Below are positions 1 through 64,000 of a DNA stretch of 64,000 bases, one piece after another. Each line of letters starts with the position of its first letter. Positions within the stretch are counted from its first letter, which is position 1. The notes beneath the pieces are model-generated. The model was given only the letters and a program-made list of their open reading frames with translations, made no database searches and was not told the DNA's origin. Source of the stretch: Coriobacteriia bacterium. GTDB taxonomy: Bacteria; Actinomycetota; Coriobacteriia; WRKU01. Location of the stretch: contig WRKU01000003.1 of the NCBI GenBank assembly GCA_009777935.1, positions 16,554 to 80,553 on the forward strand. Reading direction: 5' to 3'. The position numbers and the translations under genes are program-made.

Positions 1-1
1 G

Positions 2-292
2 TGCGTCGAGGCTGGCGGACCGTGCATCGGTTGTGCAAACTGGAACTGGGTCGATCAAAGCGCCCCGTTCGCAGGTCGTTTCCGCCGCGTTGGCCAGGGT
101 GTCCTGGGCGCTGGTGGAATAGATCCGGCGGTCGGTGCTGCAGCGGTCGGCGGTGTTGTGGCAGGTGTACTCGTCGCTCACGGCTTCGGTATGAAGGCGG
201 CCAAGCGTATCGGTAAGAACGCAACGCTGCAAAACGAGCCGATGAAAGAGTACGATGCCAAGCGCCTTAAGAAGAGTGGGGGTGCTGCATAA
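2..292 (+). CDS. [NiFe]/[NiFeSe] hydrogenase small subunit, C-terminal fragment (gene starts upstream of window)
   Basis: Frame 2 is open from the window edge to TAA 290-292. It reads CVEAGGPCIGCANWNWVDQSAPF..., the distal Fe-S cluster PCxGC region of uptake-hydrogenase small subunits, then a hydrophobic C-terminal anchor (PAVGAAAVGGVVAGVLVAHGF). The stop overlaps the large-subunit start (TAATG). It is absent from the ORF track because it has no start codon in the window. Confidence 0.75.
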   Translation, partial: CVEAGGPCIGCANWNWVDQSAPFAGRFRRVGQGVLGAGGIDPAVGAAAVGGVVAGVLVAHGFGMKAAKRIGKNATLQNEPMKEYDAKRLKKSGGAA

Positions 293-1986
293 TGGCTAAC
301 AGATTCATTATCGATCCTGTTACCCGTATCGAGGGTCACCTCCGCGTTGAGTGTACCGTCGAAAATGGCAAAGTTGCCGACGCATGGGTCACCGGTACGT
401 TGTACCGTGGCGTGGAGGAAGTGCTTCGTGGGCGCAGGCCTACCGATGCCTTCTACCTGTCTCAGCGCGTTTGCGGTCTTTGCCCGACTTCGCACGGACA
501 CGCTTCGTCGATGGCGGTCGAGGATGCCTATGGCGTCAAGATCCCCAATGGGGCTCGTCTCGTCCGTAACATTCTTGAGTGTGCTGAGTTCATGCACAGT
601 CACATTCTCTGGTTCTACACACTGGCAGGGCTTGACTACGTCAACCCGGCGAAGGCTCTTGAGGCCGACGTGGCAGATACCATTGCGTTGGCTCAGACGG
701 CCGGTACGGGGCTCTCTAACTTTGGTGAGGTCAAGGATCGTCTCGCAACGCTCGTTGCCGGTGGCGACCTTTCGATCTTTACCAACGGTTGGTGGGGCAT
801 CGATCCTCTGGCCGATCCTAAGGCAGCCGACGCGCTCTATGCGCCGGATATGCCGGCCGAGCTACACCTTATCGGTGTTGCACACTACCTTGAGGCTCTG
901 GAGATGCAGGCCGAGGCCGCGCGCGTTATGGCGCTTATCGGCGGTAAGTTCCCGCACGTGATGACGTCGCTTGCCGGCGGTACGGCGTGGGCTCCGGTTC
1001 CCGAGAAGCTCGACGATGTCATGTTCCGTCTCAAACGTGTACGTGACTGGATCGTCGGAACGATGATTCCCGACACGCTTGCGATTGCGCCGTTTTACGC
1101 GGATGCACTCGAGTTTGGTGGCGGTCCTGGCAACTTCCTGAGTTTTGGCGTCTTCGAAGATGCTTCGTTCGACATTAAGGATCGCTATATGCCGGCTGGT
1201 TACATCCAGACGAGCCGCGGTCTGACGGTCGAGGACGTCGACATCGACAAGATTCGTGAGTATGTTCACCGCTGTTGGTACACCAGCCCATCAGGCCTCA
1301 AGCCGCAAGATGGTCAGGTAGAGATTATCAAGAAGTGGGATGACTCGACGTTTGATCTTGATGGCCAGTACTCTTGGAACAAGGCTCCGCGCTACGATGA
1401 GCAGCCCGCTGAGGCAGGCCCGCTCGCACGTATGCTCGTTGCATACCTGACGCCGACGGCCGATCCGGCTATCAAAGAGCTCATCGATGGTGCGCTCAAG
1501 GCACTCGGTATCGACGATCCCACGAAGCTTGTTTCGTTGCTCGGTCGTGTTGCGGCGCGTAATCTTGAGGCTGCAATCATCGCTGATCAGTCTCTCGTAT
1601 TTTGCGCAGAGCTTATCGAAGCAATCCGCACCGGCGATGCTCAGACGTTCGTCGAGCACAAAGAGAAGGACGGTAAGGGCGCCGGTATCTGGGAAGCACC
1701 GCGTGGTGCGCTCGGTCACTTCATTAACATCAAAGGTGGCCGTATTGAGAACTTTAATATGGTTACGCCTTCGACCTGGGATCTTTCGCCGCGCGATGAT
1801 AACGGCGTTCCCGGTCCTATGGAAGAGGCACTTATCGGTACTCCCATCGACGACGTAGAGCGTCCGATTATGGCTGCACGTATTGCGCGCAGCTTCGATC
1901 CTTGAGTGGGTTGCGGCGTTCACGTGATTGAACGCGAAACCGGTAAGACAGGCACCGTCTTTGCACGGAAGTGGGGGGTGAAGTAA
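292..1986 (+). CDS. [NiFeSe] hydrogenase large subunit with selenocysteine encoded by in-frame TGA 1903-1905
   Basis: N-terminal RIEGH and RVCGLCPTSH (RxCGxCxxxH) nickel-site motifs are present. The ORF-track product stops at TGA 1903-1905 right after ...ARSFDP. Read-through gives U-VG-C-GV-H plus a 20-aa tail to TAA 1984-1986, which is the universal C-terminal DP[C/U]xxCxxH motif followed by a protease-removable extension. The next gene's ATG (1987) abuts that TAA. Confidence 0.85.
1909..1941 (+). promoter_or_regulatory. candidate bacterial SECIS hairpin downstream of the UGA
   Basis: Perfect 7-bp stem GCGTTCA (1916-1922) / TGAACGC (1929-1935) with a 6-nt loop CGTGAT. It can be extended with bulges by GGTT (1909-1912) / AACC (1938-1941). 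It starts 4-11 nt 3' of the UGA, as expected for bacterial SECIS elements. Confidence 0.6.
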
Positions 1987-2694
1987 ATGGCTCACAAACC
2001 AGTACGCGAAGGCCATCCTATCGTCTTCGTTCTCACCCACTGGATAAACATGCTCGCCATGTTCTTCCTGACCCTTTCGGGCTTCTACATTCACTTCCCG
2101 TTTGTGAATGGGCCAGGCCTCATGGGCCTTGCTCGTGGTACGCACTTTTTCTGGATGTTCGTTCTCCTCATTAACATTATCTTCCGCATCGTTGCCGCCT
2201 TCTTCGTGAAGACGACGAACATGCCGGGGACTCGTGAGGTCGATACCGACATCAAGAATTGGCTGCCACAGGAGGCCAACAAGCACCAGATGTGGCCAAC
2301 GATTAAGTACTATCTCTTCCTGAAGAAGGACTACCCGATTAGTGCAAAGTATGCATCGCTGCAGAAAATCGCGTATCTTGCGACGCTGCCGATGACCTTT
2401 GCTGCGGCCTACACAGGCTTTGCAATCTGGGGTCCGACGATGGATTGGGCCTTCTTTAAGGCCGGTACGACCGTCGTTGCCAACCTGTTCGCCTTTAACA
2501 ACGGACTTTCGCCCGAGCTGTTCAACGGCGCAGGTGCTGCGTTGATGCCGATGCGCATTGTCCACTACTGGATTATGTGGGTCATCCTCATCTTCACGGC
2601 GATTCACGCCTATCTGTCAAACATCTACAACTTCGCCCCAACAAAGATGATTTGTTGCTGGATCGAAGATCCTGATGCTCTCGAAGGTCACTAG
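1987..2694 (+). CDS. Ni/Fe-hydrogenase b-type cytochrome subunit (membrane anchor)
   Basis: 235-aa ORF directly abutting the large-subunit stop. It has four hydrophobic segments with conserved His residues (HWINMLAMFFL..., FYIHFP, IVHYWIMWVILIFTAIHAY), typical of HyaC/cytochrome b561-like hydrogenase subunits. Operon position supports the call. Confidence 0.75.
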   Translation: MAHKPVREGHPIVFVLTHWINMLAMFFLTLSGFYIHFPFVNGPGLMGLARGTHFFWMFVLLINIIFRIVAAFFVKTTNMPGTREVDTDIKNWLPQEANKHQMWPTIKYYLFLKKDYPISAKYASLQKIAYLATLPMTFAAAYTGFAIWGPTMDWAFFKAGTTVVANLFAFNNGLSPELFNGAGAALMPMRIVHYWIMWVILIFTAIHAYLSNIYNFAPTKMICCWIEDPDALEGH

Positions 2695-2715
2695 GCCGGC
2701 GAGCGATAGGTAACG

Positions 2716-2746
2716 AGAGGGGCTCCGAAAGGGGCCCCTCTTTTTT
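2716..2746 (+). terminator. rho-independent terminator of the hydrogenase operon
   Basis: AGAGGGGC (2716-2723) pairs with GCCCCTCT (2734-2741) across a 10-nt loop and is followed by a T-run (to 2746). Confidence 0.85.
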
Positions 2747-2783
2747 GAGCATTCACGTTTTTTGTGGTATATTACCTATTATA

Positions 2784-2812
2784 TTAATATGTATTATATA
2801 TATAGGTATAAT
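2784..2812 (+). promoter_or_regulatory. putative metY promoter in a very AT-rich patch
   Basis: TATAAT at 2807-2812 with TTAATA 17 nt upstream (2784-2789), inside a 60-nt AT-rich block that stands out from GC-rich flanks. About 50 nt upstream of the metY ATG. Confidence 0.35.
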
Positions 2813-2850
2813 GCTATGTGCATGGTACTATAGGAACGGCCTACCAGTGA

Positions 2851-4149
<1,299 letters not shown>

Positions 4150-4179
4150 CTTGTTTTACCTGGCACGACGCTAACATGA

Positions 4180-4185
4180 TATAAT
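4180..4185 (+). promoter_or_regulatory. possible -10 box for the rhs gene
   Basis: TATAAT at 4180-4185, about 43 nt upstream of ATG 4229. No convincing -35 at 17 +/- 1 nt. Confidence 0.3.
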
Positions 4186-4228
4186 CACTGCGTTGTGTGA
4201 TTTTTGGCGGAGACATGAGGAGGGTTAC

Positions 4229-7200
4229 ATGCACAAGTATCAGCGCAAAGTGGCGCTGTTCCTTGTTGCTGTGTTTGTATGGTCGCTCATCCCTGCCCCT
4301 GCCATCGCTGCTGCGCGTGACACCGTCGTCAATGCACAAAAGGCCCGCTTTAACTATCCTGAAATAGTTACCATTGACACCGGTGAGCGCACACCGCGTG
4401 ACCCTCAGCTTCGCGCACCGAAACCTGACGTTGACAACGAAGAGTCTGAGCGCGAGTTCGGACCTCCCGTTGAAGTTCATGAATTTGAGAAGGTGTATCA
4501 GACCGGGCCTCGCAGTTACCGGTCTGTTTTTTCGCAAACGCCTAATACCTACAAAGACAGAAATGGCAGCGAACACGAAATAGACAACACCTTAATCGAG
4601 AAAGATCCTTTTCTCGCGTCCCCCTATCTGACCAATGCCGCCAACAGCTATGACGTTAGAATCCCTCTCGAAATTACTGAGCGCCGCCCCATTACGTACA
4701 CCAAAGATGGCTTTACCATTGAGCTTGCTCCTCTGAGCGGGGATTATTCGACTCCCGTAGCGCTTGATAACGCCGTGCTCTACAACAACGTCTATGAGCA
4801 CATGGATGTGGAGTACTTGGTGCGAGAGACCGGTGTCAAAGAGAGCATCATATATAATGCGCATACTGACATCACGTCGTTTTCCTATGCACTCAAAGCC
4901 CCGTCAAACCTCTCTGTGATGCAGGCCGGCAACACTATCGAGATGTTTGTGCCCGGTGATGTTTCTGGCGAAGACGAGCCGCTCTTTGTGATAACGGCGC
5001 CGTATCTGTTTGACGCTAACGGTGCGGTGAGCACCGATGCTACGATGACACTGAGCGGCGAGGGCATCAGCTACCGCGTTGACGTTGAGATCGATGAGCA
5101 GTGGCTCTCTGATCCGGTCCGCGTCTTTCCGGTCGTGCTTGACCCAACGGTGCAGACGTATGTTCCTACCTATGTTTCGCTTAATGAGATGGCGGGACGC
5201 GCGTGGCTCCAAGAACACGGATACGTGGGTTACGTTACCGAAGGGGTGTCAGGTGTCGTGGGTGGATATCTTGGCCGCTCTCGACTTATCTTGGGTCCGA
5301 CCGATGCACACAGCTCAATCCCTTCGGTGGCGCGCATCGATAAAGCAACGTTGCGCATGTATCAGTACAAGAGCATGTTTAACGGCGCACAGTTCGGTGC
5401 CTACCGTATCAGAGACCCTTATGACATAGATAGTATTACATGGGCGCAAGCCACCGGTCTTAACCGCGAGATTGCTGGTTCTGATGCTATTAGAACCTCT
5501 ATGATTGGTTGGCAAAACTTCGATATCACTGAAGCAGTCAAATACTGGAATGAAGGCCTTGCGCCAAATTACGGCATCATGATTACCCCTCTTGACGAAT
5601 GGCAAGAGGGAGGCGTGTTCATAACACCAGGTTCGTGGCCCGGTGTGGCAGGTCAAGGCAATATGACTACCGATATGCTCCCCTGCATACTCGTTGACTG
5701 GATAGTGCCCGATCCGGTGTCTCTCGAATATCCACTTAACAACACGACCATCCACCTCTATCCTCACATCGAAAGCCATATTAGCGGACGCCTTCGTTTT
5801 CACGGGGTATTGCCTGCAGGCGTGGCCAGACCAGAATCAATCGTTAGATTTGCTTTAAGTGACACGAGCAAAGGATATACCGGAAATGTGCAAACGAGCT
5901 ATTCACTGAAATTTCCCGACAGCCAAGGCTATGAAGGCAATTTTCCGGTTCAAACGACAAAATACCGTGACAAGCTCGGCAACTGGCAAGCGCCTGTTCC
6001 TTTTACTAACTTTACCTTTAATGATCGCTATCGCATCAGTGCTCGCGCGACAATCGATGGCGTCAACTTTGGCACGACAAGACAAAGCGAGGAGTTTGTT
6101 GTCTACCGGGTGCAGCAATACGATACCTTACAAAAGATTGCGAACTGGTACGGCATCCCGATTAACCAGATTGCCTTTGATAATCGCGTGCAAGATATGC
6201 TACTTGTCGAAAACAATACGCTCTTTATCCGCAATCCTCAGAGAAATGCTAATAACCCGTATAACCCTCCACCCTTAGATGATGAAGCAAAGCGCAGAAT
6301 TGACTCGATGCTTATGGGGCGCGGTCTTCACTGCGAATTCGGTTTTGAGCCCATTAACCTTAATACCGGCAACTTCTTTATGGAAGCATCTGACATTGTT
6401 CTTGATACCGGTGATGACTTTTTTGCACTTAACCGTACCTATAACTCGAAGAGGAGCAGGTATAACTCGGTCTTTGGGCGTGGCTGGGAGTTTGAATATA
6501 GCCAATCGCTTAGCAGGCGCGAAAACGGCAATATTACGTATGTACGCGGGGACGGCTCCGTTGTCGAGTTTGAGCGGACGAGTGATTTGAGCTACCGAGC
6601 CCCCGAAGGCTATCACTTGACGCTCACACCTATCGAGGTCGGCACCAAAAACTATACCAACGTCACCAGATATACGGTAGTAGGAGATCCGTGGTATAAC
6701 AACTACGCGCCCACCATCCAGACCATCCCTTACCCCGTCTATGAATACGAGATTGTCGACGGGGCAGATACGGCATATCGCTTCAGCAGCGCTGGCATGC
6801 TGAAGTCAGTGACAAACGTGCGCGGTGAGGCCACCACACTAGAGCACGACGCTAACGGCAACATCACGGCGATTATCTCACCGACCGGTCTTGTCTATTC
6901 GGTGCAGACGACCGCTGACGGCAAGATTGAGGTAGTCACGCTTCCTAGCGGCGGCACTTTGCGCTACGTCTATAACACGCTTGGAGACCTTGTTTCTTAC
7001 CTTGATGCGCTCGGTAATACCACGCACTATCGCTACGATACCGATCATCGCATGATCTCGTGGTCTAACGGTAACGGCGAGATGCAGATTGAAAATGTCT
7101 ATGATGATGAAGGTCGCATTATCGAGCAAATTGATGGCAACGGCGGGGTGTCTTACCTCTACTATACGATAGGCTCGACTGTCACTATTGATGCTGAGGG

Positions 7201-10200
7201 TAACAAGGTCACCTATCACTACGACGACCAATATCGCACGCTAAAAGTTGAGTACGAGGACGGCACACAAGAGACTAATACGTATGAGAATAACCTGCGC
7301 GCCTCTTCAACTGACCGTGGTGGTTTTACTACGCACTACGAATACGACAGCAACGGTAACGTCACGCGTGAGGTGCGCTTTGATGGCGCTGCGCGCACCT
7401 ACACCTACAATGAGTTTTCTCAACTCACTCAACTCATCGATTTCGACGGATATACTACCGAATATATCTATGACGGTGCCCAAAATCTCATCGAGCTTAT
7501 CGTTGCCGGCACACGCCAGATGTCTTATACCTATGACGACAAACATCGCGTATTGACACAGACCGACGCTAACGGAAACGTCACTGCTTTTACCTATGAG
7601 GGGCTGGGTAAAAAACCGAAGACGCGCACTGATGCGGCCGGTAACACCACCACATTTTTCTATGACAGTATGCAGCAACTCACCGCAGTTGAAGACCCTC
7701 TTGGTAATGTGAGTCGCATCTTCTATGACCAGATGGGGCTGAAGACTGGCGTGCAAAATGCGACGGGTGCCACTGAGCGCTACGAGTTTGACGCGGGCAG
7801 CAATCTCGTTGGCATAGTGGACGCCAACGATGACGCGAGCACCTACAGTTTTGACGCGCTCGGCAATATGACTCGTGCCGCTGATGCATATGGTGATGCG
7901 AGCACCTACACCTATGATGCCGTGGGCAACAGAATTGCGGCAACTGACGCCGATGCTCACACGACTCACTTTGCCTATGACGCACACGGAAACATCACCG
8001 GCATCACCCTTCCCAACGGTGCTGTTCAAACCTTTAGCTATGACGCACGCGATAAGGTGCTTGAGACGACTGACGCGCTCGGTGCGACCACGCGCTATAT
8101 CTATGATGAGCGCACCGGTCTTACCGAGAGCATAACCAACGAGCTCGGAGCTACCACCACCTTTGAGTACAGCGAAGTCGGACTGCTGCTTGCTGAAATT
8201 GACAGTACCGATGCGCGTACCAGTTATGAATATGATGAGAAACGCCAGCTCATCCGTATGGTAGAGCCAGATGGGCGTGAGACGATCTACCACTACGACG
8301 ACGTCGGTAACCTCACGCTGGAATACGATAATACCGCACGCGTTACCTCATACACCTACAACGAACTCAACCAACTCATCTCGGTAACCGATCCGCTCGG
8401 CAACACCACAACGTATTTCTATGACGTGGCAGGAAACTTAGCCGAGAGCATTGACGCGCTCGGACAGGTCACACGCTTTGCATATGATGGGGCAGCACAG
8501 ATCACTGCACTTATCGATGACCTTGGACATACCGTGCAGCTCGAATACGATGCGCTGGGCAACTTGGCTAAAACGGTAGATCAGCTGGGTCATGAGAGCT
8601 CGTTTACCTATGACGCCAATAATAAAATGGTGACCAGCACTAATGAGTACGGCGTAACAAGCACCTATCGCTACAGCGCAAATGAGCAGCTGGCTGAGTT
8701 TGTTGATCCCTTTGGCAACAGCGCATACTACACCTACAACGAACTTGGTCTTACTGAGCGCATAATTGATGCACATGAAAATGAGTACCACTTCGAATAT
8801 GACGCTGCCGGTAACCCTACGAGGCAGACCTCACCTAATGGCGCGACTGAGACGCGCGAATACGACGTGCTCGGGCGTCTGTTTAAGGGGGTGTCTGCCG
8901 CAGGATTAGTTACTACACACGCCTACGACAGCGAAAATCGCCCCATCCACTCCATCAACAGTCTTGGCGAAGAGATGACTTACGAATACGACGTCATAGG
9001 CAATCTCATAACCATTACCGACAGCTACGGTAGAGTGATGCGCTACACCTACGACCGCGCGCGCAACGTAGTGTCAGTTACTGAATTCGATGGAAATACG
9101 ATCCGTTACGAGTACGACTTAGGCGACAATCTTATCAAGGCGACTGACCCACTAGGGGTCGTGACCACCTACGAATACGATGCCGTCGGCAACCTCACTT
9201 CACAGGTCGATGATGCACGCCGCAGATGGCAATATACGTATGACACGCTCGGACAGTTAAGCGACATCAAAAACCCTGTGGGCGACATCGAGAGCTTTAT
9301 CTATGACGCCGCAGGAAACATCACCGAACACATCGATGGTAAGGGCAATGTGCGCACCATCGAATACGATGTAGCCAGCCAACCTATCGCTGAAGTAGAC
9401 CGGCGCGGCAATGCTGCCACCTACACCTACGATGAAATTGGTCGCTTAATTGGGCAGGTGGCACCAGATGGTGGCGCACAAGAATATCTCTATGACGCAC
9501 TCGATAACCTTGTGCGCGTCAAAGACGAACTCAATAACGTCACGATGTTTGAGTACGACAGTGTGGGCAACGTTACCAAGACTACCCAGCCGACCGGTGC
9601 TGCGACGCTCTTTGACTACGACATGAGCGGAAACGTCGTGAGTAAGACCGATGCGCTCGATAATGTCACCACTTTTTCCTATGACCGCGCAGGACGCCTT
9701 ACTGAACGTATAATGCCTAACGAGGCACGCTACCGCTACACCTACGACCTATTGGGTCGCCTTACCCAAGCAACTTCTCCCGGAGGGCTTTCTAAGGGAT
9801 ATACCTATTCGGCACGCGGCGATGTCATCAAGCAGACCGATCAGGCAGGTCGCTCGGTTACCTATACGTATGACACCATGCACAACGTCACGAGCGTGAC
9901 CGATGCGCTTGGTCACACCAGCACCTACACTTACGATAAGCACAGTAACCTTACCAGCACACTTACCCCGACCGGCTCGCAAACACGCTACTCATACGAT
10001 GCGCTTGACCGTCTCATAGGCGAGGTCAGTCCGAGCGGCCTTTCTACCAGAACGCTCTATGACCGAGCAGGGAACATCGAGCGTGTGACCCAGACCGGTG
10101 GGCGCACCACAAACTTTGCCTATGATGCAGAATCAAACATCACCGGTATTACGAATGCATTGGGGCACAAGCGCAGCTTTGAATACGACGTGGTCGGACG

Positions 10201-13066
10201 TCTTATCTCTGAAACCGATGCATTAGGCAAGACAAAATCTTATGAATATGATGCTCGCGGCCAGCTCTTAAGCATCCTCAATGAGCGCGGCGACAAGAAT
10301 ACCTTTACCTATGATGCTAACGGTAACGTTACCGCCACGCGTGATGCGCGCGGCGTCAAGATTGAATACAGCTATGACAAGCTCGATCGCCTCACCAAGG
10401 TCAAAGAGGATGGTGCTGACACCTCCTATACGTATGATGCGCTCGACAACTTGGCCAGCATTACCGACGGCAATGGCCATACTACTGCGTATACCTATGA
10501 TGAGGCGGGCAATCTCGCCTCTGTCACCAATCCTTTGGGCCAGACTCAGGCCTACGCTTATGACAGCGCACATCGCTTGAGCCGGTGGACGCAGCCAGAT
10601 GGTAGCGCCATTACTTATGACTACGATGCGATAGACCGGCTCACCGCACTTAACGTAGGCGATGAGGGTAGTGCACTCTACGCCTATGACGCAGACGGGC
10701 AGCGCACAACGATGAGTGATGCACACGGTGCCACAGAATATACGTATGATGAAGCCGGGCGCATGGCGACGATGACGACCAGTGAAGGTGAAGTCGTCGC
10801 TTATACTTACGACATCTACAGCAACTTAACTGAGCTTACCTACCCTGATGGCACGAGTGTACAGTACACGTATGACGCACTCGATCGCCTTATATCGGTA
10901 ATCGATCGCGCAGACGGTACCACCACCTACACCTATGATGGCAACGATAATGTGGTGCGCGTCGTGCGTGCTAACGACACCTCTGCTGCGCTCGAATATG
11001 ACGAACTTGACCGTATTGCAACACTCATAAACCACGGCGCTGACGGCAGCATCATCTCGCGCTTTGCCTACACCTATGATATGAGCGGCAATATCTTAAG
11101 TGAGCGCCGCACCCAAAATGATGTCGAGACATGGGCAGACTACGAATATGATGGGCGCGCTCAGCTTACTAAATCGACTGAAATTACCAATCTCGTCGTC
11201 ACTGAAACGACGTATAGCTATGACGGTGCCGGAAATCGTACCCGTCAAGAGATTAGGCGTGCTGGCTCCCTTGTAGACGCGATTGACTTTACCTATGACG
11301 GTGCTGATAAGCTCTTAGAGACGATAAGCACGGCTAATGGCACGACGACCTATGAGTACGATGAGCGCGGCAACCAGATTAGCAAGACGACCGCTGGCAG
11401 TATCGAGGAATATTCCTATGATACCCAAAACCGCCTTGAAGCAATCACGCGCGGCGGCACCCTGCTCTTTGCCGCCCTCTACGACGGGGACTCTAATCGT
11501 GTATTCACTGCCCAGCGCAATAGTGACGTGCACTGGCAAGAGATAACCGATGCGTCCGAAGAAGGCACATCTACTGGCAGTGGCCAAGATACTGAATCCG
11601 GTATCAACCGACCGTCGCTCTGGGCTTTTCTTTATGGATTTATGCACGGACTACTCCCGCGCTTTGTGCCTGACCCGCCTCACGGTGCTCTTACCATTCG
11701 CACCGGCTGGAGAGCCTATGAGATAGCCAACACCACGACCTATGAGCGTGTCGTGGATGCTGAAGATGGTAGAGGTGACACCGTCTTTATCCCTGAAAGT
11801 GTCGCTGATCTCTCTCGCAGGGATTACGAGATGGTGCGCTATCTCAACGACACCAACACTGAATACGCACGCACGCTCGTCGAATATGATCCACGTGGCA
11901 GAGCGCAGAGCATCTTTGAATATAGTCAAGGCCTTGAGCTGCTTGCTCATAGTAGTGCAGGGCGCGAGACCTATGCCTTTGATGGTAGAGGCTCGGTAGC
12001 TCACACGACCGATACACAAGGCAGATTACGGGCGTCTTATGAATACGACGTATTCGGGGCCGCTACCGTTACGGGGCTGAGCACCAACCCGTATACCTAC
12101 AACGCCGAGCGCACTGACCGCACCACCGGCATGCAATATCTGCGTGCGCGCTACTATGCGCCCGATGCAGGTCGCTTCATCACCGAAGACACCTATCGCG
12201 GGAAAGTCGGCGACCCCCTTACCCACAACCAGTATGCATATGTGGGCAACAATCCACTGCTCTACAACGACCCCAGCGGGCATATTTTCGGTGCAGTTGT
12301 CAATGCGGTCAAAAAGGTTGCAACGGCCGTCGTTACTACCGTCAAGAAGGTCGTGACCACGGTAGTTAATACGGTCGTTCGTGTAGTCAACGCTGTCGTC
12401 AATACCGTGAAAAATATCTATAATGCGGTGGTTGGCGGAGTGCAAGCAACATGGAATGGCGCCAAGCAGGCGGGCGCTACGATAGTAAACGGTGTGGTGC
12501 AAGGCGGTCAGTGGTTTGCCGACAAGGCAACCGCTGCCAGATATTGGGCAGTACAGCAACTCGAAGTCGCTCGCCGTGCCTTCTGCGACGGCCTTGAATA
12601 TGCTACAAAGCAGGCGAAAAATTTCGTGTCCAATGTTGACTGGGCGCGCGTCGGAGAAGGCGCTCTTAAGATTGGTTTGGCTGCCGTCACTGTTGTTGGT
12701 GCGGTTGGTGTAGTTGCCGCTTGTATTGCGACGGGTGGTGTGGCTCTTCCGCTTCTTGCGGCGGGAGCTGCGGGCACTGCCATTGCCTTTTCAGCGGGAG
12801 ATGCTATAGCTGGTGTGCAGGATGTTGGCTATGGCTTGCAAGGGAATACCGCTACGCCTGCGCTTGATCCAATCAAAGACGGACTATTTGCGGACAACCA
12901 AGACTTGTATGTTGGCGTAAAAGGTGCTGCCTCAGTCGGACTTTTTGTAACGGGCGTTGGTGCCGTAGCTGCTGCGCCAGCAGCAGGTGAGGCCATTGTT
13001 GGCCAAGCTCTTAAACCATTAACCAATGTCACAGTCGATCTTATAGATTCAGCATTTAGCAAGTAG
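4229..13066 (+). CDS. giant secreted Rhs/YD-repeat polymorphic toxin (WapA-like): signal peptide + unknown N-terminal region + LysM + YD-repeat shell + variable C-terminal tip
   Basis: The track ORF runs 4193-13066. I prefer ATG 4229 because GAGGAGGG lies 5-12 nt upstream. The N-terminus MHKYQRKVALFLVAVFVWSLIPAPAIA|AA looks like a Sec signal. There are dozens of YD repeats (..YxYDxxGNL/RxT..). The RHS core ends ...GMQYLRARYYAPDAGRFITEDTY...NNPLLYNDPSGH, followed by a 260-aa tip. Confidence 0.9.
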   Translation: MHKYQRKVALFLVAVFVWSLIPAPAIAAARDTVVNAQKARFNYPEIVTIDTGERTPRDPQLRAPKPDVDNEESEREFGPPVEVHEFEKVYQTGPRSYRSVFSQTPNTYKDRNGSEHEIDNTLIEKDPFLASPYLTNAANSYDVRIPLEITERRPITYTKDGFTIELAPLSGDYSTPVALDNAVLYNNVYEHMDVEYLVRETGVKESIIYNAHTDITSFSYALKAPSNLSVMQAGNTIEMFVPGDVSGEDEPLFVITAPYLFDANGAVSTDATMTLSGEGISYRVDVEIDEQWLSDPVRVFPVVLDPTVQTYVPTYVSLNEMAGRAWLQEHGYVGYVTEGVSGVVGGYLGRSRLILGPTDAHSSIPSVARIDKATLRMYQYKSMFNGAQFGAYRIRDPYDIDSITWAQATGLNREIAGSDAIRTSMIGWQNFDITEAVKYWNEGLAPNYGIMITPLDEWQEGGVFITPGSWPGVAGQGNMTTDMLPCILVDWIVPDPVSLEYPLNNTTIHLYPHIESHISGRLRFHGVLPAGVARPESIVRFALSDTSKGYTGNVQTSYSLKFPDSQGYEGNFPVQTTKYRDKLGNWQAPVPFTNFTFNDRYRISARATIDGVNFGTTRQSEEFVVYRVQQYDTLQKIANWYGIPINQIAFDNRVQDMLLVENNTLFIRNPQRNANNPYNPPPLDDEAKRRIDSMLMGRGLHCEFGFEPINLNTGNFFMEASDIVLDTGDDFFALNRTYNSKRSRYNSVFGRGWEFEYSQSLSRRENGNITYVRGDGSVVEFERTSDLSYRAPEGYHLTLTPIEVGTKNYTNVTRYTVVGDPWYNNYAPTIQTIPYPVYEYEIVDGADTAYRFSSAGMLKSVTNVRGEATTLEHDANGNITAIISPTGLVYSVQTTADGKIEVVTLPSGGTLRYVYNTLGDLVSYLDALGNTTHYRYDTDHRMISWSNGNGEMQIENVYDDEGRIIEQIDGNGGVSYLYYTIGSTVTIDAEGNKVTYHYDDQYRTLKVEYEDGTQETNTYENNLRASSTDRGGFTTHYEYDSNGNVTREVRFDGAARTYTYNEFSQLTQLIDFDGYTTEYIYDGAQNLIELIVAGTRQMSYTYDDKHRVLTQTDANGNVTAFTYEGLGKKPKTRTDAAGNTTTFFYDSMQQLTAVEDPLGNVSRIFYDQMGLKTGVQNATGATERYEFDAGSNLVGIVDANDDASTYSFDALGNMTRAADAYGDASTYTYDAVGNRIAATDADAHTTHFAYDAHGNITGITLPNGAVQTFSYDARDKVLETTDALGATTRYIYDERTGLTESITNELGATTTFEYSEVGLLLAEIDSTDARTSYEYDEKRQLIRMVEPDGRETIYHYDDVGNLTLEYDNTARVTSYTYNELNQLISVTDPLGNTTTYFYDVAGNLAESIDALGQVTRFAYDGAAQITALIDDLGHTVQLEYDALGNLAKTVDQLGHESSFTYDANNKMVTSTNEYGVTSTYRYSANEQLAEFVDPFGNSAYYTYNELGLTERIIDAHENEYHFEYDAAGNPTRQTSPNGATETREYDVLGRLFKGVSAAGLVTTHAYDSENRPIHSINSLGEEMTYEYDVIGNLITITDSYGRVMRYTYDRARNVVSVTEFDGNTIRYEYDLGDNLIKATDPLGVVTTYEYDAVGNLTSQVDDARRRWQYTYDTLGQLSDIKNPVGDIESFIYDAAGNITEHIDGKGNVRTIEYDVASQPIAEVDRRGNAATYTYDEIGRLIGQVAPDGGAQEYLYDALDNLVRVKDELNNVTMFEYDSVGNVTKTTQPTGAATLFDYDMSGNVVSKTDALDNVTTFSYDRAGRLTERIMPNEARYRYTYDLLGRLTQATSPGGLSKGYTYSARGDVIKQTDQAGRSVTYTYDTMHNVTSVTDALGHTSTYTYDKHSNLTSTLTPTGSQTRYSYDALDRLIGEVSPSGLSTRTLYDRAGNIERVTQTGGRTTNFAYDAESNITGITNALGHKRSFEYDVVGRLISETDALGKTKSYEYDARGQLLSILNERGDKNTFTYDANGNVTATRDARGVKIEYSYDKLDRLTKVKEDGADTSYTYDALDNLASITDGNGHTTAYTYDEAGNLASVTNPLGQTQAYAYDSAHRLSRWTQPDGSAITYDYDAIDRLTALNVGDEGSALYAYDADGQRTTMSDAHGATEYTYDEAGRMATMTTSEGEVVAYTYDIYSNLTELTYPDGTSVQYTYDALDRLISVIDRADGTTTYTYDGNDNVVRVVRANDTSAALEYDELDRIATLINHGADGSIISRFAYTYDMSGNILSERRTQNDVETWADYEYDGRAQLTKSTEITNLVVTETTYSYDGAGNRTRQEIRRAGSLVDAIDFTYDGADKLLETISTANGTTTYEYDERGNQISKTTAGSIEEYSYDTQNRLEAITRGGTLLFAALYDGDSNRVFTAQRNSDVHWQEITDASEEGTSTGSGQDTESGINRPSLWAFLYGFMHGLLPRFVPDPPHGALTIRTGWRAYEIANTTTYERVVDAEDGRGDTVFIPESVADLSRRDYEMVRYLNDTNTEYARTLVEYDPRGRAQSIFEYSQGLELLAHSSAGRETYAFDGRGSVAHTTDTQGRLRASYEYDVFGAATVTGLSTNPYTYNAERTDRTTGMQYLRARYYAPDAGRFITEDTYRGKVGDPLTHNQYAYVGNNPLLYNDPSGHIFGAVVNAVKKVATAVVTTVKKVVTTVVNTVVRVVNAVVNTVKNIYNAVVGGVQATWNGAKQAGATIVNGVVQGGQWFADKATAARYWAVQQLEVARRAFCDGLEYATKQAKNFVSNVDWARVGEGALKIGLAAVTVVGAVGVVAACIATGGVALPLLAAGAAGTAIAFSAGDAIAGVQDVGYGLQGNTATPALDPIKDGLFADNQDLYVGVKGAASVGLFVTGVGAVAAAPAAGEAIVGQALKPLTNVTVDLIDSAFSK
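6104..6235 (+). other. LysM peptidoglycan-binding domain within the Rhs protein
   Basis: YRVQQYDTLQKIANWYGIPINQIAFDNRVQDMLLVENNTLFI matches the LysM pattern (Y.V..GDTL..IA..Y.v....l...N.l....l..Gq.L.I). Confidence 0.7.
12038..12283 (+). other. RHS repeat-associated core end (autoproteolytic DPxG[LH] boundary)
   Basis: YEYDVFGAATVTGLSTNPYTYNAERTDRTTGMQYLRARYYAPDAGRFITEDTYRGKVGDPLTHNQYAYVGNNPLLYNDPSGH. DPSGH is encoded at 12269-12283. In Rhs/WapA proteins this motif demarcates core from toxin. Confidence 0.85.
12284..13063 (+). other. Rhs C-terminal variable (toxin) domain, no recognisable enzymatic motif; Val/Thr/Asn-rich helical repeats followed by Gly/Ala-rich hydrophobic segments
   Basis: The domain opens with IFGAVVNAVKKVATAVVTTVKKVVTTVVNTVVRVVNAVVNTVKNIYNAVVGGV... 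It continues with GALKIGLAAVTVVGAVGVVAACIATGGVALPLLAAGAAGTAIAFSAG and GAASVGLFVTGVGAVAAAPAAGEAIVG. I saw no nuclease, deaminase or ADP-ribosyltransferase-type catalytic signature. Confidence 0.6.
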
Positions 13067-13085
13067 TTGAATAGGCGAAGAGAAG

Positions 13086-13451
13086 ATGTTTATCCCTATG
13101 CCAGCATCAGTACAAAAAAGGATTCAGTTACCTGAGGCGAGTTGCTTGTGCGATTCCTGCAAGAGGGATGCCTGTCATGTTATCTTGGATTATAAAAGCA
13201 AGGGATTGTGGTTAGGAGCACCCATTTGGGGACACATTACTTCTCGAAAATACTATCTAGTTTGTGATGCGTGTGAACAGGAACGACTGTTGTTACCTCA
13301 AGAAAAATACCTTGTTTACGAAAAGCAGCTGGTTCCATGGCTTGAGCGAGATGGCTTGAGAGCTCTTGCAATTATCTTTTTGCTCACACTTTTATTTATG
13401 GCAGGCATATTCGTAGTTGCTTTCATAGATTTCATGCTTTCTGCGGGATGA
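13086..13451 (+). CDS. putative cognate immunity protein: zinc-ribbon-like (CxxC...CxxC) domain with C-terminal TM helix
   Basis: Starts 20 nt after the rhs stop. 121 aa with CDSCKRDAC...CDAC cysteine pairs and the C-terminal TM segment ALAIIFLLTLLFMAGIFVVAFIDFML. A clear paralogue lies at 15659-16009. Confidence 0.65.
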   Translation: MFIPMPASVQKRIQLPEASCLCDSCKRDACHVILDYKSKGLWLGAPIWGHITSRKYYLVCDACEQERLLLPQEKYLVYEKQLVPWLERDGLRALAIIFLLTLLFMAGIFVVAFIDFMLSAG

Positions 13452-13472
13452 AAGATGTAGACTGCTTATGTG
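13401..13472. repeat. 72-bp cassette-junction repeat, copy 1 (3' end of immunity gene plus downstream)
   Basis: GCAGGCATATTCGTAGTTGCTTTCATAGATTTCATGCTTTCTGCGGGATGAAAGATGTAGACTGCTTATGTG. It has 5 mismatches in 72 (hand alignment) to 15959-16030 and a more diverged copy at 19559-19630. Confidence 0.85.
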
Positions 13473-14037
13473 GGCTTGCTTGTATTTTGCACTTTCAAGA
13501 ATTCCGGCATTAGGCAATAGGCTGCGGGTAGTTATTCTTATAACCATATTCACACTGCTTGTCGTTGTCCTAAGTGCAGCACCACCCGAAAATCTATTTG
13601 TGAGCTTCAAGACACCAGAAAATGCATTTCGCTATGCTTATAATGGAAGTATTGAGGGAGTGCTTTCCGGCAGAGACTCAAGTATGGTGATTTTCGAAAC
13701 CAATCAAGGAGTTTCAAGTTGTGTTTTTCCGAGAACCAGAAATGGATACAAGCTATCAAGCATTTTTTCAGTCAATAAGAGAACACAGAGGAATTTAAAT
13801 GGTGCACCCCAGCTTCTCCAGGTGCATCATGTGAGAAAAACGAATGATTACTATATTGTTGTAGCTTTTTATCTGGCAAGGACTGAAGTTGAGGTATTTG
13901 ACGAAAGTGACAATAGGTTAGATTTTGATATCATCAGAAGTACAAGTAGTGGGCAAATCATCTACATCTATGTTGAGGGATTAACCGATGGTGCTTATAT
14001 GCTAGTCGAGGATAAAAGGATACCTCTTTTTTGGTAA
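13468..14037 (+). CDS. hypothetical membrane-anchored protein
   Basis: 189-aa ORF in the low-GC island. N-terminal TM segment (VVILITIFTLLVVVLSAA) followed by a soluble domain. No family recognised. Confidence 0.5.
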   Translation: MWACLYFALSRIPALGNRLRVVILITIFTLLVVVLSAAPPENLFVSFKTPENAFRYAYNGSIEGVLSGRDSSMVIFETNQGVSSCVFPRTRNGYKLSSIFSVNKRTQRNLNGAPQLLQVHHVRKTNDYYIVVAFYLARTEVEVFDESDNRLDFDIIRSTSSGQIIYIYVEGLTDGAYMLVEDKRIPLFW

Positions 14038-14119
14038 ATCTGGTCATCTGCGTTGAAAAAAACATGAGAGGTCTCCGCTTCTTGGCTATATGGAAAATGC
14101 TCGACAAAGGGGAGTTTAG

Positions 14120-14625
14120 GTGTTTATGTCCACACACAGATTGTTCATCATCATACTGACCGTCTTATTCGCGCTTTTGTCAATAACTACCTACTATCTT
14201 TGGTATGCGCCTATCAACACCAACCGCATCCGCCACAACGATGCATTTGACAAAGAGACGAACACCGCCATCATAAATCTAATAAATCAGGCTATGGGAG
14301 TACAGTTCAATAGGTACGGCAGAGCAATGGCAGATGATATATTCACGGAAAAATTTCAACAATCCCTTGATGAGAACAGGCCTCAGCTCTACAATAGAGG
14401 ATTTTTTATTGGATTGATAGAGACTATATGCAGGGATTAGTACGTGTTGACAGTGGATATTCCAAAAGTCATTTGCAAGAAATTAGCAATATCGATGACG
14501 ATGATATGTTTTATGTAAGAGTTAATGTGACACGTCCTTGGTGGGATAGTGAGCAGTACGATTTCTTTATTACTCGCAGCAAGACCAATATTTTTCAAGT
14601 ATCGCTTATCGAGGTTGGTAGATAG
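14120..14625 (+). pseudogene. hypothetical membrane-anchored protein, probably split by a frameshift near 14428-14440
   Basis: ORFs 14120-14440 (106 aa, N-terminal TM segment LFIIILTVLFALLSITTYYLW) and 14428-14625 (65 aa) overlap by 13 nt in different frames. Together they would give a ~165-aa protein organised like ORF 21484-21927. Confidence 0.4.
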
Positions 14626-14937
14626 GCCAGAGTATTGAAGGCTCAAGAAACTGGAAAGCAGCAAGAATTCAAGTAGATGAGGTGATAGTTGCACTTGTTT
14701 TTCACAAAATACGGTTTTCTCATTGCAGTTCACTCATCCATTCTTTTCACATATGCTGAAAATTGGAGCGTGGCCCTTTTTTGGCCTATGCTTTCTAGCA
14801 TCACTCTATCCTCTGTTCAGCTACGTTGGTTTGTTGCGATGAATGTTGCCAGTGACCTTGCTGATTTCACTAAGCGGCAGCATCACATGGCTGAATCTCC
14901 ACTAATGTATCCTGGCAGTTGGTAGAAAGGATGAGCA

Positions 14938-15339
14938 ATGACAGTTACAAGGTTTATTCTTATGGTATCTTGCATTATGCTACTAGCTGGATTGAGCATG
15001 AGTAATACAGCATGTAGGAATATCGATGAAAGCGTGTTGGAGAAGAACGAAAGAATCCTAAAAAGGACTTTCCTTTGGCACTCAAAAGAGGATACGGATA
15101 TGCTAGCCGAGGTATTTACCAAATTGGAGGTTGACATTGAGAGTGCGAAAATTGAGGAGAAAGTAAGGCGCAATGGAAATCTTTATGGATATATTGTTCG
15201 AATAACTGATACCACAAATAATGTATATTATTTGAAGATAGGCAAGGATTTGTTTTGGAAGTTTAGCATTTGGGAAAACTCTTTGGATGGGAAGATGATT
15301 TATATGAACGGCGCCGATATGGTTTTCCCGGAAGACTAA
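14938..15339 (+). CDS. putative secreted protein or lipoprotein
   Basis: 133 aa. The N-terminus MTVTRFILMVSCIMLLAGLSMSNTAC has a signal-like hydrophobic core followed by Cys, but the lipobox is imperfect. RBS AAAGGA precedes the ATG. Confidence 0.5.
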   Translation: MTVTRFILMVSCIMLLAGLSMSNTACRNIDESVLEKNERILKRTFLWHSKEDTDMLAEVFTKLEVDIESAKIEEKVRRNGNLYGYIVRITDTTNNVYYLKIGKDLFWKFSIWENSLDGKMIYMNGADMVFPED

Positions 15340-15393
15340 AGATATGCAACCTGAGATATTAATCCGAAAAAACGATGGTAAAGTACTGGCAGT

Positions 15394-15657
15394 TTGGCAT
15401 GGAAAGTAGGCCAACTGATGATTGAAACACAAAATTATATTTTCTATACCAACATTAATAAGAATTTTGGCCACAGCGGTGCCGCTGCAGTTGGAACCTT
15501 CGCAACAGGAATTGGCGCTGTTGTCGCTGCGCCTGGAGCAGTTTCATCAACTATCGGTAGCCTTGATCCGCAAGCATCAAATACTCTTGTTAACATAACT
15601 CTTATTACCATTGGACTTGGGGGAGATCCTATCGTTGATAAGATCTCAGATCGATAA
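15394..15657 (+). pseudogene. orphan remnant of an Rhs C-terminal toxin tip (homologous only to the last ~45 aa of the main tip)
   Basis: GAAAVGTFATGIGAVVAAPGAVSSTIGSLDPQASNTLVNITLI parallels GAASVGLFVTGVGAVAAAPAAGEAIVGQALKPLTNVTVDLI at the end of the rhs product. There is no Rhs core upstream. It is followed after 1 nt by an immunity paralogue. Confidence 0.55.
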
Positions 15658-15658
15658 C

Positions 15659-16009
15659 ATGGGTACTTGGAAAAAAAGAGTTCAATTGCCTGAAGACGAG
15701 TTAATCTGTGATTCTTGTGACGAGAGTATCTGTAGCGTTGTGCTAGACTATACGCTCAAAGGGATTTGGCAGGGACCAATTCTTTTTGGGCGTATCGTTT
15801 CTCGTGAGTATTATCTAGTTTGTAACACGTGCAAACAAGAGTGGCCACTGCCACCAAAAGAAAGATATCTTGCCTATGAAAAACAGTTAATTCCGTGGAC
15901 TGAAAGACAAGGTTCGCAGCTTATTGCAATTTATTTCCTGTCTGCATTAGGATTTATAGCAGGCATGTTCGTAGTTGCTTTCATAGACTTCATGCTTTCT
16001 GCGGGATGA
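15659..16009 (+). CDS. paralogous zinc-ribbon/TM immunity protein (orphan cassette)
   Basis: MGTWKKRVQLPEDELICDSCDESICSVVLDYTLKGIWQGPILFGRIVSREYYLVCNTCKQEW...GMFVVAFIDFMLSAG is collinear with the 13086-13451 product, with the same Cys pairs and the same C-terminal TM segment. I chose ATG 15659 rather than the track start 15611. Confidence 0.7.
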   Translation: MGTWKKRVQLPEDELICDSCDESICSVVLDYTLKGIWQGPILFGRIVSREYYLVCNTCKQEWPLPPKERYLAYEKQLIPWTERQGSQLIAIYFLSALGFIAGMFVVAFIDFMLSAG

Positions 16010-16030
16010 AAGATGTGGACTTCTTACGTG
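15959..16030. repeat. 72-bp cassette-junction repeat, copy 2
   Basis: See 13401-13472. Both copies cover the last ~50 nt of the immunity gene plus ~20 nt downstream. Confidence 0.85.
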
Positions 16031-16129
16031 CTAAGTTGGGATAAACGGATCGATTAAAAACGGTGATGCTGCGAACTATTATGTTGTTGGACCAAATCTG
16101 AATTTGCAAAGTTTAGAGCAGAATAGATA

Positions 16130-16166
16130 TTGTCAAAAGGTCGCCATAAGTGGTAACATTTTGACA
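16130..16166 (+). promoter_or_regulatory. putative leaderless promoter and inverted-repeat operator of the abiE-like operon
   Basis: TTGTCA (16130-16135), an 18-nt spacer, TAACAT (16154-16159), then 6 nt to the A of ATG 16166, with no SD. The 8-bp inverted repeat TGTCAAAA (16131-16138) / TTTTGACA (16159-16166) brackets the promoter. Confidence 0.45.
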
Positions 16167-16693
16167 TGACCCAATACGATGACATATACGAAATCGGTGC
16201 TGACAATTACGGACTCGTCACTATTGCAGAAGTGAAAAAACTTGGTATCTCACGCAAAGTGATGAATGCGCTAACAGCGCGTGGGCGTCTATTGAGACGC
16301 GGATACGGCGTTTACAAGCTAGCTCACTATATCCCGACACCCTACGATGTCTATGCGGAGGCTGTTGCGCTTGTTGGGTCGAATGCCTACCTCTACGGTG
16401 AATCTGTTATCTCGATGCTTGAACTAGCTCCCACAAACCCTGCTCGAATATTTGTGGCAACACCTGCGCGCGTGAGGAAGACATTGCCGGAGCATATCAT
16501 TGTAATCAAGGCGGATTATCAACCAACTAACTACGATGGAGTTCCCTCTCAAAGCGTGACCGATGCGATTCGTGCCAGTATGAAATCAGTGATGCCTGAT
16601 AGGCTAATAGATACAGTTGAAGAAGCCCGGCGCCAGGGATACATAAAAGAGACTGAAAGAATCGAACTTCTTGATGAATTGGATGCGTCATGA
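16166..16693 (+). CDS. AbiEi-family (type IV toxin-antitoxin) antitoxin-like transcriptional regulator
   Basis: 175 aa. The N-terminus ...YGLVTIAEVKKLGISRKVMNALTARGRLLRRGYGVYKL is the AbiEi_4-type winged HTH pattern. It overlaps the next ORF at ATGA. Confidence 0.65.
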   Translation: MTQYDDIYEIGADNYGLVTIAEVKKLGISRKVMNALTARGRLLRRGYGVYKLAHYIPTPYDVYAEAVALVGSNAYLYGESVISMLELAPTNPARIFVATPARVRKTLPEHIIVIKADYQPTNYDGVPSQSVTDAIRASMKSVMPDRLIDTVEEARRQGYIKETERIELLDELDAS

Positions 16694-17514
16694 CCAAGAC
16701 ACCAAACAGCAGAAGGAATCTTGACATAGCGATTGAAAGAGCTTTTGGAACAGGCGATAATTTCTTGCGAACAAGAACCCTTATTGCCAATACAATCGTC
16801 GGCCAGATGCTTCCATCAGGTGTTGTGAAAGGTGGCAGTTCTTTGAAGTTTCGCTGGGGCAATGAAAATGCACGTTTCACGAATGACCTAGACACAGTCC
16901 GAGGTACTGCTCTTACAGAATTTGAAGAACAGATGGCGGAGCTACTGGAGAAAGGGTGGCATGATTTCACCGGCAGACTTGTGGCTAGAGCGCCCGCAAC
17001 ACCAGAAGGTGTTCCCACTCAATACGTGATGCAGCCATTTGAGGTAAAGCTTTCCTACAAAGGAAAGGCGTGGCTAACAGTAATTCTTGAAATCGGACAC
17101 GATGAGATAGGCGATGCCTATGAGCCCGAGTATACAATCTCTGAAAGCATCGTCCAAATATTTTCGAAAATCGGACTGCCTAGCCCGGCTCCCATGCCTT
17201 GCATGGCACTTCATCATCAAATCTCACAGAAGCTTCATGGACTCAGCGAAGAAAACAGCTCGCGTGCCCATGATCTCATAGACCTGCAACTGATTGTCAA
17301 AAATGAAAACATCGATTATGCGGCTACGCGACAGGCTTGCGTGAGGCTCTTTGCATATCGAAATCTTCAGGCTTGGCCGCCAATCATCAAGAAAAAAGAA
17401 AACTGGGGTGAGTTATACGATGCCCAAAAGAACAATCTTTCTGTGCTGGACAGTGTCGATGAGTCTGTTGTCTGGACAAATAAGCTGATCAAGAGAATAG
17501 ACGCTGTGGCATAA
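16690..17514 (+). CDS. AbiEii/AbiGii-family nucleotidyltransferase toxin-like protein
   Basis: 274 aa. VKGGSSLKFRWGNENARFTNDLD fits the GG(S/T)xL...R.S.D(L/I)D nucleotidyltransferase core of AbiEii. It is translationally coupled to the upstream AbiEi-like gene. Confidence 0.65.
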   Translation: MTKTPNSRRNLDIAIERAFGTGDNFLRTRTLIANTIVGQMLPSGVVKGGSSLKFRWGNENARFTNDLDTVRGTALTEFEEQMAELLEKGWHDFTGRLVARAPATPEGVPTQYVMQPFEVKLSYKGKAWLTVILEIGHDEIGDAYEPEYTISESIVQIFSKIGLPSPAPMPCMALHHQISQKLHGLSEENSSRAHDLIDLQLIVKNENIDYAATRQACVRLFAYRNLQAWPPIIKKKENWGELYDAQKNNLSVLDSVDESVVWTNKLIKRIDAVA

Positions 17515-17617
17515 AGTGACGCAGGAGAATTCCACAGAAACATCGTGTAATCAAACCCTGATGAAATTGCTACATATTTACAGAATCTTTTCTCCCCCTA
17601 AATATAAGAATTGTTCA

Positions 17618-18106
17618 ATGAAGCGAAGAGCACTCATTGTCTTTGTAACGCTTGCGGTAGCTGTGATGACCACAGGGTGCAACAAGCACCCCCTAGAATC
17701 ACGTATCGTAAGATATGCTGAGAGAAACCATACGGGTGAATACCTAGAGATAAACCTAGCGGATTTTACCGATTTTGAATGGGATAGAGCTGTTGTCTAT
17801 GCACATCCAGTAACAAAAGCAGAAATAGAAGAAGCTCTCGGCATAGAGTGCGATATCCTCTTTGATCTGCAGTCCGGGATTATATTTGCCCATAACGGTA
17901 AAGTTATGTATGACGAAGTGTTTAAGCAAAAGTATCGAGGAATTGATCCAGTAGTTGCTTCATTTCTGATGCATCATAACCAAGACGTGAATAAAACTCC
18001 ACGTTTTAGGGTGCTGACTCCGCAAGACGCTATATTCGAACTCCGCAAGAACGAATTTGGCCCATCTGAACACTACAATTATCACAGACTATATCCGAAG
18101 GATTAA
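17618..18106 (+). CDS. putative lipoprotein (candidate immunity protein)
   Basis: I chose ATG 17618 inside track ORF 17516-18106. MKRRALIVFVTLAVAVMTTGC has a signal peptide plus a lipobox-like TTGC. Its last ~24 codons lie inside the 89-bp repeat. Confidence 0.55.
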   Translation: MKRRALIVFVTLAVAVMTTGCNKHPLESRIVRYAERNHTGEYLEINLADFTDFEWDRAVVYAHPVTKAEIEEALGIECDILFDLQSGIIFAHNGKVMYDEVFKQKYRGIDPVVASFLMHHNQDVNKTPRFRVLTPQDAIFELRKNEFGPSEHYNYHRLYPKD

Positions 18107-18122
18107 TTCTCAATATGTCAGT
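18034..18122. repeat. 89-bp direct repeat, copy 1
   Basis: ATTCGAACTCCGCAAGAACGAATTTGGCCCATCTGAAC...GGATTAATTCTCAATATGTCAGT has 3 mismatches in 89 (hand alignment) to 22516-22604. Confidence 0.9.
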
Positions 18123-18272
18123 ATCGGCTAAAAAGTATTCTGTATTCCCGTCCATTCTTAGATGCACGAAAGAACAAATCGTTGAGACATCTGAAGTCTC
18201 ATAGCGACAACCCTTCGAGTGTTGAAATAATAGCACCACCTCGCACCTTGGCAACTGAATAGGTGACACACT

Positions 18273-18560
18273 AACCCGTATACCTACAACGCCGAGCGCA
18301 CTGACCGCACCACCGGCATGCAGTATCTGCGTGCGCGCTACTACGCACCCGATGCAGGCCGCTTTATCACCGAAGACACCTATCGTGGGGAATCGGGAGA
18401 TCCATTGACGCATAACCAGTATGTCTACACCGCCAACAATCCGCTGCTTTATAGCGACCCAAGCGGGCATATGTACAAAAAGCTATGCACGAGAAAGCCC
18501 AATCTGGAGACCATTCTTGGCTTCAGGATCTCAGCAAAATATATTGGGATGCATACATGA
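18273..18560 (+). pseudogene. orphan Rhs core-end fragment with a different, very short C-terminal tail
   Basis: 18273-18470 aligns base for base with 12086-12283 of the main rhs gene. The first 50 nt are identical and there are about 6 mismatches in the first ~113 nt. It encodes NPYTYNAERTDRTTGMQYLRARYYAPDAGRFITEDTYRGESGDPLTHNQYVYTANNPLLYSDPSGH, then only 29 codons to a stop. The frame is closed by TGA 18264-18266 just upstream. Confidence 0.8.
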
Positions 18561-18627
18561 AAAGGTATTTTCTCGAATAGAATAGAGTGCTGTATTGACG
18601 TAAGCGAACATTGCACGATGAAAGGAT

Positions 18628-19335
18628 ATGAGGCGGATGAACAGAATAATGGAAGGCATCAAGCGCAAGAAATGGGCAGTAGCAGCATACGTTGCAGGAA
18701 CGTTTATAGTGTCGTTCACGCGGCTTTCCTATGCACTCATTAATCCCGATAGCAACATTCTTGCAGCAGCTACTGATGCATCTTTTTTTGCGGTAGGGTT
18801 GTTTGTTCTTTTTGTTTTTGGCACACTGCTTTTTCCTGTTGGTCTGTATCTTTGGATGCGTCCGATAACGCTCGGAAAGTTTTTTAAGGAGCTTGCTCTG
18901 GGACTCATGCTTGCTCTTGGTGCGGTGTTTTTGTTTGGCATAGTTTTGGGAGCTCTCGCGATATTTGTATTTTGGGATACAGAAGTGGCGGGGATGCATG
19001 TTATTGAAATAATTGCTACGCTAGGTGCCATAGTATCTGCAGCGTATATTGTCTGCATAGTAGCACGTATGGCTGCACTGGGCTCAGTTGCTGCTCGTAT
19101 TTCATGGCGTACATTTCTTGCTGTATTGGCAATGCTTGTGGGCGGAGATATTTTGCAGGCAATACTTGATTTTCTGCCGAAAAATGTTTTGTTTGTAATT
19201 ATAAATGCGACGCTAACGACAACTTTTGCAACATTCACATTTGTCGTTGCGGTTATGTTATGTCGCAAGTATGACGGTTCAAGAAATGGACAAATGAATG
19301 CCCCCGAGTCGATAGTGGAAGCAAAAATAACCTAA
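18628..19335 (+). CDS. polytopic membrane protein (about 6 TM), candidate immunity protein; paralogue of 24543-25208
   Basis: 235 aa and very hydrophobic. Shares collinear motifs with the 24543-25208 product: LYLWMRPI(T/A)L..F.K, SAY(I/V)(V/I)C, L(D/E)(F/Y)LP(K/N)NV. Lies immediately downstream of the orphan Rhs tip. Confidence 0.65.
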   Translation: MRRMNRIMEGIKRKKWAVAAYVAGTFIVSFTRLSYALINPDSNILAAATDASFFAVGLFVLFVFGTLLFPVGLYLWMRPITLGKFFKELALGLMLALGAVFLFGIVLGALAIFVFWDTEVAGMHVIEIIATLGAIVSAAYIVCIVARMAALGSVAARISWRTFLAVLAMLVGGDILQAILDFLPKNVLFVIINATLTTTFATFTFVVAVMLCRKYDGSRNGQMNAPESIVEAKIT

Positions 19336-19414
19336 TCTCAATAGACTCAAATCAAGATAGACTACAAAATGCTATGAGTAGTTTATATTACGGAGCCAAA
19401 AGAGGGAAAAATAT

Positions 19415-19609
19415 ATGAAACTTGAAGATGGGGCCTGCCAGAAGCTTTGTGTGTGAAGCCATTGAACAGCAAGTGAGGTGGACGATGAGAAGAAGTTTTT
19501 TACTCGCGCTGTATACTTTTGGGGCTGGGGATGTTATAGCGGGAGCGCAAGATATATGGTGGGTATATTCGTAGTTGCCTTCATAGTTTCTATGTTTTCT
19601 GCGGGATGA
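19415..19609 (+). pseudogene. degenerate third copy of the zinc-ribbon/TM immunity gene
   Basis: ATG 19415 opens MKLEDGACQKLCV*. Downstream fragments (..EQQVRWTMRRSFLLALYTFGAG.., ..GIFVVAFIVSMFSAG*) match the middle and end of the 13086 and 15659 products but are in different frames. Ends in junction-repeat copy 3. Confidence 0.5.
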
Positions 19610-19630
19610 AAAACGTAGACTCCTGACGTG
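19559..19630. repeat. 72-bp cassette-junction repeat, copy 3 (diverged)
   Basis: GTGGGTATATTCGTAGTTGCCTTCATAGTTTCTATGTTTTCTGCGGGATGAAAAACGTAGACTCCTGACGTG aligns with copies 1 and 2. It shares ACGTGCTAA with copy 2. Confidence 0.75.
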
Positions 19631-19684
19631 CTAAAATAGCAACGTTGCTGTAACCACTTCCATCAGGGGTGTCAGAAGGGTAAA

Positions 19685-20113
19685 ATGATGGACTTTCTTT
19701 CAATTGAGCGAGTGTGGGAAGATATAGAATTTTTTGAGATTGAAGTTGTGGCTCAATCAGAGACTATCTGTGCAAAAACTCAAAGCTACACACAGGATTC
19801 ACGTATAGACGAACTCGCCTCACGCCTGGCGACTTTTCCGCAAAGCCCCGATGACAGATATCTATGGGAAAATGGCACTAAAGGCGATCATTCGACAACA
19901 TGTGTGTCTCTTGAGTTTTCATGTGAAGATGCACTTGGTCATCTTCTTATTGAAGTCTATATGGAACTGGAGGACGGGGGTTCCTACGAAACACACAATT
20001 GTTGCTTTTATATTAGAACAGAGCCTGACACACTCAATCGTTTTGGCAAATCTCTTGCCAGGATAAACGAGAGAGGCATTGGCAAAAAAGCTACCTTGGC
20101 ACCATTGGTGTAG
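19685..20113 (+). CDS. hypothetical cytoplasmic protein (candidate immunity protein)
   Basis: 142-aa acidic ORF in the island with no TM segment and no recognised family. Confidence 0.45.
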   Translation: MMDFLSIERVWEDIEFFEIEVVAQSETICAKTQSYTQDSRIDELASRLATFPQSPDDRYLWENGTKGDHSTTCVSLEFSCEDALGHLLIEVYMELEDGGSYETHNCCFYIRTEPDTLNRFGKSLARINERGIGKKATLAPLV

Positions 20114-20197
20114 AGTAGTAAGTGCTAAAGTTTGGATGACGCTGATTGTTCTGTGAATTTGCATGGTTCGTAGACCAACAACAGGGGTGATTTAACA

Positions 20198-20980
20198 TTG
20201 GTACGTACCATCCACCTAGATAGTTCCTTGCCTGAAAACAGCAACTATTCTTACGAGCAAGTTGCATTTTGGTCGATGCCTGAAAACAGGAACTACGCTT
20301 GTGAGCAAATCTCTCTATGGCTAGACAAGCTGTTGGCTGAAAATTTTGCCGGAAAAGATATCATCGAACAGCAGCTTGCCGGAGCAGCCTATAAAGTGTA
20401 TGGCGAGTATGAATATATCTCTGTGATTTTTGCGCCGAAGACTAATGAACGTTATCCGTATCGTACGCGAGTTCCAGTAACGATGGATGCTAGTCAACCC
20501 AACGGAAACATAGTAACGTTTTTGTTGCATGTTGCAGATGGTTTTATTAATGAAATGCAAATATATAACGCAGATGGAACAGATATAGATGGCAACTTTG
20601 ATGTCTCGAATGTGAGCTATTTATTCGCCGAAGAGATAGCTTTGGGGAATGCTATGACCGTTGAGCAGGAAATCGCAGACGACAAAAGGCGTCTAGGGAA
20701 ATTAATGGAGGAGAAAAAGGTGCCATTAGGTGCAAGACCGTGGGTGGCATACCTTGTACTCGTATTCGGAGTAGCTGCTTTGCTGGCAACAGTTTTTCGT
20801 TATCCTTACTACCCCTATTACTCAATTATGCTCGGAATATTTGCAATCTACTTTTCTCTGTTTGTGTGGCTCAATCCACAGGCAGAACCGAGACAAAAAC
20901 TGATAGCAAAAGTTGCAGCAGTACTTGGTGTCGTGACACTCCTTGCAATCGTTGGATATTGGCTGATAGGTTACGTATGA
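20198..20980 (+). CDS. fusion protein: unknown N-terminal ~170-aa domain + C-terminal copy of the ~90-aa three-TM module
   Basis: TTG start with AGGGGTGA upstream. The N-terminal part contains a 16-aa duplication (PENSNYSYEQVAFWSM / PENRNYACEQISLWLD) arising from a diverged 48-bp tandem repeat at 20231-20326. The C-terminal MEEKKVPLGARPWVAYLVLVFGVAALL...NPQAEPRQKLIAKVAAVLGVVTLLAIVGYWLIGYV is paralogous to the ORFs at 22762-24421. Confidence 0.6.
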   Translation: MVRTIHLDSSLPENSNYSYEQVAFWSMPENRNYACEQISLWLDKLLAENFAGKDIIEQQLAGAAYKVYGEYEYISVIFAPKTNERYPYRTRVPVTMDASQPNGNIVTFLLHVADGFINEMQIYNADGTDIDGNFDVSNVSYLFAEEIALGNAMTVEQEIADDKRRLGKLMEEKKVPLGARPWVAYLVLVFGVAALLATVFRYPYYPYYSIMLGIFAIYFSLFVWLNPQAEPRQKLIAKVAAVLGVVTLLAIVGYWLIGYV

Positions 20981-21210
20981 GAATGTTGAATAATCAAACA
21001 AACACCGCTGTTAAAGATATTAACGATGCATCGTACGAACACGTATAAAAAATGCTCCACTGCCATCAGGAAGTCCAAGTTGGGCGGACATCGGCAAGCT
21101 GTCGTTAGGAGAAATTCAAAGAAGAGCGCAACAAGGACTACCTGGCTATAAGGCAATATTTAAGCTGCTTAACAGCAACGAGTACAACAGGCAGAAAAGA
21201 GGTGTTCTCT

Positions 21211-21438
21211 ATGTATGGTTTAAACGATCTGATAATGTTTTTAAATCGGCTTGAAGAGGAAAAATTTTATTACAGATTGACAAAGATTAGGGATAGCATC
21301 ATGGTCATTGTCTCTGTTCCTGGGCAAAAATGGGAAATTGAGTTCATGCCTGATGGCTCGATTGAAATAGAGAAATACTGCAGTAATGGTGAAATTTTTG
21401 ACGAGCGTGAAATAGATGTTTTATTCAAGGAGTTTTAG
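21211..21438 (+). CDS. small hypothetical protein (candidate immunity protein)
   Basis: 75 aa from ATG 21211, with AAAGAGG 8 nt upstream (track start GTG 21202). The start overlaps the end of an open frame that looks like a toxin-tail remnant. Confidence 0.45.
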   Translation: MYGLNDLIMFLNRLEEEKFYYRLTKIRDSIMVIVSVPGQKWEIEFMPDGSIEIEKYCSNGEIFDEREIDVLFKEF

Positions 21439-21483
21439 GAATAAATCAGCGGTTGAAAACGACATAATATTTATTATTCGTAT

Positions 21484-21927
21484 GTGGGGCTGATAAAGAG
21501 AGGTGAGAAAATCGATTTTTTGAAGGGTTTAATAAATAATCAGATAGTAAGAGTTATCAGCGCTATGCTGGCTGTCCTGCTGCTTGCTTATCTTGTGATG
21601 TTTCTGGACACAAATTCTCTCTATCGTGAAGTGAGAGATGTTTTTCTCTGGAAGGTTGATAGAGCGGAAACAGAAGGAAGGCCGATAAATGCCTATAACA
21701 TGAGCTATCGCTTTCCCGACGAAGAGCTCGGAGGGGTAAATTTGGAATTAGTGCGACTGTTCACTCTGCACAATTTTAAGGACGGATACATATGGGCTCT
21801 ATATAGCAAGGAAGCTTATAACAAAGATGGAAAAATTATCAATGGATCAATAGGTATATTCACAAAATGGAAGATTCATAAAGAAAACGGCGAATGGGAA
21901 ATCGTCGAGATATTTGAAGCACCATAG
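21484..21927 (+). CDS. hypothetical membrane-anchored protein
   Basis: 147 aa. N-terminal TM segment (VISAMLAVLLLAYLVMFL) plus a ~100-aa domain ending ...KENGEWEIVEIFEAP. Organisation resembles the split ORF at 14120-14625. Confidence 0.5.
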   Translation: MGLIKRGEKIDFLKGLINNQIVRVISAMLAVLLLAYLVMFLDTNSLYREVRDVFLWKVDRAETEGRPINAYNMSYRFPDEELGGVNLELVRLFTLHNFKDGYIWALYSKEAYNKDGKIINGSIGIFTKWKIHKENGEWEIVEIFEAP

Positions 21928-22049
21928 CAGTGACCCATTGGTGGAACAAAAATGGAGGCGACAGTTGCTAGAGAGTTAGGAGAGACCACTCTCGAGTTTA
22001 CGGTTTGATACTTGCTCTTCTGAGTTCATTGGATATTATGAGGTGGGAT

Positions 22050-22664
22050 ATGCGAGATAGCAGATGGATTGTAGCCGCGGTATTGTTTGGGGTAATTTTG
22101 ATGATTGTTGGCTGTAGCGATAGAGCAAAACCAGAATATAAAGAGATAACTATCGGCCAAGATGTTGCAGATGTAACACTATCGGGTGGCAAGCAATTAT
22201 TATCAATACGAATATCAGGTTGCTATTATTATCGTGAACCTAATGGTCATGTGGTTTTAGTAACGACACGTGATGGAAAAACAATCACAGCGGCGGTCGT
22301 CTATTCTGTCGACAGAGATTTGGTGTACAGCAAGGGCGTTGGCGTTGTTGATGAGAGCAGCAATCTTGATGACTATATAGGTCAACCGTTTGGTGTTCTT
22401 AAGCGAGAGTTTGGGCCACCACCCCTTGATCTTGGCAGTGGCTTCTATATACCAGCATATTTCACCAATCGGGGAAACCTTGTGACCTTTGGATCGCATG
22501 CTAGCCTATCAGAAGATTCGAACTCCGCAAGAACGAATTTGGCCCATCTGAACGCTACAATTATTACAGGCTATATCCGAAGGATTAATTCTCAATATGT
22601 CAGTTGTACTGCGCTGAAGAACATCGGACAACAATTACTCACCAACTTACCTTATTTCAAATAA
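22050..22664 (+). CDS. putative lipoprotein whose 3' end was replaced by the 89-bp repeat read out of frame
   Basis: ATG 22050 is preceded by GAGGTGGG. MRDSRWIVAAVLFGVILMIVGC has a signal peptide plus a lipobox-like IVGC. From about 22516 the reading frame crosses repeat copy 2 in a different frame from copy 1 and runs on 60 nt past it. Confidence 0.5.
   Translation: MRDSRWIVAAVLFGVILMIVGCSDRAKPEYKEITIGQDVADVTLSGGKQLLSIRISGCYYYREPNGHVVLVTTRDGKTITAAVVYSVDRDLVYSKGVGVVDESSNLDDYIGQPFGVLKREFGPPPLDLGSGFYIPAYFTNRGNLVTFGSHASLSEDSNSARTNLAHLNATIITGYIRRINSQYVSCTALKNIGQQLLTNLPYFK
22516..22604. repeat. 89-bp direct repeat, copy 2
   Basis: See 18034-18122. Confidence 0.9.
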
Positions 22665-22761
22665 AACGCAGTTTAGAATGTCATGCTGATGGGGGTCAAC
22701 TATTTCGTTGCAGGGGTTAGTTTAGAACGTTAGCCACAAATTTCAAAGGAGTCGATATCTT

Positions 22762-23031
22762 ATGCAAGATGAAGAAGTACCTCGCGGCGCAGAACCGTGG
22801 TTTCCTTATTTCACTCTGGTATTGAGCATATTTCCGTTAATGACTCAGACTGTACGGTGGCTATTTTTCATGCCAATATACGCAACGTACTTTTCTGTTT
22901 TAATCCTGCGTGAACCACAAACTAGTGCAACGGCAAAATCAATCGCAAGAATTACGCTTGTATTAGGAATAATGGGCTTGATGATGTTTTGCGTGCAACT
23001 GGTTCTTATTTTAATGAACTACACCGAATAG
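22762..23031 (+). CDS. small three-TM membrane protein, array member 2
   Basis: 89 aa: MQDEEVPRGAEPWFPYFTLVL...LREPQTSATAKSIARITLVLGIMGLMMF. It has the same architecture as the other array members (N-terminal (V/T)P.G..PW motif, 2 TM, basic loop, TM3). AAGGAG lies upstream. Confidence 0.6.
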   Translation: MQDEEVPRGAEPWFPYFTLVLSIFPLMTQTVRWLFFMPIYATYFSVLILREPQTSATAKSIARITLVLGIMGLMMFCVQLVLILMNYTE

Positions 23032-23059
23032 AGTTTTTTACGTATGATAAAGATACGGG

Positions 23060-23395
23060 ATGGGAGAGCTGATGGAAAAACAAAAGACCCCTTTAGGCAC
23101 CAAATGGTGGGTTGCAGGCCTTTCTCTTGTTCGCGGAGTAGCAATCTTTGTGCTGACAGTCTTCTTCTTTGGATTTAGCGCGATTTTTGGTACCGTAGCG
23201 CTCCCGACAGCACTTCCGCGCCCTTATGTGTATTCGCTCCTTTTGCTGATACCGGCAATCGGCCTCTCTGCGCTCGTTTTGCGCCAACCGCACATTGGCA
23301 GAAAACAGAAATATGTCGCGTGGACTGCTGCTGTGCTAGCAGGAGTTTCTCTGGCCGCTTTTCTGAGATTGCTCAGTATGTTTTCACCGGCCTAA
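23060..23395 (+). CDS. small three-TM membrane protein, array member 3
   Basis: 111 aa: ...MEKQKTPLGTKWWVAGLSLVRGVAIFVLTVFFF...LRQPHIGRKQKYVAWTAAVLAGVSLAAFL. Paralogous pattern. Confidence 0.6.
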   Translation: MGELMEKQKTPLGTKWWVAGLSLVRGVAIFVLTVFFFGFSAIFGTVALPTALPRPYVYSLLLLIPAIGLSALVLRQPHIGRKQKYVAWTAAVLAGVSLAAFLRLLSMFSPA

Positions 23396-23461
23396 GGCAG
23401 AGAGCTGTGTCGTGGTGTTTTTCTGTGGTTACTCGACGTAACAGCAAGTTAGGGGAAATTA

Positions 23462-23743
23462 ATGGAAGACAAAAAGGTGCCATTAGGAGCAAGGCCGTGG
23501 GTCGCGCCTACTGCTCTGATTTGTAGCATGATGGCATTCCCGCCAATTATGAATGATGATTATGGCTTGGCCGTTCTCTTTCTCGTAATTGCGGCTCCCT
23601 TGTGTATATTGGTCTTGCGTGAGAAGAAAGCTAGTAAGGGAGCAAGATTTGCTGCGACAATGGCGACAGTGTGGACCGCAATTCTGTCGATGCCCTTTTT
23701 AAGTGAGCTTGCGGCGATACTTGATACAGCTATTGCGGGCTAA
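23462..23743 (+). CDS. small three-TM membrane protein, array member 4
   Basis: 93 aa: MEDKKVPLGARPWVAPTALI...LREKKASKGARFAATMATVWTAILSM. The first ~45 nt are nearly identical to the corresponding part of 20198-20980 (GAAAAAGGTGCCATTAGG.GCAAG.CCGTGGGT). Confidence 0.65.
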   Translation: MEDKKVPLGARPWVAPTALICSMMAFPPIMNDDYGLAVLFLVIAAPLCILVLREKKASKGARFAATMATVWTAILSMPFLSELAAILDTAIAG

Positions 23744-23802
23744 CTTTCGATATGCAGATGCATGTCATGGCTTTAAGAACTCTAAGAGAGAGCGAGAAGT
23801 CC

Positions 23803-24069
23803 ATGCAGGAAAAACAAAATGGTTTTTGGAGAGGAAATCTATCAATAGCGCAACTTTCGTTTCTTTCGTTATTTTGTGCGATAGTGGCTCTACCGTTGGC
23901 TCTTATGCGGTTCCCTCTTTTCCCAGCCGCACTTGGCATAAGCGCTATTTGGGGCAGCTATTTTGTATTTCGGGATCCGCAGGCAGAACCGAAGCAAAAG
24001 CTCATGGCGGCTGCTGCAACAATACTCGGGATTGCCGCACTTCTTGTGATTCTCGTATTTTGGCTGTAA
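23803..24069 (+). CDS. small three-TM membrane protein, array member 5
   Basis: 88 aa from ATG 23803 inside track ORF 23752-24069: MQEKQNGFWRGNLSIAQLSFLSLFCAIVALPLAL...FRDPQAEPKQKLMAAAATILGIAALLVILVFWL. It shares the PQAEP(R/K)QKL motif with 20198-20980. Confidence 0.6.
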   Translation: MQEKQNGFWRGNLSIAQLSFLSLFCAIVALPLALMRFPLFPAALGISAIWGSYFVFRDPQAEPKQKLMAAAATILGIAALLVILVFWL

Positions 24070-24133
24070 AAACATGAGACGATGGAAACGGAGCCATAGC
24101 ACAAATGCTGTATGGGTTACAGAGGAGTGAGAT

Positions 24134-24421
24134 ATGAGCGCGTCAACGCAAGATGATAAGTTACCTTTTGGAGCACAGCCATATGTTGCCTATCTCTCAC
24201 TCGTGGGTGGTGTGTCAGCTCTCTTGGCGTTTTTTGTCGATGTACTCTATCCTGTCATCCTTGGATTCTTTGCGTTTTACCTTGGCTATCTGGTTTGGAG
24301 TGAACCGGAAGCGGATCGAAAGTTAAAATTGATTGCAAAAATCGGTACTGTGCTCGGAGCCATGGCGCTCGTTGCATTTATGATTTTTTGGCTAATTGGC
24401 TATTTTGTTACGACTACATAG
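24134..24421 (+). CDS. small three-TM membrane protein, array member 6
   Basis: 95 aa: MSASTQDDKLPFGAQPYVAYLSLVGGVSALLAFF...WSEPEADRKLKLIAKIGTVLGAMALVAFMIFWLIGYF. The C-terminal WLIGY matches the end of 20198-20980. Confidence 0.65.
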   Translation: MSASTQDDKLPFGAQPYVAYLSLVGGVSALLAFFVDVLYPVILGFFAFYLGYLVWSEPEADRKLKLIAKIGTVLGAMALVAFMIFWLIGYFVTTT

Positions 24422-24542
24422 TCTTTGCTGTTTTGTACTCGTTCATAATTTTGCGCTGTGCTGAAAAAGTGTGAGTGGCTTTCACTCAAGAAGTTTTGTT
24501 GATGCACACGTAGTATAATGAGTATCGTGAGCAAAAGAGGGC

Positions 24543-25208
24543 ATGAGGGCAATGGACGATATCCGAGAAATCGTCATACGGCATAAACCTGCGGTAGTGA
24601 CATACGCACTAGGTCTTTTTCTGCTGACGTTCGCACAGCTTTTGCTCACATGGTGGATATCGGACTTGATTATAGATAGAACACTTGCCATGCGGGAGCT
24701 ATTTTTACTGGGATTATCTGTCCCATTCGCCCTTCTTGGTCTCGCGGTTTTATTGAGAAGTCTGTACTTGTGGATGCGTCCTATCGCGCTCAAATCGTTC
24801 CTAAAACGAATGGCTGCTCTCACGCTCGTTTCACTAGGTCTTGGCGTAGTCCTCGGAATCTTCTTAGGGATTCTTGCCATGATTGCGCTTCCAAATGCAC
24901 GCGATGGATTCATGTTTGGCAGAATCTTCATTGATATCTTAGGGACTTTAGGTGGCATTCCCATCTCGGCGTATGTCATCTGCCTTCTTGCTACCATAAT
25001 CACAACAAGATTCTTTAGCTTGCGTATACCGCCACGCCTGTTCTTTACTATGGTGCCGATAATGGCAGGCGCCATCTTTGTGCAAACCGCACTCGAGTAT
25101 CTGCCTAATAACGTCTTTATTGTGGTGATACGCGCAGCCGTGATAGCAGCTATCCTTACCGCTGTATTTGTTGTTGCGGTGGTAAGGGCACAAGTTGACT
25201 GTTCGTAA
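24543..25208 (+). CDS. polytopic membrane protein, paralogue of 18628-19335 (candidate immunity protein)
   Basis: 221 aa and hydrophobic, with collinear motifs shared with 18628-19335 (LYLWMRPIALKSFLK, SAYVIC, LEYLPNNVFIVVI). The antisense ORF 24482-25252 is rejected because this paralogy is on the plus strand. Confidence 0.65.
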   Translation: MRAMDDIREIVIRHKPAVVTYALGLFLLTFAQLLLTWWISDLIIDRTLAMRELFLLGLSVPFALLGLAVLLRSLYLWMRPIALKSFLKRMAALTLVSLGLGVVLGIFLGILAMIALPNARDGFMFGRIFIDILGTLGGIPISAYVICLLATIITTRFFSLRIPPRLFFTMVPIMAGAIFVQTALEYLPNNVFIVVIRAAVIAAILTAVFVVAVVRAQVDCS

Positions 25209-25253
25209 TCCCACATGGGTGCCAGCACGGAAAGAATATATATCGTGAACAAA

Positions 25254-25282
25254 TTTACATAAATAATAACTTGTGCTACTAT
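25254..25282 (+). promoter_or_regulatory. putative leaderless promoter of the HTH/nucleotidyltransferase pair
   Basis: TTTACA (25254-25259), a 17-nt spacer, TACTAT (25277-25282), then 6 nt to ATG 25289, with no SD. Same geometry as the abiE-like promoter at 16130. Confidence 0.45.
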
Positions 25283-25288
25283 TTATGT

Positions 25289-26014
25289 ATGAATTCGATA
25301 GCTGAAAAAAATGAACGAGCGACATTGAGCGGAAAATACACTACGATTCAGTCGGCCGATGCTTTGGGTGTTTCTAGACATCAAGTTGTGCAGCTAATTC
25401 ATGCTGGAGAGCTACATGCTGTGCGCACGGCTGGTGATGTCTTCTTGGTGGATGCGGCATCAGTAGCAGATTACGCACGTTTGCGACAAGGTAAGGGGCG
25501 CCCCTTCTCCGTAAATGTTGCGTGGGCGGCGCTGTGGCTGTTGTCAGGTCTTGACGTGGGCTGGCTTGCGTATCAGCAACGCAGACGATTACGTATGCGG
25601 CTCAACGAAATGAGCGCTGAAGAAGTGGTATGGGCTGTGCGCCGACGTGCTCGATTGTTGCGTGTTCGTATCGACGAATCGTTTCTCAAAACCGCACACG
25701 AGAACCTCGTGTTATCTGGCGTAAGTTCTAACCTATTATCGGAACTAGGGCTTACCGATGGTACGGGTAAACTAGAAGGCTACCTTGCTGACCGCGATCT
25801 AGAGGCGTTCATGCAGAACACCTTTTCCGCTCAGGACGATGACACAAATGTTATACTGCGAGTTGTTGGCGAGAACATACCCTTCAATCTTGCAGGCTAC
25901 AAGGAAATGCCCAGAGCAGTAGTTGCAACCGATCTGGCCGCTTCTGCCGATGTTCGTGAACGTAGCGCGGGGCTTAATTTGCTGGAGGAATTGTTGAATG
26001 AGTGGCGTGGCTAA
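25289..26014 (+). CDS. excisionase-type HTH DNA-binding protein (antitoxin-like)
   Basis: YTTIQSADALGVSRHQVVQLIHAGELHAVRTAGDVFLVDAASVADY fits the excisionase/MerR-like HTH pattern, followed by a ~180-aa C-terminal domain. The 3' end overlaps the next ORF by 17 nt. Confidence 0.55.
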   Translation: MNSIAEKNERATLSGKYTTIQSADALGVSRHQVVQLIHAGELHAVRTAGDVFLVDAASVADYARLRQGKGRPFSVNVAWAALWLLSGLDVGWLAYQQRRRLRMRLNEMSAEEVVWAVRRRARLLRVRIDESFLKTAHENLVLSGVSSNLLSELGLTDGTGKLEGYLADRDLEAFMQNTFSAQDDDTNVILRVVGENIPFNLAGYKEMPRAVVATDLAASADVRERSAGLNLLEELLNEWRG

Positions 26015-26738
26015 GCTAGAGTTCCCTTTTGGAAAACCGCTACCTCCGTGGGATATAGTCACGGAGGTAGTTTCGCGTATTGATGCCGATAAATGGATGC
26101 TCATCGGTGGTTTGATGGTGCAGGCGCACGCGATGATGGCAGAACTTGAGTCACGCGCGACGGTCGATGTCGACCTGCTCATTGATGTGCTCGCGGATAC
26201 CTTGAATATTGGACATGTTATTGCCGGGCTTGAGGAGCTGGGATTCGAGCTGCATGAACCGGGGCTACGAGGAGCACCATTCCATCGCCTGAAGCGAGAC
26301 AATCAGATTATTGATGTGCTTATCGCCGATCATCTGCCAAGTGGTAAGAGCAAGGCGGCGAAAATTGGACTGTTACATTTGATGGAAACACCGGGTGGAG
26401 CGCAGACTCTGAATCGTCGAACAAAAGTGGCAATCGAAGTTCCCGACGGAGTGTGTGAGTTCTATATGCCTGATGTGTTGGGTGCGTTAGTCCTTAAATC
26501 GGCAGTTTACCGTTCTGATAACCGCGATAAAGACAGGCATCTCAGCGACGCAGCTTTGCTAGCAAGCCTCGTTACCGATATCGGGACGGAGTTGAGCCGC
26601 CTGCATGGTTCTGATAGGAAAAGGCTTCGCTCGACAGCTGGCGCACTCGCCGACTCCAACCACCCCGCATGGATGAACTTACCGAGCAAGAATAGGTTGC
26701 GCGGTCAGGATGTTTTACGTATCCTGAGCAGTGATTAG
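25998..26738 (+). CDS. putative nucleotidyltransferase-fold protein (AbiEii/MNT-like toxin candidate)
   Basis: 246 aa. LIGGLMVQAHAMMAELESRATVDVDLLID fits the GG-x(n)-[ST]-x-D-x-D pattern of minimal nucleotidyltransferases. Coupled to an upstream HTH gene as in type IV/VII TA modules. Confidence 0.45.
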   Translation: MSGVAKLEFPFGKPLPPWDIVTEVVSRIDADKWMLIGGLMVQAHAMMAELESRATVDVDLLIDVLADTLNIGHVIAGLEELGFELHEPGLRGAPFHRLKRDNQIIDVLIADHLPSGKSKAAKIGLLHLMETPGGAQTLNRRTKVAIEVPDGVCEFYMPDVLGALVLKSAVYRSDNRDKDRHLSDAALLASLVTDIGTELSRLHGSDRKRLRSTAGALADSNHPAWMNLPSKNRLRGQDVLRILSSD

Positions 26739-26832
26739 GGTTAATCGGAGCGTATTCCGTGCTACTGCGCTCATCTTTCGGTTGCTCAACGCCCTGCTCA
26801 GCATACGCTTGACATCGGATAACCTTATCTGT

Positions 26833-28176
26833 ATGGATACGTTTGACTATAGCGAACGTATCGCGCTGGCACGTGCCGCCGAAGAGGCGGTCGGCGACCC
26901 TTCGCGCGATATGCGGGTGATGGGCGTGACCGGCACCAACGGCAAGACCACGACGACCCATCTCTTCGCCGAAATCATGAACTATGCCCAGCGCTCGACC
27001 TTCGTTATTGGCACGATTGGCGGCGACTACACGACGCCGCCCGAGCCGGAGCTCGCCGAAACGTTGGCGCGCGCGCGCGATGAGGACTACGAGGCCGTCG
27101 CGCTCGAGGTTTCAAGCCACGCGCTCGTACAGCATCGGGTCGCTGCGGTGCACTTTGCGGTGACGGCATTTTCAAATCTGACGCAGGACCACCTCGACTA
27201 TCACGAAAGCATGGAGTCGTACTTTGCCGCGAAAAAGAAGCTCTTTCTCGACTACGAGAGTGCGGCGAGCGTCGTCAATATCGATACCACGCACGGTCGC
27301 CGTCTCGTCGAGGAGATACGGCGTGCATGGCCCGAGCGCACGGTGCTGACGGTGAGCTCACACGGCTCGCACAGCTCACACGGCTCGTACGAAGAGGCCG
27401 ACCCTTCTGAACGTCCCAACCTCTACGCAACCGATATCGAAGGGGGAGCGTCCGGCGCGACCTTTACGTTGCATATACACAGTGACACCAGCAACGAGCA
27501 ACACGAGGTAAAGCTCCCGCTCGTCGCTGCACACAACATTGACAATGCGCTTCTTGCGGCGGGCTGTGCGTATGCACTCGGCATCGCGCCGGCCGACATC
27601 GTCGCTGCTCTCAGCGGTGCGGCACAGATACCGGGTCGTCTCCAACGCGTCACACGCACCGACCTCGACGACTCTGCCCATGCAACAGACTCACCGACGG
27701 ACTCTACGACAGACCCGCTCGTCTTCGTCGACTACGCACACACCCCCGATGCGCTTGAAAGTGCGCTCAAAGCGCTGCGCCCGCTCACCGAGGGCCGCAT
27801 CATCGTTGTCATGGGCTGTGGGGGAGACCGTGATCGCACGAAACGCCCGCTCATGGGCGAGATTGCTGCGTGCGAAGCCGATATGGTTATCGTGACGAGC
27901 GACAATCCACGTAGCGAGGACTCCGATGCCATCATCGATGAGATCGTTGCGGGTATGTATCACGTGGCACCGGCACACTACGGGTGTGAAACCGATCGTG
28001 CCGAAGCGATTCTGTGGGCGATCGAAGAAGCCCACCCTGAAGACATCGTCCTCATTGCGGGCAAGGGTCACGAAACCTATCAGATTATCGGTGACACAAA
28101 AGCTGATTTTGACGACGTTGAACAGGCGCGCGCGGCGCTCACTATCCGCGCTCAGCAGGCGGAGGTGGAGCAGTGA
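26833..28176 (+). CDS. murE: MurE (UDP-MurNAc-L-Ala-D-Glu:meso-DAP ligase) lacking the usual N-terminal domain
   Basis: GVTGTNGKTTTTHL P-loop and a Mur ligase middle domain are present. The DNPR motif (VTSDNPRSED) indicates meso-DAP specificity. The P-loop begins only ~31 aa after the first plausible start (ATG 26833; track ORF from 26731). The upstream 26731-26832 translation is not MurE-like, and the region upstream is occupied by ORF 25998-26738. Confidence 0.8.
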   Translation: MDTFDYSERIALARAAEEAVGDPSRDMRVMGVTGTNGKTTTTHLFAEIMNYAQRSTFVIGTIGGDYTTPPEPELAETLARARDEDYEAVALEVSSHALVQHRVAAVHFAVTAFSNLTQDHLDYHESMESYFAAKKKLFLDYESAASVVNIDTTHGRRLVEEIRRAWPERTVLTVSSHGSHSSHGSYEEADPSERPNLYATDIEGGASGATFTLHIHSDTSNEQHEVKLPLVAAHNIDNALLAAGCAYALGIAPADIVAALSGAAQIPGRLQRVTRTDLDDSAHATDSPTDSTTDPLVFVDYAHTPDALESALKALRPLTEGRIIVVMGCGGDRDRTKRPLMGEIAACEADMVIVTSDNPRSEDSDAIIDEIVAGMYHVAPAHYGCETDRAEAILWAIEEAHPEDIVLIAGKGHETYQIIGDTKADFDDVEQARAALTIRAQQAEVEQ

Positions 28177-29738
28177 TGAAACTTACCATCGCACGTATTG
28201 CCGAGCTCGTCGACGGCGAAATCCTGTCGGGCGCACCCGATGCTGAGGTCGTCGGCGTCTCGATCGATACGCGCACACTCGAAGAGGGCAACCTTTTTGT
28301 CGCGCTTAAAGGAGAGCACGCCGACGGGCACAGCTACGTCAACAAGGCCGTCAAGGCCGGCGCAGCGGTCGCGCTCGTTTCGCGTCGAGAAGCGGCAGAT
28401 CAGGTTGCCGGTATTGCCGAGCGCAAAGGTACGGCGTTTGTGCTCGTCGACGATACGCTCAAAGCACTCCATGACCTTGCGCGCGGCTGGCTCGAGATCG
28501 TTAAGCCGCGTGTCGTGGGTATCACCGGCTCGACCGGTAAGACGAGCACAAAAGAGCTGATGGCGGCCACACTGGGGCAGCGGTTTCGCACCGCCGCCAC
28601 GCCTGAGAATGAGAACAACGAAATCGGCGTGCCGCTGACGGCATTGCGTGCTGCCGAAGATACCGAAGTGCTTATCGTCGAGATGGGCATGCGTGGGCGC
28701 GGACAGATAGCCGAGCTGTGCGACATCGTCAACCCCGAGATCGGTGTGGTGACGTCGATTGGGCCAAGTCACATCGAGCTACTGGGCTCGGTCGATGAAA
28801 TAATCGCCGCGAAATCCGAACTCCTCAAGGCGTTGCCGTATCAGGGACTCGCCGTTATCGAGGCCGGAAAGCCCTACAGCGAGAAACTCGAACAGGCTTC
28901 GAATGCACGCGTGATGACCGTTGGCGTCGATCTCGAAGACGCGAAGGTCATGGCTACGCATGTTACGCTCGACTCCTCGGCCTGTGCCTCCGCGCACGTT
29001 CTTTCGCTCAAGGGGGAGTTCGATATCACGCTCGGTGTTCCTGGGCTTCATCAGCTTACCAATGCACTCATGGTCGTTGCCGTTGCCCAAGAGCTCGGTA
29101 TCCCTAGCGAGATTATCGAGAAGGGACTCGAAGAAGCGCGCGTCGGCGGTATGCGCTTTAAGATGGATATCAACGCCGCGACTGACCTAACCGTTATCAA
29201 CGATGCATACAACGCGAACCCGAATTCGATGGAGCAGGCGGTGCGCACGCTGGCCTCGCTCGATGCGCCGGGACGCCGTATCTGCGTGATCGGCGACATG
29301 CTTGAGCTGGGCGACACGGCGCCCGATGAGCATCGTGCAGCTGGCGCAATCGTTGCACACTGCGAGATAGACTATCTCTTTGCGTTCGGCGATTACGCCA
29401 CGCATCTCCTTGAAGGTGCACGACTCAACGGTATGGATGAGAAGACGAACCGTATCGCACGTGCCTACGACTGGATCGAGCTCGACCTCATGCTCGAAGA
29501 GCTCCAGGCTGCGCTTGAACCGGGCGATATCGTGCTTGTTAAGGCATCACGCGGTATGGAGCTCGAACGTGTTGCCGATGTTTTATTGGGCGTGACGACC
29601 GTCGACGAAGTGATGGCACCACCGGCTGCACGTGATCCTCTCTTTGATCAGACGACCTCGCCGCTCGACACTATCGAAAGCGCGCCCGTCGGCACTCCTG
29701 CCTCAGACGTGCCCGGCATCGAGGAGGATACACTCTAA
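28176..29738 (+). CDS. murF: MurF (UDP-MurNAc-tripeptide:D-Ala-D-Ala ligase) with ~60-aa Pro/Thr-rich C-terminal extension
   Basis: MKLTIARIAELVDGEILSG...SIDTRTLEEGNLFVALKGEHADGHSYV, GITGSTGKTSTKE. The start overlaps the murE stop (GTGATG; GGAGGTGGAG upstream). Confidence 0.9.
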   Translation: MKLTIARIAELVDGEILSGAPDAEVVGVSIDTRTLEEGNLFVALKGEHADGHSYVNKAVKAGAAVALVSRREAADQVAGIAERKGTAFVLVDDTLKALHDLARGWLEIVKPRVVGITGSTGKTSTKELMAATLGQRFRTAATPENENNEIGVPLTALRAAEDTEVLIVEMGMRGRGQIAELCDIVNPEIGVVTSIGPSHIELLGSVDEIIAAKSELLKALPYQGLAVIEAGKPYSEKLEQASNARVMTVGVDLEDAKVMATHVTLDSSACASAHVLSLKGEFDITLGVPGLHQLTNALMVVAVAQELGIPSEIIEKGLEEARVGGMRFKMDINAATDLTVINDAYNANPNSMEQAVRTLASLDAPGRRICVIGDMLELGDTAPDEHRAAGAIVAHCEIDYLFAFGDYATHLLEGARLNGMDEKTNRIARAYDWIELDLMLEELQAALEPGDIVLVKASRGMELERVADVLLGVTTVDEVMAPPAARDPLFDQTTSPLDTIESAPVGTPASDVPGIEEDTL

Positions 29739-30850
29739 TGTTTGCGCGCCTTGCCTTCTATCCGACATTCCAGGTCTTTCTCTCGCTCTCGCTCGGCTTT
29801 CTCGTCGTGAGCATTCTCATGCCACTCTTTATCACGACGCTGCGTCGTCGCAATATTGGCCAACAGGTACGTGCCGATGGTCCGCAGGGTCACCTCGTCA
29901 AGGAGGGTACGCCGACGATGGGCGGGCTTGTGGTGCTCGTCGTCATGGCGCTCGTCGCGCTGGCGATGCTCTACGTCGCAACTCCACAGCACGAATATGT
30001 GTCGATGCAGCATCTCATCGAGTTCTCGATGGGTATCCGTGCGGCGCTGCTCGTCGTCTTCACGACGATTGCGTGCGGGCTACTTGGCTTCATCGATGAT
30101 GCGTCCAAGGTGGCGAAGGAGCGCTCGCTGGGGCTGACGGCGCGCGCCAAACTTGCCGGCCAGATAACGATCGGCGTCCTATTCGCGCTTATCGCGGTCA
30201 ACTGGGTTGGCGTCTCGGCCGACCTCGTCATACCGTTGACGACTGCGCATATTCCGCTCGGGCTTGCCACGACGACGATTCCTTGGTTTGGGGGCACCAC
30301 ACTTCTCATCCCGTGGCTCTATATCATCTTCGCCACGTTTATGCTGGTGAGCATGAGTAACGCCGTTAACCTCACCGACGGTCTCGACGGCCTTGCCGCC
30401 GGCACGGTCACGATCGTCACCCTTGTCTTTGCGGCGATTGCGTATGCACAAAATGTGCTCCCCGTCTCGCTGACGGCCGCCGCCATCGCCGGCGCATGTA
30501 TCGGGTTCTTGTGGTACAACAGCTACCCAGCCGATATCTTTATGGGAGATACCGGCTCGTTGGGTCTTGGCGGCGCGATTGCTGCCCTCGCCGTCGTAAC
30601 CAAAACCGAGCTCCTCCTTCTTATCGTGGGGGGTATCTTCGTTATCGAGGCGCTTTCGGTTGTCATTCAGGTCGCGTGGTTTAAGCGCACGGGGCGACGC
30701 GTGTTTAAGATGGCGCCGATACATCACCACTTCGAGATGATTGGGTGGTCAGAGACGAAGATTATGGTGCGCTTTTGGATTGTGACCGCAGTGCTCTCCG
30801 GTTTTGGCTTCGCGCTCTACTTCTTCCAGACAGGACGATTAGGTGGGTAG
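29738..30850 (+). CDS. mraY: phospho-N-acetylmuramoyl-pentapeptide transferase
   Basis: 370-aa polytopic protein with NAVNLTDGLDGLA, PADIFMGDTGSLGLGG and APIHHHFE motifs. The start overlaps the murF stop (TAATG). Confidence 0.95.
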   Translation: MFARLAFYPTFQVFLSLSLGFLVVSILMPLFITTLRRRNIGQQVRADGPQGHLVKEGTPTMGGLVVLVVMALVALAMLYVATPQHEYVSMQHLIEFSMGIRAALLVVFTTIACGLLGFIDDASKVAKERSLGLTARAKLAGQITIGVLFALIAVNWVGVSADLVIPLTTAHIPLGLATTTIPWFGGTTLLIPWLYIIFATFMLVSMSNAVNLTDGLDGLAAGTVTIVTLVFAAIAYAQNVLPVSLTAAAIAGACIGFLWYNSYPADIFMGDTGSLGLGGAIAALAVVTKTELLLLIVGGIFVIEALSVVIQVAWFKRTGRRVFKMAPIHHHFEMIGWSETKIMVRFWIVTAVLSGFGFALYFFQTGRLGG

Positions 30851-30851
30851 C

Positions 30852-32129
30852 ATGAAGCCTGGCAGCATGAAATCTCTGGGGCGCGTGTGTGTTGCAGGCA
30901 TGGGTGTGAGTGGCAAAGCCGTAGCCGCTTATCTTGAGGCACAGCCATCGGGGCGCGTGGAAGAGCTCGTCTGTGTCGATGGTGTCGACGAGGTGCCGGG
31001 CCGCTTTGACCTCATCGTCATCAGCCCGGGCATTGCACCGCATACCCCTCTCTTTCGGAGCGCACGTCAATCTACCGACGATCTCATCAGCGAGATCGAG
31101 TTCGCCTACCGCGAGTCGAGCAACCGCTGGGTTGGTATCACCGGGACGAACGGTAAAACGACGACCACGAAGCTCGTCGTGCATCTGCTTGAGGCCGGCG
31201 ATATCGAGGCGTATGCCGTTGGCAACATCGGCATTCCTGCTATCGAGGTGGTCGGCACCGTCTCACCCGATGCCATACTCGTTGCCGAGGTCTCGTCCTT
31301 CCAGCTTGCGACGACCGCGCTCTTTGCACCCAGTGTGGGTGCCATCCTCAACATTACGCCCGACCACCTCGATTGGCACCGCTCGCTCTCCGAATACGTT
31401 GCCGAGAAGTGCAAGATATTCGCTAACCTTGACCCGGGCTCACTCGCGCTCATCAACGGACAGAGCGAGTACTTTGCCCGTGAGTACGAGTGCGCGAAGA
31501 TGGCCGGTGCAGAGGTGATGGTACTCGACGTGCATCGTGAAGCCGACGACCCGTTGCCGACGATGCAGATTAAGGGCATCCACAATGTGGAAAATGCTCT
31601 GTTTGCTCGTGAGATTGCACGCTATTTTGAGGTCGATGAGGATACGATTACGGCGGCGCTCACCTCATTTACGCCGGTACGTCATCGTTTACAGTACGCC
31701 GGATTTGCTGGGGGAGCGGCGTGGTACAACGACTCGAAGGCAACAAATCCCGATGCCGTCATCAAGGCGCTGAGTGCGTTTAGCGACAACGAGCCTGCCG
31801 ATGAGTCGCTCATCGTGCTGGTGGGCGGGCAGAACAAGGGCAACGATATGACGCAGCTTGCTCACGCGCTTGTGCGACGCCCTGCGACGGCCGTCATCAC
31901 GTTTGGTGAAGACGGAGGCGAGATTGCCGGTGCCGTTGAGGCAGCCGGGGGCGCCGTACTGCGCGCCGAGACGATGCGCGAGGCGTTTGCGCTCGCTTAT
32001 GAACACGCACGTGAGGGCGACGCTGTGTTGCTTTCACCGGCGTGTGCCTCGTTCGATGAGTTCGACAACTACGAGGCGCGTGGCGAGGCATTCTGCGCAC
32101 TCGTGCGAGAGCACGAAGATGAGCGCTAA
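30852..32129 (+). CDS. murD: UDP-N-acetylmuramoylalanine:D-glutamate ligase
   Basis: VCVAGMGVSGKAVAAYL Rossmann start, GITGTNGKTTTTKL P-loop, WYNDSKATN. ATG 30852 with AGGTGGG upstream (track start 30843). Confidence 0.9.
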   Translation: MKPGSMKSLGRVCVAGMGVSGKAVAAYLEAQPSGRVEELVCVDGVDEVPGRFDLIVISPGIAPHTPLFRSARQSTDDLISEIEFAYRESSNRWVGITGTNGKTTTTKLVVHLLEAGDIEAYAVGNIGIPAIEVVGTVSPDAILVAEVSSFQLATTALFAPSVGAILNITPDHLDWHRSLSEYVAEKCKIFANLDPGSLALINGQSEYFAREYECAKMAGAEVMVLDVHREADDPLPTMQIKGIHNVENALFAREIARYFEVDEDTITAALTSFTPVRHRLQYAGFAGGAAWYNDSKATNPDAVIKALSAFSDNEPADESLIVLVGGQNKGNDMTQLAHALVRRPATAVITFGEDGGEIAGAVEAAGGAVLRAETMREAFALAYEHAREGDAVLLSPACASFDEFDNYEARGEAFCALVREHEDER

Positions 32130-33597
32130 GCGTACCGGAAAACGAACCGCCAAGACCACCACGTCGCCGAAGTCGCACAAAGAACAGCGTATCGTCGCCG
32201 GCGGGGTCGGCTCGTACTATTTGGCTATCGTGGCGGTCACGATACTCGTGGGTATCAGCGCCATCATGGTTATCAGCGCTTCAAGTGGTGAGGCGGTGCT
32301 CTTGCAGGGTGCCGAGGCCTCACTCCTGGCATCGTTTGGCTCCGGTATCTCTAACCTGCTTTTCATCGTGCTCGGTGCGGTAGCGGCATTTGTCATCAGT
32401 CGCTTCAACTATCGCACGTTCGCACACCTCAGCTTTCCGCTCGCGCTCGTCGTCATCGTCGGCCTCCTCGTAACGCTTGCGTTTGGCACCGATGCACTCG
32501 GCGCGCGCCGCTGGATTCAGATTGGCGGCCTCTCGCTCCAGGTCTCTGAGCTCGCCAAGCCGGTACTGCTTCTCTTTGCCGCGTATGCACTCATCTTCAT
32601 CGCCGAATACACGGCGCGACGTCGTTGTTCGCGCTGGCGCATTATCGGGCTGTGGAGCGTGCCGCTCGCCGTCATCGCGCCGAGCGTTATACTCATCTTG
32701 CTCCAGCCTGACCTTGGCACGACGCTTATTCTTGGCTCGGGTCTGCTCATTGCCTATCTGCTGAGTGGACACTCGCCGAAGATACTGTTTGTTGCACTGC
32801 CGGTCATCACGGCTGCGTTCGCGGTGCGTGCTGTGCTAAGCGCCTCGTACCAGGTCCAGCGCGTCAACAGTCTCATCGACGGTCTTTTTCGAGGTAACTA
32901 CTCACATCAGGTGACGCAGGGTCTCTATGCGCTTGGGTCGGGCGGACTGTTTGGGCTGGGCCCAGGGCTTTCGCGGCAGAAGTATTTCTATCTTCCTCAG
33001 GCGCAAAACGACTTTATTTTGGCTATCATCGGCGAGGAGATGGGGCTCTTTGGTACGCTTCTTGTCGTCGGTGCATTTGCCTTGCTTATGTGGACGGGGT
33101 TGACGATTGCGCTTGGTGCCACCGATCGCATGGGGCGCATTATCGCGGCCGGTGCGACGACGATGCTGCTCGTACAGGCCTCGCTCAACCTGCTTGCCGT
33201 GGTGGGGCTGACCCCGGTGACGGGCAAGCCGCTACCGTTTGTTACCCTCGGTGGCTCGGCGATGCTTGCCTCGTTTGTCTCGTTAGGGCTGATACTCTCG
33301 GTCGCGCGGTTTGGGGGCGATCGCAAGGCCGCAGGAGCCAATACGCAGCTTATCGATGAGTCGTCGCTGTTTAGGTCGGCGGCCGAGTACATGGCCGACC
33401 TCTTCGAGCGCTTCGGCGATGGCGGCCTCGGTGGGGGCGGCTCACGTGGTGATGGCGGTCGGTCGCGCGGGGGTCGTGACGATGACGGCACGCGTGTGAA
33501 GCGCTCGCGCACAGGGGGAGGTGAGGGCGATGAAGGTGATCTTGAGTGGCGGTGGAACTGCAGGGCACATCTATCCGGCGCTCGCGCTCGCGTCTGA
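32119..33597 (+). CDS. ftsW: SEDS-family peptidoglycan glycosyltransferase FtsW with Gly/Arg-rich C-terminal tail
   Basis: The real start is probably ATG 32119 (MSAKRTGKRTAKT...), overlapping the murD end. The track ORF start 31858 lies inside murD in another frame. Polytopic, with QPDLGT, LPQAQNDFILAIIGEEMG and TGKPLPFVTLGGSAM motifs. Confidence 0.85.
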   Translation: MSAKRTGKRTAKTTTSPKSHKEQRIVAGGVGSYYLAIVAVTILVGISAIMVISASSGEAVLLQGAEASLLASFGSGISNLLFIVLGAVAAFVISRFNYRTFAHLSFPLALVVIVGLLVTLAFGTDALGARRWIQIGGLSLQVSELAKPVLLLFAAYALIFIAEYTARRRCSRWRIIGLWSVPLAVIAPSVILILLQPDLGTTLILGSGLLIAYLLSGHSPKILFVALPVITAAFAVRAVLSASYQVQRVNSLIDGLFRGNYSHQVTQGLYALGSGGLFGLGPGLSRQKYFYLPQAQNDFILAIIGEEMGLFGTLLVVGAFALLMWTGLTIALGATDRMGRIIAAGATTMLLVQASLNLLAVVGLTPVTGKPLPFVTLGGSAMLASFVSLGLILSVARFGGDRKAAGANTQLIDESSLFRSAAEYMADLFERFGDGGLGGGGSRGDGGRSRGGRDDDGTRVKRSRTGGGEGDEGDLEWRWNCRAHLSGARARV

Positions 33598-34723
33598 ACT
33601 GCGCACACGCGGACACGAAGTGCTCTTTGTAGGTACGCCGAGCTCGATGGAAGAGCGCCTTGCCGAGGACGCCGGCCTGCCCTTTGAAGCGCTCGACGTA
33701 CGTCCTCTTGAGCAAAACTATCGGATATGGCGCGGGCCTCAACGTGCGCGCTACACGACACTCATAACGTCACCACTTTCATGGTGGCGTGCCCGTATTC
33801 CGGCGCGCGCAATTCTGCGCACGTTTCGGCCCGATGTTGTCGTCGGCTTCGGTGGTTACGTGTGTGTCCCGATGGTGCGCGCCGCCCAGCAGGCCGGCGT
33901 GGCGACGGTGCTCCACGAGCAAAACGCGGTGCTCGGCAAGGCAAATCGACAGCTTGCACGCCGTGCGACGATGCTGGCGCTTACCTATGAGACGACGGTA
34001 TCGGAAGCACATGCGGTGGTGGGGGTCGACAAGGTCACGGTGACGGGCAACCCGGTGCGTCCCGAGGTCGAAAAGGCCGACCGAGCACAGGCGCGTGCCA
34101 TGCTCGGACTACGTGAGAGCAACACGATGGTGCTTGTCTTTGGGGGCAGCGGGGGAGCGCGCCGCCTGAGCGAGGCGTTCGTGCGGATCTATCCGCAGGT
34201 GGAAGCTGCAACGGCTGCGGGAGCTACGGCCGTTGCGGAAGTTGCCGTTTTCCACGCGACAGGCACGCGCGATTACGCGCATATCGCCGACCTTCTCGCG
34301 GCTCAGCACTGCCCGCCCGACACACGCGCCGATACGCTCGGTCGGCCGGCGCGCTATACGATCGAGCCCTACTTCGATGACATGCCGGTCAAACTTGCGG
34401 CGGCCGACCTCGTCGTCTCGCGCGCGGGTTCGACCTCGGTCGCCGAGTTTATGGCGCGCGCGTTACCAGCCGTGCTCGTGCCGTTTCCCCACGCCACGGC
34501 AGATCATCAGACCAAGAACGCTCAGGCGCTCGTCGACGCAGGGGCTGCGGTGTTGGTGCGCGACGACGAACTCGATTCTCGCTGGTTTGGTGAGGTCGTC
34601 GCTGAGCTCGCGCACGACCCGGATCGCCGTGCCGAAATGTCGCGCGCTTACGCAACGCTCTCGACGGCCAACGCGCGCGAGGCGCTTGCCGATCTCGTCG
34701 TTGGTGTCAGAAAACACGTATAA
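33530..34723 (+). CDS. murG: UDP-GlcNAc:lipid I GlcNAc transferase
   Basis: MKVILSGGGTAGHIYPALALA..., HEQNAVLGKANR, SRAGSTSVAEF. ATG 33530 with GGGGGAGG upstream (track GTG 33521). Confidence 0.9.
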   Translation: MKVILSGGGTAGHIYPALALASELRTRGHEVLFVGTPSSMEERLAEDAGLPFEALDVRPLEQNYRIWRGPQRARYTTLITSPLSWWRARIPARAILRTFRPDVVVGFGGYVCVPMVRAAQQAGVATVLHEQNAVLGKANRQLARRATMLALTYETTVSEAHAVVGVDKVTVTGNPVRPEVEKADRAQARAMLGLRESNTMVLVFGGSGGARRLSEAFVRIYPQVEAATAAGATAVAEVAVFHATGTRDYAHIADLLAAQHCPPDTRADTLGRPARYTIEPYFDDMPVKLAAADLVVSRAGSTSVAEFMARALPAVLVPFPHATADHQTKNAQALVDAGAAVLVRDDELDSRWFGEVVAELAHDPDRRAEMSRAYATLSTANAREALADLVVGVRKHV

Positions 34724-34751
34724 TTACGTACACAGAATCAGGAGGAAGCGA

Positions 34752-36596
34752 ATGTGCGGTTTTGTGGGATTTATCGGTGATACCAATGATCGAGATGCTG
34801 TTCTCGACGCTATGTCGACATCGATTGCACACCGCGGACCCGACGATCAAGCGACCTTCACCGACGATTATCTCGCGCTGGCCTTTCGCCGCTTGAGCAT
34901 CATCGACCTCGAAGGTGGCTCACAGCCGATATTCAACGCCGACAACACGAAGCTTATCGTCTTCAATGGTGAAATCTACAACTACCGAGAACTGCGCACC
35001 GAGCTCGAAGCTCTCGGCTATCGTTTTCGGACAAACACCGATGTTGAGACGGTACTGGCAGGTTATGAGGCTTATGGGTGGGACGTGCTCACCAAACTGC
35101 GCGGCATGTGGGCTTTCGTTATCTATGATCTTGAGACCAAGGAGCTCGTTGGTGCACGCGACTACTTCGGCATCAAGCCGCTGTACTACTATCAGCCGCA
35201 AGCGGGGAAGAACCCTCTTCTCTTTGGGAGCGAAATCAAGGCCTTTACAAAGCATCCGGCATTTACGGCACAGGTCAACACGGAGGTCCTCGGCAGCTAT
35301 CTGAACTTTGGTTTCGTGCCGGGTACCGACTCAATGTTTGCCGGCGTCAAGAAGGTGCCGCCGGGCTCATATTTCACGTATGTAGAAGGAAAACTGGCGT
35401 TCACGCGTTACCATACGCACGCGTTTCAGGCCGACGAGGCGAAGATGTTTGACGAGTGGGTCGACCTTATCGACATAACGGTAAAAGACAGCGTAAAGTA
35501 TCACAAAATCAGCGACGTCGAGGTGGGAAGCTTTCTATCCAGCGGCATCGACTCCAGCTACGTGGCTAAGTTAGGTAACGATATCGGTGACCTGCGCACC
35601 TTTAGCGTGGGATATCAGGAAAAGCAGTACAGCGAGCTACCGTATGCTCAGGCGTTTGCTGCGCGATACGATCTACAAAACTATGCAAAAGAAATCACCG
35701 GCGACGAATACTTTGGTATTGCTGAGAAGGTCGCCTATCACCTTGACGAGCCACTTGCGGACCCATCCTGCCTCTCGCTCTACTTCGTATGTAAAAATGC
35801 AGCCGAGCACGTCAAAGTAACCTTATCGGGAGAAGGTGCCGATGAACTGTTCGCCGGCTACAACCCGTATCGTGACGGGTTGCGTATGGATCGGTATCAG
35901 AGGGTGCCGCTCGCACTACGGAAACTCGCCGCAACAGTGGCCCGAATGTTGCCCGATCGCACACTTCATAAAGAGTTTTGGATTCGTGGCGCAAAACCTC
36001 TTGAAGAACGTTATTTCCAAGCAGGAAACTTCATCTTTGAGTCAAAAGAATTGCCCTCTGTCCTAAACGTGACCAATACGGTGACACCGGAGCAGATTGT
36101 CGCGCCTTTTTACGAGGGAACGGAAGGCGCCGATACCGTAAGCCGCATGCAAACTATCGACCTCAATGTGTGGATGCCGGGAGACATACTACTTAAGGCA
36201 GACAAGATGAGCATGGCGAACTCGCTGGAGGCGCGTACGCCATTTCTCGACATCGAGATCCTAAAACTTGCGCAGCAGATTCCCGCTCGCAATAAGGTGT
36301 CGAAGGAGAGTACTAAGATATCGCTTCGTGCTGCGGCGCGTCGGGAAATCGATGATGCCACTGCCGCCAAAAAGAAACTTGGCTTTCCGGTGCCTTTGCG
36401 CGATTGGTTGCGCCGTGATGAATACTACCGGCACGTTAAAGAGGCTTTTAGTGGCGAAGCCGCCGCACAGTACTTTAATGTGGCGTATCTGAACAAACTT
36501 CTCGAAGACCATCGGTCGGGCAAGCAGGATACCTATCGCAGAATCTGGGCGGTGTACATGTTTCTTCTCTGGCACAAACAATTTATCGAAACGTAG
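34752..36596 (+). CDS. asnB: asparagine synthase (glutamine-hydrolysing) family amidotransferase
   Basis: The true start is MCGFVGFIGD (ATG 34752, AGGAGGAAG upstream), giving the N-terminal nucleophile Cys2. Also RGPDD, GEIYNY and SGGIDSS (here LSSGIDSS) PP-loop motifs. The track ORF 34233-36596 has a spurious 5' extension overlapping murG. Confidence 0.9.
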   Translation: MCGFVGFIGDTNDRDAVLDAMSTSIAHRGPDDQATFTDDYLALAFRRLSIIDLEGGSQPIFNADNTKLIVFNGEIYNYRELRTELEALGYRFRTNTDVETVLAGYEAYGWDVLTKLRGMWAFVIYDLETKELVGARDYFGIKPLYYYQPQAGKNPLLFGSEIKAFTKHPAFTAQVNTEVLGSYLNFGFVPGTDSMFAGVKKVPPGSYFTYVEGKLAFTRYHTHAFQADEAKMFDEWVDLIDITVKDSVKYHKISDVEVGSFLSSGIDSSYVAKLGNDIGDLRTFSVGYQEKQYSELPYAQAFAARYDLQNYAKEITGDEYFGIAEKVAYHLDEPLADPSCLSLYFVCKNAAEHVKVTLSGEGADELFAGYNPYRDGLRMDRYQRVPLALRKLAATVARMLPDRTLHKEFWIRGAKPLEERYFQAGNFIFESKELPSVLNVTNTVTPEQIVAPFYEGTEGADTVSRMQTIDLNVWMPGDILLKADKMSMANSLEARTPFLDIEILKLAQQIPARNKVSKESTKISLRAAARREIDDATAAKKKLGFPVPLRDWLRRDEYYRHVKEAFSGEAAAQYFNVAYLNKLLEDHRSGKQDTYRRIWAVYMFLLWHKQFIET

Positions 36597-36627
36597 CGAG
36601 CGTTTTAGGTGGCATCTCGTGGCTCGC

Positions 36628-36656
36628 TTGACAGGGGCAACAGGTGGTGCTATTAA
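36628..36656 (+). promoter_or_regulatory. sigma-70-type promoter of the amt-PII gene
   Basis: TTGACA (36628-36633), an exact 17-nt spacer, TATTAA (36651-36656). Confidence 0.6.
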
Positions 36657-36657
36657 T

Positions 36658-36704
36658 AGGTTAGACGGCAAAGGTGCTGTGGACGAAAGTCTACAGCACT
36701 TTTT
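36658..36704 (+). promoter_or_regulatory. nitrogen-leader module 1a: conserved box + antiterminator/terminator pair
   Basis: The box AGGTTAGACGGCAAAGGTGCTGTGG (36658-36682) is nearly identical to 39500-39523. A 5-bp hairpin ACGGC/GCTGT with hexaloop AAAGGT (36665-36680) overlaps an 11-bp terminator stem (36674-36684 / 36689-36699, GAAA loop) followed by TTTTT (36700-36704). Confidence 0.6.
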
Positions 36705-36776
36705 CTGTTAAGGCTCCTCGGAGAGCGGTTGGCTCAAGGAACCGACTGGCGTCATGCGAATCATCGATTCGCGCAA

Positions 36777-36831
36777 CGTACAAAGGTGTGCGCTTTTCTG
36801 CCGATAGTGGCAGCAAAGCACACACCTTTTT
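36777..36831 (+). promoter_or_regulatory. nitrogen-leader module 1b: second AAAGGT hairpin + long terminator
   Basis: A 5-bp hairpin CGTAC/GTGCG with the same hexaloop AAAGGT (36777-36792) overlaps a ~21-bp imperfect stem (36782-36802 / 36809-36829, 2 mismatches) ending in a T-run. It lies 20 nt upstream of the amt RBS and ATG. Confidence 0.55.
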
Positions 36832-36851
36832 CTATGAAAGGATGGTGGACT

Positions 36852-38588
36852 ATGGATTTTGGTATTTGGTTTTTGCTTGCAGCAGCGCTGGTGTTCTTCA
36901 TGCAATGTGGTTTCATGATGCTAGAGGCGGGCTTCACGCGCGCAAAGAACGCCGGCAACATCATCATGAAGAACATGATGGACTTCTCGATGGGGACGAT
37001 TGCCTTTCTTTTGATTGGCTACACGCTCCTGACTGCTCAGAACTATGCGTTTGGATTTATCGGCGTGCCGAATCTGGGGATATTTACTGATTTTAGCAAC
37101 TTTGACTTCTCAGATTTTGTGTTTAATTTGGTATTCTGTGCCACGGCCGCAACTATCGTGACAGGTGCCATGGCCGAACGCACCAAGTTTAGCGCCTACT
37201 GCATCTACAGCATCGTCATATGTGCGGTCATATACCCGATTCAAGCAGGATGGGTATGGAACGAGAGTGGCTGGCTCGCACAGCTGGGCTACATCGATTT
37301 TGCGGGCTCTTCGGCGATTCATATGGTGGGCGGCATCTCTGCGTTCATTGGCGCGGCGATGCTCGGCCCGCGTATTGGCAAGTACACGATAGATAGAGCC
37401 ACGGGAAAGACTATCGTGAACGCAATTCCCGGCCACTCGCTGACGCTGGGTGCTCTGGGCTGCTTTGTTCTGTGGTTCGGCTGGTACGGGTTTAACGGTG
37501 CCGCTGCGACGAGCGTCTCACAGCTCGGCTCGATATTTGTGACGACAACGTTGGCTCCGGCCGCCGGTGCGGTGACGACTATGTTGTTCACGTGGGTAAA
37601 GAACGGTAAGCCCGACGTATCTATGACGCTTAACGGTGCGTTGGCGGGTCTCGTGGGTATCACCGCCGGTACTTCCAATGTGGATGCACTCGGTGCACTC
37701 ATCATCGGTTCTGTCGCCGGCATTATCGTCGTCGTTGCCGTCGAGTTTATTGACATCAAGCTGCGTGTCGACGACCCCGTCGGCGCGGTAGCAGTACACG
37801 GTGTCAATGGCGTGTGGGGTACGTTGGCCGTCGGTCTCTTTGCGACGCCTATCGTGGCGGGAGGCGATGTCATTTCGGATGCGACCGGTCTGTTTTATGG
37901 AGGCGGCTTTGAACAGCTGGGCATACAGGCGCTGGGCGTGTCGTCGATTGCTCTGTGGACTGCCGTTACGATGACCGTTGTCTTTTTCCTGATTCAGAGA
38001 GCGCACGGTTTACGTGCATCGGCAGAAGAAGAGATCCTGGGCCTCGATGCAACCGAGCATGGTTTGATCAGCAGCTACGCCGACTTCCTGCCGGTCACCA
38101 ATCCCAGCTTGCAGGTGTTGGGTGGCAGAACTGAGGGAGCGGCTGAGGGGACAACGGCGATGCCGGTTACCCCGGAGGTTACCCCGGAAAAGGCCGTTCC
38201 GGTTACCGATATATCGACCGGCCAAAAGCTCACTAAGGTGACGATTATCACCAAGGCGAGCACGTTCGATGATCTGAAGGATGCCCTCGATGCGATTGGT
38301 ATTACCGGCCTTACCGTCACCAACGTGATGGGCTATGGTCAGCAGAGGGGTCGCCAGTCGACTTATCGTGGGGTGCCGCTGCAGTCTAGCCTGTTGCCGA
38401 AGATTAAGGTTGACATTGTAGTCAGCAAGGTGCCGGTCCATCAAGTCGTCGAGACGGTCAAGGATGTACTGTACACCGGTCACATAGGTGACGGTAAGAT
38501 ATTTGTCTCTGACGTTGAAAACGTTATCAAGGTGCGGACCGGCGAGGAAGGTTACGCTGCCTTGCAGGATACGGTTCTGTCCGGTTAG
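36852..38588 (+). CDS. amt: ammonium transporter (Amt) fused to a C-terminal PII (GlnK/GlnB-like) signal-transduction domain
   Basis: Start ATG 36852 with AAGGA 9 nt upstream (track start 36729 lies in the leader). Amt motifs: DFAGSSAIHMVGG, LWFGWYGFNG, VDDPVGAVAVHGVNGVWG, GLDATEHG. After a ~45-aa Pro/Thr/Glu linker comes a complete PII domain (next feature). Confidence 0.9.
   Translation: MDFGIWFLLAAALVFFMQCGFMMLEAGFTRAKNAGNIIMKNMMDFSMGTIAFLLIGYTLLTAQNYAFGFIGVPNLGIFTDFSNFDFSDFVFNLVFCATAATIVTGAMAERTKFSAYCIYSIVICAVIYPIQAGWVWNESGWLAQLGYIDFAGSSAIHMVGGISAFIGAAMLGPRIGKYTIDRATGKTIVNAIPGHSLTLGALGCFVLWFGWYGFNGAAATSVSQLGSIFVTTTLAPAAGAVTTMLFTWVKNGKPDVSMTLNGALAGLVGITAGTSNVDALGALIIGSVAGIIVVVAVEFIDIKLRVDDPVGAVAVHGVNGVWGTLAVGLFATPIVAGGDVISDATGLFYGGGFEQLGIQALGVSSIALWTAVTMTVVFFLIQRAHGLRASAEEEILGLDATEHGLISSYADFLPVTNPSLQVLGGRTEGAAEGTTAMPVTPEVTPEKAVPVTDISTGQKLTKVTIITKASTFDDLKDALDAIGITGLTVTNVMGYGQQRGRQSTYRGVPLQSSLLPKIKVDIVVSKVPVHQVVETVKDVLYTGHIGDGKIFVSDVENVIKVRTGEEGYAALQDTVLSG
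38226..38585 (+). other. PII domain of the Amt-PII fusion
   Basis: KLTKVTIITKASTFDDLKDALDAIGITGLTVTNVMGYGQQRGRQSTYRGVPLQSSLLPKIKVDIVV...TGHIGDGKIFVSDVENVIKVRTGEEG. It has a T-loop with Tyr (STYRG) and the GDGKIFV signature. Confidence 0.85.
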
Positions 38589-38600
38589 GTATCGCGCCAC

Positions 38601-38634
38601 AGCCGAAACCGTCGCATTGTGCGGCGGTTTCGGT
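38601..38634 (+). terminator. hairpin downstream of amt-PII (weak terminator candidate)
   Basis: CCGAAACCG (38603-38611) / CGGTTTCGG (38624-38632) with an inner CGCA/TGCG stem. There is no proper T-run after it. Confidence 0.3.
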
Positions 38635-38680
38635 TAGACTGGCTAGGGGAGAGCAAGAGAGAGCAACGAGAGAGGGCACT

Positions 38681-39469
38681 ATGAAAAAAGTACTCACTAT
38701 TGCCGGTTCTGATACGAGTGGCGGGGCCGGCATACAGGCCGACCTAAAGACCTTTCAGGAGCTGGGCGTCTACGGCATGAGCGCACTGACCGTTATCGTA
38801 ACCATGGATCCCGACGGTTGGAGCCATCAGGTCTTTCCCGTTGAACCCGCTCTTGTTGAGGCACAGCTTGCCACCGTTATTGAAGGTATCGGTGTCGATG
38901 CGATGAAGACCGGTATGCTCCCGACCGGCGAACTTATCGAACTCGTTGCCCGGCAGATTAAAACGCACAGTCTTGAGAAGGTCGTTGTCGACCCTGTGAT
39001 GGTCTGCAAGGGCGCAGGTGAGCCGGTCAATCCGGGAAATACCGTTTGCTACCGGGATGCTCTCGTTCCTCTGGCAACGGTCGTGACGCCGAATCTCTTT
39101 GAGGCCTCCCAGCTCAGCGGCGTGGAAGCGATTGAGACCATCGATGACATGAAAGAGGCCGCCGGCATTATTTGCGAGTCGGGCGTCGAGGTCGTCGTGG
39201 TGAAAGGTGGCAAGGGCATTGATGCGCACAACGCCGTTGACGTCATGTACGATGGCACGACCTTCGAGATTCTTGAGAGCGAGCGAATCGATACGCCGAA
39301 TACACACGGTGCCGGCTGCACGTTTGCGGCGGCTATCGCGGCGAGGCTTGCGCATGGCGACACGATACCCGAGGCGGTGCGCACCGCTAAGACATTCGTT
39401 ACCGAAGCAATCCGTCATTCGTTTAGGCTCAACCAGTATGTTGGCCCCTTAAACCACGGACGAGTTTGA
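38681..39469 (+). CDS. ThiD-family kinase (hydroxymethylpyrimidine/phosphomethylpyrimidine kinase or PdxK-type pyridoxal kinase)
   Basis: 262 aa with LTIAGSDTSGGAGIQADLKTFQELGVYGMSALT, VVDPVMVCKG, TPNLFEA and THGAGCTFAAAIAA motifs of the ribokinase-like ThiD/PdxK family. Confidence 0.85.
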   Translation: MKKVLTIAGSDTSGGAGIQADLKTFQELGVYGMSALTVIVTMDPDGWSHQVFPVEPALVEAQLATVIEGIGVDAMKTGMLPTGELIELVARQIKTHSLEKVVVDPVMVCKGAGEPVNPGNTVCYRDALVPLATVVTPNLFEASQLSGVEAIETIDDMKEAAGIICESGVEVVVVKGGKGIDAHNAVDVMYDGTTFEILESERIDTPNTHGAGCTFAAAIAARLAHGDTIPEAVRTAKTFVTEAIRHSFRLNQYVGPLNHGRV

Positions 39470-39495
39470 CACATCGGGCGCACAGTGGTAAAAAT
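39466..39495 (+). promoter_or_regulatory. sigma-70-type promoter of type III glnA
   Basis: TTGACA (39466-39471), a 17-18-nt spacer, then TAAAAAT (39489-39495). Same layout as the amt promoter. Confidence 0.55.
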
Positions 39496-39499
39496 GATT

Positions 39500-39548
39500 A
39501 GGTAGACAGCAAAGGTGCTGTGGGCGGATACGCTCACGGCGCTTTTTT
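39500..39548 (+). promoter_or_regulatory. nitrogen-leader module 2: conserved box + antiterminator/terminator pair
   Basis: Box AGGTAGACAGCAAAGGTGCTGTGG (39500-39523). A 5-bp hairpin ACAGC/GCTGT with hexaloop AAAGGT (39506-39521) overlaps a 12-bp terminator stem (39515-39526 / 39531-39542, GATA loop, 3 G-U pairs) followed by TTTTTT (39543-39548). The RBS GGGAGGGAG and ATG 39566 follow directly. Confidence 0.6.
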
Positions 39549-39565
39549 GTTGGGAGGGAGTTCTC

Positions 39566-41674
39566 ATGAAAGCTGCTTCGACAAAGACCGTTCCCGAACT
39601 CTTCGGAAGCATGGTGTTTAGCGACACCGTTATGCAAACGCGCCTCCCTGAGGACGTGTATCGCGCACTGAAAAAGACGATGTCGCAGGGTACGCACCTT
39701 GAGCTCGACGTGGCAAATGTGGTTGCCAACGCTATGAAGGACTGGGCTGTTGAGAAAGGCGCCACCCATTTCACGCACTGGTTCCAGCCGATGACCGGCA
39801 TGACCGCCGAGAAGCACGACAGCTTTATCTCGCCGACGGGCGACGGCAAGGTCATCATGGAGTTCTCCGGCAGCGAGCTCGTACGCGGTGAGCCGGACGC
39901 ATCGAGCTTCCCCTCAGGCGGCCTACGCGCTACGTTCGAGGCGCGTGGTTATACCGTCTGGGATATCACCTCGTACGCTTTTATCAAGGATGGCACCCTC
40001 TGCATCCCGACCGCGTTTTGCTCGTATAGTGGCGAGGCGCTCGATAAGAAGACGCCACTGTTGCGTTCGATGGAGGTTATCGATAAGCAGGCGTTGCGCA
40101 TCCTGAGGCTTTTCGGCAACGATACGGCACAGCGCGTCATCACGACCGTCGGGCCGGAGCAAGAATACTTCCTCGTTGACAAGGAGCTCTACGCGCGGCG
40201 CCCCGATATCCGCTACAGTGGCCGCACCTTGTTCGGCGCGCGTGCTCCGAAGGGCCAAGAGCTCGACGACCACTACTTCGGCAGCTTAAAGCCACGCGTT
40301 TCGGCGTTTATGCGTGATCTCGAAGAAGAGTTGTGGAAACTCGGCGTCTATGCCAAGACCAAGCACAACGAGGTTGCTCCGGCACAGCACGAGCTGGCAC
40401 CGATATTTACGACGACAAACATCGCAACCGACCAAAACCAGCTGACGATGGAGATGCTCAAGATTGTGGCAGACCGCCATAACCTTGCCTGTCTGCTGCA
40501 CGAAAAGCCGTTTGCCGGTGTTAACGGCAGTGGCAAGCACAACAACTGGTCGATTTCGACCGATACGGGCATCAACCTGTTAGAACCAGGCGAAACCCCG
40601 TATGAAAACGCTCAGTTCCTCCTATTCCTCGTGGCCATCATCAAGGCGATCGACGAGTATCAGGATTTGCTGCGAGTCTCTGCGGCAAACGCCGGAAACG
40701 ACCATCGGCTTGGCGCGAACGAAGCACCACCGGCTATCGTCTCGATATTCCTCGGCACCGAGCTTACCGACGTGCTGGAGGCACTCGAATCCGGCGCAGA
40801 CTACAGCGATGCGGAAAAGGCCCAGATGGAGGTTGGGGTAACGGTGTTGCCGCACTTCCCGAAGGACACGACCGACCGCAACCGCACCTCGCCGTTTGCC
40901 TTTACCGGCAACAAGTTCGAGTTCCGTATGCTCGGCTCGTCGTTTTCGATCGCCGGCCCCAATATTGTGCTCAACACGATAGTCGCCGAGGTTTTGGGCG
41001 AGTTTGCCGATAGCCTTGAGCAGTCCTCCGATTTCAAGAGCGACTTAGCGGCACTTATTAAAACGACGTTCAGCGAGCATAAGAGAATCGTCTTCAACGG
41101 CGACAACTACTCTGACGGATGGGTTGCCGAGGCGGAAAAGCGCGGGCTGTCGAACCTGCGGACGACACCCGATGCGCTGCCGGCGTTCGTCGAGCCCAAA
41201 AGCATCGAGGTCTTTACTAAGCACGGCATCTTTACCGAGGCCGAACAGCGGTCGCGCTACGAGATTTTGCTGGAAGACTACAGCAAGGCAATCAACATCG
41301 AGGCACTGACGATGGTTGACGTGGTGAAGGGCAAGATAATACCGGCCTGCATCGACTACCAGATCGATATCGTCACACTTCTCCAGCGCAAAAAGCAGGC
41401 GTGCGGCACACACGATATGACGCTTGAGGATCAGCTGCTCAACAGCATCTCGAAGCTGTCCGGTAGCATGGCGAAGAAGTTGGCTGCTCTCGAAAAAACA
41501 CTTCTTGTCGCTAAGGAGAACGATGAGGATGCGCTTGCCGAGGCATGCTACTATCGTGACAAGGTGTTCAGTGCGATGTCAGAGCTGCGGCTTGTCGTCG
41601 ACGAACTCGAGATGCTCGTATCTGACAAGTATTGGCCGCTGCCTTCGTACGCGGAGCTGCTCTATAGCGTGTAG
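39566..41674 (+). CDS. glnA: glutamine synthetase, type III (~700 aa form)
   Basis: 702 aa from ATG 39566 (track start 39515 lies in the leader). The size and sequence (..[23 protein letters not shown].., [52 protein letters not shown]) fit the GSIII family known from Bacteroides and anaerobes. Confidence 0.9.
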
Positions 41675-41776
41675 GGCAGGCGGGTCTTTGGCGAGATTTT
41701 GGCGCGCCCATCTAGCAGGAGCAGGAGCGATTTGCTATAATAGAGTGGATAGATTGTGTAATCAGAGACGGGAATT

Positions 41777-43015
41777 ATGCGCACTCGTTTTGCTCGTATA
41801 GCAGCAGGCGTTCTATTCGGAACGTGTCTTATGCTGGTGGTCGCCCCGCTTGTCGCGGGCGCGTTTCCATTCGTAGGATGGGAGCGTTATTTTCAGGTCC
41901 CCGTGCCCAATACCGTCGAAGCATTTGAGGAGGCGGTCGCTCATCTTGACCCGGATGCGTCGTCTCCCGAGCCGACTTCGTTTGTGGCAACGACGACGCC
42001 CGGTATCCCTTTTATTACGGCGATTCAGCACAATAATGTAACGGTCTCCGATACAACGACTCCCGTGCATGCCGCGCTCAACTCGGCGGTAACCTTGACT
42101 GCAGTTCCTGCGATGTCTGACGGTGGGCCGGTACCTCTCTTCGTGACGTATCAGTGGTGGGAGCGCAGCGAAACGGGAACCTCTGATACGCGAGGGTTCA
42201 CGCGCGTCTCGGGTGCGACCGATCGCACGTTTGTCGTCGATACCACCACGCCCGGTACGATGCTCTATGCGGTGACGGCGTACAATGGTTCTGCGTCTGA
42301 CCCTAACCAAAACCCCAGTGAATTTGCCGATAACGAAACATTCGCTAACGTTGCCTATGTGCAGGTTTTGCAAAATCCCGAGTTTTCGCGTGGATACCGT
42401 ACGAGTTTCTCGGCCCCACCCAACACCGATATTGAGATTGTCGCTGTAGCAGACAATGCGTCGGGCTATCAGTGGTGGGAGAGTTCGGACGTCGGCCTAT
42501 GGACGCCGATAGCCGGTGAAATCACCGATACGATTGTCGTTAACGAGCCGGAGGACACTATCGTCTATCTCGTGGCGGTTGCCGAAAACGAGGTCGGTGC
42601 GCGTGAGGCGAGCGGTATCATAACCGTGAGCGTTGCGCAGGGGGCACCGGTGCCGAGTCCTGCCGGACGTCCCGAGGTTGCCGAAAGGCCGGCCGGTACG
42701 CGCGGCGGAACAACGGGCGGCGGCTCTGAATCTGCCGTGCAACCTGTCGATGATATCGAGCCGGTACCGGCTGAGAGCTCACTTGATGAAACGGCCGATG
42801 CCCGGCCACCTTTGCCGACACCCGACCCTGAGGATGATCAGGGAGGAATCGATCCGCTTTGGTGGTATATTGGCGGCGGCGTATTGTTGGCGCTTGTTGC
42901 GATAGCCGTTACCGTTACCGTCGTCAAGAAGCGTGGCGGCAAGGATGGCGGACCGAACAATCAGGCGAAGTCGTTTGCTGATTTACAAAACGCCTCTCTC
43001 GGTAAGAAAAAGTAG
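41777..43015 (+). CDS. membrane-anchored surface protein with two Ig-like repeats and a Pro-rich stalk
   Basis: N-terminal signal (MRTRFARIAAGVLFGTCLMLVVAPLVAGA). Two related segments start YQWWE(R/S)S... A Pro/Gly/Glu-rich linker is followed by the C-terminal TM segment WWYIGGGVLLALVAIAVTVTVV and KKRGGK. Confidence 0.6.
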   Translation: MRTRFARIAAGVLFGTCLMLVVAPLVAGAFPFVGWERYFQVPVPNTVEAFEEAVAHLDPDASSPEPTSFVATTTPGIPFITAIQHNNVTVSDTTTPVHAALNSAVTLTAVPAMSDGGPVPLFVTYQWWERSETGTSDTRGFTRVSGATDRTFVVDTTTPGTMLYAVTAYNGSASDPNQNPSEFADNETFANVAYVQVLQNPEFSRGYRTSFSAPPNTDIEIVAVADNASGYQWWESSDVGLWTPIAGEITDTIVVNEPEDTIVYLVAVAENEVGAREASGIITVSVAQGAPVPSPAGRPEVAERPAGTRGGTTGGGSESAVQPVDDIEPVPAESSLDETADARPPLPTPDPEDDQGGIDPLWWYIGGGVLLALVAIAVTVTVVKKRGGKDGGPNNQAKSFADLQNASLGKKK

Positions 43016-43055
43016 CATCAAACCTTGAATAGGCATGCGGCACGTTGTGTGCTCG

Positions 43056-43064
43056 TGGTATACT
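43056..43064 (+). promoter_or_regulatory. extended -10 promoter candidate for gdhA
   Basis: TGGTATACT (TGn + TATACT) about 30 nt upstream of ATG 43094. AAGGAGGGG RBS follows. Confidence 0.4.
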
Positions 43065-43075
43065 CCTTCACATAG

Positions 43076-44425
<1,350 letters not shown>

Positions 44426-44570
44426 TCGGGCAGAAAATCCAGCAACGCAACGGTTACAGGATGTTGGGGCGGGGTATGCTGCTTTCTTCGGGCGCGGTAT
44501 AATAGTACACGTGTAGCATATCGAACAGCCTCGACGAGGAGCCCGATGAGGGCTCGAAGGAACCGAATAG

Positions 44571-45791
44571 ATGAAGCTTAGTCGCAGCACAGACCATATA
44601 CGTCCGTATAAGCGTGCGCGTGTTATCGCGGCCATGTTCGTCGCGGTCCTGCTCGCGGGCGGTTTTTTTGCAGGAAGCGCGTTCGCGCTGACTCCGCAAG
44701 AGGCGCTGCAACAGGCGCAAGAGGCAGCTAAGCGTGCTGCTGCCGGCGAGGAGCGGATAGACGCGCTGCGCAAGGAGATTGCCACGCTCGATGAGCAGGC
44801 GAGTACCTTTGTGCGCCAAGCTCAGGAGCTTGAACCACAGATCGATTCAGCTTCAGAGATGACCGAACTCCTCACTCTTGAGCTGCGCGATCTTGAAGAG
44901 CTCGCCGAGCAGCTGCGTTCAAACATCGCCTCGACGACGGCCGAATTCGAGAAGCAGCAAGAGCTCGTGGGCGCACGTATGAGCGAGACCTACAAGCAGG
45001 GTGATACGTTCTTTTTTGACCTCCTCCTTTCGGCGACGAGCTTTCGAGATCTCATCACGCGTTTCGAGTACGTACAGCGCGCCATCGAGAGCAACCTACT
45101 CTATGCTCGTGAGTTGAGCCTTATCCGGCGCACGCTTGAGACCGACAAGGAACAGCTCGATGCGATTGTCGCCGAGGCAGCCGTCAAGCAACAGGAAGCG
45201 GTCGATTTAGAGAGCAACCTGCGCTCGCTCAAGGCGAGCCGCGAGCAGGCTGCCAACAACGCAGCGGCGATTCAAGGTGCGCGCGAACAGCTGATGCGCG
45301 AGACGCAGGCCGATGTCGAAGCCGCGCGTGCTCTTCAGGCTGAGATGTATGCGCAGGCGTTTGCGTCGATCGGTAACGCCCCGATGGGTTCGGGCGAGTT
45401 TGCCGGTGTCTTCGTCTTTCCCGTGCAAGGATCATGGAACTCAAGCTGTGGTTTCGGCTGTGGCTGCAATATACATGGTGGCCGGCATTTCGGTAAGGAC
45501 TTCGGAACCTTCAACGGTACGCCGCCTATCGTGGCTGTGGCACCCGGCGTCGTCACGACGGCGAGTATCGGTTGGAACGGTGGGTACGGTAACCTCGTCG
45601 CTATCGACCACGGCAACGGCGTCATGACGCGCTACGCTCATTTAAGCTCGATTGCCGTCTCGGCCGGCCAGACGGTCGGTGCCGGGCAGGTCATCGGTAA
45701 CGCCGGCTCAACCGGTGCGTCGTTTGGCAATCATCTCCACTTTGAGGTCATCATTAATGGGCAGTTTCAGGATCCTATGCGCTGGTTTTAA
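44571..45791 (+). CDS. M23-family peptidoglycan DD-metalloendopeptidase with N-terminal coiled coil (EnvC-like architecture)
   Basis: N-terminal TM/signal segment, ~250 aa of coiled-coil-like sequence, then a C-terminal LytM domain (GGRHFGKDF...GYGNLVAIDHGNGVMTRYAHLSS...GSTGASFGNHLHFEV). Confidence 0.85.
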   Translation: MKLSRSTDHIRPYKRARVIAAMFVAVLLAGGFFAGSAFALTPQEALQQAQEAAKRAAAGEERIDALRKEIATLDEQASTFVRQAQELEPQIDSASEMTELLTLELRDLEELAEQLRSNIASTTAEFEKQQELVGARMSETYKQGDTFFFDLLLSATSFRDLITRFEYVQRAIESNLLYARELSLIRRTLETDKEQLDAIVAEAAVKQQEAVDLESNLRSLKASREQAANNAAAIQGAREQLMRETQADVEAARALQAEMYAQAFASIGNAPMGSGEFAGVFVFPVQGSWNSSCGFGCGCNIHGGRHFGKDFGTFNGTPPIVAVAPGVVTTASIGWNGGYGNLVAIDHGNGVMTRYAHLSSIAVSAGQTVGAGQVIGNAGSTGASFGNHLHFEVIINGQFQDPMRWF

Positions 45792-46320
45792 GCGCACTCT
45801 CTACGTTATCGGCAGCCTCGGCAGCGCTCACCCGTAACCCCTCAAGCGTCTCACCACGAAGCGGCTGCAGTACGTAGCTGGCGGCATCCATGCGCCCAAG
45901 AGGACGGCCGACGCCGATACGTACCCGTCGATATTCGTCGGTACCAAGCTTCGCATGAATCGAGCGTAGCCCGTTGTGTCCTGCATGGCCGCCGCCGTCT
46001 TTGACTCGTATCTCGCCGGTCTCGATATCGATATCGTCGTGCACCACCAAGATGTGCGTTGGCTCAACCCCGTACGCATGTGCCAGCCGTGCGACGCTTA
46101 TTCCCGAAAGGTTCATGAACGTCGTCGGCTTGGCGAGCAGTACCGGCACGCCGTCCATCGTTACCGCGGCTGTCAACGCGCCGGCCTCGCGCTTCCAATA
46201 CGAAGCGCCATGCCGCGCACCCAGCTCATCGATGGCCATGAAACCGACGTTATGACGCGTCGCTTCATACTCGATTCCGGGATTGCCCAGCCCAACAACT
46301 AAAAAATTTACCTCGTTCAT
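45775..46320 (-). CDS. pth: peptidyl-tRNA hydrolase
   Basis: LVVGLGNPGIEYEATRHNVGFMAIDEL..., FMNLSGISV, VVHDDIDIETGEIRVKDGGGHAGHNGLRSI. The 3' end overlaps the convergent M23 gene by 17 nt. Confidence 0.95.
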   Translation of the reverse strand: MNEVNFLVVGLGNPGIEYEATRHNVGFMAIDELGARHGASYWKREAGALTAAVTMDGVPVLLAKPTTFMNLSGISVARLAHAYGVEPTHILVVHDDIDIETGEIRVKDGGGHAGHNGLRSIHAKLGTDEYRRVRIGVGRPLGRMDAASYVLQPLRGETLEGLRVSAAEAADNVESALKTSA

Positions 46321-46397
46321 ACCTTTATTGTAGCGTTTTTCTCGGATATTCGGTCTTTTTTGCTTTACAATGAAAAGGTAGGAGAGGGAGTATATCG

Positions 46398-46718
46398 GTG
46401 GACAAGATTGAACGCATTACGCAGGCCGAAGAGGCCGCACGAACGATGATTGAGCAGGCGCACACCGATGCAGAGCAGACCGTCGACAACGCGCGCGAGC
46501 AGGCATTGACGCTCGTCACGCAAGGTGCGACGCTTACTGAGGAGCGCTGTGCCGAGCTTGCCGAGTCGATTCGCACACAAGCACGCGTCGATGCGGGCGC
46601 TATCACCGATGATGCCATCGCACAAGCTGCGGTGGTGCGCACCGAAGCTGAGCCACGCATCGCCGATGCTGCGGCTCTTATCGTTACAACGTTGCGTGAT
46701 GAAGGAGTGAATGCGTAA
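46398..46718 (+). CDS. ntpF: V-type ATPase small coiled-coil stalk subunit (NtpF/G-type)
   Basis: 106-aa Ala/Glu/Gln-rich helical protein (GTG start) at the first position of an operon with the ntpFIKECGABD gene order. Assignment is mainly by position and composition. Confidence 0.55.
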   Translation: MDKIERITQAEEAARTMIEQAHTDAEQTVDNAREQALTLVTQGATLTEERCAELAESIRTQARVDAGAITDDAIAQAAVVRTEAEPRIADAAALIVTTLRDEGVNA

Positions 46719-46720
46719 CG

Positions 46721-48799
46721 ATGGCCGTTGCTCGTATGCGCAAAGTTACTGCGATCGTCAACCTCGAGTTGCTCGATACGGTTATCACCACACTTCAGAA
46801 AAGCGGTGTGCTTGAGGTCACGAGCACGGCGCGTGTAATTGAGCACGAACTCCCGACGATTAAGGTGCCGAGCGACGATACGGCGCTCGCTGAAGTCGAA
46901 ACCGACTTAGCGAAGGCGCGCTATATTCGTGAAACGCTCGCGCCTCATCACAAAAATGAACAGCCGATGGCGATGTTTGTCAGCGAGAAGTTTCACCTCA
47001 CCGAAGAAGCATACCGAGCCGCTGCTTTCGACTACGAGTTCGAGGGGCTCTACGCCACGTGTGAGGACATCACGGCCGCTATTGCTGAGATCAAGGTCGA
47101 GCGCTCCGAGATAGCCGCCGATTTACGCATGTTGAAGCCATGGGCGCGTTGTCCGATTCCGTTTACCCAGTGGCACGGCACCGAGACGACCGCGTTTTAC
47201 GCCGGTACTGCCTTGCCGGCACAGCTCGCCCGTATTCATGCGGCCTTCAGCGAGGCAGATGCACCGATCGTTGATCTCGAAGAGTTCGGCCCTAAAGATA
47301 GTCTCACCGGTGCTGACGAAGCAACCAAGGCCGACCCTAAGGCCAAGCAAGCCTTTATCGTGCGCATGTTTGCCGACGATGAGCAGGCAGTACGCACGCT
47401 GCTTCATCGAATCGGTGCAGACGAGACGCGTTTTGACGAGCATCTGGTCGACACGCCGGCACATGAGATCGCCGTGCTCAAAGAGCACTGCGCGGCACAC
47501 GGTAAGCGGCTCACCGCGCACCGGCTCGAGCTACGTGCGATGGCCAAGCGTTACTATACGCGAACAACGATACTTATCGAAGCGCTCAAGTCGGCGCGCG
47601 AACGTGTGACGGTGCGCAGTAACTTTGCCCATACCGAGACCGTATTCGTCATCACCGGCTGGGTTCGTCAGGCCGAGGAAGAGACGCTTGCTCAGGTGCT
47701 CAAGCCCTTTAAGACGCAGGTCGATCTCACCTTTGAAGACCCCGGTCCTCAAGATACCCCGCCGGTCGAGCTTGAAAATCCCACCTGGCTCAAGCCCTTC
47801 GAACTCCTCACCGATCTCTACGGCCGCCCGACCTACGGCCGCCTTGACCCGACCCCATTTTTTGCGCCGTTTTTTGTGTTCTTCGTCGCTGTCTGCATTG
47901 GAGATGTGGGCTATGGGCTGGTGATGGCTGCGGTCTTTTTCGCCATCATGAGTGTGCTCGATGTGGCGCCGGGTGTCAAAAACTTCTGTCGTTTGATGAT
48001 TTACGGCGGCATAGCTGCGGTCCCGGTCGGCGTAATGCTGGGTGGCTACTTTGCGCTGCCACACGAGACGCTCCCTTCGTTTCTCCAACACATGCGCATC
48101 ATCGACCCACTCGCCGATATCATGACGTTTCTCGTTGCTTCGGTCGTTATCGGAGTTATCCAGCTGACGGCCGGTATCGTCATTGCAGTCTATCAGTACG
48201 TGCGCGGCGGGCAGTGGCAGGTCGCGCTCGGCTCGAAGATGTCGATATTCGTGTTGGTGGGCTTTATCGCTGCCTTTGTACTGAGCGGTGCCGAACACCT
48301 CTGGATGCTACTCACCGGAATCGGCCTCACGGTTCTCCTGCAAGGCTTTGGTCTCTACTATCAGATAGCCCCTGAGGAGCGTACGCCCAAACGAGCCGTT
48401 ACCAGCGTCTTTGGTGGTATGTACGAGGTCTATGGTATGACAGGGCTCCTCAACGATGCGCTTTCTTACATGCGTCTGGCTGCGCTTGCGTTGGCCGGCG
48501 CGCTTGTCGGTATGGTCTTCAACATTCTGGCCGGCATGATGATGGAGCCGGCGATGGCATCTTTTGGCACCGGCGACTCATCGATCGTTACGGGCGTGCT
48601 GCTCATCGTTGCCGTCGTGCTCATCTTCGTCGTCGGCCACTCATTTAATGTCGCTATCAGTCTTATCGGTGCGTTCGTGCATCCGATGCGACTACAGTTT
48701 GTCGAGTTCTTTGGCATGTTTTATAGTGCGGGTGGCGTAACGTTCAAGCCACTGGCGTATAAAAAGGATAACTTGGTGTTCGAGGGTAAGGAGAAGTGA
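46721..48799 (+). CDS. ntpI: V-type ATPase subunit I (a-type membrane stator)
   Basis: 692 aa: a ~340-aa cytoplasmic N-terminal half plus a polytopic C-terminal half with the conserved Arg context (LSYMRLAALALAG). Confidence 0.9.
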   Translation: MAVARMRKVTAIVNLELLDTVITTLQKSGVLEVTSTARVIEHELPTIKVPSDDTALAEVETDLAKARYIRETLAPHHKNEQPMAMFVSEKFHLTEEAYRAAAFDYEFEGLYATCEDITAAIAEIKVERSEIAADLRMLKPWARCPIPFTQWHGTETTAFYAGTALPAQLARIHAAFSEADAPIVDLEEFGPKDSLTGADEATKADPKAKQAFIVRMFADDEQAVRTLLHRIGADETRFDEHLVDTPAHEIAVLKEHCAAHGKRLTAHRLELRAMAKRYYTRTTILIEALKSARERVTVRSNFAHTETVFVITGWVRQAEEETLAQVLKPFKTQVDLTFEDPGPQDTPPVELENPTWLKPFELLTDLYGRPTYGRLDPTPFFAPFFVFFVAVCIGDVGYGLVMAAVFFAIMSVLDVAPGVKNFCRLMIYGGIAAVPVGVMLGGYFALPHETLPSFLQHMRIIDPLADIMTFLVASVVIGVIQLTAGIVIAVYQYVRGGQWQVALGSKMSIFVLVGFIAAFVLSGAEHLWMLLTGIGLTVLLQGFGLYYQIAPEERTPKRAVTSVFGGMYEVYGMTGLLNDALSYMRLAALALAGALVGMVFNILAGMMMEPAMASFGTGDSSIVTGVLLIVAVVLIFVVGHSFNVAISLIGAFVHPMRLQFVEFFGMFYSAGGVTFKPLAYKKDNLVFEGKEK

Positions 48800-49293
48800 T
48801 GGATGCAACGTTTTTGGGTATGAGCGGCTTCGGGTGGGCCGTGTTGGGGGCCGCCTTCGCTGCGGCGCTGAGCGGCATAGGTTCGACGATCGGTATTACG
48901 ATTGCGGCCGTGACTGCCTCAGGCGTGCTGAGCGAGGACGACTCGCTCTTTGGACAGGTGCTACCGTTGGTAGCGATGCCGAGCACGCAGGGAATCTACG
49001 GCTTTATCACCGCCGTACTCGTCGCCGTGTTCTTTGGCGTCATGGGCGGTAATACCGACATCTCACTTCTGGTGGGCCTTGGCATCTTTGCGGCCGTGCA
49101 ACCGGTCGCGTGGCTCGGCCTGTTCACCGGTATCTATCAGGGTCATATGTGCGCTGGCGGTATTCGGATTATCGGCGCAGGCAAGAAGGTACCGGCACTC
49201 GTCTTTCCGGCGCTGACCGAGACCTACGTCATTCTTGGGCTCATCGCCTCGATTCTGATATTGCTGGGTCTGCAGAGCGCGGCGGGAATGTAG
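48796..49293 (+). CDS. ntpK: V-type ATPase proteolipid subunit K (c-ring), Na+-binding signature present
   Basis: 165 aa, four hydrophobic helices. The motifs PSTQGIYGF, GIYQG and LTETYVILGL correspond to the T/Q, Q and E ion-site residues of the Enterococcus hirae NtpK Na+ site. Confidence 0.9.
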   Translation: MMDATFLGMSGFGWAVLGAAFAAALSGIGSTIGITIAAVTASGVLSEDDSLFGQVLPLVAMPSTQGIYGFITAVLVAVFFGVMGGNTDISLLVGLGIFAAVQPVAWLGLFTGIYQGHMCAGGIRIIGAGKKVPALVFPALTETYVILGLIASILILLGLQSAAGM

Positions 49294-49296
49294 ACG

Positions 49297-49890
49297 ATGG
49301 CGCTGCCCGATATTTTGGAGAAAATCGAAGCCGAGGCGATGGCCGAGGCCGAGAAGATTCGCGCGCAAGGCACGGCGAAGGCTACCGAAGTTATCGCTGA
49401 GGCCGAGGCAAAGGTCCGCACCCACGATGAACGCGAGCAGAAGCTCTGTCGCGCAAAGTCGAACGCGGCTGCCGAGACGGTCGTGGTCGCCGCCCGCGTC
49501 GCCGCCCGCGATGCTGTGCTTGAGGTGCGACGCGAGATGATTGATCGCGCGTTTGCGGCGGCTGCCGAGGCCGTCTCGGCGCTCGACGACGAGGCGTGGC
49601 TTACGGTATTTGTGCCGCGTATTGTGGCTGCGGCGCGGAGCAATGAGACCGTTATGCTGGGCAGCGAGGACGGCGCACGCGCCAAGGCATTGACGGCGGC
49701 ACTTGCACGCATCGACAGCACTGATGGCGTGCGACTTACCCTCAGTACCGATGCGGCGGCATTCACACGTGGCGTTTACCTCACCGGCGAGAAGACGAGT
49801 GTCAGTCTGTCGGCCGTCGAGGTTATCGAAGGAGAGCGCCGCGTGCTCGAACGAGATGTCGCGGCGATACTGGCCGGAGAGAGCACATAG
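49297..49890 (+). CDS. ntpE: V-type ATPase subunit E
   Basis: 197 aa. Long N-terminal helix (ILEKIEAEAMAEAEKIRAQGTAKATEVIAEAEAK) plus a globular C-terminal domain. Operon position supports the call. Confidence 0.8.
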   Translation: MALPDILEKIEAEAMAEAEKIRAQGTAKATEVIAEAEAKVRTHDEREQKLCRAKSNAAAETVVVAARVAARDAVLEVRREMIDRAFAAAAEAVSALDDEAWLTVFVPRIVAAARSNETVMLGSEDGARAKALTAALARIDSTDGVRLTLSTDAAAFTRGVYLTGEKTSVSLSAVEVIEGERRVLERDVAAILAGEST

Positions 49891-49891
49891 T

Positions 49892-50839
49892 ATGTTTGCT
49901 CCTGCTGACACGCGCACAAAAGACACGCGCACAAAACTCAGCGCACGCATGAAGCCGCGCACGCGCACACTTCCTCGGGTGTTCGAGAAGTCGAGCGACC
50001 TCACCTTTACCTCGACCCGTACTCTTTTGCAGTACGGCCACGCCACCGGCAAGCTTGCTGTCCGCGGAGCCGTACCCGTCGATGGCGATGTCATGGAACT
50101 CTTGCTCGATGCGCGCGATGCGCAGGAGCGCAACAAGCTCCTTTCCGATACCGCATACGGACGCTTTACCGCTGAGGCGACGAACCTTACCGAGTTCGAA
50201 GCCGGTCTTGACGCGGCGCGTGCCAATGCCGTCAACCTGCTGGCCGAGGCTCAGATGGATCCGTCTTTCGAGGCATACTTTCGCGTCACCGCTGCATATC
50301 AAGCCGGCAGCGAACATGAATATTTTGCCGAAAAGATGGAGCTGGCACAGGCAACAGGCGTCGCGTTTCTCGTACAGACGACGCGTCTTGAAATCGATTG
50401 CGCTAACGTGCGTTTGCTCATGCGCAAGCGTGCTGCCGGTATGAGCGCTCAGGAACTCGCCGATAAGGACAGCCTTATCCGCGAGGGCTCTTTGGGGACC
50501 GCCCAGCTTCTTCGCGCGTACCGCAGTACCGAACGCGAAGGTGGGGATGACGGCGGCAGTGTCGCCTTGCACGAACTTGCCGTTGAGCTCACCAAGCTCG
50601 GTCCTTTTCGTGCCGTTGATCCTGCTGCGCTTGAGGATGTCTATACGCTTGATATTGCGCTGCGCGGCGTGCAGGAGCGCAATCTGGCTCGTGCACTGCG
50701 CCTCGGTGTTGGCCCTGAAACGGTCGTCGCCTACGTGCTGCGTGTCTACAGTGAAACCGATCTTTTGCGCGCGCTCATGGTGGGGCTCGACAATAAAGTT
50801 GACCGACAGTTACTCCGACGCTATGTGGTGGTGGAGTAG
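49892..50839 (+). CDS. ntpC: V-type ATPase subunit C (d-type)
   Basis: In-frame starts at ATG 49892 or ATG 49949; the track start 49703 overlaps ntpE. About 300-315-aa helical protein at the ntpC position. The 5' end carries a perfect 15-bp tandem duplication (49907-49936). Confidence 0.7.
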   Translation: MFAPADTRTKDTRTKLSARMKPRTRTLPRVFEKSSDLTFTSTRTLLQYGHATGKLAVRGAVPVDGDVMELLLDARDAQERNKLLSDTAYGRFTAEATNLTEFEAGLDAARANAVNLLAEAQMDPSFEAYFRVTAAYQAGSEHEYFAEKMELAQATGVAFLVQTTRLEIDCANVRLLMRKRAAGMSAQELADKDSLIREGSLGTAQLLRAYRSTEREGGDDGGSVALHELAVELTKLGPFRAVDPAALEDVYTLDIALRGVQERNLARALRLGVGPETVVAYVLRVYSETDLLRALMVGLDNKVDRQLLRRYVVVE

Positions 50840-51166
50840 ATGGCACAGCGTGTTGCCATGATCGGCGATGTCGTCAGTCTCGCACCGTTTGCATCACTTG
50901 GCGTGCAGACATATGAAGCGAGTACGCGTGACGAGATGGTGCAGGCGTTCGACGAAATTATGAGCGACGAGTTCGCCGTGGTGTTTGTGACTGAGGAGGT
51001 TTACGAGGTTTTGGAACGCACGATCGCGCGCTTTGCCACGGAAACGCTTCCGGCGATTACGATTATCCCGAGCGTCACGAGCGCGCGCGGAATCGGCGGC
51101 ACGAAGATTGATGTGGCGATAGAGCGCGCGCTCGGCGCCCCCTTGCCCGCACGAGAGGAAGCTTAG
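50840..51166 (+). CDS. ntpG: V-type ATPase subunit F
   Basis: 108 aa: VAMIGDVVSLAPFASLGV...FAVVFVTEEVYE...LPAITIIP, typical of V-ATPase F subunits. Confidence 0.85.
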   Translation: MAQRVAMIGDVVSLAPFASLGVQTYEASTRDEMVQAFDEIMSDEFAVVFVTEEVYEVLERTIARFATETLPAITIIPSVTSARGIGGTKIDVAIERALGAPLPAREEA

Positions 51167-51168
51167 TT

Positions 51169-52956
51169 ATGCAGAGTGGAACGATAGTAAAAGTGGCAGG
51201 ACCGCTGGTCATTGCGCAGGGGTTAACCGGCTCGCGCATGTTTGACCTCGTGCGCGTCGGTGCCGATGGCCTGATGGGCGAGATTATCGAGATGCGCGGT
51301 GATCGTGCGTCGATTCAGGTCTACGAGGAGACGCAGGGTATCGGCCCGGGCGACCCGGTCGAGCCGACCGGTGCGCCGCTCTCCGTCGAGCTGGGGCCGG
51401 GTATGCTTGGCACCGTCTACGATGGTGTACAGCGTCCGCTTGAGGCAATCGAGGCGCTTGCCGGTGAGTTTCTCCACCGTGGCGTTGACGCGCCGGGACT
51501 CGACCGCGAGAAGCAGTGGGAGTTCGTTGCGATTGCTGAGGTCGGCACGCAGGTGACCGGCGGCCAGATTATCGGTACCGTGCAGGAAAACGAGGTCATC
51601 GAGCACCGTATCATGACCGAGCCGCACGTTGCCGGCGAACTCATCGCGCTTACCGGGGGCACCTACACCGTTACCGACACCATTGGGCAGGTACGTGCGG
51701 CTGACGGCACCATCCACGATCTGCGTATGATGCAGACGTGGCCGGTACGCACGCCACGCCCGCGCAAGGAGAAGCTCAATGCGACCGAACCGCTCACGAG
51801 TGGTACGCGCGTTATCGACACTATGTTTCCGCTCGTCAAGGGCGGTGCTGCCTGTATCCCCGGTCCCTTCGGTGCCGGCAAGACGGTCACGCAGCATCAG
51901 ATTGCGAAGTGGGCAAACGCGCAGGTCGTTATCTTTATCGGCTGCGGCGAGCGCGGTAACGAGATAACCGATGTGCTGATGGAGTTTCCTGAACTCGACG
52001 ACCCCTACAGCGGGCAACCGCTCATGCGGCGTACGATTCTCGTGGCCAATACGTCGAATATGCCGGTCGCCGCACGCGAGGCGAGCGTCTACACCGGCAT
52101 CACAATGGCCGAGTATTTCCGCGATATGGGCTATGAGGTTGTGCTGCAGGCCGACTCGACCTCACGCTGGGCCGAGGCCATGCGCGAGATATCCGGGCGC
52201 CTCGAAGAGATGCCGGGTGACGAGGGCTATCCTGCCTACTTGGGCACGCGGCTTGCGATGTTTTACGAACGCGCCGGCAAGGTCATCGCGCTCGGTGGTG
52301 ACGAGGGGAGTGTATCGGTTGTCGGTTCGGTCTCACCTCCCGGTGGTGACCTCTCAGAGCCGGTCGTGCAAAATACGCTGCGCGTCGTTAAAACGTTCTG
52401 GGCGCTGCAGGACACCCTTGCCTTTCAACGTCACTTTCCGGCCATCGACTGGCTGACGAGCTATTCGCTCTACCTCGATAAGATCGAGGAGTACTGGGAC
52501 GAGCACATCTCGCGTGACTTCCGCCCGCGTCGTGATCGCGTCATGCAGATCTTGCAGCGTGAGAGCGAGCTCGACGAAATCGCGCGGCTTGTAGGTCTCG
52601 ATGCGCTGAGCCAAGAAGAGCAGGCGCTTATGGACTGCGCCAAGATGATTCGTGAGGACTTCTTGCAACAAAATGCGTTTCGTGATGACGACCAGTTCAG
52701 CTCGCTTCCGAAACAAAACAAGCTGCTTGAGGTCATCCTGACCTTTTACGACTACGCGCTCATCGCCGTTGAGGGCGGAGTGCGACGTCCGTCGCTTGCA
52801 GGTGCGCCGGTACGCGAAAAAATCACGCGTGCCAAGTATCAGAGCAACGATGACATGGCAATTTACGATGCGATTGTCGCCGAGATTAAGGCCGAGCTGA
52901 GTGTCGTCGCCGGTAGCGGCGCCGGCGGTGCGCGTTGCGCATGGGAGGTGCAGTAA
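51169..52956 (+). CDS. ntpA: V-type ATPase catalytic subunit A
   Basis: 595 aa with Walker [16 protein letters not shown] and [19 protein letters not shown]-like ([27 protein letters not shown]) motifs. Confidence 0.95.
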
Positions 52957-54404
52957 TGTCACGTGAATACATGACGACGCGCGATATCGTCGGGCCACTC
53001 ATGCTCGTTGAGGCCGTCGAGGGAGTCACGTACGACGAGCTCGTTGAGCTGGAGTTTCCCGGGGGCGAACGGTCGCTGGGTAACGTGCTTGAGGTCAGCG
53101 GTGATACTGCGCTCGTGCAGGCGTTTGCCGGCACAACCGGTGCAAATCCCGAGGGCGCGAAGGTTAAGTTTCTCGGCCACGGGCTTGAGCTGGGAGTCTC
53201 ACGCGATATGCTGGGGCGCGTCTTCGACGGTTTGGGTCGCCCGCGCGACGGCGGGCCGGAAATTCTGCCCGAGAAACACGTACCTATCTACGGCGCGGCT
53301 ATTAACCCGGTTTCGCGCGACTTCCCTGATGACTTTGTGCAGACCGGTATCAGCTCGATAGACGGGCTTAACCCGCTCGTGCGCGGCCAGAAGCTGCCGA
53401 TATTTTCGGGGAGCGGTTTGCCGCACAACCAGCTTGCTGCTCAGATTGCGCGCCAGGCCTCGGTTATTGCGCGAAGCGATGACCCGACGAAGGTGGGCGA
53501 GAAGCTCGAAGGCGAGTTCGCAGTGGTCTTCGCCGCGATGGGTATTACCTTTGAGGACGCAAGCTACTTCATGGAGGAGTTTCGCTCCACCGGCGCCATC
53601 GAGCGCGCGGTGCTGTTCCTCAACCTCGCCGATGATCCGGCGACCGAGCGTATCGCTACGCCTCGTATGGCGCTGACGGCCGCCGAATATCTTGCGTTCG
53701 ACCTCGGCTTACATGTGCTCGTCATCTACACCGACATGACCTACTACTGCGAGGCATTGCGTGAGATTAGCGCAGCGCGCCGCGAAGTGCCGGGACGTCG
53801 TGGTTTCCCGGGCTATCTCTACACCGACTTAGCGATGATGTACGAGCGCGCCGGACGCATCAAGGGGCGGCCCGGCTCGATTACGCAGGTGCCGATCCTC
53901 TCGATGCCTGACGATGACAAGACCCACCCGATTCCTGACTTGACCGGTTACGTGACCGAGGGGCAGCTTATCCTGGACCGCTCGCTCAACCGCCAAGGCG
54001 TCTACCCGCCGATGAACGTGCTGCCATCACTTTCGCGTCTCAAACAAAAGGGTATCGGCGCGGGCAAGACGCGCGAGGATCACGCCGATCTGTCCGACCA
54101 GCTCTTCGGCAGCTACGCACGTGGCGTGCAGGCCAAGGAGCTTGCCGTCATCTTGGGCGAAAGTGCGCTCTCCGACGTCGATAGGGCGTACGTGGCGTTC
54201 GCCGACGCATTTGAAAAACGCTTTATTGCGCAGGATCCACACGAGGAGCGTAGTTTGACCGAGACACTCGATTTAGGCTGGGAGATCGCGGCGCTGCTGC
54301 CCCGAGAGGAGCTCAAGCGCATCAGGGACGAGTACGTCGAGCGGTATTTGCCGAGGGACGACACGGCGGATGGCGCCGCTGGCGCGAAAGGTGCGGCAGC
54401 GTAA
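52956..54404 (+). CDS. ntpB: V-type ATPase subunit B
   Basis: ATG 52956 overlaps the ntpA stop (TAATG). [19 protein letters not shown]..., [30 protein letters not shown]. Confidence 0.95.
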
Positions 54405-54405
54405 G

Positions 54406-55050
54406 ATGGCTGCCTCGCTGCGCAACGTCAGTGCGAACCGGATGACGCTGCTTAAGCTGCGTCAGCGGCTCGACATGTCGACGCGCGGCCATAAGCTGCT
54501 TAAAGATAAGCTCGATGAGCTGATGCGCGTCTTCCTGGAGCGTGTACACGAGAATCGTGAACTGCGCACTAAGGTCGAACGGCATCTGCGTGGTGGCTAT
54601 GCGCTGATGGCGCTGGCATATGCGCAGGCCGGCGAGGAAGCGCTCGATGAGGCACTCGTTGCTGGTGAGGCCGGCGAACTTGTCGAGGTAACGATGCAGA
54701 ACGTGATGAGCGTACGCGTGCCAAATATTAACGTGGACGACATCCCCGCACCGGCGCACTACAGCTACGCGTTGACGCCGGCCGTGCTCGACGGTGCGCT
54801 TGGCAATTTTACCGAGACGTTTCCCCTCATGCTGGAGCTCGCAGGGCGCGAGAAGGCCATCGAACTTCTTGCGGCAAAGATTGAGGCGACGCGTCGGCGT
54901 GTTAACGCACTCGAGCACGTGCTTATTCCGCAGCTTGAGGAGGCCGTTCGCTCGATCCGTATGAAGATCGAAGAGAATGAGCGCAGCGAGCGTACGCGAC
55001 TCGTCAAAGTCAAAGATTTACTGGCAGCGAGCGAGCCTACATCTCGTTAG
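54406..55050 (+). CDS. ntpD: V-type ATPase subunit D
   Basis: ATG 54406: ...VSANRMTLLKLRQRLDMSTRGHKLLKDKLDELM... and a C-terminal LEHVLIPQLEEAVRSIRMKIEENER. The coiled-coil rotor subunit pattern. Confidence 0.9.
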   Translation: MAASLRNVSANRMTLLKLRQRLDMSTRGHKLLKDKLDELMRVFLERVHENRELRTKVERHLRGGYALMALAYAQAGEEALDEALVAGEAGELVEVTMQNVMSVRVPNINVDDIPAPAHYSYALTPAVLDGALGNFTETFPLMLELAGREKAIELLAAKIEATRRRVNALEHVLIPQLEEAVRSIRMKIEENERSERTRLVKVKDLLAASEPTSR

Positions 55051-55773
55051 ATAATCGTGGGCGCGGTGCTCGACGGAGTCATCGAGAGGGGAGAGCGCGA
55101 TTGAGCTGCTATACTTCCGCTGAAGCGCGCTGCGGATAACGAAGTCGGCGAGAAGAGGGTTTTTAGGAAAGAGGGGGCCGTGCAGATACGTGCCGATGAC
55201 GTTGCGGTATAAAACTCCCTCGCCTCCGTCTTCGCCGTTATTGCCGTATCCTTGCGTAACGACACCAAGAGGAGTATGCGCCGGGCCGAGGTAGGTTCTG
55301 CCAGCGTGGTTTTCGAAGCCGACCACCGAGGTTGCAGATGAGGGAGCGCTCACGAGCTGCTGATGCTGACATCGCATAACAACATTGCCGATAAGACGCC
55401 TTTCCCCGGCAATGGTATAGCTGTCGATTATCGAAAGCCCCGCAATCGTCTCGCCTGCTTGCTGATATGAGTGGCCCAACAGCTGGTATCCGCCACAGAC
55501 CGCGACGAGCACGCCGTCGCTTTCGACGTAGGATTGGATAGCGTCGCGGTGCCCTTGGAGGTGCTCGCTGACGATGCATTGTTCACGGTCGGAGCCGCCA
55601 CCCAGAAAGAGAATGTCGGTTTCGTCTAACGGCAGCTCGTCGCCGAGCCGGTATTCGTGTACGGTTGCCTCGATACCACGCCACGAGCATCGTTTCTGCA
55701 GGCAGGTAATGTTGCCACGATCGCCGTAGAGGTTCAGTAAATCAGGATAGAGGTGTGCGATACGGATATTCAT
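55018..55773 (-). CDS. gatD: lipid II isoglutaminyl synthase, glutaminase subunit GatD (CobQ-like GATase)
   Basis: MNIRIAHLYPDLLNLYGDRGN..., catalytic Cys context VAVCGGYQLLG, YLHGP. Overlaps murT (ATGA-type overlap 55770-55773). Confidence 0.85.
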   Translation of the reverse strand: MNIRIAHLYPDLLNLYGDRGNITCLQKRCSWRGIEATVHEYRLGDELPLDETDILFLGGGSDREQCIVSEHLQGHRDAIQSYVESDGVLVAVCGGYQLLGHSYQQAGETIAGLSIIDSYTIAGERRLIGNVVMRCQHQQLVSAPSSATSVVGFENHAGRTYLGPAHTPLGVVTQGYGNNGEDGGEGVLYRNVIGTYLHGPLFPKNPLLADFVIRSALQRKYSSSIALSPLDDSVEHRAHDYLTRCRLARCQ

Positions 55774-57245
55774 GCACGCCTCCGTCTTGGAGTTGCGTCG
55801 GCACGCGCCGCCGACCCTGCTGCCTGCAAGTCAAGCAGAACGCGCTGGGTCTCGAAAAGTGGCGTATAGTTGACGAGCACATACAGCACCTCGCCTCGGG
55901 AAGCCCCGCTTTTACCGGTGACCTCACCTTCGCCTCGTAGCAGCACCTCAATGACGCGCCGCACATCCTTCTCAAAGAGTACGGTATCGGGTGTAATTTC
56001 GGCGTACTTCATGCGAAGCGCAACATCTTCTGCGCGGATGCCGCTCGCCACAAAGCGTGCAAAACCCGCATCTGCCTCGGCCATCTGCTCGAAGTCAACG
56101 TCCCAGATCCACGAGATGTCGGTGCCGTCTTGATCGTTGTCGTTGACGACAACAACGACATTTTTTTGCCGCGTGTCGGCGCGCATGGCAGCTATCGTTT
56201 GGTTAAAGCCGGTGGGGTTTTTCGAGAGGTTGAGCACGGCCGGCATACCATCGATGACGAACTCCTCCATACGGCCAATCTGTGGCGCATACGAGGCGAG
56301 GACGGCATCGATGTCGTCCAAATTAATCTCTAGGAGCGTAGCGACGGTAAGCGCGGCCAGCACGTTGTAGACGTTATAGAACCCTCGATACGCTGTCTGG
56401 ACAGGGAGATCGTTCATCGAAAACGCAAGGTGAGGGTCGAGCCTTACCTCGCGGGCAGCAAAGTCCAAGGTCGGCCTACGAAAGTTGCAACCCTCACAGA
56501 AGTAGTCGCCGAGCTGGCTATAATGATAGTACCGATACTGTAGCTCGTGATGGCAGAATACACAGAACCGTCCCTCGCGTGCCTCCGTTTGCACGGCATC
56601 GCTCTCATCGGATATGCTCTCACCACCCGTTGGTACAGGCACCTCCTCGCTGACTCCGAAAAAGGTACGTACACGTGGGGGAGTCCGGCACAGACTTGCA
56701 CACAGGGGGTCATCGCCGTTGAGCACCAGCATGGCACCCGGAACCTTTTTGAGAGCCCGTACCAACAGCTCTCTCGTGATGTCGATCTCGCCGTAACGGT
56801 CAAGCTGGTCTCGAAAGAGGTTGGTGACGATTACGATATCCGGCTCGATGTGGGGGAGCACGTGCACCCCGAAGGCTTCGTCGACCTCAAGACAGGCGAT
56901 ATCGGCCTCAACTCTGCCGGTACGTGTACAGCATTCGAGATATGCGGTGATAACACCGGCAATCATGTTCGAGCCAATCTCGTTGCAGATGACGCGCATG
57001 CCCTGAGCCCTCAGCAGGGCGGCGAGCAGGTTGTTCGTCGTTGTCTTGCCGTTGGTGCCGCAGACCGCCACTGTTTTGCCGTCCATGCGCCGTGCCAACT
57101 CCGGCAAAATGGCAGGATATATCCATCGTGCTACCACGCCTGGGGCCGACGAGCCTTTACTTCCGGTGAGCCGGCATGCGTGAGCACAGAGTTTGCTCGC
57201 CCACACTGCCATCAGAAATCGCACCTGCTTCATTGTGCGCAACAC
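55770..57245 (-). CDS. murT: lipid II isoglutaminyl synthase, Mur-ligase-like subunit MurT
   Basis: VAVCGTNGKTTTNNL P-loop, a Mur-ligase central domain, a CxxC...CxxC zinc ribbon (FCVFCHHEL...FCEGCNF), and a C-terminal DUF1727-like region. Paired with gatD. Confidence 0.85.
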   Translation of the reverse strand: MLRTMKQVRFLMAVWASKLCAHACRLTGSKGSSAPGVVARWIYPAILPELARRMDGKTVAVCGTNGKTTTNNLLAALLRAQGMRVICNEIGSNMIAGVITAYLECCTRTGRVEADIACLEVDEAFGVHVLPHIEPDIVIVTNLFRDQLDRYGEIDITRELLVRALKKVPGAMLVLNGDDPLCASLCRTPPRVRTFFGVSEEVPVPTGGESISDESDAVQTEAREGRFCVFCHHELQYRYYHYSQLGDYFCEGCNFRRPTLDFAAREVRLDPHLAFSMNDLPVQTAYRGFYNVYNVLAALTVATLLEINLDDIDAVLASYAPQIGRMEEFVIDGMPAVLNLSKNPTGFNQTIAAMRADTRQKNVVVVVNDNDQDGTDISWIWDVDFEQMAEADAGFARFVASGIRAEDVALRMKYAEITPDTVLFEKDVRRVIEVLLRGEGEVTGKSGASRGEVLYVLVNYTPLFETQRVLLDLQAAGSAARADATPRRRRA

Positions 57246-57251
57246 CCGTCG

Positions 57252-58037
57252 CTATCGGCTCAGAGGGCGTATCGGTACGTCGCGGTCTAGCAGATAGTTC
57301 TTAAGTTCGTCCACGGTATAGTTGCGTTCCATACGAGGCGAGTAGAGCATACTGCTGATGATGGCCGCTTGCGCCTCGGTCTCGGTAAAGAGTTCCGCGA
57401 GATGCTCCGGCTTGCCCGCACCACCCGAAGCAATCAAGGGAACCGATACGGCCGCTTCGGCCAGACGCATGAGCGATAGATCGTAGCCGGACAGCGTGCC
57501 GTCTCGGTCGATACTGTTCAAGCATATCTCGCCCGCGCCAAGCTCCTGCCCACGTCGTATCCACTCAATGCCGTCTATACCGGTCGCCTGGCGCGCACCG
57601 TCGATGTAGACCTGATAGCCGTTCGGCATGCTGTCGTCGCGCTTGACTTGCGTGGACAACACGACGCACTGTGAGCCGAATGCGCGTGCTGCTTCGGCGA
57701 TAATCTGCGGATTGCGCACTGCCATCGAGTCGACGGAAATCTTTTCAGCACCGGCCTTCAGTGCTTCGTACATGTCGTTGAGATTCCCGATACCGCCGCC
57801 CACGGTGAAGGGGACGAACACGCACTCGGCTACGCGACGTACGGTCTCGATGTCGATGGCGCGTTTCTCAGAGCTCGCGGTGATGTCGTAGAAAATCAGC
57901 TCGTCGATGTGTGCGTTGTACATTGCACACGCAAGCTCTTCCGCAGAACCCACGTGAATGTTGTCCTGAAACTTCACGGCCTTGGTGACCATACCGTCGA
58001 TAACATCGAAGCACGCGATGAGCCGTTTGGTCAGCAT
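57252..58037 (-). CDS. hisF: imidazole glycerol phosphate synthase cyclase subunit HisF (or HisF-like)
   Basis: [23 protein letters not shown]..., DELIFYDITAS, PFTVGGGI, CVVLSTQVKR, GAGEICLNSIDRDGT, PLIASGGAG. This is the (beta/alpha)8 HisF pattern. Confidence 0.85.
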   Translation of the reverse strand: MLTKRLIACFDVIDGMVTKAVKFQDNIHVGSAEELACAMYNAHIDELIFYDITASSEKRAIDIETVRRVAECVFVPFTVGGGIGNLNDMYEALKAGAEKISVDSMAVRNPQIIAEAARAFGSQCVVLSTQVKRDDSMPNGYQVYIDGARQATGIDGIEWIRRGQELGAGEICLNSIDRDGTLSGYDLSLMRLAEAAVSVPLIASGGAGKPEHLAELFTETEAQAAIISSMLYSPRMERNYTVDELKNYLLDRDVPIRPLSR

Positions 58038-58687
58038 GGCGTTTCCTCTTTTGTCAGACTAAGAAAGCGGTCGAGTAGCGCAAGGCCGGCCTCACCGCTT
58101 TTTTCGAGGTGAAACTGTGTCGCGAATATGTTGTCGCGGCACACGGCGGCGGTAAACGGGTCGCCGTACTCGGCGATGCCCCAGATGTCGGACTTGTCGA
58201 CCGGCCGGGCAAAGTAGGAGTTTACGAAGTAGAAGAAGTCACGTGCCGAGTCACCTCTTGCGTTGCCTGACGCATCGTCCGTCACGTTGTCCAGCACGCC
58301 TTCCTTAACGAAACGTACCTCGTTCCAGCCCATCTGTGGCACGCGCACCTGTGATGCGTCGAACTTGACGACCTGCCCCTTAAGCCACCCAAGGCAGTCA
58401 GCGTCGTCTTCTTCGCTGTGCTGAAAAAGAATCTGCATGCCGACGCAGATGCCCAAGAAGAATACGTCACGATGTAGTACCGCGTCCTCAAGTGCGGTGA
58501 TGAGCCCCTGTTCACGCAGCGAATCCATCGTTGCCTGTGCGCTCCCCACGCCGGGCAGAATAATGTGGGTGGCGTCGGCTAAGTCTTGCGGGTGGCTTGC
58601 AAACTCTGCCGCATATCCGAGGCGGTTCGTCGCGTGGAGCACGCTCGGCGCGTTGCCGGCCTTATAGTCGATAATCTTTATTGCCAT
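58031..58687 (-). CDS. hisH: imidazole glycerol phosphate synthase glutaminase subunit HisH (or HisH-like)
   Basis: [14 protein letters not shown]..., [16 protein letters not shown] (catalytic Cys), [16 protein letters not shown]. Confidence 0.85.
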
Positions 58688-60357
58688 CGTGATCTCTCCT
58701 GCAACCTCTCACGCATTCCCTCAATCGCAGCTTGCACCAGCTCTCGAAAGAGAGGGTGGGGTCGGTTAGGGCGGCTCTTAAACTCGGGGTGGAACTGCAC
58801 ACCGACGAAGAACCGATTTCCGGGTACCTCAATCGCCTCGACGAGGCTGTCGTCTGGCGATACGCCACCGATGACAAGCCCGGCCTCTACGAGACGTTCT
58901 CGATACTCGTTATTGAACTCGAACCGATGACGATGCCGCTCGTAGATGCACGTTACCTCTTGCAGGCACGGCTCCTGGCCATAAGCTTGCTCTAACAATG
59001 ACTCGGCCGCCACTACACATGGGTAGGCACCGAGGCGCATCGTGCCGCCGCTGCCCACCATGCCGACTTGGCCGGGCATATAGTCGATAACGCAGTGGGG
59101 AGCCTGTTCGTCAAACTCGCTTGAATGTGCGCCGATAAGGCCGCCCACGTGACGTGCAAACTCGATGACCGCAACCTGCATGCCGAGGCAAATACCCAGA
59201 AATGGCACGTCGTTTTCACGCGCATAGCGACATGCGATAATCTTGCCCTCGACGCCGCGTTCGCCAAACCCTCCCGGGATAACTACGCCGTCAACGTCAC
59301 CCAGCAGGCGTGCGACAGATTCGTCGGTCACATCCTCGCTGTCCACCCAGCGAATATCGACTCTCGTGCCGGTCGCAAAGCCCGCATGATTCAGGCTCTC
59401 GATAATGGACAGATAGGCATCGTTGAGCTGAACGTATTTCCCAACGACTGCGATCGTGACCTGCGTCGTACGCGCTTCGATAGCCTGCATCATCGCACGC
59501 CACTCGTCCAAATCCGGTGCAGGAACATCAAGCCCCAGCTCACGACAGACGATATCGTCTAGTCCGTTATCGTGCAACATGAGCGGTGCCTCGTACAGAG
59601 ACGCAACGCTTGTATTTTCGATGACGCAATCGACATCAACATTGCAGGAACGCGCGATCTTGTCTCTGAGACCGTTCTTCAGAGGCTCGTCGGTACGCGC
59701 TACGATGATATGCGGAGCAATACCGGCCGAGCGCAGTTCGCTGACCGAGTGCTGGGTAGGCTTCGATTTTTGCTCTGCTGCAGATTTGAGGTAGGGAACG
59801 AGCGTCACATGGACGAAGAGACAGTTCCCGCGTCCTGCTTCAAGCGATATTTGACGGATAGCTTCGAGGAATGGCTGTATCTCGATGTCGCCTGCGGTCC
59901 CGCCAATCTCGGTGATAATAACATCGGCGTTGCTCTCGGCAGCCCTTGCATAGATGAAGTTTTTAATCTCGTCGGTGATGTGAGGGATGACCTGCACCGT
60001 ACCGCCTTCGTAGCCACCGGCACGCTCACGGTTGAGTACGTTCCAGTACACCTTTCCTGAGGTAAGATTGCTGAGTTTCGTTAGGTCCTCGTCGATAAAA
60101 CGTTCGTAATGGCCCAGATCGAGGTCGGTCTCGGCGCCATCATCGGTGACGAATACCTCGCCGTGCTGAAGCGGGCTCATCGTGCCAGGGTCGATGTTCA
60201 TATAGGGGTCGAGTTTTTGAGCCGCGACCTTGAGGCCGCGTTGTTTGAGCAGTCTGCCCAATGAGGCCGCCGTAATCCCTTTACCCAGCCCTGAAACAAC
60301 GCCTCCCGTTATGAAGATGTACTTGGTCGGGGTACTCACGTCGGCACCTACTCCCAC
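58678..60357 (-). CDS. pyrG: CTP synthase
   Basis: [50 protein letters not shown]. Confidence 0.95.
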
Positions 60358-61934
60358 TCCACCGTCGCCGGGGGCTTTGACGTGATGTCGTACACGACGC
60401 GGCTTATTGCAGGAACCTCGCCGGTGATGCGCGAGGATATGCGACGCAGCACGTCATGCGGAAGCTCAGCATATTCGCAGGTCATGAAGTCATCGGTCGT
60501 TACTGCACGGATGGCAACCACCTTATCGTAGGTGCGGTCGCTGCCCTTCACTCCGGTCGAGCAGGTGTCGGTCAACACAACGAAGTACTGATCCGGCTTT
60601 AAGGTGGAGAGGTTTGCTGCACCGCCAGAAGCCGTGTCGGTACCAGCAATGCCGTCCAACTCCTCACGCAGGATGGCATCGGCGGCGCGTAAGATGTCCA
60701 ACTTCTCGGCCGTCACCTCTCCCATGATGCGCACGGCGAGCCCCGGCCCGGGGAAGGGCTGGCGGTGTATCAGCGACGGAGGCAAGCCAAGCTTTTCCCC
60801 CAGCGTACGCACTTCGTTCTTGAACAGTCCGGCGAGCGGTTCAACGATACCGGTAAAGGCCAGCTTCTCAGGAAGTCCACCCACGTTGTGGTGGCTCTTA
60901 ATCGTCGCACTCTCGTCCGAACAGCTCGACTCGATGACATCGGAATATATCGTCCCTTGTGCCAAAAAGGGAATGTCACCGAGCTTGCGTGCCTCCCCTT
61001 CAAGGACGCGGATAAACTCTTCACCGATGCGCATACGCTTCGTCTCGGGGTCGGTCACGCCTTTGAGCCGCGCGAGAAAGCGTTCTTCGGCGTTAACGCG
61101 GATAAAGCGCACATCTCGTTGCGAAAACACCTCTTCAATCTCGTCTCCTTCGTGTTGACGCATGAGGCCATGGTCGATAAAGATGCAGGTGAGCTGGTCC
61201 GGCACGGCCTTTGAGAGCAGACTTGCGCATACCGAAGAGTCGACTCCGCCGGAAAGCGCGAGGAGTACCTGCTCGCTGCCAACTTGACGGCGTATCTGCT
61301 CGATTTGCTCGTCGATAACATCGTCGAGGCGGTAATCACCCGATGCACCGCATATGTTGTAGAGGAAGTTGCGGATAATCTCTTGCCCGTGTACTGTGTG
61401 TTTCGTTTCGGGATGAAACTGCACGCCGTAGAGGTTGCGCGTCGCGTCCTCGCACGCCGCGATGCAGGTCGGGCTTTTTGCTGTCACACGAAAACCCTCT
61501 GGCAGACGTGCGACCATATCACGATGGCTCATCATGACGACAGACGGCTCCTGCACTTCGTCGAGCAACCGTGAAGCATTGCCCTCAGACGCCTCGGGCG
61601 TCATCGTGATGCGTCCGAACTCGCCGACCGGTGCCGCAACGACCTCACCGCCCAACATGTGGCATATCATCTGCATGCCGTAGCAGATACCCAGAACCGG
61701 AATACCGAGCGCGAACACGGCAGGGTCACACAGCGGAGCCTGCGAATCATAGACGCTGCCCGGCCCGCCCGACAAAATGATGCCGATGGGGTTGAGCCGC
61801 TTAATCTCGTCGGCCGACAGCGCACCCGCGTGTATCTCGGCGTAGACGGACAGCCCTCTAACGGCATGAGCGATAAGCTCCTTATATTGGCAGCCAAAAT
61901 CGAGCACTAACACCAGCTCATTTCTCTTGCTCAT
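60348..61934 (-). CDS. guaA: GMP synthase (glutamine-hydrolysing)
   Basis: [38 protein letters not shown]-loop and a C-terminal ...PPATVEWE. Confidence 0.95.
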
Positions 61935-64000
61935 GTCGCCCCCTTTCGGTCAAGACGTGCCGCTACCAGTTTATCTTGCAGACAGTTTACATCAATGAGC
62001 TCGGTTTCCAGCTCTTCGTCGTGCGTATGCCCCGCCGCGGTACGTCCTTTATAGAGTGCCTCTTCAAGAGTGGCACCGATGCCGAGCACCTCACCGGTTG
62101 ACTTCATCTCAGGACCGAGGCACGTGTCGAGGCCGGGTAGCTTCTGAAACGAGAACACGGGAACCTTGACGGCAACATGTGCAGGCGTGGGCGCAATACC
62201 GGAATCGTAGCCGAGCTCGCGCAGTTTTGCTCCAACGCTTATTTGGGTAGCGAGCTCACACATAGGGATACCGGTTACCTTGCTGAGGTAGGGCACCGTG
62301 CGTGATGCACGCGGGTTGACCTCGATGACGTAGATATCGTTCTCATAAAGCACGTACTGTATGTTGACGAGGCCTCGCACATTGAGCGCACGGCAGATTT
62401 TTTCGGTAATCTCGAAGAGCTGTGCCGCAAGCGTTTCATCGATATGTGGTGCCGGGTAGATTGCCGTGCTGTCGCCTGAGTGGACACCGGCCTCTTCGAC
62501 GTGCTCCATAATGCCGGGAACGAGCGTGTCCTCGCCGTCGCAGATGGCATCGATTTCAATTTCGAGCCCCCGCAGATATCTATCGATGAGCACGGGGTTA
62601 TCTTGCCTTGAGCGCAGGATAATCTCCATGTACTCGACGATATCTTCGGGCGAAAACGCGATAATCATGTTCTGCCCGCCCAGCACGTATGACGGGCGCA
62701 TAATCACCGGATAACCAAGCTTTTCGCCCGCCTTGAGTGCCTCTGCTTCGGTCTGAACACCGTAGCCTTTTGGACGCTTGATGCCGAGTTGTTCGAGCAG
62801 CTCATCGAAGCGCGTACGGTCCTCACAGATATCGATACTTTCGGCCGAGGTGCCGATGATAGGAACGCCGCGTGCATGAAGATGCTGGGTGAGCTTGATA
62901 GCCGTTCCGCCGCCGAACGCGACGATAACGCCGAGGGGTTTCTCGATATCGATGACGCTCATGACATCATCGATACACAGCGGCTCAAAGTAGAGCCTAT
63001 CGGCGGTATCGAAGTCGGTCGAGACGGTTTCGGGGTTGTTGTTAATGACGATGACCTCGTAGCCGAGGCTCCGCAACGCCCAGACGCAGTGCACGCAGGC
63101 GTAGTCGAACTCGATGCCCTGTCCGATACGTATTGGCCCGCTACCGAGTACGACGATGCGTTCCTTCTCGCTTTTTTCGATAAAGGGTAAGGCCTCGTTT
63201 TCGGTACCGTTCTCGATAGAGTAGAAGTACGGGGTCTGTGCCTCGAACTCGCCGCCACAGGTATCGACCATTTTATAGACGAGTGGTTTGCGTGAAGCAG
63301 GATCCGCGGCACGCTCGGCGATGTTGACGAGCCCGTGCAGGAACCATCTATCGATGCGCGTAATCTCGAAGAGTTCGTCTACGCTCATGCCGCGTGTGAT
63401 GGCTTCGTAGAGTACGAACAAACGCTCATCGGTGACGGTATCGAGCATCGTGCGAATCTCGTCATCGGAGTAGACAGCCAGCCGTGGCAGCATCAGGCTA
63501 TCGAGTCCAATCTCTGCCCCGCGCACGGCCTTGAGGAGCGCTTCCTCGAAGGTATCGGAAATCGCCATGACCTCGCCGGTTGCCTTCATTTGGGTGCCGA
63601 GCACCTTGTGAGCGTACACGAACTTGTCAAACGGCCATTTAGGGAATTTAACGGCGACGTAGTCGAGTGCCGGCTCAAACGCGGCAAAGGTCGTGCCGGT
63701 TACTGCATTGGTAATCTCGTCGAGGGTATAGCCGATGGCTATCTTTGTGGCGACCTTTGCGATGGGGTAGCCGGTCGCTTTCGACGCCAACGCGCTTGAG
63801 CGCGAAACGCGTGGGTTTACCTCGATGACGGCGTACTCGAAGCTGTCGGGATGTAGCGCAAGTTGACAGTTGCAGCCTCCCTCGACGCCCAACGCCCGCA
63901 CAATATCGAGCGAGGCCGTGCGCAGCATCTGGTACTCTTTGTCGGCGAGCGTGACGGTCGGTGCGATGACAATACTGTCACCGGTGTGCACCCCGACCGG
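61931..64000 (-). CDS. carB: carbamoyl-phosphate synthase large subunit, partial (N-terminus beyond window), lacking the C-terminal MGS-like allosteric domain
   Basis: The minus-strand frame is open to the window edge (..PVGVHTGDSIVIAPTVTLADKEYQ..). The second ATP-grasp half is present (VLGSGPIRIGQGIEFDY..., GVHSGDSTAIYP). The protein ends about 50 aa after GPEMKSTGEVLGIG. Confidence 0.9.
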   Translation of the reverse strand, partial: PVGVHTGDSIVIAPTVTLADKEYQMLRTASLDIVRALGVEGGCNCQLALHPDSFEYAVIEVNPRVSRSSALASKATGYPIAKVATKIAIGYTLDEITNAVTGTTFAAFEPALDYVAVKFPKWPFDKFVYAHKVLGTQMKATGEVMAISDTFEEALLKAVRGAEIGLDSLMLPRLAVYSDDEIRTMLDTVTDERLFVLYEAITRGMSVDELFEITRIDRWFLHGLVNIAERAADPASRKPLVYKMVDTCGGEFEAQTPYFYSIENGTENEALPFIEKSEKERIVVLGSGPIRIGQGIEFDYACVHCVWALRSLGYEVIVINNNPETVSTDFDTADRLYFEPLCIDDVMSVIDIEKPLGVIVAFGGGTAIKLTQHLHARGVPIIGTSAESIDICEDRTRFDELLEQLGIKRPKGYGVQTEAEALKAGEKLGYPVIMRPSYVLGGQNMIIAFSPEDIVEYMEIILRSRQDNPVLIDRYLRGLEIEIDAICDGEDTLVPGIMEHVEEAGVHSGDSTAIYPAPHIDETLAAQLFEITEKICRALNVRGLVNIQYVLYENDIYVIEVNPRASRTVPYLSKVTGIPMCELATQISVGAKLRELGYDSGIAPTPAHVAVKVPVFSFQKLPGLDTCLGPEMKSTGEVLGIGATLEEALYKGRTAAGHTHDEELETELIDVNCLQDKLVAARLDRKGAT

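Follow-up and report, generated by a model that had tools for sequence, protein, structure and literature searches.

We analysed a window of 64,000 nucleotides from a Coriobacteriia bacterium, in which a Rhs/YD-repeat polymorphic toxin gene is followed by a gene for a small, zinc-ribbon-like membrane protein (Table 1). On balance, we favour the view that the C-terminal tip of this toxin is a module of the translocation type that permeabilises membranes as a toxin on its own, paired with a new family of tail-anchored zinc-ribbon immunity proteins. The sequences establish the anatomy of the tip, its homology, the lack of cargo, the conserved pairing of the two genes and purifying selection on the partner; from these and from predicted structure we infer that the tip is toxic and permeabilises membranes and that the partner confers immunity, as well as their topology and the binding of metal.

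The Rhs open reading frame (4193/4229-13066, + strand) encodes a protein of 2945 aa when read from its ATG (4229), identical to the product of the gene caller, and begins with a Sec-type signal peptide recognised by reading the sequence (MHKYQRKVALFLVAVFVWSLIPAPAIAAA). The arrangement described in the initial annotation was recovered, with DPSGH at 12269-12283, a tip of 260 aa at 12284-13063 and a stop codon at 13064-13066. DPSGH is presumed to be the autoproteolytic and recombination boundary of the protein, which would be Sec-exported, associated with the cell wall via LysM, and a WapA-like contact-dependent toxin of a monoderm bacterium. WapA of Bacillus subtilis and Streptococcus suis, a Sec-exported, wall-associated Rhs-type toxin of monoderms, combines YD/Rhs repeats with a C-terminal toxin that varies, and its immunity gene lies downstream. 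The toxin of the window resembles it in signal peptide, Rhs repeats, variable tip, downstream immunity candidate and monoderm host; however, the characterised WapA tips are, as far as is known, nucleases, whereas the tip studied here contains no detectable enzyme.

Table 1. Features of the Rhs toxin locus, in positions of the window.
Feature	Position	Strand	Description
Rhs/YD-repeat polymorphic toxin gene	4229..13066	+	2945 aa; Sec-type signal peptide, LysM, DUF6531, 44 RHS repeats
DPSGH (NNPLLYNDPSGH)	12269..12283	+	end of conserved Rhs core; same motif before homologous tips in P0004, P0005, P0006
Amphipathic repeats, VVxxVVxxVKK type	12284..12514	+	tip residues 1-77; seven hendecads; one long predicted helix (AlphaFold2 helix 2-63)
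Linker helix QWFADKATAARYW...FCDGLEYATKQAKNF	12515..12628	+	tip residues 78-115; near-verbatim in Rhs tip P0006
Conserved hydrophobic pre-toxin domain	12629..13018	+	tip residues 116-245; NVDWxRVGxGALK...ATGGxxxP...AxGxxDxxxGxQDxxYG...NPI[RK]DxxFxxNxxxY
Predicted transmembrane helical hairpin	12659..12838	+	tip residues 126-185; helices ~126-149, 157-185; turn TGGVALP; hydropathy, AlphaFold2
Third hydrophobic helix GAASVGLFVTGVGAVAAAPAAG	12923..13003	+	tip residues 214-240; hydropathy, AlphaFold2; kept in orphan tail
Immunity candidate 1	13086..13451	+	121 aa; four-strand zinc-ribbon-like domain, short helix, C-terminal TM helix 90-120
79-nt block, immunity-gene 3' end	13394..13472	+	repeated at 15952-16030 (92% nt identity) and 19552-19621 (86%)
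Orphan remnant	15430..15657	+	last ~58 codons of diverged second toxin tail (15430-15603); 41% identity with tip residues 198-251
Immunity candidate 2	15659..16009	+	116 aa; shares 59% identity with copy 1
Deletion remnant	19422..19609	+	toxin fragment FGAGDVIAGAQDI (frame 2) joined out of frame to last ~18 immunity-gene codons (GIFVVAFIVSMFSAG*)

Three parts make up the tip: amphipathic repeats of 11 residues, seven in all, then a linker helix, and then a Gly/Ala/Val-rich hydrophobic domain of about 130 aa. A quasi-repeat had been noticed at its start, and our analysis resolves this into hendecads far above chance: self-identity across residues 1-77 is maximal at lag 11 (0.45), and the power of the hydrophobic moment is highest at a period of 3.65 residues (11/3), where it reaches 196 against 45 +/- 13 in shuffled sequences, a value that none of 2000 shuffles attained. 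P0006, which shares the linker helix, is a Rhs tip with nuclease-like cargo. Kyte-Doolittle 19-residue means are at least 1.6 where centred on tip residues ~135-160 and ~225, and the peaks cover residues 126-185 and 214-240, corresponding to the two long hydrophobic stretches previously pointed out; these segments reach the length of transmembrane hairpins. The AlphaFold2 model is all-helical, at moderate confidence (mean pLDDT 64, pTM 0.48). An all-helical, membrane-type sequence is thus supported. The initial annotation had drawn a likeness to glycine-zipper or pore-forming effectors; a canonical glycine zipper is absent, as the tip contains only small-xxx-small runs and no GxxxG.

We found no match to an enzyme for the tip in Pfam, NCBIfam, PADLOC, PDB-sequence or Foldseek searches; profile and structure searches of the kind proposed for it thus returned no known enzymatic toxin fold, and the reported lack of an enzymatic signature stands. 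The tip contains no His, 4 Glu and 2 Cys, and half of its residues are Val, Ala or Gly. An enzymatic toxin with a fold too divergent or novel for recognition is in our view highly improbable: missing matches do not prove absence, and the AlphaFold confidence is only moderate, but such a composition is hard to reconcile with an enzyme, and the repeats, the linker and the conserved, non-catalytic pre-toxin domain account for every segment of the tip, with about 15 residues lying outside.

The hydrophobic domain matches 121 other representatives of 50%-identity clusters, mostly LXG (type VII) toxins and Gram-positive Rhs toxins, with E-values for homology of 1e-8 to 4e-24. In these homologues it follows a trafficking domain and precedes a nuclease or NADase at the C-terminus; among 101 scanned representatives, 53 contain LXG, and the cargoes found C-terminal to it include TNT, NADase, HNH-type, EndoU, colicin-DNase, Ntox30 and ParB-like toxins. 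Since this region is homologous to a module that normally precedes enzymatic cargo, the tip is a cargo-less version of a delivery module and not a wholly new toxin family. The suggestion of a new toxin-immunity family therefore applies only to the partner, which appears to be a new family, and not to the hydrophobic region, which belongs to a widespread yet unannotated pre-toxin module.

By position and character, this domain may correspond to the uncharacterised LXG "middle domain", which occurs in toxins that act in the cytoplasm and has been proposed as a membrane translocation domain (PMC12478183). The homologous domain lies ~250 residues into LXG toxins, between LXG and the toxin domain, as in the TelA/TelB class (PMC12478183), and shares the amphipathic/hydrophobic helical character and low AlphaFold confidence reported there, the likeness to TelB resting on its description; one LXG toxin that contains it (L023) is encoded in a T7SSb locus beside a DUF4176 chaperone gene. 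In contrast, the domain of the window would be delivered by a Sec-exported Rhs cage and not by T7SS/LXG, is followed by no toxin domain, and has a predicted membrane-anchored rather than soluble partner. PT-TG (Pfam PF14449) is likewise a pre-toxin domain of Gram-positive polymorphic toxins; it is alpha-helical, has a conserved TG motif and lies on the N-terminal side of their toxin modules (PMC3113570, PMC13483458). However, PF14449 was absent from the hmmscan results for the tip at E-values up to 1, nor was it among the 25 most frequent families either in the 101 full-length homologues or in 34 domain segments, indicating that the domain is a separate, apparently unannotated family.

The gene downstream of the tip is placed as initially annotated, although the spacer is 19 nt and not 20 nt. 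Its 121-aa product shows both reported features: two CxxC pairs, namely C22xxC25 (with further Cys at 20 and 30) and C60xxC63, and a single hydrophobic helix at the C-terminus (residues 90-120). K/R residues precede this helix and nothing follows it; by the positive-inside rule, the zinc ribbon, itself predicted to bind metal, would be cytoplasmic. The second full copy was confirmed at 59% identity, and the two copies (dN 0.32, dS about 2.2, dN/dS about 0.15) are under purifying selection. With three sequences known and no database family, the protein appears to represent a new family. In homologues with cargo, the immunity candidates directly after the toxin genes are all soluble, at each of the 10 loci that have one there; L010 had no detectable candidate, and the one in L013 lies farther away. 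We know of no precedent for a single-pass zinc-ribbon immunity protein against a pore-former. Known immunity proteins against pore-formers are usually polytopic (PMC12744356), and the single-pass architecture counts against a membrane-toxin reading.

Outside the window, only one independent example of the tip and its partner was found; it lies on a metagenome contig (L015) whose source is a sibling sample within the same ENA series. It encodes a cargo-less Rhs tip with 38% identity over residues 6-244 of ours (E 4e-24) and, starting 10 nt downstream, a 129-aa protein with a CxxC...CxxC pattern and a C-terminal TM helix that is 27% identical to the 121-aa protein (BLASTP E 3e-4; hhalign 92%, E 6.6e-7). 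Synteny with this related tip and the purifying selection support the view that the zinc-ribbon/TM protein behaves as the putative cognate partner of the tip.

These data bear on whether the tip is a disarmed stub, a non-toxic remnant whose cargo was lost by recombination or deletion, leaving the 121-aa protein as a leftover or in another role. Nearly all homologues bear cargo, with at least 127 aa after the hydrophobic domain in 12 of 12 genome loci, and only 51 aa follow the conserved Tyr in the window against a homologue median of 245 aa. The other short-tailed homologues examined (L022, L024, L025 and L026) seem to be fragments or truncations, and recombination debris is abundant at the locus, including the orphan tail, the deletion remnant and an orphan Rhs core end. 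The tip additionally departs from its family at two nearly invariant positions, the Glu of EGxQD (Ala) and the Asn of NPIRD (Asp), which could reflect decay or altered function. We nevertheless consider a stub unlikely. The 2945-aa frame is unbroken, and the orphan module in the window has the same short tail and adjoining immunity gene, its toxin tail ending 1 nt ahead of immunity copy 2 at a position equivalent to the end of the tip. The same cargo-less design with the same rare partner on L015, at such low identities, indicates long-term retention; together with the selection on the immunity genes, this recurrence makes the design look maintained rather than accidental.

Because the tip contains only the hydrophobic helical module that its relatives place before enzymes, and has a membrane partner, membrane insertion is most likely, over enzymatic harm. 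On release at DPSGH, the hendecad helix would bind the surface of the target membrane, and the hairpin (tip residues ~126-185) and third hydrophobic helix would insert. The inserted module, probably oligomeric, would leak ions and dissipate the membrane potential. The 121-aa protein would be the cognate immunity factor; anchored in the membrane by its tail, with the zinc ribbon in the cytoplasm, it would neutralise the inserted toxin inside the membrane or at its cytoplasmic face. Alternatively, the module could, as in its relatives with cargo, serve for translocation and move a short C-terminal payload (residues ~210-260) to the cytoplasmic face, with toxicity arising from translocation and no stable pore; this segment might act itself or be captured by the zinc ribbon. 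Such a scheme, which we regard as distinctly unlikely, fits the location of the domain where translocation has been proposed (PMC12478183), the cytoplasmic placement of the zinc ribbon by the positive-inside rule, and the retention of the toxin tail beside the orphan immunity gene. However, the 51-aa tail is itself hydrophobic and part of the conserved domain in homologues, no peptide-toxin motif is recognisable in it, and the translocation function of the domain is so far a proposal.

The membrane-toxin reading draws on the precedent of the membrane-depolarising Rhs toxin Tse5 and LXG toxins EsxX, TelE and TspA, whose immunity proteins are membrane-bound (PMC12744356). In Tse5 (RhsP1) of Pseudomonas aeruginosa, a Rhs cage surrounds a hydrophobic, non-enzymatic, membrane-depolarising tip with membrane-bound immunity (PMC12744356), an arrangement predicted for the window. 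Differences lie in delivery, which for Tse5 is by T6SS in a diderm and here would be through Sec and the wall of a monoderm, in the immunity architecture of Tsi5 and the 121-aa protein, and in sequence, as the tip has no detectable similarity to PDB chains, among which the Tse5 entries may not include the CT sequence. EsxX, TelE and TspA are likewise polymorphic toxin domains from Gram-positive bacteria that depolarise membranes without being enzymes, and membrane proteins protect from their secreted form (PMC12744356). They are, however, defined by an extended (G/A/S)xxxGxxxG, whereas the tip lacks GxxxG, and the proteins that give immunity to them, either polytopic (ExiCD, TsaI) or of the soluble DUF5085 kind (ExiAB, TipE), do not resemble a zinc ribbon with a single TM helix.

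Searching the PDB with the domain profile, we found only weak matches, and each falls on a membrane-spanning hairpin of a pore-former of the ClyA family: Hbl-L1 (E 0.019, the best and sub-threshold), AhlB residues 183-231, MakA and NheB. The transmembrane hairpin of AhlB comprises residues 176-201 and 212-234 (PMC6602965). Domain and hairpins share an "IVxTGGxATPxV" turn motif, and 9 of 34 domain sequences matched NCBIfam HblD (best E 1e-4), where the similarity again lies on the hairpin and is the only one in NCBIfam. However, the tip of the window itself did not score against these hairpins, and the folds differ overall, with AhlB at Foldseek rank 38 (E 5.2). The resemblance may be convergent or compositional.

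Finally, the supposed decayed third immunity copy at 19415-19609 proved to be a deletion remnant, in which a toxin fragment is joined to the end of an immunity gene. The 79-nt block at the immunity-gene 3' end is probably a cassette or recombination boundary.

We identified an intact Rhs gene whose 2945-residue product combines LysM and DUF6531 domains with 44 RHS repeats behind a Sec-type signal peptide. The family scan matched PF05593 in 44 stretches (E 1.5e-234), together with DUF6531 and TEN_YD-shell, identifying the protein as a member of the Rhs/YD-shell group. The conserved core end is followed by a variable tip of 260 residues, an adjacent small immunity gene and orphan cassettes downstream, as expected of an Rhs toxin locus. 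The tip differs from that of the homologous protein P0006, although the two core ends are near-identical; in P0006 the core end and an almost identical linker (QWFAD...) lead into a PD-(D/E)xK-like domain. Downstream of the gene, from ~13 to 26 kb, G+C drops from 0.57-0.60 to 0.40-0.45, and the region is dense in small ORFs and Rhs debris, which is the usual appearance of an orphan toxin/immunity island. The same contig is also present in ENA (ERZ27257348, k141_3978677), and the second copy of the immunity gene occurs in a MAG listed at NCBI as Coriobacteriia bacterium, indicating that the host is a monoderm actinobacterium.

Features of the Rhs locus and the downstream island, in window positions
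Feature	Position	Strand	Description
Rhs gene	4229-13066	+	ATG start to stop
Core end	12248-12283	+	NNPLLYNDPSGH; PxxxxDPxG-type motif
Tip	12284-13063	+	260 residues after DPSGH
Partner gene (immunity candidate, copy 1)	13086-13451		121 aa
Small ORFs between immunity copies	13468-15339	+	189 aa, 106 aa and lipoprotein-like 133 aa
Orphan piece	15430-16009		includes immunity copy 2
Immunity copy 2	15659-16009		second full copy
AbiEi/AbiEii pair	16166-17514	+	complete
Orphan piece	18269-18472
Orphan Rhs core-end fragment	18269-18560	+	205 nt match 12082-12285 at 86% identity
Polytopic membrane protein	18628-19335	+	235 aa
Orphan piece	19422-19609		toxin fragment joined to end of immunity gene
Paralogous small-protein array	20198-20980, 22762-23031, 23060-23395, 23462-23743, 23752-24069, 24167-24394	+	about three TM segments each
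79-nt block	13394-13472, 15952-16030, 19552-19621		last ~18 immunity codons and ~20 nt beyond

The initial annotation described the tip as a quasi-repeat followed by hydrophobic stretches, and both features were recovered. The Val/Thr/Asn/Lys-rich run resolves into seven 11-residue units, with a self-identity maximum of 0.45 at lag 11, and the hydrophobic moment shows one sharp peak, at 3.65 residues per turn (11/3), where its power of 196 compares with 45 +/- 13 in shuffles and was reached by 0 of 2000. Tandem Repeats Finder returned nothing for that stretch, indicating that the hendecads are a protein-level repeat, and an origin in a DNA-level tandem repeat was rejected. The two hydrophobic stretches are of transmembrane length, with Kyte-Doolittle 19-residue means of at least 1.6 in windows ~126-170 and ~216-240. 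The suggested likeness to glycine zippers did not hold in the strict sense, as residues 126-186 and 212-246 contain small-xxx-small runs only and no GxxxG.

The tip was also said to lack an enzymatic signature, and its composition agrees with this: it contains 0 His, 4 Glu and 2 Cys, and half of it is Ala, Val and Gly. No enzyme was found for it in Pfam, NCBIfam, PADLOC, the PDB sequence search or Foldseek on the AlphaFold2 model. That model is all-helical (mean pLDDT 64), and Foldseek against the PDB returned generic helical bundles or noise only, as it did for the model of the immunity protein; PADLOC found nothing for either the tip or the immunity protein. We consider it highly improbable that the tip conceals an enzyme.

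When 1.84 billion cluster representatives were searched exhaustively with phmmer, the tip matched 121 others at E <= 1e-3 (best E 4e-24), nearly all of them through the Gly/Ala/Val-rich region (tip residues ~115-245). The shared domain has the consensus R..G...G......G..AIVATGGAATP.V.....G....FG.SD..EG.QD.YYG..GD....A.NPIRDT.F.GN...Y, and the tip is homologous to its conserved core (R..G...TGGAATP...FGxSDxxEGxQDxYYG...NPIRDTxFxGNxxxY), with two near-invariant residues substituted (E -> A, Ala176; N -> D, Asp195). In the relatives the domain is internal, with a median of 241 residues before it and, across 115 homologues, a median of 245 after its conserved Tyr. An N-terminal LXG domain was identified in 53 of the 101 relatives scanned, and the C-termini of relatives comprise TNT, NADase_NGA, WHH/LHH/AHH/GHH/GH-E/HNH, colicin-DNase, EndoU, Endonuclease_NS_2, Ntox30 and ParB-like toxins. 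We recovered 12 loci in GTDB genomes (Lachnospiraceae, Ruminococcus, Pseudobutyrivibrio, Eubacterium, a Collinsella pseudogene and others); all 12 have the order of LXG or Rhs trafficking part, domain and at least 127 aa of cargo, and the immunity-like protein directly downstream is soluble wherever one was detected. The hydrophobic region of the tip thus belongs to a widespread pre-toxin module, which spans more than 100 protein clusters and was not found in Pfam or NCBIfam. A word-indexed search with the domain profile yielded 8 fragmentary LXG pieces as its only relatives, and the cluster look-up gave no informative names. The obvious candidate for the module, PT-TG (PF14449), was rejected: it was matched neither by the tip (E <= 1) nor by 10 homologues (E <= 0.01), and is absent among the 25 families listed for the 101 homologues and likewise for 34 domain segments.

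The Rhs-borne relatives P0004, P0005 (locus L003), L005 and P0006 share with the window both the amphipathic repeats straight after DPSGH and an 'FVC...NVDWxRV' junction. Orphan cassettes in a Eubacterium MAG (the downstream ORF at L003:~2035-3078; P0015/P0049) start at MQKAIEEAKKFVCTT..NVDW, which points to the 'FVC...NVDW' junction before the domain as a recombination point, with domain and cargo swapped as a unit. Five metagenome contigs (L016-L020), matching ~4-158 of the tip, carry a different toxin family that has only the VVNAVKKAAVTVVNTVKK hendecad stretch in common with it; there, a VVNAVKK-type repeat stretch straight after the junction motif leads into an unrelated domain rich in His (NHPGNMPFPHDHEWKNGERG), and the toxin is accompanied by an immunity-like gene for a soluble, Cys-rich protein. 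As these otherwise unrelated toxins have it in common, the 11-mer stretch itself looks like a mobile linker element.

The window domain lacks the defining place of the LXG/Rhs module ahead of a cargo: beyond the conserved Tyr the tip runs on for only 51 aa, compared with the median of 245 in the homologues, and ~35 of these 51 still lie within the conserved domain. P0004, on the independent 4.7-kb contig L015, is the best relative of the whole tip (E 4e-24; 38% identity across tip residues 6-244); this orphan C-terminal Rhs cassette likewise stops soon after the domain. An ORF of 129 aa begins 10 nt past the P0004 stop codon; its product, which shows CxxC...CxxC and ends in a TM helix, aligns with the window partner over 99 columns, the window Cys pairs falling in register with its CKNC and CLEC (BLASTP, E 3e-4; hhalign, probability 92%, E 6.6e-7). 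The window additionally holds an orphan module, in which a diverged toxin tail, kept for its final ~58 codons, ends 1 nt before immunity copy 2, and immunity copies 1 and 2 differ with dN 0.32 and dS ~2.2, a ratio of ~0.15. From the cargo-less P0004, the L015 homologue of the partner, the orphan module and this ratio, we argue that the cargo-less tip is probably a maintained design rather than a fresh truncation. The main alternative is a disarmed stub that has lost its cargo, a reading favoured by the substitutions at the two near-invariant positions and by the remains of recombination across the locus; given that the same pairing is kept in L015 and that the partner gene is under selection, we consider this rather unlikely.

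Co-conservation and adjacency of toxin and immunity genes were seen in the window pair, the window orphan module and L015, the only examples found, and make the tip and its partner a candidate toxin-immunity pair. A metagenome scan with the tip and P0004 recovered only a truncated P0004-like copy (L021) and the L016-L020 family, and the short-tailed homologues P0011, P0064, P0041 and P0007 proved to be contig-end fragments or orphan pieces, adding no further cargo-less example. P0115, on locus L023, is a complete LXG gene with the hydrophobic domain, a 58-aa frameshift-like tail and a soluble helical protein downstream; it could represent an LXG toxin that is cargo-less or has suffered a frameshift.

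The partner gene encodes, as initially annotated, a 121-aa protein that has two CxxC pairs and ends in a hydrophobic helix, although it starts 19 nt after the Rhs stop rather than 20. Read-through or fusion of the tip into this ORF was rejected, given the different frames, the TAG stop and the 19-nt spacer. The start chosen by the gene caller gives a 101-aa version; the long start is favoured because residues 10-17 are conserved in copy 2 and the hhalign alignment with the L015 homologue begins at residue 11. The second full copy is present and 59% identical to the first, whereas the supposed decayed third copy is a deletion product, in which a toxin fragment runs into the final ~18 codons of an immunity gene. 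Both window copies have C22xxC25 and C60xxC63 as invariant positions; the MAFFT alignment puts the last Cys out of place. The AlphaFold2 model of the partner (pLDDT 79) has four beta-strands with the CxxC motifs in connecting loops, between strands 7-15/30-42 and 47-60/66-69, then a short helix and a single long hydrophobic helix (90-120) up to the C-terminus. This predicted layout, in which two CxxC knuckles shared by the homologues sit on beta-hairpins, corresponds to a zinc-ribbon arrangement with putative zinc binding; Pfam zinc-ribbon models match it below threshold only. Lys/Arg residues precede the TM helix and nothing follows it, so that the ribbon is most likely cytoplasmic and the protein tail-anchored. 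An anti-sigma (ZAS) identity was rejected, as there is no zf-HC2 match and the N-terminal domain is beta-rich, not helical. Neither Foldseek (PDB) nor the family libraries recognised the partner, an index of 5.8 billion proteins held no relatives beyond its own contig, and a metagenome pattern scan with the three-sequence immunity alignment gave none further; the immunity candidates look like a new, very rare family.

In cytoplasm-acting LXG toxins, the 'middle domain' is reported to be an uncharacterised, amphipathic region that AlphaFold predicts poorly and to which DUF4176 chaperones bind; the authors of that work speculate that it serves in membrane translocation, much as the T domain of diphtheria toxin does (PMC12478183). 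L023, which carries the window-type domain, lies in a T7SSb locus (L023:1-5814) with genes for EssC, WXG100, DUF4176 and a YwqH-like Lap. Membrane-depolarising Rhs and LXG toxins that are non-enzymatic and have membrane-bound immunity have precedents in Tse5/Tsi5, EsxX/ExiCD and TspA/TsaI, and the Rhs cage offers a way of keeping such a tip harmless in the producer (PMC12744356). The glycine-zipper motif is defined there as extended (G/A/S)xxxGxxxG or GxxxGxxx(G/S/T), and unlike TelE/EsxX/TspA-type toxins the window tip has no GxxxG zipper. No Rhs/Tse5 chain was among the PDB matches of the tip or the domain profile (E <= 10), although deposited chains may lack the Tse5 C-terminus. With neither a zipper nor detectable similarity, the tip is not a member of the EsxX-type family and probably not of the Tse5-type one, but by analogy the locus may work like these membrane toxins.

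The PDB matches of the domain profile were weak and confined to the membrane-spanning hairpins of the ClyA family, namely Hbl-L1 (E 0.019), AhlB (0.33), MakA and NheB, and NCBIfam HblD was matched by 9 of 34 domain sequences, not by the tip. The AhlB residues concerned (183-231) lie within its transmembrane hairpin, experimentally defined as residues 176-201 and 212-234 (PMC6602965). Foldseek found no significant fold match of the tip to ClyA-family pore-formers, and we regard the profile likeness as suggestive only.

We propose that the Rhs protein would be exported by Sec and retained in the wall via LysM, with the tip cut at DPSGH and caged until delivery. The 77-residue hendecad helix would rest on the target membrane surface; 11-mer amphipathic repeats typically lie on membrane surfaces, and equivalent regions of some homologues matched Apolipoprotein, ApoLp-III and Phasin models. 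A hairpin (~126-149 and 157-185, with the turn TGGVALP) and a third hydrophobic helix would then insert and permeabilise the membrane. It is possible, and we suggest it tentatively, that the middle/pre-toxin module is the long-sought membrane-crossing device of Gram-positive polymorphic toxins (LXG and WapA-like Rhs), present here in minimal form as a cargo-stripped translocator turned toxin, and that a new class of tail-anchored zinc-ribbon immunity proteins blocks the channel or catches the emerging chain from the cytoplasmic side. Action by translocation with the short tail as payload, which shades into this reading, is unlikely, and a little less probable than the disarmed stub.

For membrane crossing by LXG and Gram-positive Rhs/WapA nucleases and NADases, the only proposal so far gives the middle domain the role of a translocation domain (PMC12478183). 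The window locus represents a natural minimal construct, with the module alone, delivery by an Rhs cage and a dedicated membrane-anchored candidate inhibitor, and it is mainly of value for probing, in a minimal natural setting, whether the middle domain inserts into membranes. Depolarisation of membranes by the tip alone would give direct evidence of bilayer insertion by the module, and would connect pore-forming toxins with translocation domains evolutionarily. The locus additionally defines the conserved domain and the immunity-candidate family.

We additionally identified further elements within the island. The AbiEi/AbiEii pair (type IV toxin-antitoxin/abortive infection; PADLOC E 7e-53 and 3e-104) lies among the Rhs orphans. 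The orphan core-end fragment ends in DPSGH, followed by a short different tip (MYKKLCTRKPNLE...) and then the polytopic membrane protein, and together these may be another decayed membrane-toxin/immunity cassette. The small ORFs between the immunity copies have N-terminal signal or TM segments and no family match, and may be further orphan immunity genes. Members of the paralogous array share the motif PLGARPWVA...YPYYP...PQAEPRQKL, and a homologue (L015:4072-4350; tblastn E 2e-12 and 5e-9) directly follows the immunity gene on that independent contig; the array may represent a second membrane-immunity family. Finally, the 79-nt block is 86-92% identical among its three copies, while synonymous sites elsewhere in the immunity gene are saturated, and is likely to be a cassette boundary or gene-conversion tract.

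Follow-up and report, generated by a model that had tools for sequence, protein, structure and literature searches.

The window, as we call the whole 64,000-nt stretch of DNA from an uncultured Coriobacteriia bacterium analysed here, holds exactly six paralogous three-helix membrane modules (3-TM modules) of 88-107 aa, and our preferred reading, held with moderate confidence, is that they are membrane-embedded immunity proteins, kept as an array, against the Gly/Ala-rich, putatively membrane-inserting tip of an Rhs toxin. By comparison with known systems, this would most likely be a new protein family in a role for which other bacteria offer precedents. Five modules form a tandem array (22762-24421) and the sixth lies apart, inside ORF 20198-20980:

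20705..20980, forward strand: M0, 91-aa 3-TM module at the C-terminal end of ORF 20198-20980 (family HMM, 122 bits)
22762..23031, forward strand: M1, 3-TM module of 89 aa, annotated as FWG78_01375 (HMM, 121 bits)
23072..23395, forward strand: M2, 3-TM module of 107 aa, or 111 aa with a start at 23060 (HMM, 106 bits)
23462..23743, forward strand: M3, 3-TM module of 93 aa (HMM, 117 bits; leave-one-out, 46 bits)
23803..24069, forward strand: M4, 3-TM module of 88 aa, or 105 aa with a start at 23752 (HMM, 94.5 bits)
24134..24421, forward strand: M5, 3-TM module of 95 aa (HMM, 125 bits)

The initial annotation had described six paralogous modules of about 90 aa, one fused and five in tandem, and the HMM built from them bears this out: the modules score 94-125 bits, and of the window's 791 six-frame ORF segments every other one scores 5 bits or less. 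No seventh copy was found in the window by this search, nor an extra one among the source organism's predicted proteins in databases. Leave-one-out HMMs recover the modules at 46-102 bits, and with an HMM made solely from the two homologues found outside the organism (P0007 and P0008) the six still rank first, M5, M0, M1 and M4 at 35-59 bits, M3 at 16 bits and M2 at 9 bits. AlphaFold2 modelled M0, with an alignment of eight sequences, as three helices (12-32, 37-56 and 62-89; pLDDT 88, pTM 0.74), and the predicted topology has the N-terminus in and the C-terminus out. Conservation peaks in the cytoplasmic N-tail (41% mean pairwise identity) and is lowest in the outer loop and helix 3 (21-23%). 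The VPLGARPW-type N-terminal motif first thought common to all copies is imperfect in M2 (TPLGTKWW), and the alignment shows no PLGxxPW motif in M4; the charged-loop motif, also described as shared, is only loosely preserved in M3 and M5.

Pairwise amino-acid identity among the modules runs from 21 to 49%, the latter between M5 and M0, whereas synonymous sites are saturated (third-codon identity 0.24-0.40), in support of the earlier suggestion of an old, diversifying family. Purine-rich, Shine-Dalgarno-like sequences lie 5-12 nt 5' of the ORFs, among them AGGAG 12 nt 5' of the M1 ATG, GGGAG 5 nt 5' of the M2 ATG at 23072 and GAGGAG 6 nt 5' of the M5 ATG; the start of M4 differs between gene callers (88, 103 or 105 aa). 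Since the ORFs are intact and carry such sequences, protein identity persists despite saturated third codons, and P0007 and P0008 also retain the ORF, we take the modules, on their sequence, to be genuine genes under constraint. That they are decaying or unexpressed, and the array without present function, would accord with the weakly hydrophobic helix 1 of M3 (the most divergent copy), the 17-aa insertion that follows helix 1 of M2 in the alignment, the merging of the M0 frame with an upstream ORF, the abundance of gene scraps in the island, and promoter and terminator scans that were uninformative; however, none of the six ORFs is broken, all have a length typical of the family and a Shine-Dalgarno-like sequence, and conservation of the proteins outlasts the synonymous divergence, and we consider such decay very improbable.

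The M0 reading frame continues upstream into a region first described as a fused soluble domain:

20198..20704, forward strand: soluble N-terminal region of about 170 aa, in frame with M0 (continuous ORF)

The ORF is indeed continuous, with gene calls of 260 aa at NCBI (MCL2024414.1) and 234 aa at JGI, but M0 keeps its own ATG with AGGGAAATTA 5' of it, a sequence found identically upstream of M3, and the junction coincides with a recombination tract. The fusion may therefore be a by-product of that junction. The upstream region contains a 16-aa direct repeat (D5), has pLDDT below 50 in a single-sequence AlphaFold2 model and has no match in Pfam, NCBIfam, PHROGs or PADLOC. As to the high M0/M3 identity reported initially, it is real at the 5' end but confined to a sharply bounded tract of 53 nt (repeat D3, 91% identity) that begins 9 nt upstream of the ATG, the remainder of both genes being about 28% identical.

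The array was placed from the start in a toxin/immunity island, and its surroundings are those of a low-GC Rhs island (GC 40-47%, against 58% in the flanks) with orphan tip and Rhs fragments. ZnR-TM denotes a small protein with a CxxC...CxxC Zn-ribbon and a C-terminal TM helix:

4193..12268, forward strand: Rhs/YD-repeat shell of a toxin of 2945-2957 aa (precomputed Pfam DUF6531, TEN_YD-shell and RHS_repeat; translation)
12269..13066, forward strand: Gly/Ala/Val-rich C-terminal tip of the Rhs protein, a putative membrane-inserting toxin (hydropathy, small-xxx-small motifs)
13086..13451, forward strand: ZnR-TM 1, 121 aa, directly after the tip (alignment A3)
15394..15657, forward strand: orphan remnant of a second tip, limited to its C-terminal part (alignment to tip C-termini from the window, L003 and L008)
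15659..16009, forward strand: ZnR-TM 2, paralogue of 13086-13451 (BLASTP 143 bits, 60% identity; gene call L002 2898-3248)
18269..18560, forward strand: orphan Rhs core-end fragment, its toxin part truncated after PSGHM (repeat D1; tblastn 85% over 53 aa)
18628..19335, forward strand: polytopic membrane protein of 235 aa, paralogue of 24543-25208 (34% identity, 91 bits)
19422..19634, forward strand: scrap of a third tip/ZnR-TM cassette (alignment A4; repeat D2, third copy at 80%)
24543..25208, forward strand: polytopic membrane protein of 221 aa, directly behind the M1-M5 array

The Rhs shell begins with a signal-peptide-like segment and ends in a DPSGH cleavage-type motif. The tip has a Gly/Ala-rich hydrophobic stretch of about 45 aa and a second hydrophobic segment, by which it looks membrane-active; it is 44% identical to the L003 tip and homologous to the L008 tip end. 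Against this, its glycine-zipper pattern is weak, it has no match in Pfam, NCBIfam or PDB sequences, and homology to a characterised pore-forming toxin could not be detected. The orphan core end is 85% identical in nucleotides to 12082-12285, and the cassette scrap, 1.07 kb upstream of M0, joins the tip middle motif (FGAGDVIAGAQD) out of frame with the final 20 or so ZnR-TM codons. With its orphan core end, partial tip and second ZnR-TM, cassette scrap, sharp recombination patches and low GC, the island bears hallmarks of Rhs orphan arrays. The polytopic protein at 18628-19335, with no family matches and no relatives in the genome scan, may be a further membrane immunity protein. Matching against PHROGs, PADLOC, plasmids and viral contigs gave no sign of a phage, plasmid, defence-system or transporter context, and both outside homologues likewise sit in toxin cassettes.

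Members of the 3-TM family are extremely rare: among 1.84 billion proteins, an exhaustive HMM search gave 15 hits, all within the family or among DUF4190-type proteins, and only P0007 and P0008 are true relatives outside the organism. M0 is the window copy nearest to both (BLASTP 63.9 bits with P0007, 48.1 bits with P0008). In both outside loci the gene order is Rhs core end and tip, then a ZnR-TM gene of about 120 aa, then the 3-TM gene, which thus lies two genes downstream of a tip homologous to that of the window. The loci are themselves diverged (P0007 and P0008 share 43% identity) and have minimal nucleotide similarity to the window. Because both homologues lie in this same cassette, the tie between the family and the Gly/Ala-rich tip, originally only proposed, is supported, with synteny statistics that are thin at two loci, both on contigs no longer than 2.7 kb.

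The position directly behind the tip, classically that of the cognate immunity gene, is held by ZnR-TM and not by a 3-TM module, and neither tip cassette of the window (12269-13451, full; 15394-16009, partial) has a 3-TM gene behind it, unrelated genes filling the slot; both points count against the immunity reading of the modules. The ZnR-TM gene had been overlooked in the initial annotation. Alignment A3 shows four invariant cysteines, the family comprises no more than four clusters in a set of 5.8 billion proteins, each adjoining a tip, and the L008 member is about 20% identical to that of the window. ZnR-TM is probably the producer's own neutraliser, a candidate cognate immunity protein. 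Another arrangement would be an obligate two-subunit immunity, in which a 3-TM protein acts only as a heteromer with ZnR-TM, whose single C-terminal helix would finish a four-helix bundle, the array offering alternative partners. The two genes adjoin in both outside loci, and ExiC and ExiD protect against the Staphylococcus aureus toxin EsxX only if co-produced (PMC12744356). The window, however, has two ZnR-TM genes and one scrap for its six 3-TM genes, not one of which adjoins a ZnR-TM gene, and ZnR-TM genes always accompany a tip fragment whereas 3-TM genes also occur without one; we regard obligate pairing as rather unlikely.

If the modules do act as immunity proteins against the tip, the Rhs toxin would be exported by way of its signal-peptide-like N-terminus, and the tip, whose release at DPSGH is assumed from general Rhs knowledge, would insert into the target cell's cytoplasmic membrane and dissipate the membrane potential. 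A matching resident 3-TM protein would bind the hydrophobic helices of the tip, or take what they need, and so block pore assembly. The targets would be the tips on Rhs toxins of the source bacterium and its neighbours. ZnR-TM neutralisation would be tied to toxin synthesis, whereas 3-TM genes could be kept without a toxin, and we propose that an array of old, non-identical copies exists because tip polymorphism gives an advantage to keeping several diverged immunity alleles. The modules might instead confer immunity to another membrane-acting toxin, absent from the window, their closeness to the tip in the outside loci reflecting a general tendency of immunity genes to gather in Rhs islands. 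Such islands collect unrelated immunity genes, and this one has about 25 small unannotated ORFs; moreover, the first gene behind a tip is never a 3-TM gene. This reading we hold to be improbable, since both outside homologues, though strongly diverged, share their place with respect to one tip family, on contigs that show no other toxin domain.

The statement that no described family fits holds at the level of Pfam thresholds but not entirely. None of the six copies matches DUF4190 (PF13828) even at E <= 1, but P0008 aligns with the full 62-position profile at E = 1e-3 (19 bits, the cut-off being 35 bits), and hhalign relates the family to DUF4190-type proteins with 97.8% probability and a score of 74 (reversed controls scored about 30). 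Both share the order helix, helix, short basic loop, helix. No function has been published for DUF4190, and the nearest superfamily relatives, P0010 and P0015, lie in housekeeping contexts, beside ion-channel, phospholipase D-family (PLDc_2) and H+-PPase genes, unlike the 3-TM family with its toxin context; the fold alone therefore does not imply immunity. These links would also suit a generic small DUF4190-type membrane protein, multiplied locally and hitch-hiked into the island, with some other envelope function, such as in membrane stress or in assisting toxin export or insertion. A housekeeping role poorly explains why a low-GC toxin island holds six diverged copies and why the triad of genes is conserved, and no further members of the family proper turned up among the 1.84 billion proteins, so that we find it unlikely.

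The immunity reading has several parallels. Immunity proteins to pore-forming colicins of the E1 group are inner-membrane proteins of about 110 aa with three TM helices, which neutralise the pore-forming domain through helix-helix contacts within the membrane; they are small three-helix membrane proteins like the modules, though plasmid-borne, single-copy and proteobacterial, and a Pfam scan found no sequence relationship between the two. Another parallel is Tse5-CT of Pseudomonas aeruginosa, an Rhs tip with hydrophobic Gly-rich helices that depolarises the membrane and is neutralised by Tsi5, a small integral membrane protein with two predicted TM regions encoded by a single gene, although Tse5 is delivered by a T6SS in a Gram-negative bacterium (PMC9637101). 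In both systems a hydrophobic Rhs tip is paired with a small membrane protein, toxicity and immunity being presumed in ours. The window tip differs from Tse5, which we take to be among the PDB entries, in having no sequence match to any PDB chain.

For the array itself, the closest precedents are the orphan ExiCD genes and the TsaI strings behind TspA, both in S. aureus. EsxX of S. aureus ST398 is a glycine-zipper membrane toxin with two unrelated protective classes, the soluble DUF5085 proteins ExiAB, always encoded with EsxX, and the larger polytopic, membrane-embedded ExiCD, which also occur as orphans in antitoxin islands; for Tse5, the same study argues that Rhs shells may render a cytoplasmic neutraliser needless (PMC12744356). 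No homology of the window proteins to ExiAB or ExiCD was detected, but the distribution is alike, every ZnR-TM gene adjoining a tip and the 3-TM genes occurring also as an orphan array. Behind TspA, a membrane-depolarising LXG-type T7SS toxin, lie 2-16 non-identical tsaI genes for membrane immunity proteins in tandem (PMC9484751, bioRxiv 10.1101/443630), with toxin fragments embedded in the cluster; TsaI is a DUF443 protein for which five TM helices are predicted (PMC9484751). The modules differ in their three helices, size of about 90 aa and lack of any DUF443 match, the toxin in being an Rhs protein of Sec type, from a Coriobacteriia bacterium, rather than a T7SS substrate, and the outside loci in the extra ZnR-TM gene between toxin and 3-TM gene. 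Nevertheless, both are tandem membrane paralogues near a polymorphic membrane-acting toxin, here the putative tip, and the tsaI genes combine one conserved 5' block with a variable remainder (PMC9484751), just as the N-tail is the best conserved part of the modules.

The initial annotation had described six paralogous three-TM modules, one in a larger ORF and five in tandem, and this description was confirmed by the alignment, by profile HMMs and by an AlphaFold2 model. According to the ORF listing and the alignment, the six modules (M0 to M5) are 88-107 aa long, and M1 to M5 are arranged head to tail on the forward strand with intergenic gaps of 8-66 nt:

20705-20980, forward strand: M0, the last 91 residues of ORF 20198-20980
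22762-23031, forward strand: M1
23072-23395, forward strand: M2 (alternative start 23060)
23462-23743, forward strand: M3
23803-24069, forward strand: M4 (alternative start 23752)
24134-24421, forward strand: M5

The family HMM gave the six modules 94-125 bits, against 4.9 bits for the runner-up among the 791 six-frame ORF segments of the 64-kb window. The modules retained 46-102 bits in leave-one-out HMMs, and they ranked first (59, 59, 40, 35, 16 and 9 bits) with an HMM built solely from P0007 and P0008, their two outside homologues. The structure prediction that the annotation had proposed returned three helices for M0 (residues 12-32, 37-56 and 62-89; pLDDT 88, pTM 0.74, from an eight-sequence alignment), and a Foldseek comparison of this model with the PDB retrieved generic three-helix bundles only (E >= 0.9). 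Lys and Arg are concentrated in the N-tail and in the loop between helices 2 and 3, which by the positive-inside rule predicts an N-in/C-out topology; the loop between helices 1 and 2 (YPYY-like) carries no charge. The shared motifs are roughly as first described, although M4 is without the N-terminal motif and M2 and M3 deviate, M3 being the weakest copy.

Amino acid identity among the modules is 21-49%, and the third-codon identity of 0.24-0.40 indicates that synonymous sites are saturated, which points to old alleles rather than recent in-place duplicates. The copies have evolved under protein-level constraint, and the earlier view of an old, diversifying family is thereby borne out; the constraint speaks against the rival explanation that the modules are decaying ORFs, which we consider very unlikely. 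By segment, mean pairwise identity is highest in the N-tail (41%) and lowest in the outer loop and helix 3 (21-23%). The exception to the general divergence is a 53-nt tract common to M0 and M3 (91% identity) that begins 9 nt upstream of the ATG and is most readily explained by recombination or gene conversion. Also, an 89-nt patch occurs at 18034-18122 and 22516-22604 with 97% identity and unrelated flanks. It is read in different frames by ORFs 17516-18106 and 22005-22664, so that 22005-22664 probably has a chimeric C-terminus, and the patch marks a site of recombination immediately before the start of the tandem modules M1-M5.

In regards to the fusion of one copy to a soluble domain of about 170 aa, the claim stands insofar as ORF 20198-20980 is unbroken (260 aa in the NCBI call, MCL2024414.1, FWG78_01355; 234 aa in the JGI call), but the continuity may be accidental. 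An identical AGGGAAATTA precedes M0 and M3, the similarity between the two starts abruptly there, and an upstream TAG that is in frame for M3 is out of frame for M0 because the G-run of M0 is one base shorter. Given these three features, the M0 fusion may be an accident of a recombination junction. A frameshift origin was also considered, and putting the G back in M0 does not produce a neat stop of the upstream ORF. In the alignment, the first codon of M0 coincides exactly with the start codon (ATG) of the free-standing modules, and it may also serve to start translation of M0 by itself. The 170-aa N-domain had no family match in Pfam, NCBIfam, PHROGs or PADLOC, and AlphaFold2 run on the 260-aa fusion without an alignment did not yield its fold.

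The modules themselves had no meaningful Pfam match at E <= 1 and nothing above threshold in NCBIfam, PHROGs or PADLOC; for DUF4190 (PF13828, gathering score 35 bits) in particular, neither M0-M5 nor P0007 gave a match at E <= 1. P0008 does align with the full DUF4190 profile, at 19.1 bits (E = 1.1e-3) and thus under the cut-off. A profile-profile comparison (hhalign) of the eight-member family alignment with DUF4190-type proteins, themselves chosen from the family-HMM hits, gave 97.8% probability, E = 1.1e-12 and a score of 74 over 74 columns, against about 30 in reversed-sequence controls, and the DUF4190 layout of helix, helix, basic loop and helix is present over the whole domain in the module family. 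On the strength of the P0008 alignment, the score above the reversed controls and the common layout, we regard the family as a specialised, distant branch of the DUF4190 superfamily that falls short of a formal Pfam assignment, and the annotation's statement that no described family with this motif was known holds only in part. A rival reading, in which the modules would have a generic DUF4190 role instead of one in immunity, is considered unlikely. DUF4190 domains probably also occur fused to Zn-ribbons. Our literature search found no published function for DUF4190, and the DUF4190-type relatives examined sit in housekeeping neighbourhoods, so that the link argues neither for nor against immunity.

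Relatives of the modules are very few. A word-indexed search of 5.8 billion proteins with the module alignment returned the organism's own genes only, and when the family HMM was run exhaustively against 1.84 billion cluster representatives, 15 hits emerged. Six of them are the organism's own copies, and the only true homologues from outside are P0007 (85 aa, E = 7e-15) and P0008 (92 aa, E = 2e-10). Six further hits were marginal (E = 1e-5 to 9e-4); five of these match DUF4190 to some degree, P0011 and P0014 exceeding its cut-off, and P0015 is without a Pfam match. P0009 (1065 aa), which is repetitive and was partially matched 11 times, was set aside as an artefact, and P0010 and P0015 were rejected as family members for their housekeeping contexts, P0010 also for its 68-70% GC. 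Viral contigs held no relatives of the modules, and a plasmid tblastn with M5 and with the tip, the Gly/Ala-rich hydrophobic C-terminus of the giant Rhs protein, found nothing.

The toxin-related features of the window are as follows:

4193-13066: Rhs protein of 2945-2957 aa with DUF6531, TEN_YD-shell and RHS_repeat and a signal-peptide-like N-terminus
13086-13451: first ZnR-TM (Zn-ribbon protein with a TM helix), 121 aa, CxxC...CxxC and C-terminal TM helix, directly after the tip
15394-15657: second tip, partial, followed by the second ZnR-TM
15659-16009: second ZnR-TM, 60% identical to 13086-13451
18269-18560: orphan Rhs core end
18628-19335 and 24543-25208: polytopic membrane paralogues, 34% identical, bracketing the region
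19422-19634: third cassette scrap, with the tip middle motif and the last ~20 ZnR-TM codons, 1.07 kb upstream of M0

The Rhs core ends in ...NNPLLYNDPSGH and is followed by the 265-aa tip (12269-13066). As an Rhs C-terminal tip does, it comes after a YD-repeat shell and the core-end motif PxxxxDPxG(H/L), and it varies from locus to locus next to a conserved core; the orphan core-end copy (85% nucleotide identity) continues differently. Gly makes up 12% of the tip, Ala 19% and Val 18%, and there is a hydrophobic stretch of about 45 aa besides a second hydrophobic segment. Its glycine-zipper pattern is weak, with only short small-xxx-small runs in a long Gly/Ala-rich stretch, and no sequence homology was detectable with known glycine-zipper pore formers (Tse5-CT, EsxX-CT, TspA type). 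Family scans (Pfam, NCBIfam, PHROGs, PADLOC) gave nothing above threshold for tip or ZnR-TM, and a scan of GTDB representative genomes with the tip gave no match. The word-indexed search with the tip alignment scored 0 of 8000 candidates, the Gly/Ala words having probably saturated the list, and is uninformative on the distribution of the tip.

Metagenome contigs with P0007 number five and those with P0008 three, and all are <=2.7 kb. The longest P0007 contig (L003) carries the end of an Rhs core with a tip 44% identical to that of the window, then a 117-aa ZnR-TM, P0007 and a 173-aa protein; the P0008 contigs carry the end of a tip, a ZnR-TM of 127-129 aa and P0008. In both outside loci (n=2) the three-TM gene is therefore the second gene downstream of the tip. 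P0007 and P0008 share 43% identity, the ZnR-TM of the P0008 locus has about 20% identity to that of the window, and at the nucleotide level hardly any similarity to the window is left; given this strong divergence, the common gene order reflects conserved synteny and not one recent transfer. The L003 tip comes after ...DPVGRVDPTGL and is missing an odd Val/Thr/Asn/Lys-rich stretch (VVNAVKKVATAVVTTVKKVVTTVVNTVVRVVNAVVNTVKN) that makes up the first ~50 residues past DPSGH in the window tip (12290-12440). At L003 1895-2416 and at window 13468-14037, the cassette is followed by a protein of 170-190 aa that combines a TM helix at its N-terminus with a soluble domain; the two proteins are not detectably homologous.

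Three full tip/ZnR-TM cassettes are known (window, L003 and the P0008 contig L008), besides the partial second cassette of the window and the scrap, in which the tip middle motif and the ZnR-TM end have been brought together out of frame, implying an internal deletion. ZnR-TM was never seen without a tip fragment; its family consists of four clusters, all beside tips, and neither a word-indexed protein search with its alignment, which gave nothing beyond these clusters, nor a metagenome-contig scan, which recovered L003 again and nothing else, extended it. This arrangement suggests that ZnR-TM is the partner that is always with the toxin, and that the three-TM genes are the class that was orphaned and collected. 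Neither tip cassette of the window has an adjacent three-TM gene. From the full tip downstream to the modules the distance is 7.6-11 kb, and none of the modules adjoins a tip, M0 being 1.07 kb from the scrap. Two rivals are considered unlikely. The three-TM protein could be an obligate heteromer with ZnR-TM, which the adjacency of the two genes in both outside loci favours and their separation in the window disfavours, or the modules could be immunity proteins to another toxin. A shared cassette from which the three-TM gene was deleted was rejected, 13468-14037 showing no detectable homology to the 173-aa gene after P0007.

The array lies in an island (about 13000-26700) with a GC content of 40-47%, against about 58% in the flanks, that holds some 25 same-strand small ORFs, nearly all without a Pfam match, and has its 3′ limit at a Mur ligase (murE-like) gene at 26731. 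It sits between hydrogenase and Cys-Met metabolism genes (292-4149) and a cell-wall cluster with Mur ligase, MraY-type and FtsW-type genes from 26731. No tRNA or integrase was seen at the island, Rfam, tRNA and tandem-repeat scans were empty, and promoter and terminator counts did not exceed those expected from shuffled sequence. The polytopic paralogue 24543-25208 directly follows M5 and 18628-19335 comes after the orphan Rhs core end; family scans gave no match for the two, GTDB representative genomes contained no relatives, and they may be a further membrane immunity family. An AbiEi_4-like gene (16166-16693) overlaps an AbiEii gene (16690-17514), forming a toxin-antitoxin/abortive-infection pair that comes after the second tip cassette and before the orphan core end. 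Just before the Mur ligase gene, at the 3′ edge of the island (25271-26738), is a second overlapping pair. Its first gene (25271-26014) encodes an HTH_17-type protein; the other product, of 246 aa, matches AbiEii only faintly (E = 0.005).

The modules are thus diverged tandem and orphan copies, five in tandem plus one, amid orphan toxin fragments in a low-GC Rhs island. There is no sign of a holin or phage lysis module: PHROGs gave no match, viral contigs no relatives, and the neighbours are Rhs and immunity-type genes. The proposed toxin context is upheld, since both outside homologues lie in tip cassettes. The annotation had further proposed a battery of immunity proteins against the Gly/Ala-rich Rhs tip. 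Synteny with the tip in two outside loci speaks for this, but the protective role is putative and no module adjoins the window tip; the proposal is supported in part, and two elements are added to it, the ZnR-TM partner and the DUF4190 link. The best-supported reading remains that the three-TM proteins sit in the membrane and would confer immunity to the hydrophobic Rhs tip in its various forms, with the array as a stock of diverged immunity alleles. Published precedents (TspA/TsaI, EsxX, Tse5) fit it closely. A more elaborate proposal, which we consider rather unlikely, is a two-tier immunity against a membrane-inserting Rhs toxin in a monoderm. The tail-anchored ZnR-TM, always co-encoded with the tip, would guard the producer during synthesis and export, and a separate DUF4190-like three-TM protein, gathered as a diversified array, would guard against incoming toxin.

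The family is new and very rare, and its putative role, that of tandem membrane immunity paralogues against a polymorphic membrane-acting toxin, is of a known kind; the general principle is not new and would not surprise a specialist in polymorphic toxins. If these are immunity proteins, hydrophobic Rhs tip, ZnR-TM and three-TM protein form a new, very rare trio; their host belongs to an uncultured lineage of Coriobacteriia in which antagonism between bacteria has hardly been studied. Strings of membrane immunity paralogues that counter a membrane-depolarising toxin have been documented mainly in staphylococci, and the trio would add a second, independent case. The DUF4190 link suggests a role for one branch or more of this widespread family. 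Should the two-tier proposal be true, it would offer the first clue to what one branch of the DUF4190 superfamily, which is large and uncharacterised, does in the cell.

In Staphylococcus aureus, the gene of the membrane-depolarising toxin TspA is followed by 2-16 tsaI genes, which are non-identical, have one conserved block at the 5′ end and encode a polytopic membrane immunity protein; toxin fragments are interspersed in the cluster (PMC9484751). TsaI belongs to DUF443 and has about five TM helices (PMC9484751), whereas the modules have no DUF443 match in Pfam and three helices in the AlphaFold2 model. The Rhs pore-former Tse5-CT is neutralised by a small membrane protein, Tsi5 (PMC9637101). 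Finally, the glycine-zipper toxin EsxX is neutralised in the cytoplasm by ExiAB, whose genes always accompany the toxin gene, and from outside by the membrane proteins ExiCD, whose genes also occur as orphans in antitoxin islands (PMC12744356). ZnR-TM resembles the partner that always accompanies the toxin in that system and the three-TM genes its orphanable class, and a two-tier immunity, if true, would extend the compartment-specific logic of EsxX, a T7SS toxin, to Rhs toxins.

Follow-up and report, generated by a model that had tools for sequence, protein, structure and literature searches.

Nitrogen genes and their leaders in the window

The window, meaning the whole 64-kb stretch of DNA analysed, carries genes for an ammonium transporter with a fused PII domain (amt-PII) and for a type III glutamine synthetase (GS; glnA). 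Both genes are preceded by leaders in which a short hairpin overlaps an intrinsic terminator (Table 1). The amt-PII leader contains two of these hairpin/terminator modules (1a and 1b), with their hairpins 112 nt apart and each with its own terminator, while the glnA leader contains one.

The amt-PII promoter was read directly from the sequence and is absent from the list produced by the promoter scan. It has a perfect -35 box and a -10 box matching four of six positions, with the final T missing; the -10 box ends 8 nt upstream of the base of hairpin 1a, a position that agrees with clear promoters in related loci. The initial annotation was right about the boxes and their spacing, and generous in calling the promoter near-consensus given the 4/6 match of the -10 box. 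Just after the promoter, as the annotation also described, lies the box AGACRGCAAAGGTGCTGTGG, which occurs exactly twice in the window (36663-36682 and 39504-39523) against a chance expectation of 0.02. The second copy is in the glnA leader, where the -10 box ends 10 nt upstream of the hairpin and the sole change relative to hairpin 1a is the replacement of a stem G-U pair by A-U.

The hairpin, overlap, GAAA loop and U-run attributed to module 1a are all present; its terminator stem comprises 15 bp rather than 11, including A-U pairs with the U-run, and the terminator 5' arm is formed by the loop and 3' arm of the hairpin. This terminator may have an additional role in ending read-through transcripts from asnB. 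Module 1b, the perfect 7-bp hairpin in the spacer and the third copy before glnA lie where they had been placed, with the 1b U-run 21 nt upstream of the amt start codon. Hairpin and terminator overlap in all three modules, and the two structures are mutually exclusive. The amt-PII leader as a whole folds far more stably than shuffled sequences (z = -8.1). The three hairpins have predicted energies of -4.9 to -6.1 kcal/mol, compared to -22.6 to -29.4 kcal/mol for the terminators that overlap them, and are thus too weak to win unaided. Such weakness is a hallmark of protein-stabilised antiterminators.

Table 1. Features of the amt-PII and glnA leaders and the genes downstream (window coordinates).
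Feature	Positions	Strand	Description
amt-PII leader putative sigma-70 promoter	36628-36656	+	-35 TTGACA 36628-36633; 17-nt spacer; -10 TATTAA 36651-36656; read directly
Module 1a antiterminator hairpin	36665-36680	+	ACGGC-AAAGGU-GCUGU; 5-bp stem, hexaloop A1/G4; -5.4 kcal/mol; predicted protein-binding site
Module 1a intrinsic terminator	36670-36704	+	15-bp stem 36670-36703, GAAA loop, U5 tail; -22.6 kcal/mol
Spacer between modules 1a and 1b	36705-36776	+	Local stems, including perfect 7-bp hairpin 36756-36772 (-7.2 kcal/mol)
Module 1b antiterminator hairpin	36777-36792	+	CGUAC-AAAGGU-GUGCG; -4.9 kcal/mol
Module 1b intrinsic terminator	36782-36831	+	Stem 36782-36829, 19 bp, two single-base interruptions, GAUAGU apex; U-run 36827-36831; -29.4 kcal/mol
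Ammonium transporter-PII domain fusion	36852-38588	+	578 aa; Pfam PF00909 and PF00543; downstream regulated gene
glnA leader putative promoter	39466-39495	+	TTGACA, 18-nt spacer, AAAAAT; 10/12 matches in promoter scan
glnA-leader antiterminator hairpin	39506-39521	+	ACAGC-AAAGGU-GCUGU; -6.1 kcal/mol
glnA-leader intrinsic terminator	39511-39548	+	16-bp stem 39511-39546, GAUA loop, U6 tail; -25.5 kcal/mol; overlaps hairpin
Type III glutamine synthetase	39566-41674	+	702 aa; Pfam PF12437, PF18318, PF00120; downstream regulated gene

Conservation of the modules in related loci

Modules were defined as a C-AA.G[GA].-G hexaloop within a hairpin of at least 4 bp that overlaps a terminator, the loop pattern having arisen from a loose A..G.. 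search, and were sought in 81 sources (the window and 80 related amt loci). The scan recovered 128 modules in 60 of these sources, three in the window and 125 in relatives, with 101 on the amt strand. In every one, the hairpin's 3' arm and the terminator's 5' arm overlap. All three window loops are AAAGGU, in which the first base is A and the fourth G (A1/G4), and the loops of the relatives conform to AANGRN, most commonly AAAGGC, AAGGGC and AAUGGC; the family consensus is RC-AANGRN-GY (110 sites). A role of AAAGGUG as a Shine-Dalgarno mimic is ruled out by relatives' loops such as AAGGGC and AAUGGC.

The stem was assessed non-circularly through the flanks of the bare 8-mer CAA.G[GA].G, of which 89 copies lie upstream of amt, spread over 59 loci. 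These flanks pair in 90, 92, 76 and 60% of cases, with mixed pair types, compared to approximately 40% at 1773 other occurrences. The module alignment contains 188 cells in which both sides changed, compared to 45 in shuffled alignments. A covariance model built from other genomes only finds the three window hairpins, with the glnA hairpin scoring 21.3 bits (E = 0.004), hairpin 1a 17.8 bits (E = 0.036) and hairpin 1b just 12.8 bits (E = 0.8). An extra match at 22323-22351 (19.2 bits) is attributed to chance, being located within an ORF and having no terminator. The comparison with related genomes suggested with the initial annotation has yielded 125 further modules, covarying stems and, with the covariance model, recovery of the window hairpins themselves.

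The sequence flanking the hairpins is not conserved. Hairpin 1b has a stem of the 'YAC...GUR' type that characterises amt-proximal modules elsewhere ('cac' precedes the loop in 25 of 44 amt-proximal modules), and L081, L082 and L086 each have a homologue of the 1b terminator. The stems between modules 1a and 1b are lineage-specific and no general part of the device, and are not conserved in two of these three close relatives: L081 and L082 have unrelated spacers of approximately 20-30 nt. The 7-bp hairpin recurs in L086, 4 nt upstream of module b. The end of the -10 box lies 5-13 nt upstream of the hairpin in 63 of the 67 promoter-bearing modules; the other 61 of the 128 lack one within 70 nt, including those located between GS III and amt.

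A metagenome scan with the 20-mer box as query returned 12 sites and no further operons of the window's organism. Six sites carry a promoter and terminator and, where the contig is long enough, lie upstream of amt (L090, L094, L097) or type III GS (L092, with an ANTAR ORF approximately 8 kb away). The remaining six fall in coding-like sequence without a terminator, which is about the number expected by chance.

The genes downstream of the modules are largely those of ammonium uptake and assimilation. Besides amt, 63 genes are found in this position, among them 30 glutamine synthetases (23 of type III) and 20 genes with a glutamate-synthase-type GATase_2 domain; the remainder include CTP synthase, AsnA, AsnB and Gdh. 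The nitrogen link proposed from the window alone therefore holds, with a module regulon of GS, glutamate synthase (GOGAT) and amt. The hairpin/terminator modules form a genuine nitrogen switch that is conserved widely among Clostridia.

ANTAR proteins encoded beside the modules

ANTAR-domain (PF03861) proteins were searched for using an HMM. In 22 of the 80 related loci, a gene for such a protein, approximately 190 aa long, lies no more than 10 kb from amt (the six matches checked were all confirmed by Pfam); the other 58 have no ANTAR gene within this distance. All 22 ANTAR-bearing loci have modules, and 16 of the 22 ANTAR genes follow a module encoded on their strand. In two annotated loci (L066, L024), the ANTAR gene is inside a module-headed operon, for example in the order module-gltB-gltD-GS-ANTAR. 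These associations strengthen the resemblance to ANTAR targets, an A1/G4 hexaloop overlapping a terminator, that had been remarked on from the window. No ANTAR gene was found among the six-frame ORFs of the 64-kb window, nor in a further 6.7 kb upstream on the matching contig L084. Sequence look-ups with amt and with the ORF at 60348-61934 matched no record; the ORF at 292-1905 led to the 88-kb ENA contig that supplied the extra 6.7 kb, and GS III to a JGI contig of 5.6 kb only. In the module-linked ANTAR proteins of related Clostridia, Asn replaces the phospho-acceptor Asp, and the Tyr that stacks on G4 in EutV is replaced by His.

Comparison with known antitermination systems

The closest published counterpart is the RNA site of GnfR, an ANTAR response regulator of Geobacter sulfurreducens that binds RNA carrying CAGGCAAGGGCGCC (Ueki & Lovley 2010, PMC2995071). 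The GnfR consensus, CAGGCAANGGCGCC, overlaps terminators upstream of nifH, nifEN, glnK and amtB (PMC2995071). Both systems share the same hairpin, a GGC/GCC stem closing an AANGGC hexaloop in the GnfR site, overlapping a terminator in nitrogen-gene leaders that include glnK-amtB in Geobacter, amt-PII and GS III in the window, and GS, GOGAT and amt in its relatives. The window sequences ACGGCAAAGGUGCU and ACAGCAAAGGUGCU are identical to the GnfR conserved sequence at 10 of 14 positions by our count, and all differences either preserve pairing or sit at loop position 6, which is U in the window and C in the GnfR site. By our reading of its sequence, the 48-nt GnfR RNA probe apparently contains one recognised site, a further likeness. 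The systems differ in that the amt leader of the window has two modules in series, in the organism, a Clostridia-like termite-gut metagenome-assembled genome for the window, in their promoters (sigma-54 in Geobacter, sigma-70-like in the window) and in their regulators: GnfR is phosphorylatable and forms part of the GnfK/GnfR pair, unlike the module-linked clostridial proteins that lack the phospho-acceptor Asp.

A second counterpart is NitR, which is described as inducing GS/GOGAT genes of Clostridium saccharobutylicum by antitermination (cited in PMC6316151). NitR of C. saccharobutylicum and C. acetobutylicum is reported to be an ANTAR protein encoded beside a glutamine synthetase gene and to act under nitrogen limitation on glnA and gltAB (Stutz et al. 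2007, cited in PMC6316151, PMC4676874). An ANTAR gene likewise follows GS beside modules in L024, L066 and others. The Clostridium system additionally includes an antisense RNA, and it differs from the window in that no nitR-like gene was found in the 64 kb.

ANTAR domains recognise A1/G4 hexaloops, and matches to ANTAR-type RNA have been listed for Clostridia ahead of their amt, PII and glutamine synthetase genes (Ramesh et al. 2012, Table S2, PMC3369931). The modules share with the canonical dual-hairpin RNAs of EutV, NasR and AmiR the A1/G4 hexaloop, the overlap of its 3' arm with a terminator and the nitrogen theme; the closing pairs are likewise conserved, as AC...GU in eutP P1 and RC...GY in the window family. 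They differ in having no P1 hairpin, in the promoter abutting the hairpin and in a more constrained loop (AANGRN). The RAT/CAT elements of BglG, SacY and LicT follow the same logic, with a protein stabilising a weak antiterminator that shares sequence with a terminator. RAT is a stem of approximately 29 nt with internal loops, recognised in the stem and serving sugar operons under PRD-domain regulators; none of the stem, sugar-operon or PRD features is found in the window modules.

In light of these precedents, the suggestion that the leader is a distinct, undescribed attenuator is not supported: its hairpin is that of the published GnfR site, and both clostridial ANTAR-type RNAs and NitR antitermination have already been described. 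The window element belongs, as an ordinary case, to a mechanism already on record, antitermination by ANTAR proteins.

Absence of the P1 hairpin

Canonical ANTAR RNAs contain tandem hexaloop hairpins (P1 and P2), separated in eut leaders by a linker of 5-12 nt (PMC3369931). Changes to P1 or the linker abolish antitermination by EutV (PMC3369931, PMC8934654), and an ANTAR dimer contacts a single hexaloop (Walshe et al. 2022, PMC8934654). The window modules have no tandem P1-P2 hairpins with a short linker. The lone P1 candidate found by searching the window is the 3-bp hairpin 'uuaAUAGGUuag', which overlaps the -10 box. Among all 128 modules, 18 (14%) have an A1/G4 hexaloop on a stem of 3 bp or more within 45 nt upstream, compared to 10.6-12.3% in random or shuffled sequences, and a second hexaloop hairpin occurs within the terminator in 16. 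P1 candidates upstream of the modules or inside the terminators, sought by eye and by script, were therefore rejected as being at chance level. The initial annotation was correct that the tandem two-hairpin arrangement is missing, and this extends to the related modules. The window elements are single-hexaloop modules, and the tandem hairpins of the amt leader are two attenuators rather than a P1-P2 pair.

Convincing P1 hairpins, with AGCGCA/U loops and located 12-15 nt upstream, were observed at a few module-b sites of Ruminococcus-like loci (L070, L071). The canonical P1-bearing form thus exists in the module family, but is the exception.

Interpretation and alternatives

We interpret the modules as protein-dependent, ANTAR-type transcription attenuators that control ammonium uptake and assimilation, a reading to which we assign a probability of roughly 0.8. 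Given the ANTAR genes near modules, the match to the GnfR site and the known control of GS/GOGAT by NitR, these leaders most likely work by protein-dependent antitermination when nitrogen is short.

Improbable, though the best placed of the alternatives, is operation of the same switch by a non-ANTAR RNA-binding protein, such as one associated with PII or GS, or by kinetic trapping or polymerase pausing with no factor at all. The lack of an ANTAR gene in the window, its known flank and, within 10 kb of amt, 58 of the 80 related loci is compatible with this, as is the missing P1 hairpin, a departure from the EutV model. However, the loop keeps to the A1/G4 pattern of ANTAR targets and agrees with the GnfR site, and ANTAR genes are greatly enriched beside modules, even inside the operons they control; a factor-free switch, moreover, would set a hairpin of -5 kcal/mol against a terminator of -23 to -29 kcal/mol, which it loses without help.

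Glutamine riboswitches exist in other phyla, and the nitrogen context would suit a small-molecule sensor of this kind with the hexaloop hairpin as part of its ligand pocket. Such a pocket is very unlikely, because too little RNA is conserved: the unit is approximately 16 nt, comprising one short stem and six loop bases, with unconserved flanks, and the hairpin stands at the predicted 5' end of the transcript. In addition, no Rfam family matches at gathering score anywhere in the window, and at E <= 10 the region 36550-36900 yields only spurious sub-threshold models of miRNA, sRNA and lncRNA type.

An equally slight chance attaches to the inverted repeat being a DNA operator through which a repressor acts on transcription start, with incidental terminators. 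While the box is palindromic at its stems and lies at approximately +1 to +20 of the predicted promoters, stem sequence varies freely with complementarity kept and the asymmetric loop is conserved, the opposite of the pattern of a protein-DNA half-site; modules are also found far from promoters (61 of 128, as above), and every one overlaps a terminator in the same register.

Least probable of all is that the terminators simply serve the upstream genes, 1a lying approximately 75-110 nt past the asnB stop codon and the glnA-leader terminator approximately 40-80 nt past that of a kinase gene, with a box shared by chance or duplication and without regulatory role, since a promoter separates each upstream gene from its module, module 1b is 21 nt from the amt start, chance would give 0.02 copies of the 20-mer repeat, and in 60 of 81 sources modules stand before amt, GS or GOGAT genes irrespective of the gene upstream.

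Proposed mechanism

Under ANTAR-dependent antitermination, transcription would start a few nucleotides upstream of each promoter-proximal hairpin, as judged from promoter positions. By default, the nascent RNA would form the strong terminator and transcription would stop before amt-PII or glnA. Under nitrogen shortage, an RNA-binding protein with an ANTAR domain would grip the emerging hexaloop hairpin (RC-AANGRN-GY), withholding the loop and 3' arm that make up the first half of the terminator stem; with its 5' half held in this way, the terminator would be unable to form and polymerase would read through. The two gates in series of the amt leader should provide a tighter off state and a steeper response. 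As the sequence examined holds no ANTAR gene, we infer the regulator of the window's organism, which is probably of the NitR kind encoded beside the same modules in related Clostridia. This organism's ANTAR protein would presumably bind the hairpin, and the response would presumably be induction under nitrogen limitation.

More tentatively, with chances a little short of even, the promoter-proximal single-hexaloop modules may represent a distinct and widespread class of ANTAR attenuator in Clostridia, served by non-phosphorylatable NitR-like proteins (Asn/His), in which one hexaloop at the 5' end suffices for co-transcriptional antitermination and a co-encoded GS-like protein possibly acts as the nitrogen sensor. 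If so, the GS-like protein could sense nitrogen via the pseudo-receiver. AmiC acting on AmiR provides a model for this. [quoted passage not shown]

Significance

Taken alone, the element in the window is of modest interest, following a described mechanism. The point of most worth is single-hexaloop co-transcriptional antitermination, for which the approximately 130 comparative sites offer a natural test bed: whether a single hexaloop is enough on a transcribing polymerase, or a recruitment hairpin is always needed, is the question raised by the EutV-RNA structure. The analysis also annotates a regulatory RNA that is missed by current libraries, with none given by Rfam. It appears to control GS, GOGAT and the uptake of ammonium in many Clostridia of the gut and rumen (Ruminococcus, Oscillospiraceae, Lachnospiraceae), as well as metagenome-assembled genomes labelled Treponema. 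The gut and rumen carriers of the modules drive nitrogen recycling in animal guts.

Regulatory elements of the window

The leader region lies within a nitrogen gene cluster, as annotated with Pfam, in which the 412-aa ORF had no Pfam match at E ≤ 0.001. All leader elements described in the initial annotation were found in the window, including the promoter upstream of amt-PII, which has a perfect -35 box and a -10 box matching at only four of six positions. Each module is a small hexaloop hairpin whose loop and 3' arm double as the 5' arm of an intrinsic terminator, as is the case for module 1a; the terminator of module 1b ends 21 nt upstream of the amt start codon. There are exactly two copies of the 20-nt box AGACRGCAAAGGTGCTGTGG in the window, against 0.02 expected. 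Because the computed energies of the three terminators (-22.6 to -29.4 kcal/mol) far outweigh those of the hairpins (-4.9 to -6.1 kcal/mol), termination is the predicted default state on thermodynamic grounds.

Features of the nitrogen gene cluster and its leaders (window coordinates)
Feature	Position	Details
asnB, glutamine-hydrolysing asparagine synthase	end at 36596	
amt-PII promoter	36628-36656	TTGACA-17-TATTAA
Module 1a hairpin	36665-36680	ACGGC-AAAGGU-GCUGU; 8 nt past promoter
Module 1a terminator	36670-36704	15 bp, GAAA loop, U5 tail
Module 1b hairpin	36777-36792	CGUAC-AAAGGU-GUGCG
Module 1b terminator	36782-36829	19 bp; overlaps hairpin 1b; U-run to 36831
Ammonium transporter-PII fusion (P0001)	36852-38588	
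Phosphomethylpyrimidine/pyridoxal kinase	38681-39469	
glnA leader promoter		TTGACA-18-AAAAAT
glnA leader hairpin	39506-39521	ACAGC-AAAGGU-GCUGU; overlaps 16-bp terminator with U6 tail
Type III glutamine synthetase (glnA)	39566-41674	
412-aa ORF	41777-43015	mid-cluster, between type III glnA and gdh
Glutamate dehydrogenase (gdh)	43094-44425	

An inverted repeat (GCGAGC...GCUCGC, 36597-36628; 6 bp, ~20-nt loop) occupies the interval from the asnB stop codon to the -35 box. It has no U-run, and transcription of asnB may therefore continue into the amt leader as far as terminator 1a.

The amt-PII protein P0001 is 100% identical to one from a 'Coriobacteriia bacterium' MAG, and termite-gut metagenome contigs carry identical genes. 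Its closest relatives (66-79% identity) are mainly from Oscillospiraceae and other Clostridia; P0001, the modules and the gene neighbourhood all resemble those of these groups, in contrast to the Coriobacteriia label of the source MAG. Several close relatives also bear implausible labels (Deltaproteobacteria, Fibromonadales, archaea). These mismatches suggest that termite-gut MAGs have been wrongly binned or labelled, or that genes have moved horizontally. Elsewhere in the window, a 2957-aa ORF (4193-13066) resembles an Rhs-type toxin, judging from its homologue on contig L084, which matches the window and for which DUF6531, RHS-repeat and YD-shell domains are annotated; a series of small ORFs comes after it.

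Conservation and regulon

Eighty loci encoding amt-PII relatives, from species-representative genomes, were scanned along with the window. A loose scan for A..G.. hexaloop hairpins of at least 4 bp, with the 3' arm engaged in a downstream hairpin that leads into a U-run, most commonly returned the loops AAAGGC, AAGGGC, AAUGGC, AAAGGG and AAAGAC, and gave a tighter pattern of an AANGRN loop with an invariant closing C-G pair. Under the strict definition, 128 modules occur in 60 of 81 sources (80 loci and the window), 101 of them on the amt strand. Modules concentrate 100-260 nt and ~2.3 kb upstream of amt, as well as ahead of divergent operons on the opposite strand; where checked (e.g. locus L024), the ~2.3-kb site is ahead of the type III glutamine synthetase (GS) gene that precedes amt. 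At least one module lies within 330 nt of amt in 44 sources, and tandem modules near amt are found in 13, with loop-to-loop distances of 62-112 nt, the window having the longest. In a 78%-identical relative (L082), the amt-proximal module (~9413-9428) has a GAUGGC loop, with G at the otherwise invariant A of position 1; its stem and overlapping terminator are intact.

Selecting hairpins by their pairing is circular, so the bare 8-mer CAA.G[GA].G was also searched as a pairing-blind test. Upstream of amt (n = 89), the next four flank positions pair in 90, 92, 76 and 60% of cases, through mixed pair types (A-U, G-C, C-G, U-A), compared with ~40% for the same 8-mer elsewhere (n = 1773). An alignment of 110 sites has two-sided changes in 188 cells, against 45 ± 10 in shuffles, and its pairing collapses once the 3' partner is shifted by 1-3 columns. 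With a covariance model from those sites, the window excluded, the hairpins of the window were recovered with scores of 21.3, 17.8 and 12.8 bits. The model's sole other match with E < 0.1 (ACAGC-AAGGGC-GUUGG, 22323-22351; 19.2 bits, E = 0.014) lies inside ORF 22005-22664 with no terminator after it, and was rejected as a chance match. Searching metagenomes for exact copies of the 20-mer yielded 12 sites. Six have a promoter and terminator and lie, where the contig is long enough, upstream of amt or type III GS; the remaining six, roughly as many as chance would give, have no terminator and fall in coding-like sequence. The module is thus, on comparative sequence evidence, a genuine device that has been conserved.

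The first gene downstream of each of the 63 non-amt modules encodes a glutamine synthetase in 30 cases (type III in 23) and a protein with the glutamate-synthase GATase_2 domain in 20; others include CTP synthase, SAICAR synthase, AsnA, AsnB and Gdh.

Single and paired hexaloops

The canonical ANTAR target consists of two hexaloop hairpins (P1 and P2) a few nt apart, and changing the linker abolishes antitermination by EutV (PMC3369931, PMC8934654). The initial annotation saw no such arrangement in the window, and this holds generally across the family: only 14% of modules have a P1-like hairpin in the preceding 45 nt, against 11-12% by chance, and a second hexaloop within the terminator of 12.5% (16/128), close to chance. 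The amt leader hairpins are 112 nt apart with one terminator each, forming two attenuators in series rather than a P1-P2 pair. A sigma-70-like promoter is found just upstream of 67 of the 128 modules (2% at random positions), and in 63 of these 67 only 5-13 nt separate the end of the -10 box from the hairpin, which would therefore stand at the extreme 5' end of the transcript. Walshe et al. found that the EutV dimer contacts one hexaloop and redefined the minimal motif accordingly, while giving P1 a recruitment role during transcription and asking for bioinformatic work on single-hexaloop sites (PMC8934654).

A convincing P1 with an AGCGCA/U loop precedes module b at a few sites (L070, L071); both single-hexaloop and P1-bearing forms therefore exist in the family. 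Ruminococcus-like genomes carry, 12-25 nt upstream of the amt-proximal module, a short AGCGCU/AGCGCA element (L070, 1620-1640; L071, ~9855-9870; also before module b in L066, L058 and L029). It folds into a clean A1/G4 hexaloop hairpin, equivalent to a canonical P1, in L070 and L071, and its stem is weak or absent in L066, L058 and L029. In a few leaders the terminator apex is itself an A1/G4 hexaloop hairpin (L072, ~9852-9905, uugcAAAGGCgcag; L081, ~9933-9950, cugccAAUGAUggcgg; L031). In the window, a perfect 7-bp hairpin (GCGAAUC-AUC-GAUUCGC, 36756-36772) 4 nt upstream of module 1b occupies a P1-like position but has a triloop; a 79%-identical relative has a counterpart in the same place (L086, 1763-1779, GCGAAUC-GUU-GAUUUGC) with a single C-to-U change that keeps pairing, and L081 and L082 have none.

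ANTAR proteins and known systems

An HMM search (Pfam confirmed six of the six hits checked) located ANTAR-domain proteins of ~190 aa within 10 kb of amt at 22 of the 80 loci. All 22 have modules, and in 16 the ANTAR gene follows a module that shares its strand, as in the operons module-GS-ANTAR-PurF-like (L024) and module-gltB-gltD-GS-ANTAR (Ruminococcus flavefaciens, L066). The L024 protein is homologous to Rv1626 and EutV over its full length and comprises a receiver, a coiled coil and an ANTAR domain. Among 23 ANTAR ORFs surveyed (L006, L012, L024, L027, L029, L032-L034, L036, L040, L041, L043, L046, L056, L057, L061, L064, L066-L068, L075, L078 and the metagenome site L092), the receiver phospho-acceptor Asp is replaced in every case (Asn in 16, otherwise Gly, Tyr, Glu or Ser), and His invariably occupies the site of the G4-stacking Tyr164 of EutV (Phe in Rv1626). 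Module-linked ANTAR proteins are a pseudo-receiver subfamily, predicted to be non-phosphorylatable. A GS-I-like gene (425 aa) usually stands immediately before theirs, and the two annotated operons with an ANTAR gene showed no histidine kinase. No ANTAR gene was found in the 64-kb window or in the 6.7 kb of additional upstream sequence on the matching contig L084.

The RNA sites bound by ANTAR regulators are hairpins with an A1/G4 hexaloop, and the 3' arm of the terminator-proximal hairpin is common to the terminator (PMC3369936, PMC3369931). The targets predicted by Ramesh et al. are mostly upstream of nitrogen genes, with matches in their Table S2 before an ammonium transporter in Clostridium thermocellum, PII in Ethanoligenens, and glutamine synthetase in Caldicellulosiruptor and Alkaliphilus (PMC3369931). 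The Geobacter ANTAR response regulator GnfR binds RNA with CAGGCAAGGGCGCC (Ueki and Lovley; PMC2995071); the consensus of the GnfR sites, with its GGC/GCC stem and AANGGC loop, is the same hairpin as in the window, and by our reading of its sequence the published probe apparently carries a single site (PMC2995071). In Clostridium saccharobutylicum, NitR, an ANTAR protein encoded beside glnA, acts as inducer of GS/GOGAT genes when nitrogen is limiting (PMC6316151). C. thermocellum, a species with an Amt-PII fusion of its own, has a comparable ANTAR gene in its GS-GOGAT cluster (PMC4676874). Given the Ramesh, GnfR and NitR precedents, the window elements belong to a mechanism and a type of site that are both already described. 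The resemblance to ANTAR targets initially proposed is borne out by the GnfR consensus and by the ANTAR genes beside modules in relatives; the suggestion of an undescribed attenuator is not, a GnfR/NitR-type nitrogen attenuator being already on record.

Mechanism

In the mechanism that we infer, the terminator would fold by default and transcription would end ahead of amt-PII or glnA. Under nitrogen limitation, a NitR-like ANTAR dimer would capture the nascent hexaloop hairpin, sequestering the first ~11 nt of the terminator 5' arm and permitting polymerase read-through; in the amt leader, two gates in series would have to be passed. As module-linked ANTAR proteins lack the acceptor Asp, the signal probably reaches them via a partner protein rather than phosphorylation, by analogy with AmiC-AmiR, and the co-encoded GS-like protein and PII are candidates. 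A switch run by a non-ANTAR factor, or by none, is possible but less likely, given that the loops follow the ANTAR rule, the hairpin matches the GnfR site and ANTAR genes are associated with modules. It is unlikely that the leader is a riboswitch, with a conserved unit of only ~16 nt and no Rfam match, or that the box is a DNA operator, given covarying stems, a conserved asymmetric loop and many modules between genes, far from promoters. Plain termination of upstream genes leaves the conserved hairpin, the promoters between upstream gene and module, and the regulon unexplained.

Significance

The window leaders, which come from an uncultured and Clostridia-like bacterium of the termite gut, are a nitrogen attenuator of the GnfR/NitR type. 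Their wider interest is modest: they belong to a large documented set of promoter-proximal single-hexaloop attenuators, tied by comparative data to a non-phosphorylatable ANTAR subfamily, and together the two bear on a mechanistic question in ANTAR antitermination.

Follow-up and report, generated by a model that had tools for sequence, protein, structure and literature searches.

A conserved RNA attenuator before the genes for type III glutamine synthetase and an ammonium transporter, with a NitR-type ANTAR protein as its predicted reader

The gene for type III glutamine synthetase (glnN) in this stretch of DNA is preceded by a promoter, a short box and a terminator, and much the same arrangement stands before an ammonium transporter gene (amt-PII). 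What kind of switch do these genes share, and which molecule reads it? Apart from the older work on NitR, little is understood of how Clostridia and related gut anaerobes control nitrogen. We analysed the window, that is, the whole 64-kb stretch of DNA, together with the corresponding leaders of relatives. The source contig of the window is an 88-kb metagenome contig (ENA ERZ27257348; also JGI 3300002469). The leader is a real, conserved RNA attenuator. On the strength of sequence comparison, we consider it likely that an ANTAR protein of the NitR type governs transcription attenuation in the glnN leader and in two modules of the amt-PII leader.

The glnN gene (39566–41674, on the forward strand like all features described below) starts with an ATG at 39566, encodes a type III glutamine synthetase of 702 aa with the Pfam domains GSIII_N, Gln-synt_C and Gln-synt_C-ter, and is called identically in the annotation of the source contig. 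Its promoter, read from the sequence, consists of the −35 hexamer TTGACA (39466–39471) and the −10 region TAAAAAT (39489–39495) with a spacer of 17/18 nt; the promoter scan recorded the pair as TTGACA-18-AAAAAT, with 10 of 12 matches. The usual distance of ~7 nt after the −10 box would place the transcription start at about 39501–39502. The four bases GATT (39496–39499) separate the −10 region from the box, AGGTAGACAGCAAAGGTGCTGTGG (39500–39523), which is followed by GCGGATACGCTCACGGCGC and then by TTTTTT (39543–39548). A Shine-Dalgarno region, GGGAGGGAG, could be read at 39552–39560. Promoter, box, hairpin, Shine-Dalgarno region and start codon all sit where the initial annotation had placed them (39466–39565).

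Two RNA structures are encoded in this leader. The antiterminator hairpin (39506–39521) pairs ACAGC (39506–39510) with GCUGU (39517–39521) around the hexaloop AAAGGU (39511–39516), which is closed by a C-G pair; it has 5 bp and a computed folding energy of −6.6 to −7.3 kcal/mol. The intrinsic terminator (39511–39548) has a stem of 39511–39526 with 39531–39546, a GAUA loop and a U-run at 39543–39548, and folds with −28 kcal/mol (z = −5.9, about −6, against shuffled sequences). It had been described as a 12-bp stem; its core at 39515–39542 (GTGCTGTGGGCG-GATA-CGCTCACGGCGC), its loop and its six U residues were correctly given, but AAAG of the hairpin loop also pairs with the U-run, which extends the stem to 16 bp at 39511–39546. 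The loop and 3′ stem of the antiterminator hairpin together make up the 5′ arm of the terminator. As the two structures, 39506–39521 and 39511–39546, draw on common bases, they are mutually exclusive.

The amt-PII gene (36852–38588) encodes an ammonium transporter fused to a P-II domain, as Pfam analysis shows, with 578 aa in the source-contig call. An open reading frame starting at 36729 was rejected as a spurious 5′ extension over the leader; the true start at 36852 matches the source-contig call. Gene callers extend open reading frames over leaders of this type, and recognising the element corrects the annotation. The promoter, read from the sequence (36629–36658), combines TTGACA (36629–36634) with TATTAAT (36652–36658) across a 17-nt spacer, and went unflagged in the promoter scan because the final T is missing from its −10 hexamer, TATTAA. 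Another copy of the box follows at 36659–36682, 5′ of amt-PII. The box was matched twice in the window and not once in window shuffles. The initial annotation had reported such a near-identical module before amt, with 22 of 24 positions shared and a 1-nt indel; near-identity and indel stand, the correct count being 23 of 24, and the two boxes differ by one A/G substitution and one extra T. The gdhA and asnB genes, which were said to lack the box, do lack it.

Two attenuator modules lie between this promoter and the amt-PII start codon. The first (36665–36704; 50 bits) consists of the hairpin ACGGC/AAAGGU/GCUGU (36665–36680) and an overlapping terminator (36670–36703, loop GAAA, −29 kcal/mol) with its U-run at 36700–36704. 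A G-U pair in the hairpin stem fits an RNA helix. The second module (36777–36831), absent from the initial annotation, has the hairpin CGUAC/AAAGGU/GUGCG (36777–36792) and an overlapping long terminator (36782–36829, −30 kcal/mol) with its U-run at 36827–36831; its stem is of the type GYAC/GUGY that precedes amt-PII in relatives. The hexaloop is AAAGGU in all three modules of the window, namely the one in the glnN leader and the two in the amt leader. A consensus terminator scan missed the two obvious terminators and flagged the small hairpin at 36777–36792 instead, probably because the terminator stems reach into the U-run.

A comparison of the GlnN protein with the GTDB representative genomes yielded 80 loci (64–78% identity), mostly from Clostridia MAGs and some from Treponema. 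The best match had only 78% identity, so the source organism is without a close representative in the species collection. A simple regular expression for the arrangement TTGACA-17-TATAAT, ~11–12 nt, CAGC-AAAGGC-GCUG and a terminator with the loop and 3′ stem as its 5′ arm found the module before glnN or asnA-glnN(-amt-PII) in 41 of the 80 loci. A covariance model, built from 39 leaders, raised this to ~60 of 80 and also found tandem copies in Treponema; where tandem copies are present, each has its own terminator. The box on which the initial annotation had built its reading is conserved in orthologous leaders.

A structural scan found the loop and its closing pair unchanged, but on other stems, in variants of the module upstream of amt-PII, a GOGAT-like operon and a glnA(GS-I)-nitR operon. 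Before glnN and asnA the usual stem is CAGC/GCUG, with the variants CGGC/GCCG, CGGC/GCUG, UAGC/GCUA, AAGC/GCUU, CGAC/GUCG and CAAC/GUUG; before the GOGAT-like and glnA(GS-I)-ANTAR operons it is GAAC/GUUC, and before amt-PII GCAC/GUGY. The hairpin was seen to overlap the terminator 5′ arm in all aligned leaders. Of 65 promoter-proximal leaders, 54 have TTGACA-17-TATAAT immediately before the hairpin, and the first loop base lies 11–18 nt from the end of the −10 hexamer (54/65); in the window, 11–12 nt separate the end of the −10 box from the CAGC stem. With a −10 box this close, only a few transcript bases can precede the stem, too few for a second hairpin upstream. In relatives, none of the 18 amt-PII sites in the glnN-amt interval has a promoter.

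To identify recurrent neighbours of glnN, all open reading frames of the 80 loci were clustered. The neighbours included amt-PII (27 loci), type I glutamine synthetase (GS; 23 loci), glutamate-synthase-like proteins (13–22 loci) and, within 6 kb in 18 loci, a protein of ~193 aa that joins a receiver to an ANTAR domain (PF03861). The ANTAR gene is usually found directly 3′ of the type I GS gene, and this pair beside glnN is the classical clostridial glnA-nitR pair. In the PDB, the receiver and ANTAR protein matches Rv1626, EutV, AmiR and NasR. The glnA-nitR operon is itself preceded by a promoter, GAAC-AAAGGC-GUUC and a terminator, and this hexaloop/terminator leader of its own predicts autoregulation.

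The receivers were compared at the position which we take, from receiver-domain motifs, to be that of the usual phospho-acceptor. Twelve of 14 aligned receivers have Asn there (IINTPL) or, in one of them, Ala (IINAPL), and two keep Asp. AmiR has a pseudo-receiver. Judged by their alignment, the NitR-type receivers look like pseudo-receivers too, which would point to control by a partner protein and not by phosphorylation.

In the mechanism that we propose, transcription would start a few bases 5′ of the hairpin. By default, the nascent RNA would fold into the terminator (~−28 kcal/mol) and RNA polymerase would halt at the U-run, short of the gene. When nitrogen is limiting, a NitR-like protein, with a pseudo-receiver and an ANTAR domain, would bind the weak 5′ hairpin (~−7 kcal/mol), reading the hexaloop AAAGGY and the closing C-G pair. 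Its binding would tie up the bases of the terminator 5′ arm, so that no terminator forms and glnN or amt-PII is transcribed. We infer the transcription start, the binding of NitR and the direction of the nitrogen signal.

If the switch is real, its hairpin could instead be stabilised by another RNA-binding factor, such as a small RNA or a protein linked to P-II or GS. This would accord with the absence of an ANTAR gene from the 64-kb window (tblastn) and of any regulator or ANTAR gene from the 6.4 kb of source contig upstream of it, with the 62 of 80 relatives' loci in which no ANTAR gene was seen within 6 kb of glnN, and with a single hairpin where the classical ANTAR target has two. The type I GS gene had no match in the window either (tblastn), the sole GS match being glnN. 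Nevertheless, the element shares its loop and closing pair with ANTAR sites that have been validated by experiment, the same leader stands before the glnA-nitR operon, and ANTAR is the sole regulator-type family among those recurrent neighbour families that were scanned with Pfam, several others being unscanned or without a Pfam match. We regard such a factor as unlikely, and the source organism presumably carries a NitR gene.

Whether the box acts as RNA or as DNA can be judged from how it varies. Across the 39 aligned leaders, 92.5% of terminator cells are paired and 10 of 16 pairs change on both sides (78 cells). None of 500 shuffles reached the observed covariation score, and register shifts came nowhere near it. 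The loop positions of the small hairpin covary with the terminator 3′ arm; AACGGC, for example, pairs with GCCGUU. The stem of the small hairpin is nearly invariant among close glnN leaders, which, taken alone, would equally fit sequence-specific recognition of DNA.

To keep the stem from biasing the choice of sites, it was assessed in sites collected without regard to it. A first stem-independent scan gave 545 sites and took in every A-tract terminator, which was too noisy, and it was restricted to sites before nitrogen genes. Stem-blind selection for a hexamer resembling the loop, with a complementary terminator and followed by a nitrogen gene, left 110 sites, in which the commonest loops are AAAGGC, AAGGGC, AAUGGC, AAAGGU and AACGGC. 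Stem positions 1–4 are paired in 78–86% of these sites, against 46–72% after shuffling, and positions 6–7 pair at background. Among 63 distinct hairpins, 5 of 6 stem pairs change on both sides (107 cells, 0/500 shuffles) and loop positions A2 and G4 are invariant; these hairpins were chosen for a closing C-G pair, which is invariant there by construction, and the pair is present in 83 of the 110 sites without that filter. G-U variants occur in hairpin stems across gene classes. A stem that covaries and admits G-U pairs, below a loop and closing pair that stay fixed, is expected of an RNA hairpin recognised by a protein and not of a DNA palindrome.

On these grounds it is very unlikely that the box serves a nitrogen repressor or activator as a DNA operator at +1 to +20, with the RNA structures incidental or a plain terminator. 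Its near-fixed distance from the −10 box, its inverted repeat CAGC-N6-GCTG and the near-invariance of the stem in close glnN leaders are what an operator would show. The strong argument to the contrary is that the module also occurs promoter-less, in the glnN-amt intergenic regions and as second tandem copies. Moreover, the half-sites change in a compensatory manner between gene classes, with G-U pairs that are meaningless in DNA; the most conserved part is the non-palindromic centre AAAGGY, always on the sense strand; and the element never occurs without a terminator, the 5′ arm of which it overlaps. TnrA and GlnR control glnA and amt genes in Firmicutes according to nitrogen status, and their operators in Bacillus are DNA sites for MerR-type proteins; the box TGTNA-N7-TNACA, with at most one mismatch, was found 15 times in the window against 17.8 expected, and neither at the glnN nor at the amt promoter. 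The competition of hairpin and terminator at the RNA level, which the initial annotation had put forward as common to nitrogen-assimilation genes, is thus backed by covariation in the terminator, by covariation in the hairpin and by the promoter-less internal copies.

Rfam covariance models gave no match in the window at the gathering score, the glutamine riboswitch included, and at E-values up to 10 the region 36550–39620 gave only matches at chance level. A factor-independent switch, whether a riboswitch of minimal size or an attenuator that acts purely kinetically or constitutively and does no more than lower expression, would suit the tiny leader, the lack of a regulator gene in the window and the damping of transcription that the terminator alone would bring about, but is highly improbable given that a 4–5 bp hairpin with a six-base loop offers no plausible ligand pocket, that it cannot unaided compete (~−7 kcal/mol) with the terminator (~−28 kcal/mol), that no Rfam family matches, and that specific loop bases are kept across three gene classes, which implies a common trans-acting reader.

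Beyond the window, attenuation by an ANTAR protein of the NitR type can be extended to a wider proposal: that these leaders are single-hexaloop ANTAR antiterminators of a natural, widespread class, positioned right at the transcript 5′ end and at a fixed distance from the promoter, making up a NitR regulon across Clostridia and some Treponema whose pseudo-receiver regulator is controlled by a partner. Taking all its parts jointly, we hold this proposal to be evenly poised between right and wrong. If it is true, the NitR regulon would comprise glnN, asnA, amt-PII, GOGAT-like genes and glnA-nitR itself; the stems specific to gene classes could tune affinity; and the partner of NitR could be the co-transcribed type I GS or the P-II domain. 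A very compact cis-element of ~45 nt ties type III GS, asparagine synthetase A, ammonium transport, GOGAT-like genes and the operon of the regulator into one predicted regulon. Existing dual-hairpin models and Rfam miss this element.

Among known systems, the BglG/LicT/SacY antiterminators are alike in that one protein-stabilised hairpin overlaps a terminator just 3′ of the promoter (PMC3369936). They differ in the protein domain, which is unrelated (CAT/PRD), in the unrelated 29-nt RAT and in their targets, which serve sugar utilisation.

NitR of Clostridium saccharobutylicum is described, in reviews and a transcriptome paper, as an ANTAR antiterminator that induces GS/GOGAT genes (PMC6316151; PMC4676874). 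According to these sources, which cite Stutz et al. 2007, it is a receiver and ANTAR protein co-transcribed with the type I GS gene and proposed to induce GS/GOGAT under nitrogen limitation. The same gene pair adjoins glnN in 18 relatives, with the same leader. Unlike that system, the targets here are type III GS, asnA and the amt-PII fusion, and the window has no nitR gene. ANTAR control of clostridial nitrogen assimilation is therefore already predicted or known; what differs is the architecture, with one hexaloop at the 5′ end.

The closest parallels are the ANTAR dual-hexaloop systems EutV/eut of Enterococcus faecalis, NasR/nasF of Klebsiella oxytoca and AmiR/amiE of Pseudomonas aeruginosa. 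Their target has been defined as a pair of small hairpins whose six-base loops have A at position 1 and G at position 4 and whose closing pairs are sequence-sensitive, the second hairpin overlapping the terminator (Ramesh et al. 2012, PMC3369931), and both hairpins are needed in vivo for eutP (PMC3369931). The same work lists ANTAR RNA matches before GS, amt and glutamate-synthase-like genes of Firmicutes, including amt of C. thermocellum (PMC3369931 Table S2). The validated hairpins are GGAU-AAAGGC-GUCC (nasF), UUAAGC-AAAGGC-GCUUAA (eutA), GUGUAC-AAUGGC-GUAUAC (eutG) and GGUAC-AAAGGC-GUAC (Listeria) (PMC3369931 Fig S1/S2). The leaders described here share with these systems the short stem, the six-base loop with A1 and G4, the overlap of the hairpin 3′ half with the terminator 5′ arm, and nitrogen-related targets. 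Relative to the validated sites, the closing C-G pair and the loops AAAGGC, AAUGGC and AACGGC are identical; the loop consensus is A-A-N-G-R-Y, and the signature C-AAHGGC-G is that of nasF P2, eutA P2, eutG P1 and Listeria eutG P1.

In contrast to the dual-hexaloop systems, there is here one hairpin per terminator and not two; it lies a few bases from the 5′ end of the transcript at a near-fixed distance from the promoter, and its loop also pairs with the U-run in the terminator. In a search for a tandem P1/P2 arrangement, no second hexaloop was found beside the hairpin in promoter-proximal leaders, apart from one doubtful 3-bp candidate (in L028). The sequence 3′ of the hairpin is the terminator apex, with variable tips that are not hexaloops. 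EutV-RNA structures have led to the proposal that one hexaloop is the smallest unit to which an ANTAR protein binds (Walshe et al. 2022, PMC8934654), which makes the single-hairpin architecture plausible. That study used dual-hexaloop RNA and came to the conclusion that each hexaloop has to be contacted if termination is to be prevented (PMC8934654). In its model an ANTAR dimer sits on one hexaloop, and the present leaders, as far as their sequences indicate, would be natural single-hexaloop targets. They offer natural substrates on which this revised model of ANTAR binding can be tested and, if the wider proposal is right, would provide the first in vivo test case for one hexaloop sufficing in ANTAR antitermination.

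The leader of the amt-PII gene, which encodes an ammonium transporter fused to P-II, contains a second hexaloop hairpin with its own long terminator (CGUAC/AAAGGU/GUGCG; 36777-36831), and the gene is thus preceded by two tandem attenuators. The stem of this second hairpin is of the type found in the amt leaders of relatives, unlike those of glnN leaders. The gene call on the source contig has amt-PII starting at window position 36852, with a product of 578 aa. The longest amt ORF opens at a TTG at 36729 (619 aa) and crosses the structured leader (36729-36851); it is an annotation trap caused by that leader.

All three hairpins in the window carry the loop AAAGGU (39511-39516, 36670-36675 and 36782-36787), whereas AAAGGC prevails among relatives. 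In the minimum-energy fold, U at loop position 6 forms an extra A-U pair, leaving an AAGG tetraloop. This modelled closure could alter affinity for the putative reader protein.

Between glnN and gdhA lies an ORF of 412 aa (41777-43015, + strand) without a Pfam match. A hydrophobic segment at the N terminus, a stretch rich in Pro, Gly and Asp, and a membrane anchor at the C terminus give its product the look of a surface protein without an assigned family. Approximately 20 nt 5' of the gdhA ATG, TGGTATACTCCTTCACA (43056-43072) departs from the TnrA/GlnR consensus at a single position. Since sites of this kind are as frequent in the window as chance predicts, this one probably has no significance.

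Elsewhere in the window, a giant RHS/YD-repeat protein of about 2950 aa is encoded at 4193-13066 (+ strand). The stretch downstream (12000-24000) has a G+C content of 0.43-0.45, compared with 0.55-0.60 elsewhere, and contains numerous short ORFs without a Pfam match and an AbiEi/AbiEii toxin-antitoxin pair (16166-17514). Together, the gene and this stretch have the appearance of a polymorphic-toxin locus that carries spare cassettes. A loose box search also found a near-perfect palindrome in this island, ATAGCAACGTTGCTGT (19636-19651); it was rejected as a relative of the nitrogen leaders, having no terminator and a different centre.

We also compared loci of relatives around glnN homologues (L-numbers). 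NitR-like receiver+ANTAR genes adjoin glnN at L071 3533-4114, L029 3742-4308 and L068 3642-4211 (all - strand) and at 11 others, usually with a type I glutamine synthetase gene immediately 5'. At what we take, from receiver-domain motifs, to be the phospho-acceptor position, the usual Asp is replaced (IINTPL in 11 of 14 proteins, IINAPL in one of 14), which points to a pseudo-receiver, presumably under partner-protein control.

Several Clostridia have a single leader for an asnA-glnN-amt-PII operon (L003 4910-9819, L008 4876-9884), with an additional internal hexaloop/terminator ahead of amt, and a divergent GOGAT-like operon has a GAAC-type leader (the same module with a GAAC/GUUC stem). Treponema MAGs have two tandem hexaloop/terminator modules upstream of glnN and upstream of amt-PII (L062 5816-5971; L074 5840-5965; L078 1857-2004; L069 5817-5970 and 2454-2560). 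These spirochaete leaders resemble those of Clostridia, which suggests that the genes were transferred horizontally along with their control element.
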